Shown here piece by piece: positions 1 through 51,197 of a stretch of DNA of 51,197 nt (position 1 is its first letter; every line of letters starts with the position of its first letter). The notes below the pieces were generated by a model that saw only the letters and a list, made by a program, of their open reading frames with translations, ran no database searches and had not been told where the DNA came from. Both the position numbers and the translations under genes were made by a program. The DNA is from Macrostomum lignano (Eukaryota), in NCBI GenBank assembly GCA_002269645.1, contig NIVC01003572.1, positions 39,379 to 90,575 on the forward strand, read 5' to 3'.

Positions 1-128
1 AAACTTTGACCATAGTATCATGCATCAGACTGCGGCTCTTTTGAACCTTAAGAAAATTTAACTTTCCGTCAATTCTTGAGCTGTAAGTAAAATATGGGTA
101 CTCTTGGTCCTGATAGACAGAGCAAGCA

Positions 129-782
129 GGGGTCCTATAGAATCTCTTAGATGGACGATTCCATGACTGATTGAGGAAGCTGGGGTCCTATAGAATCTCT
201 TAGATGGACGATTCCATGACTGATTGAGGAAGCTGGGGTCCTATAGAATCTTCTTAGATGGACGATTCCATGACTGATTGAGGAAGCTGGGGTCCTATAG
301 ACTCTCTTAGATGGACGATTCCATGACTGATTGAGGAAGCTGGGGTCCTATAGACTCTCTTAGATGGACGATTCCATGACTGATTGAGGAAGCTGGGGTC
401 CTATAGACTCTCTTAGATGGACGATTCCATGACTGATTGAGGAAGCTGGGGTCCTATAGACCTCTTAGATGGACGATTCCATGACTGATTGAGGAAGCTG
501 GGGTCCTATAGAATCTCTTAGATGGACGATTCCATGACTGATTGAGGAAGCTGGGTCCTATAGACTCTCTTAGATGCACGATTCCATGACTGATTGAGGA
601 AGCTGGGTCCTATAGACTCTCTTAGATGGACGATTCCATGACTGATTGAGGAAGCTGGGGTCCTATAGACTCTCTTAGATGCAGCGATTCCATGACATGA
701 CTGATTGAGGAAGTCCCAGAGGTCCTATAGTCAATCTTAGACGGACGATTCCATGACATGACTGATTGAGGAAGCTGGGGTT
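129..782. repeat. 53 bp minisatellite, about 12 copies, degenerating at right end
   Basis: Unit GGGGTCCTATAG(A/ACT)CTCTTAGATGGACGATTCCATGACTGATTGAGGAAGCT recurs at 129, 182 and onward with no unique spacers. Confidence 0.97.
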
Positions 783-1337
783 CCACGATACGCTCAGAAG
801 CAACAATGCTTCATGTAGGATGTAGTTACAAAAGTTCAAAAAAAGTAAGTTCAACGTTTTTCTTCAAAACAGCGGCGTCATAAAAAGACCTAGCGAACTA
901 CTTTGCGACCTGAAAATGCACCCAGCTCAGATGAACTCTGTCCAGAAAATCCGAGAAAATAGACTTGTTTTACAAGTTTACAACGCCATTAAAGCTAGGA
1001 ATGGGCAGCTACTTAAAAATGTTTGCATAATAGGATGGAGTTTTATGACCTAAGCGCCGCACTGCCAGTCCATTAATTTTGTCGCAAAAATTTTGGTAAT
1101 TTTTAAAACGAAACAGAATCTTAGATGATCTCTGTTTAAACAGGTAGGAACTGTCAGTCCTGATTTGAAAAGGACAGGCAATATGGCGCTGCAACTGCCG
1201 GCGTATGTTTGAAGGAAATGATTGAAAAAAAGACTTGAGGAAGAGAGGAGAAGTGAACTTTCAAGATGGAGCTAGGCTTCGCACGGAAATCAATGATCCC
1301 CAATATTGAAGGACTCTGCTGGGGATAGCGGACTCAC

Positions 1338-1502
1338 TCGGACAGGTCCTCTTCTTTGAAGCAGACGCCGCCTTCCTCTGAGCAGAACTTGCAGTATTGA
1401 TGGTCCCGTCCGCTGTTGTAGATCGGTTCTGCAATGAGCGATTTGGAGACTTGCAGGCAACCGAGTTACTCTGCTGGGCCATATGTAGGAACTGCCATCT
1501 GT
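1338..1502 (-). CDS. Candidate internal exon (165 nt, symmetric) of the EGF/EB-module gene
   Basis: Acceptor ttatttctctccgcctaatgCAG at 1505-1503; donor CGA|GTGAGT at 1337; length 55x3; open in phase 1 (RWQFLHMAQQSNSVACK...KKRTCP) and phase 0. No domain recognised. Confidence 0.3.
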
Positions 1503-1865
1503 CTGCATTAGGCGGAGAGAAATAACAAGTTTACAAGCCGGGGCCCGCATTGTTGCAGATAATGAAGCCAACGGCTGTGCATAATTCATCAATCGATTGT
1601 TAGGCGTGTGTTGGATCTAATTTCATTCTGCTCAAAATTTTTTCTTCTTCTAGCTTTGCTTCCGGCAATCTGTGAGAAAGACTGAAAAATACAGATTTGG
1701 AATTAGTATAGATTTCTGTTCAAATCGATGGTGAACAAAGCAGAAAAGTAAGTAGGACAGCGGCTTCCGTTGGTAAATACACAATTGCTTTAATTATTGT
1801 TGACAAATAATAACATGCAAAAAAACATTCTCAAAAAATTTCTTTGGGTCATAGTAAAATCATGT

Positions 1866-4800
1866 AGAGATCACACAGAAATCACTCACAGAGATCACAC
1901 ACAGAGATCACACAGAGATCACACATAGATATCACACAGAGATCACACAGAGATCACACATAGATATCACACAGAGATCACACAGAGATCACACACAGAG
2001 ATCACACAGAGATCACACAGAGATCACACATAGATATCACACAGAGATCACACAGAGATCACACACAGAGATCACACAGAGATCACACAGAGATCAAACA
2101 GCGAGATAACACACAGAGATCACACACAGAAATCCCACACAGAGATCACACACAGATCACACAGAGATCACACACAGAGATCACACACAGAGATCACACA
2201 CAAAGACCACACACAGAGATCACACACAGAGATCACAGACAGAGATCACACACAGAGATCACACACAGAGATCACACACCGAGATCACACAGAGATCACA
2301 CAGAGATCACACAGAGAGATCACGCACAGAGATCACACACAGAGATCACACACAGAGATCACACACAGAGATCACACACAGAGATCACACACAGAGATCA
2401 CACACAGAGATCACACACAGAGATCACACACCGAGATCACACACAGAGAACACACACAGAGATCACACACAGATATCACACAGAGATCACACAGAGATCA
2501 CACATAGATATCACACAGAGATCACACAGAGATCACACATAGATATCACACAGAGATCACACAGAGATCACACACAGAGATCACACAGAGATCACACAGA
2601 GATCAAACAGCGAGATAACACACAGAGATCACACACAGAAATCCCACACAGAGATCACACTCAGATCACACAGAGATCACACACAGAGATCACACACAGA
2701 GATCACACACAAAGACCACACACAGAGATCACACACAGAGATCACAGACAGAGATCACACACAGAGATCACACACAGAGATCACACAGAGATCACACACA
2801 GAGATCACACACAGAGATCACACAGAGATCACACAGAGATCACACAGAGAGATCACGCACAGAGATCACACACAGAGATCACACACAGAGATCACACACA
2901 GAGATCACACAGAGAGATCACACACAGAGATCACACACAGAGATCACACACAGAGATCACAGACAGAGATCACACACAGAGATCACACACAGAGATCACA
3001 CACAGAGATCACACACCGAGATCACACAGAGATCACACAGAGATCACACAGAGAGATCACGCACAGAGATCACACACAGAGATCACACACAGAGATCACA
3101 CACAGAGATCACACACAGAGATCACACACAGAGATCACACACAGAGATCACACACAGAGATCACACACCGAGATCAAACACAGAGAACACACACAGAGAT
3201 CACACACAGATATCACACAGAGATCACACAGAGATCACACATAGATATCACACAGAGATCACACAGAGATCACACATAGATATCACACAGAGATCACACA
3301 GAGATCACACACAGAGATCACACAGAGATCACACAGAGATCAAACAGCGAGATAACACACAGAGATCACACACAGAAATCCCACACAGAGATCACACTCA
3401 GATCACACAGAGATCACACACAGAGATCACACACAGAGATCACACACAAAGACCACACACAGAGATCACACACAGAGATCACACACAGAGATCACACACA
3501 GAGATCACACACAGAGATCACAGACAGAGATCACACACAGAGATCACACACAGAGATCACACACAGAGATCACACACCGAGATCACACACAGAGAACACA
3601 CACAGAGATCACACACAGATATCACACAGAGATCACACAGAGATCACACATAGATATCACACAGAGATCACACAGAGATCACACACAGAGATCACACACA
3701 GAGATCACAGACAGAGATCACACACAGAGATCACACACAGAGATCACACACAGAGATCACACACCGAGATCACACACAGAGAACACACACAGAGATCACA
3801 CACAGATATCACACAGAGATCACACAGAGATCACACATAGATATCACACAGAGATCACACAGAGATCACACATAGATATCACACAGAGATCACACAGAGA
3901 TCACACACAGAGATCACACAGAGATCACACAGAGATCAAACAGCGAGATAACACACAGAGATCACACACAGAGATCACACACAGAGATCACACTCAGATC
4001 ACACAGAGATCACACACAGAGATCACACACAGAGATCACACACAAAGACCACACACAGAGATCACACACAGAGATCACACACAGAGATCACACACAGAGA
4101 TCACACACAGAGATCACACAGAGATCACACACAGAGATCACACACAGAGATCACACAGAGATCACACAGAGATCACACAGAGAGATCACGCACAGAGATC
4201 ACACAGATCACAGAGATCACACACAAAGATCACACACAGAGATCACACACAGAGATCACACACAGAGATTACACACAGAGATCACACACAGAGATCACAG
4301 ACAGAGATCACACACAGAGATCACACACAGAGATCACACACAGAGATCACACACCGAGATCACACAGAGATCACACAGAGATCACACAGAGAGATCACGC
4401 ACAGAGATCACACACAGAGATCACACACAGAGATCACACACAGAGATCACACACAGAGATCACACACAGAGATCACACACAGAGATCACACACCGAGATC
4501 ACACACCGAGATCACACACAGAGAACACACACAGAGATCACACACAGATATCACACAGAGATCACACAGAGATCACACATAGATATCACACAGAGATCAC
4601 ACAGAGATCACACATAGATATCACACAGAGATCACACAGAGATCACACACAGAGATCACACAGAGATCACACAGAGATCAAACAGCGAGATAACACACAG
4701 AGATCACACACAGAAATCCCACACAGAGATCACACTCAGATCACACAGAGATCACACACAGAGATCACACACAGAGATCACACACAAAGACCACACACAG

Positions 4801-6050
4801 AGATCACACACAGAGATCACACACAGAAATCCCACACAGAGATCACACTCAGATCACACAGAGATCACACACAGAGATCACACACAGAGATCACACACAA
4901 AGACCACGCAGAGAGATCACACACAGAGATCACACACAGAGATCACACACAGAGATCACACACAGAGATCACACACAGATATCACACAGAGATCACACAG
5001 AGATCACACATAGATATCACACAGAGATCACACAGAGATCACACACAGAGATCACACACAGAGATCACAGACAGAGATCACACACAGAGATCACACACAG
5101 AGATCACACACCATCACATAAGAACACACAGAGAGACACACACACAGAGATCACACACAGAGATCACACACAGAGATCACACACAGAGATCACACACAGA
5201 GATCACACACAGAGATCACACACAGAGATCACACACAGAGATCACACAGAGATCACACAGAGATCACACACAGAAATCCCACACAGAGATCACACACAGA
5301 TCACACAGAGATCACACAGAGAGATCACGCACAGAGATCACACACAGAGATCACACACAGAGATCACACAGAGATCACACAGAGATCACACACAGAGATC
5401 ACACACAGAGATTACACACAGAGATCACACACAGAGATCACACACAAAGACCACGCACAGAGATCACACACAGAGATCACACACAGAGATCACACACAGA
5501 GATCACACACAGAGATCACACACAGAGATCACACACAGAGATCACACACAGAGATCACACACAGAGATCACACACAGAGATCACACACAGAGATCACACA
5601 CAGAGATCACACACAGAGATCACACACAGAGATCACACACAGAGATCACACACAGAGATCACACACAGAGATCACACACAGAGATCACACACAGAGATCA
5701 CAGACAGAGATCACACACAGAGATCACACACAGAGATCACACACAGAGATCACACACCGAGATCACACAGAGATCACACAGAGAGATCACACAGAGATCA
5801 CACAGAGATCACACAGAGATCACACAGAGATCACACAGAGATCACACACAGAGATCACAGACAGAGATCACACACAGAGAACACACACAGAGATCACACA
5901 CAGAGATCACACACCGAGATCACACAGAGATCACACAGAGAGATCACACAGAGATCACACAGAGATCACACAGAGATCACACAGAGATCACACAGAGATC
6001 ACACAGAGATCACACAGAGATCAAACAGCGAGATAACACACAGAGATCAC
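1866..6050. repeat. 4.2 kb satellite of 9/11 bp units GAGATCACA(CA)CA with recurrent variant blocks
   Basis: Continuous gagatcacaca/gagatcacacaca units; variant gatcaaacagcgagataac recurs near 2092, 2601, 3338, 3934, 4676, 6019. Confidence 0.98.
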
Positions 6051-6113
6051 GGAGAGTTGATAAAAATCCTGGAATCGCCGAGCCCCCTGGACAAGAACAA
6101 CTGATCGACTCAC

Positions 6114-6242
6114 TGCACTGGTGTCTGTGCGGTGCGTACACAAAATTGGCTTCGCAGACGCAGCGAGCCTCGTACAGAGTGCACACGCTGTTCTTAACCA
6201 TCTCGCACTCGCGATCCCGACCGCATGGAATGTCCAGCAGCT
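6114..6242 (-). CDS. Phase 1-1 exon encoding an EB/EGF-like six-cysteine module
   Basis: Acceptor ccttcttatcaacctttAAG (6245-6243); donor TGC A|GTGAGT (6113); 129 nt = 43 codons; (K)LLDIPCGRDRECEMVKNSVCTLYEARCVCEANFVYAPHRHQC, spacing C-x5-C-x7-C-x6-C-x-C-x12-C. Confidence 0.8.
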
Positions 6243-6984
6243 CTTAAAGGTTGATAAGAAGGATAGATTAATACATCCTTCCGTACATCTGAATGCTGAT
6301 CTGTGTTTACCTGATCCCCAGCTTTGGAAAATGCAACTTTATGCTCTATATGGTGTTTTTGGTTCATTATAACAAGATCAACGCATCTTAACAAAAATAA
6401 TCGCAGGATTGGACACCCGGATTGGAGTTTATCGCTGAGCTGCTGCGGCCCCTCCACGTACTTACTGTCAAACCAATTCAAGCTGCCCACTAGTCAACCC
6501 GTTGCAGTTTGATCTCTGTCTTCGTCTATTTCGGGCCCAAAACTACGTGTTTTAGACAAATCTATCCAGTGCTTTAGTTTGAATTTGTAGCTAGCAAACT
6601 TCCATTAAGCTTTCCACGTTTTTCACTGGCACAAAACTATCGATTGCCGACATTGTAGGAGAATGGGTTTGCTTAAAATAGGCTCAATAATGCAACATGT
6701 AATAGCTATTAAAATTGAGTTTAGCTATATAGCCCGTCTTAGCGGCGCCAGTTGAAATCCTTTCGATGATTTAAACTTTTACTGAAGTAGAGAAGTGTTT
6801 TGAGCGAATCGTTTCGATAGTAGCAACTAATATCCTATTGTTTTATTTACCCCAGTAGATGCTTTTTGACATTGCCCCCTTAAAAGAAAAAAAATACTTT
6901 ATTACGAATTACGAGCGCGTACAAAATTCTTAAACGAATTAAAAAATATACACGAAATGACCTTTTCTATAACAAATTAACAAG

Positions 6985-7150
6985 TTCCACAACGAATTAA
7001 CGAATTCTACAACGAATTACCAAAGTCTACAACGAATTAACAATTCCACAACGAATTAACAAATTCCACAACGAATCAACAAATTCTACAACGAATAAAC
7101 AAATTCTAAAACGAATTAACAAATTCTAGACCGAGTTAACAAATTCCAAA
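6985..7150. repeat. ~20 bp minisatellite CAACGAATTAACAAATTC(C/T)A, about 7-8 copies (intronic)
   Basis: Direct reading; same array in copy 2 at ~15640-15805. Confidence 0.9.
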
Positions 7151-7250
7151 CCGATACACACTATGTCTACATTGAATTTGCACCATTCTACACCAAAAAC
7201 ATGCAATATCACACGATGCAGCAAATAAATCGATCCTAAAAATCACTCAC

Positions 7251-7566
7251 TAGTCTGGCAGACTTTCCCAGAGGCGTGCTGCACAATTGTCTGCGAGGCT
7301 GGACAATCGCAGGCTAGCTTGGACTCTTTCGTGGTGCACACTCCGCCACGCGGCACCGGGCACGGGCTGCCCGGGGTTGTGCAACCGCTGCCGTCCTCTA
7401 CAAGAAAAAATCGGTGGCCAATTTTTACCAGAGCACCGGGTGCCTGACCGAATGGTAGCAAACTCTTGTCGATTGGTGAATTTCTGGTTTTAGCTTCTGT
7501 CAACTCGAATTTCGAGTCGGCAACAACGCGCGCCAGTTGTAGAAACAAAACTATGCAAATAACCAT
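7251..7566 (-). CDS. First coding exon: signal peptide plus EGF/EB-like module
   Basis: ATG at 7566 in ccaacaATGG; MVICIVLFLQLARVVA|D signal-like; C-x6-C-x7-C-x8-C-x-C-x14-C with GGxC, CxC and GxxC; donor ACT A|GTGAGT at 7250 (phase 1). A possible in-frame 51 nt intron (7448-7398, GTCAGG...ttttcttgTAG) would leave a 147 nt phase 1-1 module exon at 7251-7397. Confidence 0.75.
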
Positions 7567-7606
7567 TGTTGGAGTGAATATTTCTTGGGATATGCTAGGC
7601 CTCGCG

Positions 7607-7876
7607 CTGCGGTTAAGACAGGATATGAGAAACCAACAGACGGCCCGGGCGGGGCTCGGTAAGGTTTTTTAAAAACAATTGGCCATTCCTGATGAGGGAA
7701 TTGAGGTGGTCGGGCGGGATGCCTCGCCTTCCGTATAGTTGAATGGCGAAGGAAAGAAGAGAGACGGGGAGCAGATGGGGGGATTTTGCTCTCGTGACTT
7801 CACCTTGCGACTGATCCATCCATCCATCTACTTTCTCTCTACCTCTCCCCCCAACCCACACATACACAATTCTTAC
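7607..7876 (-). other. Putative 5'-UTR intron of the EGF/EB gene
   Basis: Donor CCAG|GTAAGA at 7876; acceptor tttctcatatcctgtcttaaccgCAG at 7609-7607; the spliced upstream frame has an in-frame TAA and no ATG before 7566. Confidence 0.5.
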
Positions 7877-8749
7877 CTGGAAAAGCCCACCCTTAGCAAG
7901 CCTAGGGTTTAGGTCTCTTACCAAAAGCCTTTTTTCACCTGAATGGCTCAAGATGAAGGTCTGTCTAAGTCACCTCTTACTGGTTCACCTCCCTTGGGGG
8001 TCTCCTTTCCTCTCCTCTGTTCTGTTCTGGTTCTCTCGTCCAATTCTAAAATCTGCAACCGTTTCACACCTTCCTCTCCGCTCACTCACACCTTAGCAAA
8101 CGGTTATGCAATTGTCGCACCTAATTATCATAATAGATATATAATAGCCTATATATAGTTAAATGTAATTACGGTGACTGTAAAAGCACAAAACTATAAT
8201 TAGGCCAATTCACATAGATAAGATAAGATAAATCGTTCCCGTAAACTGGACATTTATCAATTTATCAATAACCCCTCAGCTCCCCTCAGCTCGCGGACGA
8301 ATTAGTTGACAAAAAATTGGCCCGAACTAATTTATTTCAATATTCTCTGAACCATCTGTCACAATTTATTGGCTGGTAAAGATGCAGAGTTGAGTACAGT
8401 GGGTGAGTGAGGATACTTATTATTACAGCAGAGAACTCACTGACTATATGCCACACGCACAATTATGCAGCAGCTTCCCAGATGAAGCTTGCTACTTAAG
8501 TAGTACCAAATATATAGGTGAAGGTGTAGAGTTGGTTTCGCGAATTGACAAGATTGGCAGACTACTATATGCGAACTGGCTCACTAGACGGGGCTTCATG
8601 GGAGAGCGAGAAGAAAGGCTGCATGACTTGGGAGGCATCTTTATGAAGCACAATTTTCATAGTTACTAAGTTATAGAAGAAAATTTGTTAAAAAATAAAT
8701 GACTTAGCACAAAAAGTCAAATTGAGATCATATTAAGAATTTGATAATA

Positions 8750-8905
8750 TTTAGCTGGGAAGAGACATAAGAGAGGATAGAAGAGTGAGAAGAGACATGA
8801 GAGAGGAAAAAAGAGAGCTGAGAAGAGACAGGAGAGAGGAAAAAAGAGAGCTGAGAAGAGACAGGAGAGAGGAAAGAAGAGAGCTGAGAAGAGACATGAG
8901 AGACA
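8750..8905 (+). repeat. 33 bp AG-rich minisatellite, ~5 copies
   Basis: Unit GAGAAGAGACATGAGAGAGGAAAGAAGAGAGCT; reverse complement of the array at 11392-11790. Confidence 0.92.
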
Positions 8906-8939
8906 AAAAGTCATAACTTGTTCTCTATTGTTTAGACGT

Positions 8940-9560
8940 GATCCCACACTGTATGCATGCATTTGAATGATCCCACACTGTATGCATGCATTTATATGAT
9001 CCCACACAGTATGCATGCATTTGAATGATCCCACACTGTATGCATGCATTTGAATAATCCCACACTGTATGCATGCATTTGAATGATCCCACACTGTATG
9101 CATGCATTTGAATGATCCCACACTGTATGCATGCATTTGAATGATCCCACACTGTATGCATGCATTTGAATGATCCCACACTGTATGCATGCATTTGAAT
9201 GATCCCACACTGTATGCATGCATTTGAATGATCCCACACTGTATGCATGCATTTGAATGATCCCACACTGTATGCATGCATTTGAATGATCCCACACTGT
9301 ATGCATGCATTTGAATGATCCCACACTGTATGCATGCATTTGAATGATCCCACACTGTATGCATGCATTTGAATGATCCCACACTGTATCTATGAGAGTG
9401 ATCCCACACTTTATCAATAAGAATGATCCCACATTGTGTCTATAAGACTGATCCCGCACTGTATCGATGAGACTGATCCCACAGTGTATGTATGAGAGTG
9501 ATCCCACACTTTATACATTGTAGATAAGAATGATCCCACACTGTATCTATGAGAGTGATC
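8940..9560. repeat. GATCCCACAC-core minisatellite: ~15 x 29 bp then degenerate 25-30 bp units
   Basis: GATCCCACACTGTATGCATGCATTTGAAT repeated 8940-9376; source of the MHTVWDHSNAC ORFs. Confidence 0.95.
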
Positions 9561-10275
9561 CAACACTTTATCGATTTTGGGATTAAGCTTTGATCGCATC
9601 AGAGCGGCAGGCAATCAAAATTCTGAGCGGCAAGAATTTCAACAAGAAATTATTGTAACTGAATGACTCTATTGACATTGGCATTGAATAGAAATTCTTC
9701 TTTCGAGAGCATCTTGAGATTGCGAAATAAGCGGCTTCACAATTCTCAACCTTTCACAATTTGAAAATTTTCAAGCCTACTTAAGTATAGTGTGAAATGA
9801 TTATCTTTAGAGCATAAGGAACTTCTTAGTGTCAACAACTAAAGTGCAAGTTCGTGATAAAAAATTTCTACTGAAAAATATTTTTTTGGACAAAAATTAT
9901 AGCAAACTATTCTACGGGCACAAAGCATGAATATTCCTAAGTTAAATAAATCGAAATCCAAACAAAACTCTATAACTACTCATATTTCACATTTGTAGAC
10001 AAACCAAAATCTAAAACTATATAAATAAAAATCCAAATAAGCGCAACTGTCAACACGATTCTCTGTACAATATGACAAAAATTCTGGCTTAGAGATCCAG
10101 AGAGGCAATGTTCAAAACAAATTGGTTGAAGTCTCGCTCACTAATCTTTTTATGCTATTACTTCAGCATGAATACGAACTTTTGAGTATCTGCGTTCTTC
10201 ACGGGCATAGCCAGAAGTGGAGGGGGTCCGTGGCCCTTGGTGCTGGCGCCCCTTGGTGCTGATGCCCCTTGGTGC

Positions 10276-10680
10276 TGGCCTAAACTTCAAAGGACCCTAA
10301 ATTTCATAGGACCTAAACTACATAGGACCTAGATTTCATAGGACCTAAACTTGATAGGACCTAAACTTGATAGGACCTAAACTTCATAGGACCTTAACTT
10401 GATAGGACCTAAACTTCATAGGACCTTACTTCATAGGACCTAAACTTCATAGGACCTAGATTTCATAAGATCTAAACTTGATAGGACTTAAACTTGATAG
10501 GACTTAGATTTCATAGGACCCAATTTTGATAGGACCTAAACTTGATAAGACCTAAACTTGATAGGACCTAAACTTCATAGGACCTTACTTCATAGGACCT
10601 AAACTTCATAGGACCTAAACTTCATAGGACCTAAACTTCATAAAGACATAAACTTCATAGGACCCAAACTTCATATAACT
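10276..10680. repeat. 16 bp minisatellite GGACCTAAACTT(C/G)ATA
   Basis: About 25 heterogeneous units. Confidence 0.93.
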
Positions 10681-11291
10681 TCATCAAAATTGTCCATCGA
10701 GTGCCTGTTTCCAATCCAAGTTCTCCAGGGGTCCATGCACGGTTCATGAGGGCCGGGATTGGGGATAGCTATAATAGCCGCTGCAAATTCCTCCCTGAAG
10801 GCAAGATATTGTTATTAGAGAGAGAAGAAGAGCAGAAAATGCAGCATAGGGGTTGGGGGGGGGTAGCCTTAGCAGCGGTGTCATGAGCAAGTCCCTGCAA
10901 GCTCTCGGTGCATAAACATACAGTTGAGAGAGAAGAAGTTGGTGTAAGATATTCTCTTATATAAGCATGGCGCACCCTCGCTGCCTTATAATAATAGCTT
11001 CCGCCAAGACGCATTCATCTGGTGCTTGGAGCTGCTGCAAGTATAGGATAAGAACAATTTTCCAGTTAACGAAGTTCTCGATAATTATTGTACTAACAAG
11101 ACCATGGCGTACAAATCATTCAATCTGGAGAGGAAATTACGTCAAAAAATCATTTTCGGTCAAGGATAAAAGCGATAATGGATTTTTTTAAAATTGTTTT
11201 AATTATTGATTTCATATGCTAATAAACTACTTAATTGAAGCAGTAGAAGTTAAGCGAATTTAAAAATAGCTTTAAATAGCTACGTATCGAC

Positions 11292-11316
11292 CAGGGGTCG
11301 GCAAACTCCGGCCCAC
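11292..11316 (+). mobile_element. Orphan hAT/Charlie-type terminal inverted repeat (one end only)
   Basis: CAGGGGTCGGCAAACTCCGGCCC resembles, from recall, termini of Charlie-group hAT elements such as MER58; partner TIR not found. Confidence 0.5.
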
Positions 11317-11391
11317 CAAGGCTCTCTATCAGGCCCTCGGGTCCTTGGAAACTTTACAATAGCAATCCGCCATGCTCATTGTTTGATATCC

Positions 11392-11790
11392 CTTCTCTCC
11401 TCTCTCCTGTCTCTTCTCAGCTCTCTTCTATCCTCTCTCATGTCCCTCTTCACAGGGCCTTCTTTCCTCTCTCATGTCTCTTCACAGCTCTCTTCTTTCC
11501 TCTCTCATGTTTCTTCTCAACTCTCTTCTCTCCTCTCTCATGTCCCTCTTCTCAGCTCTCTTATCTCCTCTCTCCTGTCTCTTCTCAGCTCTCTTCTCTC
11601 CTCTCTCCTGTCTCTTCTCAGCTCTCTTCTCTCCTCTCTCCTGTCTCTTCTCAGCTCTCTTATCTCCTCTCTCATGTTTCTTCTCAACTCTCTTCTCTCC
11701 TCTCTCATGTCTGTTCTCAGCTCTCTTCTCTCCTCTCTCATGTATGTTCTCAGCTCTCTTGTCTTCTCCCACATGTCTCTTCTCAGCTAA
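11392..11790 (-). repeat. 33 bp CT-rich minisatellite, ~12 copies (inverse of 8750-8905)
   Basis: Unit CTCTTCTCTCCTCTCTCATGTCTCTTCTCAGCT. Confidence 0.93.
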
Positions 11791-12849
11791 ATATTCTCAA
11801 CTTCTCAACTAAATATTTGAAAAAAATTCCAACAACTCACCAATGGCCAGTGCAACTGAGACAGTTGAGACAAACAGAAACTTGCAGATCCAACTAGCAG
11901 ACAAGTGCATCATTAAAAGCAAAAACAAGTTACAAGGGCTCTTTCTGCACCTAATTAAGAGAATCTTCAGCGAGCAGGTATTCTTTAGGTAGAGTTATCG
12001 AAGTTTACAACCGTCTCTCTAGATCGTTAGCCATTCGGTTCGGGCTTCTTGTTAACTAAGGGCTTTATCTACAAGAAAGAGGGAGTGACGGAAAGGCGCC
12101 GCGATGAATGATTATTATGTCCAGTCCCCGTGTCAACGGATCTCGATAGACTGATAGACAGAAATAGACAGGACTCAGATGGATAGAAGCTCAGGGGAGG
12201 TTGGTGATGGGGGGCTGGCTTGGTCCAGCTCAGCTCCTCTTCTGTTGAAGTTTTTTTGGAGTCTTCCCCTCTCTTCCAATGCTACACCGCTGTGCCTGTC
12301 TGTGTGAGTGTGTGAGTGACTGACTGAGTGAGCGAGCGCGAGCGTATTTGGGTGAGCGCATTTTGGGGTCTCTGTGAGTTGCGCCACAGCTATCTTATTG
12401 GATTCCCTTTCTCGTTGCCAATGCCCAGGGGGTAGGAAGGAGTGGAGGGAGAGAGAGACGGAGAGACGGAGAAAAAACGCCGAGGGTCCAGCGGCAGACG
12501 CAAAGCAGCAAGTGCGGAGCAGAAACAGAAGCAGGAAGCGGGAAACAAACCCTCACTTCACCTCAGCCGGAGAACCCCAGAAACCCCCCCCCAAGGTTTT
12601 TTCAAACAGCCTTTCTCATGCCGACATTCCACCGACAAACAACAGGTTTTGGGAGGGGGTGGGGCAGCGTAATGGGGAGAGGCTCTGACTAATTTTCATA
12701 TTGGATGTTTTGGCCAGTTGTTATTTGGTAATAAAATCAATCTATCAATTTGAGTTTAACCGCACCTGTATGGTATTAATAGCAATACTTTTGGCTTCTT
12801 CTTCTTCTCAGTGCAATCTCGCATCTAGCAAAACTGCAGATTCTGCTAG

Positions 12850-13090
12850 GTGACACATCTAGAGACACTTTGTGGTGTCTAGGGACTCATGTAGGCATAC
12901 ATCTAGGGACTTTTCTAGGAATTCTTCTAGGGACTCTTCTATAGGGACACATCTAAGGACACTTCGAGGAAAACATCTAAGGACACATCTAGGGACACAT
13001 CTAGAGACTTTTTTAGGAAACCTTCTAAGGACTCTTTGGAGTCTCCTCTAAGGACTGTTCCAGGGACACATCGAGGGACTCTTTTAGAGA
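12850..13090. repeat. Degenerate GACACATCTAGGGAC-type short repeats
   Basis: Several imperfect copies; paralog at ~22045-22265. Confidence 0.7.
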
Positions 13091-14009
13091 CTTTTCCAAG
13101 TACATTTCTATCGACTCATCCAAGAAATTCTTCCAAGCTAGCTATAAGTTTTCGCTCGCTAATTTTTATAACTGCTGGCCGAAATTGGCAAAGTTACACG
13201 ATGTTTCAAGATCACTGAGCCTTGCTCATGTACATGTACTTTACTAGAATGGACCCAACTGCAGACAGACAACTCAGCTCTAAATACTGATCACGGATGC
13301 GGCATTATATAAGACTGTAGAAGCTGATTCCAATGAGTTAATAGACAATATATATGATGGGCAGAACTTTACCTTCAATTGGATAAAATCGTAGGAATAC
13401 GAAAATACGTTCCGGCGCAGTGACCAGCTATGTATGGTATCAGGCAGCCCAGTCCTGCATCGCCACAGCCATGCATGCAATTGCCACTGCTTTATGGTTA
13501 ATTAATTATTTATTAGGGCCAGGCTTCCTCTCTGTCCATCCTCCCTCTCTCTCCCTCTCTCCCATTCATCCTCTATTCCTCTCTCTCCCTCTCCTCCCTG
13601 TCAAAGCGAAGCGTCAGTCGGCCAATCCAGATCCCGGATCTAAAAGTATTCCACGACGACGACTGCTGAGATCTGCTGAGCATAGTTACTGAATAGTTGT
13701 AGTCTATATAGCATGGTAGTTAGTTGACTAAAAACTACGACCTAAAATAGTGGAAACAATGAACTGAGAAACAATGACAAGCTTCAGCCAGGAAAGTAGC
13801 AGCACAAAAATTGAGCAATAAACAGCTCAAAGACAGATAAGAATGAGGAACTGAATGAAGAGAGATTCTGAGTGAGACGTAGGGATCAATAGACTCAGAC
13901 GTAGCGCAAGTTTGCGTAGCGCAAAAAGCATAAATTTTAATTAATTTCTTTTTTTTCATACTCCATAGGCTATTCCCATTCATGGAATGATTTCAGATGG
14001 TACATTCTG

Positions 14010-14380
14010 GATGTGGTATTCCGGATGGAGTATTCTGGGTGAGGTATTTCGGGTGATCGGATAGTCTGATGGGATATTCCGGATCGGATATTCAGGATGG
14101 AGTATTCCGGATGGGATATTCAGGATGGGATATTCCGGATGGGATATTCCAGATGGGATATTCCAAATGGGATATTCCGGATCGGATATTCAGGATGGAG
14201 TATTCCGGATGGGATATTCAGGATGGGATATTCCGGATGGGATATTCAGGATGGGATATTCCAAATGGGATATTCCGGATGGGATATTCAGGATGGAGTA
14301 TTCCGGATGGGATATTCAGGATAGAGTATTCCGGATGTGATATTCCAGGTGGGATATTCCGGATGGGGGTATTCCGGATC
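14010..14380. repeat. 14 bp minisatellite GGGATATTCCGGAT
   Basis: Direct reading; source of the MGYSGWDIPDG ORFs. Confidence 0.93.
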
Positions 14381-15905
14381 ATGGGATGCACAAACTAAAA
14401 ATAAATAACCCCAACTAAATCAATAACTCATAACTCGTACTTAGTTTTAAAATTATGGAAATTCACAATTCAAAGTTTTCCCAATGCCAAACAGTTCAAT
14501 TTCTTTTCCAAATGCTATTTTTTAACGACTCTGGATTGGTTATTAAGTGGTCGCAGCTGCGATCGCAGCGGTCACGGTTTTCAATAGTTTTAAAATCTAG
14601 CAGTCAGTGTTTAAGGTCTGACTCGATCTGAATATGGCAGAACTATAGCCATAAAAAAAGTTAGCCGTTTAACCACTCCTAATCTGTGAGCTGAAGTTAA
14701 CTAACACTTGGCAATAGTTTAAATAACCCATATATAAAATCTATATTATGGCTAAAATAAATTTTGACCCAACCAATATCGCAACTCTACAAGGGGTATG
14801 CAACAGAATTTTTCAATGCTTTTTTTCGTTGGGTCCTTGCAGAATTGATTGCAGTACGACAGATTGCCCTGTATTAGACGCACACATACACACGTACTCA
14901 TGCACACGCATGTACACCGATATTCTCATACCTGACAGATATTTTCATACTTGACACTGTGTTTACCTGATCCCCAGCTTTGGAAAATGCAACTTTATGC
15001 TCTATATGGTGTTTTTGGTTCATTATAACAAGATCAACGCATCTTAACAAAAATAATCGCAGGATTGGACACCCGGATTGGAGTTTATCGCTGAGCTGCT
15101 GCGGCCCCTCCACGTACTTACTGTCAAACCAATTCAAGCTGCCCACTAGTCAACCCGTTGCAGTTTGATCTCTGTCTTCGTCTATTTCGGGCCCAAAACT
15201 ACGTGTTTTAGACAAATCTATCCAGTGCTTTAGTTTGAATTTGTAGCTAGCAAACTTCCATTAAGCTTTCCACGTTTTTCACTGGCACAAAACTATCGAT
15301 TGCCGACATTGTAGGAGAATGGGTTTGCTTAAAATAGGCTCAATAATGCAACATGTAATAGCTATTAAAATTGAGTTTAGCTATATAGCCCGTCTTAGCG
15401 GCGCCAGTTGAAATCCTTTCGATGATTTAAACTTTTACTGAAGTAGAGAAGTGTTTTGAGCGAATCGTTTCGATAGTAGCAACTAATATCCTATTGTTTT
15501 ATTTACCCCAGTAGATGCTTTTTGACATTGCCCCTTAAAAGAAAAAAAATACTTTATTACGAATTACGAGCGCGTACAAAATTCTTAAACGAATTAAAAA
15601 ATATACACGAAATGACCTTTTCTATAACAAATTAACAAGTTCCACAACGAATTAACGAATTCTACAACGAATTACCAAAGTCTACAACGAATTAACAATT
15701 CCACAACGAATTAACAAATTCCACAACGAATCAACAAATTCTACAACGAATAAACAAATTCTAAAACGAATTAACAAATTCTAGACCGAGTTAACAAATT
15801 CCAAACCGATACACACTATGTCTACATTGAATTTGCACCATTCTACACCAAAAACATGCAATATCACACGATGCAGCAAATAAATCGATCCTAAAAATCA
15901 CTCAC

Positions 15906-16221
15906 TAGTCTGGCAGACTTTCCCAGAGGCGTGCTGCACAATTGTCTGCGAGGCTGGACAATCGCAGGCTAGCTTGGACTCTTTCGTGGTGCACACTCCG
16001 CCACGCGGCACCGGGCACGGGCTGCCCGGGGTTGTGCAACCGCTGCCGTCCTCTACAAGAAAAAATCGGTGGCCAATTTTTACCAGAGCACCGGGTGCCT
16101 GACCGAATGGTAGCAAACTCTTGTCGATTGGTGAATTTCTGGTTTTAGCTTCTGTCAACTCGAATTTCGAGTCGGCAACAACGCGCGCCAGTTGTAGAAA
16201 CAAAACTATGCAAATAACCAT
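15906..16221 (-). CDS. Duplicate of the signal peptide plus EGF/EB exon; the downstream EB exon was not duplicated
   Basis: Translation identical to 7251-7566; donor GTGAGT at 15905, acceptor 16264-16262 and upstream donor at 16530 all retained. Confidence 0.7.
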
Positions 16222-17410
16222 TGTTGGAGTGAATATTTCTTGGGATATGCTAGGCCTCGCGCTGCGGTTAAGACAGGATATGAGAAACCAACAGACGGCC
16301 CGGGCGGGGCTCGGTAAGGTTTTTTAAAAACAATTGGCCATTCCTGATGAGGGAATTGAGGTGGTCGGGCGGGATGCCTCGCCTTCCGTATAGTTGAATG
16401 GCGAAGGAAAGAAGAGAGACGGGGAGCAGATGGGGGATTTTGCTCTCGTGACTTCACCTTGCGACTGATCCATCCATCCATCTACTTTCTCTCTACCTCT
16501 CCCCCCAACCCACACATACACAATTCTTACCTGGAAAAGCCCACCCTTAGCAAGCCTAGGGTTTAGGTCTCTTACCAAAAGCCTTTTTTCACCTGAATGG
16601 CTCAAGATGAAGGTCTGTCTAAGTCACCTCTTACTGGTTCACCTCCCTTGGGGGTCTCCTTTCCTCTCCTCTGTTCTGTTCTGGTTCTCTCGTCCAATTC
16701 TAAAATCTGCAACCGTTTCACACCTTCCTCTCCGCTCACTCACACCTTAGCAAACGGTTATGCAATTGTCGCACCTAATTATCATAATAGATATATAATA
16801 GCCTATATATAGTTAAATGTAATTACGGTGACTGTAAAAGCACAAAACTATAATTAGGCCAATTCACATAGATAAGATAAGATAAATCGTTCCCGTAAAC
16901 TGGACATTTATCAATTTATCAATAACCCCTCAGCTCCCCTCAGCTCGCGGACGAATTAGTTGACAAAAAATTGGCCCGAACTAATTTATTTCAATATTCT
17001 CTGAACCATCTGTCACAATTTATTGGCTGGTAAAGATGCAGAGTTGAGTACAGTGGGTGAGTGAGGATACTTATTATTACAGCAGAGAACTCACTGACTA
17101 TATGCCACACGCACAATTATGCAGCAGCTTCCCAGATGAAGCTTGCTACTTAAGTAGTACCAAATATATAGGTGAAGGTGTATAGTTGGTTTCGCGTATT
17201 GACAAGATTGGCAGACTACTATATGCGAACTGGCTCACTAGACTGGGCTCAATGGGAGAGCGAGAAAAAAGGCAGCTATGACTTTGGAGGACAATCTTTA
17301 TGAAGCACAATTTTCATAGTTACTAAATTATAGAAGAAAATTTGGTAAAAAACTAAAATGACTTAGAACAAAATGTCAAATTGAGATCATATTAAGAATT
17401 TGATAATATT

Positions 17411-17960
17411 TAGCTGGGAAGAGACATAAGAGAGGATAGAAGAGTGAGAAGAGACATGAGAGAGAAGAGAAGAGAGCTGAGAAGAGACATGTGAGAGGAA
17501 AGAAGAGAGCTGAGAAGAGACATGAGAGAGAAGAGAAGAGAGCTGAGAAGAGAAATGAGAGAGGAAAGAAGAGAGCTGAGAAGAGACATGAGAGAGGAAA
17601 GAAGAGAGCTGAGAAGAGACATGAGAGAGGAGTAAAGAGAGCTGAGAAGAGACATGAGAGAGAAGAGAAGAGAGCTGAGAAGAGAAATGAGAGAGGAAAG
17701 AAGAGAGCTGAGAAGAGACATTAGAGAGAAGAGAAGAGAGCTCAGAAGAGACATGAGAGAGGAAAGAAGAGAGCTGAGAAGAGACATGAGAGAGAAGAGA
17801 AGAGAGCTGAGAAGAGACATGAGAGAGGAAAGAAGAGAGCTGAGATGAGACATGAGAGAGGAAAGAAGAGAGCTGAGAAGAGACATGAGAGAGAAGAGAA
17901 GAGAGCTGAGAAGAGACATGAGAGAGAAGAGAAGAGAGCTGAGAAGAGATATGAGAGAAA
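17411..17960 (+). repeat. 33 bp AG-rich minisatellite, ~16-17 copies
   Basis: Paralog of 8750-8905, expanded. Confidence 0.93.
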
Positions 17961-17993
17961 AAAGTCATAACATGTTCTCTATTGTTTAAACGT

Positions 17994-18410
17994 GATCCCA
18001 CAATGTATGCATGCGTTTGAATGTTCCCACACTGTATCTATGAGAGTGATCCCACACTTTATCAATAAGAATGATCCCACATTGTGTCTATAAGACTGAT
18101 CCCACATTGTGTCTATAAGACTGATCCCACATTGTGTCTATAAGACTGATCCCACACTGTATCTATGAGACTGATCCCACACTGTATCTATGAGACTGAT
18201 CCCACACTGTATCTATAAGACTGATCCCACACTGTATCTATAAGACTGATCCCACATTGTGTCTATAAGACTGATCCCACACTGTATCTATGAGACTGAT
18301 CCCACACTACATTAATGAGACTGATCCCACACTGTGTCTATAAGACTGATCCCACATTGTGTCTATAAGACTGATCCCACACTACATTAATGAGACTGAT
18401 CCCACACTAT
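17994..18410. repeat. GATCCCACAC-core minisatellite, mainly 25 bp units
   Basis: GATCCCACA(C/T)TGT(A/G)TCTAT(A/G)AGACT; paralog of 8940-9560. Confidence 0.93.
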
Positions 18411-19070
18411 CGATTTTGGGATTAAGCTTTGATCGCATCAGAGCGGCAGGCAATCATAATTTTGAGCGGCAAGAATTTCAACAAGAAATTATTGTAACTG
18501 TACGACTCGACTCTATTGACATTGGCATTGAATAGAAATTCTTCGCTCGAGAGCATCTTGAGATTGCGAAATAAGCGGCTTCACAATTCTCAACCTTTCA
18601 CAATTTGAAAATTGTCAAGCCTACTTAAGTATAGTGTGAAATGATTATCTTTAGAGCATAAGGAACTTCTTAGTGTCAAAAATTATAGTGCAAGTTCGTG
18701 ATAAATATTTCCACTGAAAAATATTCTACGGACACAAAGCAAGAATATTCCTAGGTTAAATAAATCGAAATCCAAATACTCATATTTCACATTTGTAGAC
18801 AAACCAAAATCTAAAACTATATAAATAAAAATCCAAATAAGTGCAACTGTCAACATGATTCTCCGTACAAGTATGACAAAAATTCTGGCTTAGAGATCCA
18901 GAGAGGCAATGTTCAAAACAAATTGGTTGAAGTCTCGCTCGCTAATCTCTTTATGCTATTACTTCAGCATGAATACGAACTTTTGAGTACGGCTCGTATC
19001 TACGTTCTTCATGGGCATAGCCAGAATTGGAGGGGGTCCATGGCCCTTGGTGCTGATGCCCCTTGGTGCT

Positions 19071-19490
19071 GGCCTAAACTTCAAAGGAACCTAAATTTCA
19101 TAGGACCTAAACTACATAGGACCTAAACTTCATATGACCTAAACTTCATATGACCTAAACTTCATATGACCTAAACTTCATATGACCTAAACTTCATATG
19201 ACCTAAACTTCATATGACCTAAACTTCGTATGACCTAAACTTCATATGACCTAAACTTCATATGACCTAAACTTCATATGACCTAAACTTCATATGACCT
19301 AAACTTCGTATGACCTAAACTTCATATGACCTAAACTTCATATGACCTAAACTTCATATGACCTAAACTTCATATGACCTAAACTTCGTATGACCTAAAC
19401 TTCATATGACCTAAACTTCATAGGACATAAATTTCATAGGACCCAAACTTCAAAGGACATAAAATTTATAGAACCTAAACTTCATATAAC
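19071..19490. repeat. 16 bp minisatellite, homogenised TGACCTAAACTTCATA
   Basis: Paralog of 10276-10680. Confidence 0.93.
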
Positions 19491-20092
19491 TTCATCAACA
19501 TTGTCCATCGAGTGCCTGTTTCCAATCCAAGTTCTCCAGGGGTCCATGCACGGTTCATGAGGGCCAAGATTGGGGATAGCTATAATAGCCGCTGCAAATT
19601 CCCCCCTCAAGGCAAGATATTGTTATTAGAGAGAGAAGAAGAGCAGAAAATGCAGCATAGGGGTTGGGGGTAGCCTTAGCAGCGGTGTTATAAGCAAGTT
19701 CCAAGCTCTCGGAGCATAAACATACAGCTGAGAGAGAAGTTGGTGTAAGATATTCTCTTATATAAGCATGGCGCAACCCTCACTGCCTTATAATAATAGC
19801 TTCCGCCAAGACGCATTCATCTGGTGCTTGGAGCTGCTGCAAGTATAGGATAAGAACAATTTTCCAGTTAACGAAGTTCTCGATAATTACTAATAAGACC
19901 ATGGCGTACAAGTCATTCAATCTGGAGAGGAAATTACGTCAAAAAATCAATTTCGGTCAAGGATAAAAGCTATAATGGATTTTATAAACAAAATTGTTTT
20001 AATTTATTGATTTCATATGCTAATAGACTACTTAATTGAAGCAGTAGAAGTTAAGCAAATTTAAAAATAGCTTTAAATAGCTACGTATCGAC

Positions 20093-20120
20093 CAGGGGTC
20101 GGCAAACTGCGGCCCGCAAA
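20093..20120 (+). mobile_element. Orphan hAT/Charlie-type TIR (paralog of 11292)
   Basis: CAGGGGTCGGCAAACTGCGGCCCGC. Confidence 0.5.
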
Positions 20121-20189
20121 GACTCTCTATCAGGCCCTCGGGTCCTTCGAAACTTTACAATAGCAATCCGGCATGCTCATTGTTCGATA

Positions 20190-20985
20190 TCCCTTCTCTC
20201 CTCTCTCATGTCCCTCTTCTCATCTCTCTTCTTTCCTCTCTCCTGTCTCTTCTCAGCTCTCTTCTATCATCTCTCATGTCTCTTCTCAGCTCTCTTATCT
20301 CCTCTCTCATGTCCCTCTTCTCATCTCTCTTCTTTCCTCTCTCCTGTCTCTTCTCAGCTCTCTTCTCTCCTCTCTCATGTCCCTCTTCTCAGCTCTCTTC
20401 TATCCATCATGTCTCTTCTCAGCTCTCTTCTCTCCTATCTCATATCTCTTCTCAGCTCTCTTCTATCCTCTCTCATGTCTCTTCTCAGCTCTCTTATCTC
20501 CTCTCTCATGTCCCTCTTCTCAGCTCTCTTCTATCCTCTCTCATGTCTCTTCTCAGCTCTCTTCTCTCCTATCTCATATCTCTTCTCAGCTCTCTTCTAT
20601 CCTCTCTCATGTCTCTTCTCAGCTCTCTTCTCTCCTATCTCATATCTCTTCTCAGCTCTCTTCTCTTCTCTCTCATGTCTCTTATCAGCTCTCTTCTCTC
20701 CTATCTCATATCTCTTCTCAGCTCTCTTCTCTTCTCTCTCATGTCTCTTCTCAGCTCTCTTCTCTCCTATCTCATATCTCTTCTCAGCTCTCTTCTCTCC
20801 TCTGTCATGTCTATTCTCAGCTTTCTTATTTCCTCTCTGATGTATCTTCTCAGCTCCCTTCTATCTTCTCTCATGTCTCTTCTCAGCTCTCTTCTCTCCT
20901 CCCGTATGTCTCTTCTCAGCTCTCTTCTCTCCTCTCTCACGTCTTAGCTCTCTTCTCTCCTCCCTCATGTCTCTTCTCAGCTAAA
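20190..20985 (-). repeat. 33 bp CT-rich minisatellite, ~23 copies
   Basis: Paralog of 11392-11790. Confidence 0.93.
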
Positions 20986-23129
20986 TATTCTCAACTTCTA
21001 TACTAAATATTTAAAAATATTTCCAACAACTTACCAATGGCCAGTGCAACTGAGAGAGTTGAGACAAACAGAAACTTGCAGATCCAAGTAACAGACAAGT
21101 GCATCATTAAAAGCAAAAACAAGTTACACGGGCTCTTTCTGCACCTAATTAAAAGAATCTTCAGAGAGCAGGTATTCTTTAGGTAGAGTTATCGAAGTTT
21201 AGAACGGTCTCTCTAGATCGTTAGCCACTCGGTTCCGGCTTCTTGTTAACTAAGGGCTTTATCTACAAGAAAGAGGGAGTGACGGAAAAGGCGCCGCGAT
21301 GAATGATTATTATGTCCAGTCCATGTGTCAACGGATCTCGATAGACTGATAGACAGAAAGACAGGACTCAGATGGATAGAAGCTCAGGGGAGGTTGGTGA
21401 TGGGGGGCTGGCTTGGTCCAGCTCAGCTCCTCTTCTGTTGAAGTTTTTTGGAGTCTTCCCCTCTCTTCCAATGCTACACCGCTGTGCCTGTCTGTGTGAG
21501 TGACTGACTGAGTGAGCGAGCGCGAGCGTATTTGGGTGAGCGCATTTTGGGGTCTCTGTGAGTTGCGCCACAGCTATCTTATTGGATTCCCTTTCTCGTT
21601 GCCAATGCCCAGGGGGTGGGAAGGAGTGGAGGGAGAGAGAGACGGAGAGACGGAGAAAAAACGCCGAGGGTCCAGCGGCAGACGCAAAGCAGCAAGTGCG
21701 GAGCAGAAACAGAAGCAGGAAGCGGGAAACAAACCCTCACTTCACCTCAGCCGGAGAACCCCAGAAACTCCCCCCCCAAGGTTTTTTTCAAACAGCCTTT
21801 CTCATGCCGACATTCCACCGACAAACAACAGGTTTTGGGAGGGGGTGGGGCAGCGTAATGGGGAGAGGCTCTGACTAATTTTTATATTGGATGTTTTGGC
21901 CAGTTGTTAAAAAATAAATTTGGTAATAAAATCAATCTATCAATTTGAGTTTAACCGCACCTGTATGGTATTAATAGCAATACTTTTGGCTTCTTCTTCT
22001 TCTCAGTGCAATCTCGCATCTAGCAAAACTGCAGATTCTGCTAGGTGACACATCTAGGGACACTTCGGGGTGTCTAGGGACTCATGTAGGCATACATCTA
22101 GGGACTTTTCTAGGAACTCTTCTAGGGACTCTTCTATAGGGACACATCTAAGGACACTTCGAGGGAAACATCTAGGGACTTTTTTAGGAAATCTTCTAAG
22201 GACTTTTTGGAGTCTCCTCTAAGGACTGTTCCAGGGACACATCGAGGGACTCTTCTAGAGACTTTTCCAGGTACATTTCTATCGACTCATCCAAGAGATT
22301 CTTCCAAGCCAGTTATAAGTTTTCGCTCGCTAATTTTTATAACTGCTGGCCGAAATTGGCAAAGTTACACGATGTTTCAAGATCACTGAGCCTTGCTCAT
22401 GTACATGTACTTTACTAGAATGGACCCAACTGCAGTCAGACAACTCAGCTCTAAATACTGATCACGGATGCGGCATTATATAAGACTGTAGAAGCTGATT
22501 CCAATGAGTTAATAGACAATATATATGATGGGAAGAACTTTACCTTCAATTGGATAAAATCGTAGGAATACGAAAATACGTACCGGCGCAGTGACCAGCT
22601 ATTTATGGTATCAGGCAGCCCAGTCCTGCATCGCCACAGCCATGCATGCAATTGCCACTGCTTTATGGTTAATTAATTATTTATTAGGGCCAGGCTTCCT
22701 CTCTGTCCATCCTCCCTCTCTCTCCCTCTCTCCCATTCATCCTCTATTCCTCTCTCTCCCTCTCCTCCCTGTCAAAGCGAAGCGTCAGTCGGCCAATCCA
22801 GATCCCGGATCTAAAAGTATTCCACGACGACGACTGCTGAGATCTGCTGAGCATAGTTACTGAATAGTTGTAGTCTATATAGCATAGTAGTTAGTTGACT
22901 AAAAACTACGACCTAAAATAGTGGAAACAATGAATTGAGAAACAATGACAAGCTTCAGCCAGGAAAGTAGCAGCACAAAAATTGAGCAATAAACAGCTCA
23001 AAGACAGATAAGAATGAGGAACTGAATGAAGGGAGATTCTATAGGGATCAATAGACTCAGCCGTAGCGCAAGTTAAGCATAACTTTTAATTAATTTCTTT
23101 TTTTCATACTCCATAGGCTATTCCCATTC

Positions 23130-23320
23130 ATGGGATATTCCGGATGGGATATTCCGGATGGGATATTCCGGATGGGATATTCCGGATGGGATATTCCGGA
23201 TGGGATATTCCGGATGGGATTTCCGGATGGGATATTCCGGATGGGATATTCCGGATGGGATATTCCGGATGGGATATTCCAGGTGGGATATTCCAGATGG
23301 GGGTATTCCGGATCGTGGGA
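23130..23320. repeat. 14 bp minisatellite GGGATATTCCGGAT
   Basis: Paralog of 14010-14380, shorter and more homogeneous. Confidence 0.93.
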
Positions 23321-23529
23321 TGCACAAACTAAAAATAAGTAACCCCAACTAAATCAATAACTGACACTCGTACTTAGTTTTAAACTAGCAATCTTCGCCC
23401 CCCGTTGGGGGACATCTGGATAGAATCTCTGTTCTCTACAAGTAACAAAAAGACAGCCAAATAAAGCCTTCACAAAAACAACACAAAAAACTGCTCAAAT
23501 AAAGTGTAATGCAAAAAGAAATCATCCCA

Positions 23530-24040
23530 AGACAGCAAGCATCCCCCAGATTGCAAGCATCCCCCAAATAGCAAGCATCCCCCAGATAGCAAGCATCCCC
23601 CAGATAGCAAGCATCCCCCAGATAGCAAGCGTCCCCCAGATAGCAAGCATCCCCCAGATAGCAAGCATTCCCCAGATAGCAAGCATCCCCCAAATAGCAA
23701 GCATCCCCCAAATAGCAAGCATCCCCCAGATAGCAAGCATCCCCAGATAGCAAGCATCCCCCAGATAGCAAGCATCCCCAAATAGCAAGCATCCCCAGAT
23801 AGCAAGCATCCCCCAAATAGCAAGCATCCCCCAGATAGGAAGCATCCCCCTCCCAGATAGCAAACATCCCCCAGATAGCAAGCATCCCCCAGATAGCAAG
23901 CATCCCCCAAATAGCAAGCATCCCCCAGATAGCAAGCATCCCCAAATAGCAAGCATCCCCCAGATAGGAAGCATCCCCCCTCCCAGATAGCAAGCATCCC
24001 CCAGATAGCAAGCATCCCCAAATAGTAAGCATCCACCAGA
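23530..24040. repeat. 17-18 bp minisatellite AGATAGCAAGCATCCCCC, ~28 copies
   Basis: Direct reading; source of GDACYL/GMLAIW ORFs. Confidence 0.95.
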
Positions 24041-24129
24041 CAATAAGTAGCTAGTGCAACAATTTCCTTAGCTCTATAGTGGCTCCTTAAAAATTGACAT
24101 GACGCTTACTTTTACGTTTGAAATTGTTT

Positions 24130-26710
24130 CTTATGTTTGACATGGTGGCTCTTTAATGTTTGACATGGTGGTCCTTTTATGTTTGACATGGTGTCTCTTT
24201 AATGTTTGACATGGTGGTCCTTTTATGTTTGACATGGTGGCTCTTTAATTTTTGACATGGTGGCTCCTTTATGTTTGGCATGATGGCCCTTTAATGTTCT
24301 ACATGGTAGCTTTTTTATTTTCGACATGGTGGCACTTTAATGTTTGGCATGATGGCTCTTTGATGTTGGACATGGTGGTCCTTTTATGTTTGACATGATG
24401 GCTCTTTAATGTTTGACCTGGTGGCACCTTAATGTCTGTAATGATGGCTCTTTAATGTTTGAAATGGTGGCTCTTTAATATTTGATATGGTGGCTCTTTA
24501 ATGTTTGACATGGTGGCTCTTTAATGTTCGACATGGTGGCTCTTTAATGTTCGACATGGTGGCTTTTTAATGTTCGACATGGTGCCTCTTTAATATTTGA
24601 CATGGTGGTCCTTTTATGTTTGACATGGTGGCTCTTTTATGTTTGACATGATGGCTCTTCAATGTTTGACATGGAGTCACATATATGTTGGACATGGTGG
24701 CTCTTTAATTTTCGACATGGTGGCTCTTTAATGTTTGACATTGTGGCTCTTAAATGTTCGACATGGTGGCTCTTTTATGTTCGACATGGTGCTTCTTTTA
24801 TGTTCGACATGGTGGCTCTTTTATGCTTGACATGGTGGCTCTTTACTGCTTGACATGAAGTCACATATATGTTTGACATAGTGGCTCTTTAATGTTCGAC
24901 ATGGTGGCTCTTTTATGTTAGACATGGTGGCTTTTTAATGTTCGACATGGTGCCTCTTTAATATTTGACATGGTGGTCCTTTTATGTTTGACATGGTGGC
25001 TCTTTTATGTTTGACATGATGGCTCTTCAATGTTTGACATGGAGTCACATATATGTTGGACATGGTGGCTCTTTAATTTTCGACATGGTGGCTCTTTAAT
25101 GTTTGACATTGTGGCTCTTAAATGTTTGACATGGTGGCTCTTTAATGTTCGACATGGTGGCTCTTTAATGTTCGACATGGTGGCTCTTTAATGGTCGACA
25201 TGGTGGCTTTTTAATGTTCGACATGGTGCATCTTTAATGTTTGACATGGTGGTCCTTTTATGTTTGACATGGTGGCTCTTTAATTTTTGACATGGTGGCT
25301 CTTTTATGTTTGACATGATGGCTCTTTAATGTTCTACATGGTGGCTTTTTTTAGACATGGTGGCTCTTTAATGTTTGGCATGATGGCTCTTTGATGTTTG
25401 AGATGGAGTCACGAATATACTTGACATGGTGACTCGTTAATGTTAGACATGGTGGCTCTTCAATGTTTGACCTGGTGGCACCCTAATGTCTGTAATGATG
25501 GCTCTTTAATGTTCGACATGGTGGCTCTTTAATGTTCGACATGGTGGCTGTTTAATGTTGGACATGGTGGCTCTTTAATTTTCGACATGGTGGCTCTTTA
25601 ATGTTTGACATTGTGGCTCTTTAATGTTCGACATGGTGGCTCTTTTATGTTCGACATAGTGCTTCTTTTATGTTCGACATGGTGGCTCTTTAATGTTCGA
25701 CATGGTGGCTCTTTAATGTTCGACATGGTGGCTTTTTAATGTTCGACATGGTGCCTCTTTAATGTTTGACATGGTGGTCCTTCTATGTTTGACATGGTGG
25801 CTCTTTAATTTTTGACATGGTGGCTCTTTTATGTTTGACATGATGACTCTTTAATGTTCTACATGGTGGCTTTTTTTAGACATGGTGGCTCTTTAATGTT
25901 TGGCATGATGGCTCTTTGATGTTTGAGATGGAGTCACGAATATACTTGACATGGTGACTCGTTAATGTTAGACATGGTGGCTCTTTAATGTTTGACCTGG
26001 TGGCACCCTAATGTCTGTAATGATGGCTCTTTAATGTTTGAAATGGTGGCTCTTTAATATTTGACATGGTGGCTCTTTAATGTTCGACATGGTGGCTCTT
26101 TAATGTTCGACATGGTGGCTGTTTAATGTTAGACATGGTGGCTTTTTAATGTTCGACATGGTGCCTCCTTAATATTTGACATGGTGGTCCTTTTATGTTT
26201 GACATGGTGGCTCTTTAATGTTCGACATGGTGGCTGTTTAATGTTAGACATGGTGGCTTTTTAATGTTCGACATGGTGCCTCTTTAATATTTGACATGGT
26301 GGTCCTTTTATGTTTGACATGGTGGCTCTTTAATGTTCGACATGGTGGCTCTTTAATGTTTGACATGGTGGCTCTTTAATGTTAGACATGGTGGCTTTTT
26401 AATGTTCGACATGATGCCTCTTTGATATTTGACATGGTGTTCCTTTTATGTTTGACATGATGGCCCTTTAATGTTTGACATGAAGTCACATATATGTTGG
26501 ACATGGTGGCTCTTTAATATTCGACATGGTGGCTCTTTAATGTTCGAAATGGTGGCTCTTTAATGTTCGACATGGTGGCTCTTTAATGTTAGACATGATG
26601 GCTCTTTAATGTTCGATATGGTGGCTCTTTAATGTTCAACATGGTGGCTCTATAATGTTAGACATGGTGACTCTTTAATGTTAGACCTTGTGGCTCTTTA
26701 ATGTTTGACT
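24130..26710. repeat. 23 bp satellite ATGTT(T/C)GACATGGTGGCTCTTTA, ~110 copies
   Basis: Direct reading; multi-monomer blocks duplicated internally (e.g. ~25270-25500 and ~25810-26040). Confidence 0.96.
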
Positions 26711-26780
26711 TTGTGCTTTTTTGTGTTTAGCATTTTGTGTTTTTAAGGTTTTAGAATAAAAAAATCTTTTTGCACTACTA

Positions 26781-26838
26781 AGATTCGAACCCAGGTCGCT
26801 GCATTAGCAGTCCAGTCTGTTCGCATCTACGCTATCTC
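26781..26838 (-). ncRNA. tRNA-Ser(GCU)-derived Pol III cassette (SINE-head-like), copy 1
   Basis: Minus: TAGCGTAG (A-box-like), TGGACTGCTAATGCA (Ser-GCU anticodon arm-like), GGGTTCGAATC (B box), T7 at 26764-26758. No full cloverleaf. Confidence 0.6.
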
Positions 26839-27902
26839 TTGTCAATTGGAGAACATGAATTGTGGCCCTTATAATTCAATTCTTACAGCAAGTCAATTAG
26901 AGTAGAAAGTTATGACATAATCAATTTCTCAGTCAGCCAGTATCAGTGTCAATTGAAGTTAGCAATATTGTTACGCAATTTCAATCAAGTTGTGTGTGCA
27001 TTTCTTCGGCACTGTTTTCAACTTGTTGTGATGCAATCTTTATCAGAATTGAAATTCAGTCAGTCAGGTTTTTATCTAGCATTCTTACAATGCATTTCAA
27101 GTCGAAAAATTTGCTTGACCTTTGCAAAAAAGCATGTTTTTCGAATATTTAATCCCTTTAATATTGAGCAATTTCTTAGCCAAGATGCATGTACCGTCCC
27201 AGGAAAATTTCTGATCGAATGGTGCAAGTTTGAAGAAAATCGGTTAAGCCATTTTTTCTGAAATCTATCGCATACCTACCTACCTACCCACAGACAACTC
27301 ATTTTTAGTATATAGGACTAGCTAAAGTTTTGCCCCCCTTCGGGGAGCAGAAATAATTAATATTCGTCTAATATAATATACCTTTTAGCAGGAGTACTTT
27401 AAGTGTTTTTCTTAAGCTTAAGCTTAAAATAGGAATTCTTGGAGATCGTTAATAACGCATTTTAGGTAAAACAAAACTATCAACTTTTTACAGTTTTTAG
27501 TTTAGAGCCCTGTATATGTCAACGTGTTTGATAAAAATTATTTTTATCATTTTTGATAAAAAATGGCCTTCGGGTGGCCAATAAGCAAGGGACGAATCCT
27601 TTTAAATGAAAAAAAATTCTTAGGGAGGGGGCTAGGAATCGAATTCTCATTTTAATTCCAGGCTTATGTACCAATAAAACATGTTTGTGCAGAATTTTAT
27701 AACAGACATTGAAATTCAACCATACTTGCCTTCTTTCAGAGCTACTTCTACCAGTATGCTTCAGTACGCTACCAGTACCCTTGTAAGCCTTGACATGTCA
27801 GCAATCCCCCCCCCACAAGCCTTAACATATCAACTCCCCCCTTGACATCTCAGCAATGCTCCCACAAGCCTTGAAATCTTAAAAAATCTGTCTATTTTCT
27901 AA

Positions 27903-27932
27903 CCCTAACCCTAACCCTAACCCTAACCCTAA
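27903..27932 (-). repeat. Interstitial telomeric repeat (TTAGGG)5
   Basis: (CCCTAA)5 on plus. Confidence 0.9.
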
Positions 27933-28899
27933 AGCATTGAAATTTCAGTAATTCTCTCTAAGAGTCTATAGCACTACTACAGCATTATAGCGATTCCCTG
28001 CAAGCCTCGACATCGTAGGGATTCCCAAATGAATCTCTTAACTTTGACATGAAGCTTCTTTTTTTTTACATTACGCTTTTTCTATCAGCGATCCCTCCCG
28101 TGAGGAGCCAACAAATAATGTAATAACTTTTTTCCAATAAACTACATGTAGCTTCTGACATTAGCCTTGACATCTCATTTATTCCCCCGTGAGCCTTGAC
28201 ATCTCAGCTATAGATAGATAGATAGATTCCCCTCGTAAGCCTTGACATGTCAGCGATGCCCCCCATAAACCTTGAAATCTAAAAAATCCCCTGTTAACCT
28301 TGAAACGCGCTAAAATCTAACCCTCAACCCAAACCTGACGTAAACCTAACTTTCACCCAACCTAAAGCCTTGAAATCACAGCAATTCTTCTTCCCTAAGC
28401 CTTGGCATTTAAGTGATTCCTTCTTTAAGAATCACAGCACTATAACGATTCCCTCCAAGCTTTGACATCGTAGCAATTCCCAAATGAATCTTTTAACTTT
28501 GACATGACTTTTATTTTATGTATACATAGTGCTCCTTTTATTTTTACATGACTCTTCTTCTATCAGCGCCCCCCCCACCGTGGCAAGCCAACAAAGAATG
28601 CAATAAAAAACTTAAGTAAAGTACATGTACTTTGAAGTAGCTTCTGACTTTTGCTTTAACATCTCAGAAACCCCCCTGTAATCTCAGTTATTCTCTGTGA
28701 GCCTTGACGTCTCAGTAATTCTCCCCAGCACAGCACTGTACTATAGCTTCATTTAATTTTTATATGACATTTCTTTCATGTCTGACATGACGCTTCTTTT
28801 GATTTTTACGTTACGCTTCTTTTATTCTTCCATGATGCTTCTTAATTTTTTAAATGACACACTTTCATTAGTTTTTATATGAGGCTTCTATAATTTTTT

Positions 28900-29845
28900 C
28901 ATGACGCTTCTATGCTTGTTTACATGACGCTTGTATGATTTTTACATGACGCTTCTATGATTGTTTACATGACGCTTGTATGATTGTTTACATGACGCTT
29001 CTATGATTTTTACATGACGCTTCTATGATTTTTTTACATGACGCTTCTATGATTGTTTACATGACGCTTGTATGATTGTTTACATGACGCTTGTATGATT
29101 TTAACATGACGCTTCTATGATTTTTACATGACGCTTCTATGATTTTTACATGACGCTTCTATGATTTTTACATGACGCTTCTATGATTGTTTACATGACG
29201 CTTCTATGATTGTATACATGACGCTTCTATGATTGTTTACATGACGCTTCTATGATTGTATACATGACGCTTCTATGATTGTTTACATGACGCTTTTATG
29301 ATTGTTTACATGACGCTTCTATGATTTTTACATGACGCTTCTATGATTGTTTACATGACGCTTCTATGATTGTTTACATGACGCTTCTATGATTGTTTAC
29401 ATGACGCTTCTATGATTTTAACATGACGCTTCTATGATTTTTTTACATGACGCTTCTATGATTGTTTACATGACGCTTGTATGATTGTTTACATGACGCT
29501 TGTATGATTTTAACATGACGCTTCTATGATTGTTTACATTACGCTTCTATGATTGCTTGCATGACGCTTCTATGATTTTTTATGACGCTTTTATGATTTT
29601 AACATGACGCTTCTATGATTTTTTTACATGACGCTTCTATGATTGTTTACATGACGCTTGTATGATTGTTTACATGACGCTTTTATGATTTTAACATGAC
29701 GCTTCTATGATTGTTTACATTACGCTTCTATGATTTTTACATGACGCTTCTATGATTTTTACATGACGCTTCTATGATTGTTTACATGACGCTTCTATGA
29801 TTGTTTACATGACGCTTGTATGATTGTTTACATGACGCTTCCATA
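28900..29845. repeat. 22-23 bp satellite ACATGACGCTTCTATGATT(G)TTT, ~40 copies
   Basis: Direct reading. Confidence 0.95.
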
Positions 29846-29900
29846 ATTTTTTTTGTCTTGGCGTTAAAAGGCTTTAATTAAAAAAACTCTACTCTCTAAA

Positions 29901-29960
29901 AATTCGAACCATCGTCCCTGCATTTAGCAGTTTAGTCTGTTTACCTCTAGGCTAGCTCTC
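29901..29960 (-). ncRNA. tRNA-derived Pol III cassette, copy 2
   Basis: Minus: TAGCCTAGAGG (fits TRGCNNAGNGG), ACTGCTAAATGC, TGGTTCGAATT, T7 at 29886-29880. Confidence 0.55.
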
Positions 29961-29999
29961 ATGAATTTTAGTCATTACCCCTAAATAGAAAATATTCCC

Positions 30000-30215
30000 A
30001 AGACAGCAAGCATCCCCCCAGTAGCAAGCATCCCCTAATACTCCTAGCAAGCATCCACCCAGATAGCAAGCATCTGCAGATAGCAAGCATCTTGCAGATA
30101 GCAAGCATCTTGCAGATAGCAAGCATACCCCAAATAATGTAGAAGCATCCTTCCAGATAGCAAGCATCCTGCACATAGCAAGAATCCCTAAATAGCAAGC
30201 ATCCCTGGATAGAAA
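30000..30215. repeat. Degenerate 17-18 bp GATAGCAAGCATCC minisatellite, ~11 copies
   Basis: Same family and orientation as 23530-24040. Confidence 0.9.
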
Positions 30216-30244
30216 TAATCCTATACATGTAGCCAAGCTTATCA

Positions 30245-33200
30245 AGCGCAGTAATCCTTGGCTATCGAGTGCAGTAATCCTTGGTTTATTAATAGCAATA
30301 ATCCATGGCTTATCGAGTGCAGTAATCCTTGGTTTATTAATAGCAATAATCCTTGGCTTATCGAGTGCAGTAATTCATGGTTTATTAATAGCAATAATCC
30401 TTGGCTTATCGAGTGCAGTAATCCTTGGTTTATTAATAGCAATAATCCATGCCTTATCGAGTGCAGTAATCCTTGGTTTATTAATAGCAATAATCCTTGG
30501 CTTATCGAGTGCAGTAATCCTTGGTTTGCCAAGTGCATAATCCTTGGTTTATTAATAGCAATAATCCTTGGTTTATCGAGTGCAGTAATCCTTGGTTTAT
30601 TAATAGCAATAATCCTTGGCTTATCGAGTGCAGTAATCCTTGGTTTATTAATAGCAATAATCCATGGCTTATCGAGTGCAGTAATCCTTGGTTTGCCAAG
30701 AGCAATAGTCCTTGGCTTATCGAGTGCAGTAATCCTTGGTTTGCCAAGAGCAATAGTCCTTGGTTTATTGAGTGCAGTAATCCTTGGTTTATTAATAGCA
30801 ATAGTCCTTGGTTTATTGAGTGCAGTAATCCTTGGTTTATTAATAGCAATAATCCTTGGCTTATCGAGTGCAGTAATCCTTGGTTTGCCAAGTGCATAAT
30901 CCTTGGTTTATCGAGTGCAGTAATCCTTGGTTTATTAATAGCAATAATCCTTGGCTTATCGAGTGCAGTAATCCTTGGTTTATTAATAGCAATAATCCAT
31001 GGCTTATCGAGTGCAGTAATCCTTGGTTTGCCAAGAGCAATAGTCCTTGGCTTATCGAGTGCAGTAATCCTTGGTTTGCCAAGAGCAATAGTCCTTGGTT
31101 TATTGAGTGCAGTAATCCTTGGTTTGCCAAGAGCAATAGTCCTTGGTTTATCGAGTGCAGTAATCCTTGGTTTATTAATAGCAATAATCCATGGCTTATC
31201 GAGTGCAGTAATCCTTGGTTTATTAATAGCAATAATCCATGGCTTATCGAGTGCAGTAATCCTTGGTTTGCCAAGAGCAATAGTCCTTGGCTTATCGAGT
31301 GCAGTAATCCTTGGTTTGCCAAGAGCAATAGTCCTTGGTTTATTGAGTGCAGTAATCCTTGGTTTGCCAAGAGCAATAGTCCTTGGTTTATTGAGTGCAG
31401 TAATCCTTGGTTTATTAATAGCAATAGTCCTTGGTTTATTGAGTGCAGTAATCCTTGGTTTATTAATAGCAATAATCCTTGGCTTATCGAGTGCAGTAAT
31501 CCTTGGTTTGCCAAGTGCATAATCCTTGATTTATCGAGTGCAGTAATCCTTGGTTTATTAATAGCAATAATCCTTGGCTTATCGAGTGCAGTAATCCTTG
31601 GTTTATTAATAGCAATAATCCTTGGCTTATCGAGTGCAGTAATCCTTGGTTTATTAATAGCAATAATCCATGGCTTATCGAGTGCAGTAATCCTTGGTTT
31701 GCCAAGAGCAATAGTCCTTGGCTTATCGAGTGCAGTAATCCTTGGTTTGCCAAGAGCAATAGTCCTTGGTTTATTGAGTGCAGTAATCCTTGGTTTATTA
31801 ATAGCAATAGTCCTTGGTTTATTGAGTGCAGTAATCCTTGGTTTATTAATAGCAATAATCCTTGGCTTATCGAGTGCAGTAATCCTTGGTTTGCCAAGTG
31901 CATAATCCTTGGTTTATCGAGTGCAGTAATCCTTGGTTTATTAATAGCAATAGTCCTTGGTTTATTGAGTGCAGTAATCCTTGGTTTATTAATAGCAATA
32001 ATCCATGGCTTATCGAGTGCAGTAATCCTTGGTTTGCCAAGAGCAATAGTCCTTGGCTTATCGAGTGCAGTAATCCTTGGTTTGCCAAGAGCAATAGTCC
32101 TTGGTTTATTGAGTGCAGTAATCCTTGGTTTATTAATAGCAATAATCCTTGGCTTATCGAGTGCAGTAATCCTTGGTTTATTAATAGCAATAATCCTTGG
32201 CTTATCGAGTGCAGTAATCCTTGGTTTATTAATAGCAATAATCCATGCCTTATCGAGTGCAGTAATCCTTGGTTTGCCAAGAGCAATAGTCCTTTGTTTA
32301 TTGAGTGCAGTAATCCTTGGTTTGCCAAGAGCAATAGTCCTTGGTTTATTGAGTGCAGTAATCCTTGGTTTATTAATAGCAATAGTCCTTGGTTTATTGA
32401 GTGCAGTAATCCTTGGTTTATTAATAGCAATAATCCTTGGCTTATCGAGTGCAGTAATCCTTGGTTTGCCAAGTGCATAATCCTTGGTTTATTAATAGCA
32501 ATAATCCTTGGTTTATCGAGTGCAGTAATCCTTGGTTTATTAATAGCAATAATCCTTGGCTTATCGAGTGCAGTAATCCTTGGTTTATTAATAGCAATAA
32601 TCCATGCCTTATCGAGTGCAGTAATCCTTGGTTTATTAATAGCAATAATCCTTGGCTTATCGAGTGCAGTAATCCTTGGTTTGCCAAGTGCATAATCCTT
32701 GGTTTATTAATAGCAATAATCCTTGGTTTATCGAGTGCAGTAATCCTTGGTTTATTAATAGCAATAATCCATGGCTTATCGAGTGCAGTAATCCTTGGTT
32801 TGCCAAGAGCAATAGTCCTTGGCTTATCGAGTGCAGTAATCCTTGGTTTGCCAAGAGCAATAGTCCTTGGTTTATTGAGTGCAGTAATCCTTGGTTTATT
32901 AATAGCAATAGTCCTTGGTTTATTGAGTGCAGTAATCCTTGGTTTATTAATAGCAATAATCCTTGGCTTATCGAGTGCAGTAATCCTTGGTTTGCCAAGT
33001 GCATAATCCTTGGTTTATCGAGTGCAGTAATCCTTGGTTTATTAATAGCAATAATCCTTGGCTTATCGAGTGCAGTAATCCTTGGTTTATTAATAGCAAT
33101 AATCCATGGCTTATCGAGTGCAGTAATCCTTGGTTTGCCAAGAGCAATAGTCCTTGGTTTATTGAGTGCAGTAATCCTTGGTTTATTAATAGCAATAATC

Positions 33201-34420
33201 CTTGGTTTATCGAGTGCAGTAATCCTTGGTTTATTAATAGCAATAATCCTTGGCTTATCGAGTGCAGTAATCCTTGGTTTGCCAAGTGCATAATCCTTGG
33301 TTTATTAATAGCAATAATCCTTGGCTTATCGAGTGCAGTAATCCTTGGTTTATTAATAGCAATAATCCTTGGTTTATCGAGTGCAGTAATCCTTGGTTTA
33401 TTAATAGCAATAATCCTTGCTTATCGAGTGCAGTAATCCTTGGTTTATTAATAGCAATAATCCATGCCTTATCGAGTGCAGTAATCCTTGGTTTATTAAT
33501 AGCAATAATCCTTGGCTTATCGAGTGCAGTAATCCTTGGTTTATTAATAGCAATAATCCATGGCTTATGAGTGCAGTAATCCTTGGTTTATTAATAGCAA
33601 TAATCCTTGGCTTATCGAGTGCAGTAATCCTTGGTTTATTAATAGCAATAATCCATGCCTTATCGAGTGCAGTAATCCTTGGTTTGCCAAGAGCAATAAT
33701 CCTTGGCTTATCGAGTGCAGTATTCCTTGGTTTGCCAAGTGCATAATCCTTGGTTTATTAATAGCAATAATCCTTGGTTTATCGAGTGCAGTAATCCTTA
33801 GTTTATTAATAGCAATAATCCTTGGCTTATCGAGTGCAGTAATCCTTGATTTATTAATAGCAATAATCCATGGCTTATCGAGTGCAGTAATCCTTGGTTT
33901 GCCAAGAGCAATAGTCCTTGGCTTATCGAGTGCAGTAATCCTTGGTTTGCCAAGAGCAATAGTCCTTGGTTTATTGAGTGCAGTAATCCTTGGTTTATTA
34001 ATAGCAATAATCCTTGGTTTATCGAGTGCAGTAATCCTTGGTTTATTAATAGCAATAATCCTTGGCTTATCGAGTGCAGTAATCCTTGGTTTATTAATAG
34101 CAATAATCCATGGCTTATGAGTGCAGTAATCCTTGGTTTATTAATAGCAATAATCCTTGGCTTATCGAGTGCAGTAATCCTTGGTTTATTAATAGCAATA
34201 ATCCATGGCTTATCGAGTGCAGTAATCCTTGGTTTGCCAAGAGCAATAATCCTTGGCTTATCGAGTGCAGTAATCCTTGGTTTGCCAAGAGCAATAATCC
34301 TTGGCTTATCGAGTGCAGTATTCCTTGGTTTGCCAAGAGCAATAATCCTTGGCTTATCGAGTGCAGTATTCCTTGGTTTGCCAAGAGCAATAATCCTTAG
34401 CTTATCGAGTGCAGTAATCT
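30245..34420. repeat. 24 bp monomer / 48 bp dimer satellite with higher-order blocks, ~174 monomers
   Basis: Alternating GAGTGCAGTAATCCTTGGTTT(ATT/GCC) and AA(T/G)AGCAATA(A/G)TCCTTGGCTTATC; punctuated by a 23 bp variant AAGTGCATAATCC. Confidence 0.97.
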
Positions 34421-34493
34421 AAGTGTTTTTATTTAGTCCTTTAAAATAAAAGCTTTTAATAAAAAATTTTACACTACTACTTTTAAACTACTT

Positions 34494-34553
34494 AGATTCG
34501 AACCCAGGTCGCTGCATTAGCAGTCTGGTCTGCTCAGCTCTAGGCTAGCTCTC
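34494..34553 (-). ncRNA. tRNA-Ser(GCU)-derived Pol III cassette, copy 3
   Basis: Minus: GAGAGCTAGCCTAGAGCTGAGCAGACCAGACTGCTAATGCAGCGACCTGGGTTCGAATCT; T6 at 34466-34461. Confidence 0.6.
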
Positions 34554-35318
34554 ATCGAAGTTATCAGTGAATTTGTACCACTTATATAATTCAACACTCA
34601 CACCAAGTCAGGTAGAGTAAAAAGTCATAATCAAAGCAGTTATGACATAATCAATTTCTTAGGCAAGTCAGTACCAGTGTCTATGAAAGTTAACAATATG
34701 GTTACGTAATATAAATTCAGTACTGCACTATACTTTCACCCTCAAAGCTGTGACGCAATTCAATTGAGTGTCAAATTCAGCCAGTACACAGACGATAAAT
34801 AAAGTGTATTGTGATGCAATCTATTTCAGAATCAGAATTCAACCAGTCAGTTTTTCTGCTAGCATTCTTACAGTGCGTTTCAAGTCGAAATAGCTGCTTG
34901 ACCTTTGCAAAAAAACATGTTTTTCGAATATTTAATCCCTTTAACATTGAGCAATTTCTTAGCCAATATGCATGTACCGTCCCGGGAAAATTTCTGATCG
35001 AATGGTGCAAGTTTGAAGAAAATCGGTTGAGCCGTTCGGGAGAAAATCAATTACAAGCAAGCAACCAAGCATTTCATTTTTAGTATATTAGACTAGCAAT
35101 CTACGCCCCCCGTTGGGGAGCCAAAGAAATGCTATACACGTTTTTTTAATAAGCTACATGTATCCTTGAAATCTTAAAAAATCTCCTGTCAAACCTTGTA
35201 AGCCTTGACATGTCAGTAATTCCCCCCCCCCAGCTTTAACATATCAACTTCCCCCTTGACATCTCAGCAATGCCGCCAATAAGCCTTGGAAATCTAAAAA
35301 TATCTGTCAACCTTCCAA

Positions 35319-35359
35319 CCCTAACCCTAACCCTAACCCTAACCCTAACCTAACCCTAA
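35319..35359 (-). repeat. Interstitial telomeric repeat, ~7 TTAGGG units (one imperfect)
   Basis: (CCCTAA)5 CCTAA CCCTAA on plus; homologous position to 27903. Confidence 0.9.
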
Positions 35360-36254
35360 AGCATTGAAATTTCAGTAATTCTCTCTAAGAGTCATTATAG
35401 CACTACTACAGCATTATAGCGATAAGCTTCTTTTATTTTTTACATAACGCTTTTTTATCAGCGATCCCTCGCCTGAGGAGGCATCAAATAATGTAATAAA
35501 AAGTTTTCAATATACTACATGTAGCTTCTGACTTTAGCCTTGAAATCTCATTTATGCCCCCGTGAGCCTTGACATCTCAGCTATTCCCCCCCCGTAAGCC
35601 TTGACATGTCAGCGATGGCCCCCATAAACCTTGAAATCTAAAAAATCCACTGTTAACCTTGAAACCCGATAAAATATAACCCTCAACCCACACCTGACCT
35701 AAACCTAACTTTAACCCAACCTAAAGCCTTGAAATCTCAGCAATTCTTCTCCCCTAAGCCTTGACATTTTAGTGATTCCTTCTTTAAGAATCACAGCACT
35801 ATAACGATTTCCACCAAGCTTTGACATCGTAGCAATTCCCAAATGAATCTTTTAACTTCGACATGACTTTTCTTTTATGTATACATAGTGCTACTTTTAT
35901 TTTTTACATGTCTCTTCTTTTATCAGCACCCCCCCCCATGGCGAGCCAACAAAGAATGCAATAAAAAATTGAGTAAATTACATGAACTTTGAAGTAGCTT
36001 TTGACTTTTGCTTTGAGATCCCAGAAACAACCCCCCCCCCCTCGTAATCTCAGTTATTCTCTCAGAGCCTTTACTTCTCAGTTTCTCTTCCCAGCACAGC
36101 ATTATAGCTGCATTTCATTTTTACATGACACCCTTCATGTCTGACATGACGCTTCTTTTGATTTTTACATTACACTTCTTTTATTCTTCCATGATGCTTC
36201 TTAATTTTTTAAATGACGCTTTCATTAGTTTTTAAATGAGGCTTCTTTGAATTT

Positions 36255-37170
36255 TTCATGACGCTTCTATGATTGTTTACATGACGCTTCTATGCTTTTT
36301 ACATGACACTTCTATGCTTTTTACATGACGCTTCTATGATTATTTCATGACGCTTCTATGATTGTTTACATGACGCTTCTATGATTGTTTACATGATGCT
36401 TCTACGATTTCTGCAGGACGCTTCTATGATTTTTACATGATGCTTCTATGATTTTTTCATGACGCTCCTATGATTTTTTCATGACGCTTCTATGATTGTT
36501 TCATGACGCTTCCATGATTTTTTACATGACACTTCTATGATTTATACATGACGCTTCCATGATTTTTTCATGACGCTTCTGTGATTGTTTATATGACGCT
36601 TCTATGCTTTTTATATGACGCTTCTATGATTTTTTACATGACGCTTCTATGCTTTTTACATGACGCTTCCATGATTTTTTCATGACGCTTCTGTGATTGT
36701 TTATATGACGCTTCTATGCTTTTTATATGACGCTTCTATGATTTTTTAATGACGATTCTATGATTTTTACATGACGCTTCTATGCTTTTTACATGACGCT
36801 TCTATGATTATTTCATGACGCTTCTACGATATCTGCAGGACGCTTCTATGATTGTTTACATGACGCTTCTATGAATTTTACATGACGCTTCTATGATTTT
36901 TTCATGACGCTTCTATGATTTTTTACATGACGCTTCTATGATTTTTTCATGACGCTTCTATGATTTTTTCATGACGCTTCTATGATTTTTTACATGACGC
37001 TTCTATGATTTTTTCATGACGCTTCTATGATTTTTTACATGACGCTTCTATGATTGTTTACATGACGCTTCTATGATTTTTACATGACGCTTCTATGATT
37101 TTTTACATGACGCTTCCATGATTTTTTCATGACGCTTCTATGATTTTTTACATGACGCTTCTATGATTTT
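36255..37170. repeat. 22-23 bp CATGACGCTTCTATGATT satellite, ~40 copies
   Basis: Same family as 28900-29845. Confidence 0.95.
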
Positions 37171-37222
37171 TTAGTTTTCTTGGTGTTAAAAAGCTTTAAT
37201 TAAAAAAATTCCACTCTCTAAA

Positions 37223-37281
37223 AATTCGAACCATCGTCCCTGCATTTAGCAGTCAGTCTGTTTACCTCCTGGCTAGCTCTC
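37223..37281 (-). ncRNA. tRNA-derived Pol III cassette, copy 4
   Basis: Minus: TAGCCAGGAGG, GACTGCTAAATGC, TGGTTCGAATT, T7 at 37208-37202. Confidence 0.5.
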
Positions 37282-37768
37282 ATCGTTTTGATAATATGAA
37301 TTTTAGCACTTATAATTATAAGTTTCAAAACTCTAAGCATAGAGTAAATCACACGAGGCAGTTATGACATAATCAATTTCTCAGTCAGTCAGTATCAGTT
37401 AACAATATGGTTACGCAATTTAAATCAAGTCTGGTGCTACGCTTCCACACTGCATTTTCAATTCAAGTCAGAGTTACAATTCAGTTATGATGCAATCTAT
37501 TTCAGAATCAGAATTCAACCAGTCAGTTTTTTCTCTAGCATTCTTACAATGCATTTCAAGTCGAAAAGTTTGCTTGACCTTTGCAAAAAAACATGTTTTT
37601 CGAATATTTAATCCTTTTAACATGGAGCAATTTCTTAGCCAAGATGCATGTACCGTCACGGGAAAATTTCTGATCAAACAGTGCAAGTCTCATGAAAATC
37701 GGTTAAGCCATTTTTTCTCTAATCGATTACAAGCAAGCAACCAAGCATTTCATTTTTAGTATATAGGA

Positions 37769-38215
37769 AATTATGGAAATTCACAATTCAAAGTTTTCCC
37801 AATGCCAAACAGTTCAATTTCTTTTCTGAATGCAATTTTAACGACTCTGGGTTGGTTATTAAGTGGTCGCAGCTGCGATCGCAGCGGTCAGGGTTTTCAA
37901 TAGTTTTAAAATGTAGCAGTCAGTGTTTAAGGTCTGACTCGATCTGAATATGGCAGAACTATAGCCATAAAAAAGCTAGCCGTTTAACCACTCCTAATCT
38001 GTGAGCTGAAGTTAGCTAACACTTGGCAATAGTTTGAATAACCCATATATAATAACCCATATATATGGCTAAAACAAATTTTGACCCACCAATATCGCAA
38101 CTCTACAAGGGGTATGAACAGAATTTTTCAATGCTTTTTTTCGTTGGGTCCTTGCATAATTAATTGCAGTACGACAGATCGCCCTGTATCACACACACAC
38201 ACACACACACAAACG
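37769..38215 (+). repeat. Segmental duplication, copy 2, right part
   Basis: aattatggaaattcacaattcaaagttttcccaatgcc matches 14451 onward, to about 14895. Confidence 0.92.
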
Positions 38216-38832
38216 TGCACGAGGCACTTATTGGCCAAGTGTGCAAAAGCTTGCACATATTGGGACTGCTCCGACACACGAAAAATCACACACACACACG
38301 TCCCCACACAGGCAATTTTCAACCCACCAAATCGATTTTTATTGACAACATGCTTTTGGCTTACTGAAAACAGTTGGAAAGCATTTTTCGAGGTGCATTG
38401 AACTCACAACAGATTGTACATGTATACTTGTCTAAAACAGAATTAAAAAACCCTGGTGTCTTGCTGAATTCCACTTAAGGCAATAATATCAGCGCGTCAA
38501 ATTTCACTAGATAATTTCAGCGATCATAGATTATAGAAGACAGGATGGTAAATGGCAAGGGACTTTAAGGTTATCGAAAACAAACGACATTGACACATAT
38601 CAAAAAAATTTTACGATCTGAATAAACAAAATTTGCTACATTTAGTGCCACTGGGAAAAAACAATTCTGTAGCGAAACTCCACTGTTCATAAAAATGTAC
38701 TTTATTGATTATGACACAATCACTAGAATTACTCAAAAGGTACATGTCAGCTATTCGGACCCACAGAATGCTACGTAAAAGGATGCGGAAATGAACCACA
38801 CTATAGCAGAAGCCAGCACACACTATAGTATG

Positions 38833-39011
38833 GGGCTGTCCCAACAATTCCAGCATAGCCAGTGTGGATAGGGCTGTCCCAACAATTCCACCATAGCCAG
38901 TGTGGATAGGGCTGTCCCAACAATTCCACCATAGCCAGTGTGGATAGGGCTGTCCCAACAATTCCACCATAGCCAGTGTGGATGGGGCTGTCCCAACAAT
39001 TCCAGCATAGC
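38833..39011. repeat. 38 bp minisatellite, ~4.7 copies
   Basis: GGGCTGTCCCAACAATTCCA(G/C)CATAGCCAGTGTGGATA at 38833, 38871, 38909, 38947, 38985. Confidence 0.95.
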
Positions 39012-39165
39012 TTGAAAAAGAATATATACAAATACTATAAAAAGCAAATGCTAGAGCTCTACCGCGGTCATTGCACCGGATTTTATTAGAAAAAGACTGC
39101 AAAAAAAAATGCGTCCTCTGAATAATATTCCAGTGAAGCGCACAACATTTGATCGGCTTCTCGAT

Positions 39166-39383
39166 TCAGAAACTTAAAAAATAACCAGCTCTGCCAGAAA
39201 ACTCATCAATTAACTGACTGCCGGCACGGATAGCGGCTGCTGCTGCTGCTGCTGCTGCTGAGGCTTGTGAGCAGCAAGTGAACCAAATGACGGATGCAGC
39301 GGCGAGATCAGAATGCTCGCTGCTGATCGTTAAAGCGCATTCTTGTCTCTTAGGCATGTCGCTGGCGTTGCTGACTTCAGAAG
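39166..39383 (-). CDS. Candidate terminal coding exon (diverged last module of the 635 bp array)
   Basis: Same acceptor (39386-39384) and first ~55 codons as the array exon, then diverges to LIDEFSGRAGYFLSF* (TGA 39168-39166); AATAAA at 39087-39082 on minus. Confidence 0.45.
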
Positions 39384-42300
39384 CTGCGAGGAAAAGAAAT
39401 CAATTAAGATAGGCTTGCTTTAGTAATCATTAATACGCTATAAAGGAACCCTTTAATAGAACGTGTTCAACTAATGCTGGGTCTGTTTTGAAAAGTCAGA
39501 ACTCAGAAGTAGTCGCGATTAGAATCAGTATTGTCCCAGTAAGTGCGACCCAACAAATGCTGTTCAAAAATAGGCCTGGCTGCAATGTCCCAATAAATGC
39601 CCAACAAATTACTAGCCTTGAGCTAGGCTGGGCTGTGTTTACTATTCATTGCGTTTGTAGCTTGTGTCCCAACAATGCCACTGAGATTGTTGCATTGCTT
39701 TTGAATTGTGCTCTACCAGGTAACACAAGTACTCTGGTGTACAATACTTCTACAGCAGATAATACTCACCCAAAACAGATCGTCTCTTTCTCTTTAATCC
39801 TGTGCCAGACGGGTTTTCTTCAGATCCACCAGAAAATTCACAAATAGACTGACTGCCTGCACGGATAGCGGCTGCTGCTGCTGCTGCTGCTGCTGCGGCT
39901 TGTGAGCAGCAAGTGAACCAAATGACGGATGCAGCGGCGAGATCAGAATGCTCGCTGCTGATCGTTAAAGCGCATTCTTGTCTCTTAGGCATGTCGCTGG
40001 CGTTGCTGACTTCAGAAGCTGCGAGGAAAAGAAATCAATTAAGATAGGCTTGCTTTAGTAATCATTAATACGCTATAAAGGAACCCTTTAATAGAACGTG
40101 TTCAACTAATGCTGGGTCTGTTTTGAAAAGTCAGAACTCAGAAGTAGTCGCGATTAGAATCAGTATTGTCCCAATAAGTGCGACCCAACAAATGCTGTTC
40201 AAAAAATAGGCCTGGCTGCAATGTCCCAATAAATGCCCAACAAATTACTAGCCTTGAGCTAGGCTGGGCTGTGTTTACTATTCATTGCGTTTGTAGCTTG
40301 TGTCCCAACAATGCCACTGAGATTGTTGCATTGCTTTTGAATTGTGCTCTACCAGGTAACACAAGTACTCTGGTGTACAATACTTCTACAGCAGATAATA
40401 CTCACCCAAAACAGATCGTCTCTTTCTCTTTAATCCTGTGCCAGACGGGTTTTCTTCAGATCCACCAGAAAATTCACAAATAGACTGACTGCCTGCACGG
40501 ATAGCGGCTGCTGCTGCTGCTGCTGCTGCTGCGGCTTGTGAGCAGCAAGTGAACCAAATGACGGATGCAGCGGCGAGATCAGAATGCTCGCTGCTGATCG
40601 TTAAAGCGCATTCTTGTCTCTTAGGCATGTCGCTGGCGTTGCTGACTTCAGAAGCTGCGAGGAAAAGAAATCAATTAAGATAGGCTTGCTTTAGTAATCA
40701 TTAATAGGCTATAAAGGAACCCTTTAATAGAACGTGTTCAACTAATGCTGGGTCTGTTTTGAAAAGTCAGAACTCAGAAGTAGTCGCGATTAGAATCAGT
40801 ATTGTCCCAATAAGTGCGACCCAACAAATGCTGTTCAAAAATAGGCCTGGCTGCAATGTCCCAATAAATGCCCAACAAATTACTAGCCTTGAGCTAGGCT
40901 GGGCTGTGTTTACTATTCATTGCGTTTGTAGCTTGTGTCCCAACAATGCCACTGAGATTGTTGCATTGCTTTTGAATTGTGCTCTACCAGGTAACACAAG
41001 TACTCTGGTGTACAATACTTCTACAGCAGATAATACTCACCCAAAACAGATCGTCTCTTTCTCTTTAATCCTGTGCCAGACGGGTTTTCTTCAGATCCAC
41101 CAGAAAATTCACAATAGACTGACTGCCTGCACGGATAGCGGCTGCTGCTGCTGCTGCTGCTGCTGCGGCTTGTGAGCAGCAAGTGAACCAAATGACGGAT
41201 GCAGCGGCGAGATCAGAATGCTCGCTGCTGATCGTTAAAGCGCATTCTTGTCTCTTAGGCATGTCGCTGGCGTTGCTGACTTCAGAAGCTGCGAGGAAAA
41301 GAAATCAATTAAGATAGGCTTGCTTTAGTAATCATTAATAGGCTATAAAGGAACCCTTTAATAGAACGTGTTCAACTAATGCTGGGTCTGTTTTGAAAAG
41401 TCAGAACTCAGAAGTAGTCGCGATTAGAATCAGTATTGTCCCAATAAGTGCGACCCAACAAATGCTGTTCAAAAATAGGCCTGGCTGCAATGTCCCAATA
41501 AATGCCCAACAAATTACTAGCCTTGAGCTAGGCTGGGCTGTGTTTACTATTCATTGCGTTTGTAGCTTGTGTCCCAACAATGCCACTGAGATTGTTGCAT
41601 TGCTTTTGAATTGTGCTCTACCAGGTAACACAAGTACTCTGGTGTACAATACTTCTACAGCAGATAATACTCACCCAAAACAGATCGTCTCTTTCTCTTT
41701 AATCCTGTGCCAGACGGGTTTTCTTCAGATCCACCAGAAAATTCACAAATAGACTGACTGCCTGCACGGATAGCGGCTGCTGCTGCTGCTGCTGCTGCTG
41801 CGGCTTGTGAGCAGCAAGTGAACCAAATGACGGATGCAGCGGCGAGATCAGAATGCTCGCTGCTGATCGTTAAAGCGCATTCTTGTCTCTTAGGCATGTC
41901 GCTGGCGTTGCTGACTTCAGAAGCTGCGAGGAAAAGAAATCAATTAAGATAGGCTTGCTTTAGTAATCATTAATAGGCTATAAAGGAACCCTTTAATAGA
42001 ACGTGTTCAACTAATGCTGGGTCTGTTTTGAAAAGTCAGAACTCAGAAGTAGTCGCGATTAGAATCAGTATTGTCCCAATAAGTGCGACCCAACAAATGC
42101 TGTTCAAAAAATAGGCCTGGCTGCAATGTCCCAATAAATGCCCAACAAATTACTAGCCTTGAGCTAGGCTGGGCTGTGTTTACTATTCATTGCGTTTGTA
42201 GCTTGTGTCCCAACAATGCCACTGAGATTGTTGCATTGCTTTTGAATTGTGCTCTACCAGGTAACACAAGTACTCTGGTGTACAATACTTCTACAGCAGA

Positions 42301-45300
42301 TAATACTCACCCAAAACAGATCGTCTCTTTCTCTTTAATCCTGTGCCAGACGGGTTTTCTTCAGATCCACCAGAAAATTCACAAATAGACTGACTGCCTG
42401 CACGGATAGCGGCTGCTGCTGCTGCTGCTGCTGCTGCGGCTTGTGAGCAGCAAGTGAACCAAATGACGGATGCAGCGGCGAGATCAGAATGCTCGCTGCT
42501 GATCGTTAAAGCGCATTCTTGTCTCTTAGGCATGTCGCTGGCGTTGCTGACTTCAGAAGCTGCGAGGAAAAGAAATCAATTAAGATAGGCTTGCTTTAGT
42601 AATCATTAATAGGCTATAAAGGAACCCTTTAATAGAACGTGTTCAACTAATGCTGGGTCTGTTTTGAAAAGTCAGAACTCAGAAGTAGTCGCGATTAGAA
42701 TCAGTATTGTCCCAATAAGTGCGACCCAACAAATGCTGTTCAAAAATAGGCCTGGCTGCAATGTCCCAATAAATGCCCAACAAATTACTAGCCTTGAGCT
42801 AGGCTGGGCTGTGTTTACTATTCATTGCGTTTGTAGCTTGTGTCCCAACAATGCCACTGAGATTGTTGCATTGCTTTTGAATTGTGCTCTACCAGGTAAC
42901 ACAAGTACTCTGGTGTACAATACTTCTACAGCAGATAATACTCACCCAAAACAGATCGTCTCTTTCTCTTTAATCCTGTGCCAGACGGGTTTTCTTCAGA
43001 TCCACCAGAAAATTCACAAATAGACTGACTGCCTGCACGGATAGCGGCTGCTGCTGCTGCTGCTGCTGCTGCGGCTTGTGAGCAGCAAGTGAACCAAATG
43101 ACGGATGCAGCGGCGAGATCAGAATGCTCGCTGCTGATCGTTAAAGCGCATTCTTGTCTCTTAGGCATGTCGCTGGCGTTGCTGACTTCAGAAGCTGCGA
43201 GGAAAAGAAATCAATTAAGATAGGCTTGCTTTAGTAATCATTAATAGGCTATAAAGGAACCCTTTAATAGAACGTGTTCAACTAATGCTGGGTCTGTTTT
43301 GAAAAGTCAGAACTCAGAAGTAGTCGCGATTAGAATCAGTATTGTCCCAATAAGTGCGACCCAACAAATGCTGTTCAAAAATAGGCCTGGCTGCAATGTC
43401 CCAATAAATGCCCAACAAATTACTAGCCTTGAGCTAGGCTGGGCTGTGTTTACTATTCATTGCGTTTGTAGCTTGTGTCCCAACAATGCCACTGAGATTG
43501 TTGCATTGCTTTTGAATTGTGCTCTACCAGTAACACAAGTACTCTGGTGTACAATACTTCTACAGCAGATAATACTCACCCAAAACAGATCGTCTCTTTC
43601 TCTTTAATCCTGTGCCAGACGGGTTTTCTTCAGATCCACCAGAAAATTCACAAATAGACTGACTGCCTGCACGGATAGCGGCTGCTGCTGCTGCTGCTGC
43701 TGCTGCGGCTTGTGAGCAGCAAGTGAACCAAATGACGGATGCAGCGGCGAGATCAGAATGCTCGCTGCTGATCGTTAAAGCGCATTCTTGTCTCTTAGGC
43801 ATGTCGCTGGCGTTGCTGACTTCAGAAGCTGCGAGGAAAAGAAATCAATTAAGATAGGCTTGCTTTAGTAATCATTAATAGGCTATAAAGGAACCCTTTA
43901 ATAGAACGTGTTCAACTAATGCTGGGTCTGTTTTGAAAAGTCAGAACTCAGAAGTAGTCGCGATTAGAATCAGTATTGTCCCAATAAGTGCGACCCAACA
44001 AATGCTGTTCAAAAAATAGGCCTGGCTGCAATGTCCCAATAAATGCCCAACAAATTACTAGCCTTGAGCTAGGCTGGGCTGTGTTTACTATTCATTGCGT
44101 TTGTAGCTTGTGTCCCAACAATGCCACTGAGATTGTTGCATTGCTTTTGAATTGTGCTCTACCAGGTAACACAAGTACTCTGGTGTACAATACTTCTACA
44201 GCAGATAATACTCACCCAAAACAGATCGTCTCTTTCTCTTTAATCCTGTGCCGACGGGTTTTCTTCAGATCCACCAGAAAATTCACAAATAGACTGACTG
44301 CCTGCACGGATAGCGGCTGCTGCTGCTGCTGCTGCTGCTGCGGCTTGTGAGCAGCAAGTGAACCAAATGACGGATGCAGCGGCGAGATCAGAATGCTCGC
44401 TGCTGATCGTTAAAGCGCATTCTTGTCTCTTAGGCATGTCGCTGGCGTTGCTGACTTCAGAAGCTGCGAGGAAAAGAAATCAATTAAGATAGGCTTGCTT
44501 TAGTAATCATTAATAGGCTATAAAGGAACCCTTTAATAGAACGTGTTCAACTAATGCTGGGTCTGTTTTGAAAAGTCAGAACTCAGAAGTAGTCGCGATT
44601 AGAATCAGTATTGTCCCAATAAGTGCGACCCAACAAATGCTGTTCAAAAAATAGGCCTGGCTGCAATGTCCCAATAAATGCCCAACAAATTACTAGCCTT
44701 GAGCTAGGCTGGGCTGTGTTTACTATTCATTGCGTTTGTAGCTTGTGTCCCAACAATGCCACTGAGATTGTTGCATTGCTTTTGAATTGTGCTCTACCAG
44801 GTAACACAAGTACTCTGGTGTACAATACTTCTACAGCAGATAATACTCACCCAAAACAGATCGTCTCTTTCTCTTTAATCCTGTGCCAGACGGGTTTTCT
44901 TCAGATCCACCAGAAAATTCACAAATAGACTGACTGCCTGCACGGATAGCGGCTGCTGCTGCTGCTGCTGCTGCTGCGGCTTGTGAGCAGCAAGTGAACC
45001 AAATGACGGATGCAGCGGCGAGATCAGAATGCTCGCTGCTGATCGTTAAAGCGCATTCTTGTCTCTTAGGCATGTCGCTGGCGTTGCTGACTTCAGAAGC
45101 TGCGAGGAAAAGAAATCAATTAAGATAGGCTTGCTTTAGTAATCATTAATAGGCTATAAAGGAACCCTTTAATAGAACGTGTTCAACTAATGCTGGGTCT
45201 GTTTTGAAAAGTCAGAACTCAGAAGTAGTCGCGATTAGAATCAGTATTGTCCCAATAAGTGCGACCCAACAAATGCTGTTCAAAAAATAGGCCTGGCTGC

Positions 45301-48300
45301 AATGTCCCAATAAATGCCCAACAAATTACTAGCCTTGAGCTAGGCTGGGCTGTGTTTACTATTCATTGCGTTTGTAGCTTGTGTCCCAACAATGCCACTG
45401 AGATTGTTGCATTGCTTTTGAATTGTGCTCTACCAGGTAACACAAGTACTCTGGTGTACAATACTTCTACAGCAGATAATACTCACCCAAAACAGATCGT
45501 CTCTTTCTCTTTAATCCTGTGCCGACGGGTTTTCTTCAGATCCACCAGAAAATTCACAAATAGACTGACTGCCTGCACGGATAGCGGCTGCTGCTGCTGC
45601 TGCTGCTGCTGCGGCTTGTGAGCAGCAAGTGAACCAAATGACGGATGCAGCGGCGAGATCAGAATGCTCGCTGCTGATCGTTAAAGCGCATTCTTGTCTC
45701 TTAGGCATGTCGCTGGCGTTGCTGACTTCAGAAGCTGCGAGGAAAAGAAATCAATTAAGATAGGCTTGCTTTAGTAATCATTAATAGGCTATAAAGGAAC
45801 CCTTTAATAGAACGTGTTCAACTAATGCTGGGTCTGTTTTGAAAAGTCAGAACTCAGAAGTAGTCGCGATTAGAATCAGTATTGTCCCAATAAGTGCGAC
45901 CCAACAAATGCTGTTCAAAAATAGGCCTGGCTGCAATGTCCCAATAAATGCCCAACAAATTACTAGCCTTGAGCTAGGCTGGGCTGTGTTTACTATTCAT
46001 TGCGTTTGTAGCTTGTGTCCCAACAATGCCACTGAGATTGTTGCATTGCTTTTGAATTGTGCTCTACCAGGTAACACAAGTACTCTGGTGTACAATACTT
46101 CTACAGCAGATAATACTCACCCAAAACAGATCGTCTCTTTCTCTTTAATCCTGTGCCGACGGGTTTTCTTCAGATCCACCAGAAAATTCACAAATAGACT
46201 GACTGCCTGCACGGATAGCGGCTGCTGCTGCTGCTGCTGCTGCTGCGGCTTGTGAGCAGCAAGTGAACCAAATGACGGATGCAGCGGCGAGATCAGAATG
46301 CTCGCTGCTGATCGTTAAAGCGCATTCTTGTCTCTTAGGCATGTCGCTGGCGTTGCTGACTTCAGAAGCTGCGAGGAAAAGAAATCAATTAAGATAGGCT
46401 TGCTTTAGTAATCATTAATAGGCTATAAAGGAACCCTTTAATAGAACGTGTTCAACTAATGCTGGGTCTGTTTTGAAAAGTCAGAACTCAGAAGTAGTCG
46501 CGATTAGAATCAGTATTGTCCCAATAAGTGCGACCCAACAAATGCTGTTCAAAAAATAGGCCTGGCTGCAATGTCCCAATAAATGCCCAACAAATTACTA
46601 GCCTTGAGCTAGGCTGGGCTGTGTTTACTATTCATTGCGTTTGTAGCTTGTGTCCCAACAATGCCACTGAGATTGTTGCATTGCTTTTGAATTGTGCTCT
46701 ACCAGGTAACACAAGTACTCTGGTGTACAATACTTCTACAGCAGATAATACTCACCCAAAACAGATCGTCTCTTTCTCTTTAATCCTGTGCCGACGGGTT
46801 TTCTTCAGATCCACCAGAAAATTCACAAATAGACTGACTGCCTGCACGGATAGCGGCTGCTGCTGCTGCTGCTGCTGCTGCGGCTTGTGAGCAGCAAGTG
46901 AACCAAATGACGGATGCAGCGGCGAGATCAGAATGCTCGCTGCTGATCGTTAAAGCGCATTCTTGTCTCTTAGGCATGTCGCTGGCGTTGCTGACTTCAG
47001 AAGCTGCGAGGAAAAGAAATCAATTAAGATAGGCTTGCTTTAGTAATCATTAATAGCTATAAAGGAACCCTTTAATAGAACGTGTTCAACTAATGCTGGG
47101 TCTGTTTTGAAAAGTCAGAACTCAGAAGTAGTCGCGATTAGAATCAGTATTGTCCCAATAAGTGCGACCCAACAAATGCTGTTCAAAAAATAGGCCTGGC
47201 TGCAATGTCCCAATAAATGCCCAACAAATTACTAGCCTTGAGCTAGGCTGGGCTGTGTTTACTATTCATTGCGTTTGTAGCTTGTGTCCCAACAATGCCA
47301 CTGAGATTGTTGCATTGCTTTTGAATTGTGCTCTACCAGGTAACACAAGTACTCTGGTGTACAATACTTCTACAGCAGATAATACTCACCCAAAACAGAT
47401 CGTCTCTTTCTCTTTAATCCTGTGCCAGACGGGTTTTCTTCAGATCCACCAGAAAATTCACAAATAGACTGACTGCCTGCACGGATAGCGGCTGCTGCTG
47501 CTGCTGCTGCTGCTGCGGCTTGTGAGCAGCAAGTGAACCAAATGACGGATGCAGCGGCGAGATCAGAATGCTCGCTGCTGATCGTTAAAGCGCATTCTTG
47601 TCTCTTAGGCATGTCGCTGGCGTTGCTGACTTCAGAAGCTGCGAGGAAAAGAAATCAATTAAGATAGGCTTGCTTTAGTAATCATTAATAGGCTATAAAG
47701 GAACCCTTTAATAGAACGTGTTCAACTAATGCTGGGTCTGTTTTGAAAAGTCAGAACTCAGAAGTAGTCGCGATTAGAATCAGTATTGTCCCAATAAGTG
47801 CGACCCAACAAATGCTGTTCAAAAATAGGCCTGGCTGCAATGTCCCAATAAATGCCCAACAAATTACTAGCCTTGAGCTAGGCTGGGCTGTGTTTACTAT
47901 TCATTGCGTTTGTAGCTTGTGTCCCAACAATGCCACTGAGATTGTTGCATTGCTTTTGAATTGTGCTCTACCAGGTAACACAAGTACTCTGGTGTACAAT
48001 ACTTCTACAGCAGATAATACTCACCCAAAACAGATCGTCTCTTTCTCTTTAATCCTGTGCCAGACGGGTTTTCTTCAGATCCACCAGAAAATTCACAAAT
48101 AGACTGACTGCCTGCACGGATAGCGGCTGCTGCTGCTGCTGCTGCTGCTGCGGCTTGTGAGCAGCAAGTGAACCAAATGACGGATGCAGCGGCGAGATCA
48201 GAATGCTCGCTGCTGATCGTTAAAGCGCATTCTTGTCTCTTAGGCATGTCGCTGGCGTTGCTGACTTCAGAAGCTGCGAGGAAAAGAAATCAATTAAGAT

Positions 48301-51197
48301 AGGCTTGCTTTAGTAATCATTAATAGGCTATAAAGGAACCCTTTAATAGAACGTGTTCAACTAATGCTGGGTCTGTTTTGAAAAGTCAGAACTCAGAAGT
48401 AGTCGCGATTAGAATCAGTATTGTCCCAATAAGTGCGACCCAACAAATGCTGTTCAAAAATAGGCCTGGCTGCAATGTCCCAATAAATGCCCAACAAATT
48501 ACTAGCCTTGAGCTAGGCTGGGCTGTGTTTACTATTCATTGCGTTTGTAGCTTGTGTCCCAACAATGCCACTGAGATTGTTGCATTGCTTTTGAATTGTG
48601 CTCTACCAGGTAACACAAGTACTCTGGTGTACAATACTTCTACAGCAGATAATACTCACCCAAAACAGATCGTCTCTTTCTCTTTAATCCTGTGCCAGAC
48701 GGGTTTTCTTCAGATCCACCAGAAAATTCACAAATAGACTGACTGCCTGCACGGATAGCGGCTGCTGCTGCTGCTGCTGCTGCTGCGGCTTGTGAGCAGC
48801 AAGTGAACCAAATGACGGATGCAGCGGCGAGATCAGAATGCTCGCTGCTGATCGTTAAAGCGCATTCTTGTCTCTTAGGCATGTCGCTGGCGTTGCTGAC
48901 TTCAGAAGCTGCGAGGAAAAGAAATCAATTAAGATAGGCTTGCTTTAGTAATCATTAATAGGCTATAAAGGAACCCTTTAATAGAACGTGTTCAACTAAT
49001 GCTGGGTCTGTTTTGAAAAGTCAGAACTCAGAAGTAGTCGCGATTAGAATCAGTATTGTCCCAATAAGTGCGACCCAACAAATGCTGTTCAAAAATAGGC
49101 CTGGCTGCAATGTCCCAATAAATGCCCAACAAATTACTAGCCTTGAGCTAGGCTGGGCTGTGTTTACTATTCATTGCGTTTGTAGCTTGTGTCCCAACAA
49201 TGCCACTGAGATTGTTGCATTGCTTTTGAATTGTGCTCTACCAGGTAACACAAGTACTCTGGTGTACAATACTTCTACAGCAGATAATACTCACCCAAAA
49301 CAGATCGTCTCTTTCTCTTTAATCCTGTGCCGACGGGTTTTCTTCAGATCCACCAGAAAATTCACAAATAGACTGACTGCCTGCACGGATAGCGGCTGCT
49401 GCTGCTGCTGCTGCTGCTGCGGCTTGTGAGCAGCAAGTGAACCAAATGACGGATGCAGCGGCGAGATCAGAATGCTCGCTGCTGATCGTTAAAGCGCATT
49501 CTTGTCTCTTAGGCATGTCGCTGGCGTTGCTGACTTCAGAAGCTGCGAGGAAAAGAAATCAATTAAGATAGGCTTGCTTTAGTAATCATTAATAGGCTAT
49601 AAAGGAACCCTTTAATAGAACGTGTTCAACTAATGCTGGGTCTGTTTTGAAAAGTCAGAACTCAGAAGTAGTCGCGATTAGAATCAGTATTGTCCCAATA
49701 AGTGCGACCCAACAAATGCTGTTCAAAAATAGGCCTGGCTGCAATGTCCCAATAAATGCCCAACAAATTACTAGCCTTGAGCTAGGCTGGGCTGTGTTTA
49801 CTATTCATTGCGTTTGTAGCTTGTGTCCCAACAATGCCACTGAGATTGTTGCATTGCTTTTGAATTGTGCTCTACCAGTAACACAAGTACTCTGGTGTAC
49901 AATACTTCTACAGCAGATAATACTCACCCAAAACAGATCGTCTCTTTCTCTTTAATCCTGTGCCGACGGGTTTTCTTCAGATCCACCAGAAAATTCACAA
50001 ATAGACTGACTGCCTGCACGGATAGCGGCTGCTGCTGCTGCTGCTGCTGCGGCTTGTGAGCAGCAAGTGAACCAAATGACGGATGCAGCGGCGAGATCAG
50101 AATGCTCGCTGCTGATCGTTAAAGCGCATTCTTGTCTCTTAGGCATGTCGCTGGCGTTGCTGACTTCAGAATCTGCGAGGAAAAGAAATCAATTAAGATA
50201 GGCTTGCTTTAGTAATCATTAATAGCTATAAAGGAACCCTTTAATAGAACGTGTTCAACTAATGCTGGGTCTGTTTTGAAAAGTCAGAACTCAGAAGTAG
50301 TCGCGATTAGAATCAGTATTGTCCCAATAAGTGCGACCCAACAAATGCTGTTCAAAAAAGGCCTGGCTGCAATGTCCCAATAAATGCCCAACAAATTACT
50401 AGCCTTGAGCTAGGCTGGGCTGTGTTTACTATTCATTGCGTTTGTAGCTTGTGTCCCAACAATGCCACTGAGATTGTTGCATTGCTTTTGAATTGTGCTC
50501 TACCAGGTAACACAAGTACTCTGGTGTACAATACTTCTACAGCAGATAATACTCACCCAAAACAGATCGTCTCTTTCTCTTTAATCCTGTGCCGACGGGT
50601 TTTCTTCAGATCCACCAGAAAATTCACAAATAGACTGACTGCCTGCACGGATAGCGGCTGCTGCTGCTGCTGCTGCTGCGCGGCTTGTGAGCAGCAAGTG
50701 AACCAAATGACGGATGCAGCGGCGAGATCAGAATGCTCGCTGCTGATCGTTAAAGCGCATTCTTGTCTCTTAGGCATGTCGCTGGCGTGCTGACTTCAGA
50801 AGCTGCGAGGAAAAGAAATCAAAATAATTAAGATAGCTTGCTTTAGTAATCATTAATACGCTATAAACCCTTTAATAGAACGTGTTCAACTAATGCTGGG
50901 TCTGTTTTGAAAAGTCAGAACTCAGAAGTAGTCGCGATTAGAATCAGTATTGTCCCAATAAGTGCGACCCAACAAATGCTGTTCAAAAATAGGCCTGGCT
51001 GCAATGTCCCAATAAATGCCCAACAAATTACTAGCCTTGAGCTAGGCTGGGCTGTGTTTACTATTCATTGCGTTTGTAGCTTGTGTCCCAAACAATGCCA
51101 CTGAGATTGTTGCATTGCTTTTGAATTGTGCTCTACCAGTAAACACAAGTACTCTGGTGTACAATACTTCTACAGCAGATAATACTCACCCAAAAAG
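39196..51197. repeat. 635 bp tandem array, ~19 near-identical units, running off the window end
   Basis: ORF-track period 634-636 bp (e.g. 39992, 40628, 41262, 41897); each unit has a (GCT)8 tract. Confidence 0.98.
39770..40018 (-). CDS. Representative 249 nt phase 1-1 exon candidate of the array (18 internal copies, 10 frame-intact)
   Basis: Acceptor ttgatttcttttcctcgCAG (40021-40019); donor TTGG|GTGAGT (39769); 83 codons; only the phase-1 frame is open: (A)SEVSNASDMPKRQECAL...AAAA...SGTGLKRKRRSVL. Confidence 0.5.

Follow-up and report, generated by a model that had tools for sequence, protein, structure and literature searches.

The window, i.e., the whole stretch of 51,197 nt that was analysed, is in reverse complement identical to locus L007, contig NIVC01003572.1 of the Macrostomum lignano assembly GCA_002269645.1. 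Its minus strand carries at 39186-51197 a tandem array with a period of 635 bp, made up of 18 near-identical full units and a diverged last unit, in which the unit consists of an intron of 386 nt and, after it, a phase 1-1 exon of 249 nt. The array runs up to the window end, where the contig stops as well; its 5' part is therefore missing from the assembly and not merely out of view. The features discussed below are as follows.

39186-51197, minus strand: 635-bp tandem array, 18 full units and a terminal unit that matches the consensus to unit position 584
39770-50802, minus strand: whole span of the internal exons (n=18), 10 intact 249-nt phase 1-1 and 8 frame-disrupted
50802-50557, 50172-49928, 49542-49295, 48908-48660, 48273-48025, 47638-47390, minus strand: internal exons 1-6
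47003-46756, 46368-46121, 45734-45487, 45099-44851, 44463-44216, 43828-43580, minus strand: internal exons 7-12
43194-42946, 42559-42311, 41923-41675, 41288-41041, 40654-40406, 40018-39770, minus strand: internal exons 13-18
39268-49331, minus strand: four GenBank partial models of 130 aa each (P0030, BOX15_Mlig029855g39), with copies at 48158-49331, 43079-44252, 40539-42982 and 39268-40442 (coordinates converted from L007)
39166-39383, minus strand: terminal exon, ending in ...AAAIRAGSQLIDEFSGRAGYFLSF and the stop codon TGA (39168-39166); same end in model P0004
39082-39087, minus strand: AATAAA poly(A) signal, 78 nt past the stop, kept in L001 and L003
38215-39185, minus strand: 3' arm of about 0.98 kb, which holds the 3' UTR and a 38-bp repeat (4.7 copies) at 38833-39011
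about 38251-38215, minus strand: 3' terminal inverted repeat, ...AGCTTTTGCACACTTGGCCAATAAGTGCCTCGTGCAC, the end of the 3' arm
38190-38214, minus strand: GTTTG(TG)n microsatellite, which bounds the 3' end of the element described below; beyond it the loci are unrelated in sequence

Donors of the form GG/GTGAGTATTATC (n=19; a slash marks a splice boundary here and below) recur on the minus strand at a spacing of 629-636 nt, together with 19 acceptors TTCTTTTCCTCRCAG/, and the consensus exon translates in phase 1-1 as ASEVSNASDMPKRQECALTISSEHSDLAAASVIWFTCCSQ(A)11IRAGSQSICEFSGGSEENPSGTGLKRKRRSVL. The preliminary description of this DNA had proposed a minus-strand acceptor and donor in every unit, 249 nt apart and enclosing an open phase 1-1 frame, and all of these structural claims hold, as does its count of eight disrupted copies among 18 (u1, u2, u3, u7, u8, u9, u11, and u16). 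The terminal, 19th unit begins to diverge from the consensus at about unit position 547-584, and the earlier claim that this last copy supplies a stop at 39166 and, some 80 nt further on, an AATAAA signal agrees with the coordinates listed above; the signal is also kept in two other aligned loci. G+C content is higher in the exon (0.51) than in the intron (0.40), and each unit encodes a hydrophobic stretch of 25 residues that includes the poly-Ala tract (Kyte-Doolittle mean up to 1.4). The plus strand of the unit holds longer ORFs of 119-138 aa.

The GenBank gene models of the assembly Mlig_3_7 are based on RNA-seq and were built with StringTie, TACO, TBONE, and TransDecoder (PMC5730564). Three of them, P0001, P0004, and P0030, contain the predicted exon-exon junction ...GLKRKRRSVL/ASEVSNASDMPKR..., with one or two SVL/ASEV junctions each, where P0004 was rebuilt from the exons of L001; at the RNA level the junction would be expected to read TTTTGG/CTTCTGAAG, with the 386-nt intron removed. 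Since models derived from RNA-seq hold the predicted KRKRRSVL/ASEVS junction, transcription and splicing of the array are indirectly supported, and the earlier proposal that unit exons are spliced together at this point is borne out. An unspliced read-through model, ...SVLGEY, is also on record. The splice sites, GTGAGT and YCAG, are kept in all 106 units of nine arrays and agree with the GT[G/A]AG and CAG motifs reported for M. lignano (PMC8629364). Exon length is a multiple of three with equal end phases in the consensus (249 nt) and in a divergent subfamily B (80 codons), and the first exon is 3n in six of seven loci. The tandem exon array on the minus strand is real and confirmed. A search of literature full texts and supplements for expression data found no mention of the Mlig identifiers of the array models.

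The array always lies within one and the same module, which consists of a 2.46-kb 5' arm, n x 635 bp, and a 0.98-kb 3' arm, with (TG)n on both sides. The number of units ranges from 7.5 to at least 19 between copies, so the variability in copy number asserted in the preliminary description is real. Every locus with a visible boundary shows the same limits: a separate acceptor, CACGCACAG/GTTCATCC, precedes the array, whose first unit begins at unit position 454 and whose last one ends at 584. The full-length 5' arm with an identical end is present at five loci (L001, L003, L004, L008, and L011) and the full-length 3' arm with an identical end at six loci with five distinct flanks (L001, L003, L004, L006/L010, and the window). 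The sequence beyond (TG)n differs between loci, and the module occupies at least five unrelated sites. Its termini form inverted repeats of 38 nt that are imperfect (28 of 38 positions match, about 75% identity) and score 29, a value reached by none of 2000 shuffles (maximum 22). In the arms we found no conserved ORF, no Pfam or Rfam match, and no encoded transposase. The arrays examined are 5-12 kb or longer and located in gene introns. A phase-1 intron of a myosin heavy-chain gene, between the exons ...GANIET and YLLEKARV, harbours the L004 copy of the element in sense orientation. The L003 copy is antisense to a TIR-domain gene, within its first intron, and splits a stretch that in the window runs unbroken across 35075|35055. 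This pair and a second one (window 14450-14893 vs 37768-38208) resemble filled and empty sites; they are paralogous and only 85-94% identical, hence not true alleles. The flanks of every copy read (TG)n-TTT at the 5' end and GTTTG(TG)n at the 3' end, with no copy-specific duplication readable. As neither GTTT nor (TG)n differs between copies, no target-site duplication can be defined. The module may have been dispersed by microsatellite-mediated duplication instead of transposition. One exon of L006/L010 holds a retroposon-like insertion of 383 bp.

Other origins of the module were considered and rejected. The four arrays are not simply homeologues left by whole-genome duplication, since they have unrelated flanks beyond (TG)n and arms of 91% to 99% identity, and an LTR structure is rejected because the two arms have no mutual similarity. 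Rfam scans, of the window at the gathering threshold and of the complete L001 element in E-value mode, gave no match, and neither did tRNA scans, so no known RNA gene or SINE gave rise to the unit. Satellites are not mentioned in the M. lignano subgenome paper.

The reading frame is intact in 72 of the 106 exons. The longest run of intact exons in the window is four, and an identical 1-bp deletion is shared by seven of its 18 units; in L002, a W34* change (TGG>TAG) affects 11 of 16 units, stops occur in 13 of 16, and three of 16 exons are intact. Some arrays are intact or nearly so (L011 with 7/7, L003 with 8/9, and L004 with 7/8 exons), while the terminal exon of L003 is frameshifted, and the predicted product varies between copies from 24 aa to more than 500 aa. 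Substitution variants are about as dense in the exon as in the intron (15 per 221 nt vs 22 per 386 nt, Fisher p = 0.60). The exon variants comprise four synonymous, ten non-synonymous, and one stop change, which gives an omega (dN/dS) of about 0.8; values of 0.2 or less are rejected (p = 0.011), and 0.5 is not rejectable with only 15 variants. Among the exon indel types, 13 of 14 are 1-bp deletions, mostly in short homopolymers, and as the assembly is PacBio-based (PMC5730564), part of the frame loss, which includes a GTC(C/T)GG deletion at unit position 598, may be consensus error. The preliminary description had held that free loss of both frame and splice sites in units elsewhere would refute its reading; the outcome is split, since the frame is indeed lost and the splice sites never are. 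The repeat probably drifts like non-coding DNA.

No translation start came to light upstream of the array. The conserved 2.46-kb 5' arm holds neither an ATG exon with a phase-1 GTRAG donor nor a signal-peptide exon, and in frame A an ATG is missing from the first array exon at all seven loci examined. All gene models seen are 5'-partial or begin at an internal methionine, Met10, many of them at MPKRQ. The M. lignano spliced leader carries an ATG (PMC8629364); joined to the first exon it would lead into a different frame, with an ORF of 55-56 aa in the alternative frame, and joined to the array acceptors it would give an ORF of 17 aa, again in another frame. All 29 protein matches come from M. 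lignano. A HMMER search of 1.84 billion representative proteins returned only M. lignano repeat models and one low-complexity match, P0053, with no parental gene and no homologue in another species. Pfam scans of the unit peptide, the alternative frame, the plus-strand ORF, and the arm ORFs gave no real match, and PF14442 on P0002 had no individually significant stretch. AlphaFold2, run on P0004 as a single sequence, gave no confident fold (mean pLDDT 38.6). Several UniProt models that consist of the repeat only are named after host genes (Rho-GAP, UCH, Dymeclin, BAF250_C, and DRIM), and several models carry the automatic name 'Secreted protein'.

A hint of coding constraint is subfamily B, represented by UniRef A0A1I8HX90 and A0A1I8FV09, in which the same frame is open across at least three units. 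Its exon ends are near-identical to those of the main family (ASKVSNASDMPKR and GLKRKRRSVL) at an overall identity of 53%; KRKRR and PKR are present in both, the sequence between them diverges, and the Cys positions are not conserved. No tblastn match to subfamily B was found in the array loci examined, and the protein search yielded no GenBank member. The subfamily is known only through protein databases, which list open frames only, hence the comparison is subject to ascertainment bias. A coding frame under constraint, with its processing sites conserved, would be expected to show such a pattern, and a coding role of some kind is possible.

With moderate confidence, we regard the array as a tandem repeat that lies inside a non-autonomous, transposon-like element of M. 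lignano and can expand. Each monomer has strong canonical splice sites, so that minus-strand RNA through the array is spliced from one monomer to the next; a stop codon and poly(A) signal follow just past the last, diverged one. Unequal exchange would make the array grow, shrink, and homogenise, and disabling mutations would spread in this way no less easily than others. The 83-codon frame would then be a relic, most likely of a captured or amplified gene fragment, which now drifts almost neutrally, encodes no maintained multi-copy peptide precursor, and may yield RNA fragments with ORFs, which annotation pipelines then enter as 'hypothetical protein'. Several observations weigh against this explanation: subfamily B keeps the frame, the 3n exon, and near-identical exon ends, the L011, L003, and L004 arrays are fully or nearly intact, and the exon is richer in G+C than the intron. 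Moreover, an omega of 0.5 is not rejected, PacBio error may account for part of the frame loss, and the element lacks a definable target-site duplication.

To the idea that the array is an assembly artefact or a chance likeness to exons we give practically no credence. The window does come from a PacBio assembly, with the array at a contig end, and an open frame by itself is unremarkable, being present in 16% of shuffled exons. However, at least eight contigs carry the same array with the same arms, the RNA-based models hold the junctions, and the combination of a Y-tract-CAG acceptor, a GTRAGT donor, and an open 3n exon arose in only four of 2000 dinucleotide shuffles at a length of at least 150 nt and in none of 2000 at 240 nt or more. 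This combined exon signature is not explained by chance, and the shuffles together with the repeated presence on contigs refute the idea. The preliminary description had proposed a functional, copy-number-variable polyprotein gene, whose product furin-type convertases would cut at KRKRR (and PKR) and so free many four-Cys peptides. The exon array with its symmetric phase, the junction-spanning transcripts, the terminal stop and AATAAA, the 'Secreted protein' names, and the motif matches to KRKRR and PKR, kept in subfamilies A and B despite the diverging sequence between them, all fit such a gene. We nevertheless find it very improbable, and the array probably does not encode a cleavable multi-copy peptide precursor. 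Neither an upstream ATG or signal-peptide exon nor an in-frame ATG in the first exon was found, the longest intact run in the window is four exons and most units of L002 contain a stop, and with omega near 0.8 the exon is no poorer in variants than the intron. The Cys positions are not shared with subfamily B, a hydrophobic poly-Ala stretch in every unit is atypical of a released peptide, the protein searches gave no relatives beyond M. lignano, and AlphaFold2 gave no confident fold. Furthermore, the array does not form a single gene locus but is carried by a dispersed element that ends in inverted repeats.

A young, lineage-specific protein family that sits on the element or is duplicated with it, starts at the internal methionine (MPKRQECALT...), and is under weak constraint with many pseudogenes seems to us possible, though doubtful. 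In its favour, subfamily B has kept the frame, a 3n exon, and the exon ends, several arrays are intact, many gene models begin at MPKRQ, and an omega of 0.5 is not rejected. It would produce short proteins, each with between one and about seven repeats and perhaps a hydrophobic segment that resembles a signal sequence. It is at odds with the equal variation rates of exon and intron, the homogenisation of disabling mutations within arrays, the range of predicted product lengths from 24 aa to more than 500 aa, the absence of a Pfam domain, and the bias of open-frame-only databases that affects the evidence from subfamily B. Very improbable is a phase-symmetric exon cassette, which by landing in sense in a phase-1 intron would add in-frame 83-aa modules to host mRNAs. 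The phase 1-1, 3n exons with strong splice sites in every unit, the position of the L004 element, and the repeat-only UniProt models named after host genes are what it would predict. Yet only one host intron was examined, where phase and orientation would match by chance in about one case in six, no model links a host exon to an array exon, the L003 element is antisense to its host gene, and an insertion in the myosin motor domain would probably abolish function. That the exons of the mobile array are biologically used in one way or the other, as a transposon-borne peptide precursor bounded by KRKRR and PKR or as an in-frame host exon cassette such as the one conceivable at L004, is on the whole unlikely.

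Transposable elements whose internal tandem repeats seed satellites are exemplified by the foldback element Tetris of Drosophila virilis (PMC4079207), and satellites associated with transposable elements are known from oysters (PMC8268682; reviewed in PMC12628747 and PMC9659126). The element of M. lignano resembles these in being non-autonomous, in its terminal inverted repeats around a central array whose copy number varies between insertions, and in the scattering of short arrays in introns and probably in euchromatin. It differs in that its 635-bp monomer is a complete spliced module of phase-symmetric exon and intron, its inverted repeats are short and imperfect, and it is bounded by (TG)n; the loci examined yielded neither an autonomous partner nor a target-site duplication.

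Gene fragments are carried by DNA transposons in Pack-MULEs and in transduplication of the Helitron type. These, too, are non-autonomous and bear transcribed, spliced exon-intron sequence that is mostly free of coding constraint and annotated as protein-coding; in M. lignano, in contrast, a parental gene was not found and the captured module would have been amplified into a tandem array. Coding macrosatellites and VNTRs with one exon per unit include human LPA kringle IV-2, NBPF Olduvai, and D4Z4/DUX4. There, as here, each unit contributes exon sequence of constant phase and copy number varies, and in D4Z4 the poly(A) signal likewise comes only from sequence past the last unit. Those arrays are fixed single loci with a frame under selection, whereas the M. 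lignano array is dispersed and one unit in three has lost the frame. A further comparison is with multi-copy peptide precursors processed at dibasic or furin sites, such as the FMRFamide-type neuropeptides, apidaecin, and Drosophila Baramicin, which share with the array repeated modules parted by R/K-rich motifs that fit R-X-K/R-R. Unlike them, the array has no signal peptide, no continuous ORF, and no conserved would-be mature peptide, and each repeat has one intron and a hydrophobic poly-Ala core.

A single repeat family accounts, in fragments, for at least 39 GenBank 'genes' (in Mlig029855 g10-g39, Mlig003618, Mlig026960, Mlig020682, and Mlig033615) as well as for dozens of UniProt entries, a practical correction for M. 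lignano genomics. That these models escaped the repeat filter is probably due to the 635-bp period, which is above the usual 500-bp limit of TRF; TRF run with a maximum period of 500 did not report the array in our analysis either. The locus offers a clean example of a satellite monomer that is a full exon-intron module on a transposon-like element, and it joins three topics that are usually kept separate, i.e., satellite birth in transposable elements, exonisation, and spurious or de novo ORFs. Should the frame be translated, the array would represent a rare case of a peptide gene that is mobile and encoded in an array, or of a means by which exons are shuffled.

The monomer also contains, twice, a 17-nt motif of the GTTGGGAC type, which is all that the intron shares with the 3' flank, and the notion that the intron is a diverged copy of that flank was therefore rejected. 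The pattern GTCCCAAYAAR has 37 matches, all within the array, and a 21-nt motif related to the GTTGGGAC type lies in inverse orientation near the 5' end of the element.

On the minus strand of the window, 19 donors (GG/GTGAGTATTATC, the slash marking the exon boundary) recur at a spacing of 629-636 nt. Each of the 18 full units, which lie 0-17 positions from their consensus, consists of a 386-nt intron ending in TTCTTTTCCTCGCAG and a 249-nt exon, and the 19th unit diverges from about unit position 547-584 onward. Direct analysis confirmed the acceptor and donor pair that the preliminary description had claimed for every unit, and the phase 1-1 exon translation (frame A) proved identical. Re-analysis returned the same count of disrupted exons (8/18), and the stop and poly(A) signal claimed for the last diverged copy are present:

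39383-39166, minus strand: terminal exon ending in ...IRAGSQLIDEFSGRAGYFLSF*, with the TGA stop at 39168-39166
39087-39082, minus strand: AATAAA, 3' of the terminal-exon stop

Dinucleotide shuffles of the unit were scored for an open exon of 3n length between a pyrimidine-tract CAG acceptor and a GTRAGT donor; this combination occurred in 4/2000 at a minimum length of 150 nt and in 0/2000 at a minimum of 240 nt. An open frame alone occurred in 16% of shuffled exons, and ORFs are longer on the opposite strand of the unit than on the exon strand. The array of exons is confirmed, and chance is excluded. TRF, run on the whole window with the period capped at 500, reported many minisatellites and, of the array, only the internal (GCT)n runs about 635 bp apart; the 635-bp array itself was absent from its output.

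Two concatenated units, used as a protein query, gave 29 matches, all from the flatworm Macrostomum lignano. The reverse complement of the window is identical to NIVC01003572.1 of assembly Mlig_3_7 read from the contig end, so that the array adjoins this end. GenBank places four copies of the 130-aa partial model P0030, with the sequence GTGLKRKRRSVL/ASEVS...KRKRRSVL/ASEVS..., on the window's own array, and the Mlig029855 gene-family names span at least g10 to g39. The Mlig_3_7 annotation was derived from RNA-seq using StringTie, TACO, a de novo transcriptome, TBONE for transcript boundaries and TransDecoder for ORFs (PMC5730564); therefore, the predicted junction between exons of adjacent units is carried by RNA-derived models such as P0030. 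The protein model P0004 could be rebuilt from genomic exons of locus L001 apart from poly-Ala length. Model P0046 continues past the donor (...SVLGEY), a sign that unspliced RNA is present too. The structural reading as a spliced tandem exon array with a terminal stop and poly(A) signal is right, and it is already implicit in public gene models. Array models probably passed the repeat filter applied to Mlig_3_7 before GenBank submission (PMC5730564) because TRF with its period capped at 500 is blind to the 635-bp array. Many repeat-derived database proteins, among them P0002, P0008, P0010, P0014, P0023, P0055 and P0056 (UniProt/WormBase ParaSite), hop between frame A and an alternative frame (SILISPLHPSFGSLAAHKPQQQ...LVDLKKTRPAQD) via invented junctions. 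Several bear host-gene names (Rho-GAP, UCH, Dymeclin, BAF250_C, DRIM), and the displayed sequences of these host-named proteins consist of repeat units only; such models are probably annotation artefacts of elements in host-gene introns.

The maintenance of the frame was surveyed in 106 full units of nine distinct arrays. Donors and acceptors are intact in all 106, the reading frame in 72.

Intact exons per array
L011: 7/7
L003: 8/9
L004: 7/8
L001: 5/6
L006: 11/14
L008: 10/13
L010: 11/15
window: 10/18
L002: 3/16

With the frame lost in 34/106 units and splice sites in none, the frame constraint expected of a polyprotein gene was not borne out. In L002, 11 units carry a TGG>TAG substitution (W34*) and two others a deletion of that base, and in the window a single deletion, GTC[T/C]GG>GTCGG, is common to seven units and yields ...ENPSAQD*. 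L003 has a frameshift in its terminal exon, and in L006 and L010 one exon is split by a 383-bp insertion. The assembly is PacBio-based, and 1-bp deletions, for the most part in short homopolymers, make up 13 of the 14 exon indel types, so consensus error may lie behind part of the frame loss; W34* and the block-wise shared window deletion are harder to dismiss in this way. Leaving out poly-Ala, the exon has 15 substitution variants over 221 nt and the intron 22 over 386 nt (Fisher p = 0.60), with 14 and 28 indel types, respectively (p = 0.74). The exon variants comprise 4 synonymous, 10 non-synonymous and one stop, which over 50.3 synonymous and 171.7 non-synonymous sites gives an omega of about 0.8; a value of 0.2 is rejected (p = 0.011), one of 0.5 is not.

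At every locus with a visible 5' boundary, the array starts at unit position 454 behind a distinct acceptor, TTTTTCTTTTGTGCGCCCACGCACAG/GTTCATCC, and not with a normal unit. In 6/7 loci, this first exon shares the open frame and the phase of the units, and in none of the seven does it contain an ATG in frame A. The conserved 2.46 kb upstream held no ATG-initiated segment ending at a phase-1 GTRAG donor and no conserved ORF, a 143-aa ORF of L001 shrinking to 68 aa in L004. The spliced leader of M. lignano carries an ATG at its end (PMC8629364), and its trans-splicing to the first exon would open another frame, MVHPHSNSPLHPSF...RPAQD*. The UniProt models P0025 and P0028 start exactly at the first-exon acceptor in this spliced-leader ATG frame, and all gene models seen are 5'-partial or begin at an internal Met (MPKRQECALT...).

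The array, from 7.5 units (L001) to at least 19 (window) in length, always lies within one module, between a 5' arm of 2,463 bp (full length in L001, L003, L004, L008 and L011) and a 3' arm of 981 bp (full length in L001, L003, L004, L006, L010 and the window). Arms are 91% to 99% identical to those of L001 and matched nothing in Pfam or Rfam. The module ends are sharp, the outer flanks are unrelated between loci, and both ends abut (TG)n, as ...(TG)nTTT/GTGCATTAGG... and ...CCTCGTGCAC/GTTTG(TG)n. Between them, the ends make up an imperfect inverted repeat of 38 nt, a level reached by 0/2000 shuffles; no copy-specific target-site duplication was readable there in the aligned loci. In its sequence organisation, the module looks like a non-autonomous DNA transposon that is bounded by terminal inverted repeats and carries a satellite inside; alternatively, it may have spread by recombination at (TG)n tracts. 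Each monomer carries the motif GTCCCAAYAA(R) twice on the plus strand, in the unit intron (37 matches, all within the array, versus 0.1 expected), with a close variant, GTCCCAACAAT, in a 38-bp x4.7 repeat of the 3' arm (window 38833-39011) and a related 21-nt motif in inverse orientation near the element 5' end (L001 4519-4539). Candidate explanations for this motif are a protein-binding site and a remnant sub-repeat.

In L004, the module lies in sense orientation in a myosin heavy-chain intron between the ...GKFIRINFDTTGFIAGANIET and (Y)LLEKARVIQQAKDERCFHIFYQ exons. This host intron is phase 1 (...GAG ACT T/gtatcc ... acgtag/AC CTG CTA GAA, at about 5035 and 20460) and shares its strand with the array exons, so inclusion of intact array exons would keep the myosin frame. 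An exon cassette is a minor possibility, and this single match of phase and strand may be a coincidence. In L003, the module is antisense within the first intron (at least 20 kb) of a TIR-domain gene and interrupts sequence contiguous in the window at 35075/35055; the L008 element lies downstream of a cathepsin-L-like gene. Window 14450-14893 is 94% identical to 37768-38208, just outside the element 3' end; this copy terminates in a degenerate CA-rich tract, and no element follows. It is a candidate paralogous empty site and hints that the element occupies (TG)n/(CA)n tracts that existed beforehand.

An exhaustive HMMER search of proteins revealed a divergent subfamily B, with the unit ASKVSNASDMPKREDSTSTINSEHSDIADALATSCLLAAQEQQQTLLMQTGCSQSIDDLSCGAKDNSSGKGLKRKRRSVL, 53% identical to the window-type units (subfamily A) with one 3-aa gap. 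UniProt A0A1I8HX90 contains at least three such repeats and an analogous diverged terminal exon, and model P0052 splices a B-type exon to an A-type exon, hence both types can share a locus. The B exon has 80 codons in an open frame, its Cys positions differ from those of A, and the subfamilies are near-identical at the first 13 and last approximately 13 residues. Such end conservation would fit processing sites flanking a fast-evolving peptide, and would also fit conserved splicing signals or gene conversion limited to exon ends. Subfamily B may keep a coding role alive, on evidence biased by the entry of only open frames into protein databases.

The best-supported account, which we consider rather probable, is a transposon-borne, exon-bearing satellite with a near-neutrally drifting ORF. 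A weakly constrained young protein family ranks second and appears unlikely. The cleavable polyprotein proposed in the preliminary description failed on the signal peptide, the continuous ORF and constraint that define it; its cleavage sites stand at the motif level only, and such a precursor is a minor possibility. We found no published description of the 635-bp repeat. The nearest described systems to the favoured transposon-borne satellite are transposons with internal satellites, for example Tetris (PMC4079207) and oyster satellites (PMC8268682), with further examples reviewed in PMC12628747.

The 383-bp GC-rich insertion (L006 8374-8756 = L010 11220-11603) lies inside the (GCA)n tract of its exon and looks retroposon- or SINE-like, given its (GAAA)n tail and the GCAGCAGC that flanks it on either side. 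Its first ~105 nt, from base 1, give a weak full-length match to the HDV ribozyme family RF00094 of Rfam (26.8 bits versus a gathering score of 50; E 0.02-0.065). Some non-LTR retrotransposons are known to carry HDV-like ribozymes at the 5' end.

Outside the array, Rfam and tRNA scans of the window found no genes, and no striking non-repeat ORF was apparent. The bulk of this part is a minisatellite patchwork (1872-6050, 24133-26709, 28785-29852, 30239-34419 and 36144-37173) of 13-bp x336, 23-bp x112, 22/23-bp x47 (twice) and 24/48-bp x175 types, and the same blocks flank the L003 element in another order. A segmental duplication relates 6000-14500 to 14700-23300 at an offset of ~8.65 kb with the same minisatellite series (e.g., 6924-7148 = 15579-15803; 8753-8903 / 17412-17958), including identical 107-aa ORFs at 7243-7566 and 15898-16221. 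Another dispersed repeat is present in three diverged copies with 75-82% identity and a common ORF ...FAKKHVFRIFNPFNIEQFLSQ... (26953-27261, 34811-35083 and 37487-37759), and the insertion point of the L003 element is the edge of a repeat of this type. Short interstitial repeats of telomere type, (CTAACC)5.7 and (AACCCT)7.3, occur at 27899-27932 and 35317-35359 and read TTAGGG on the opposite strand.
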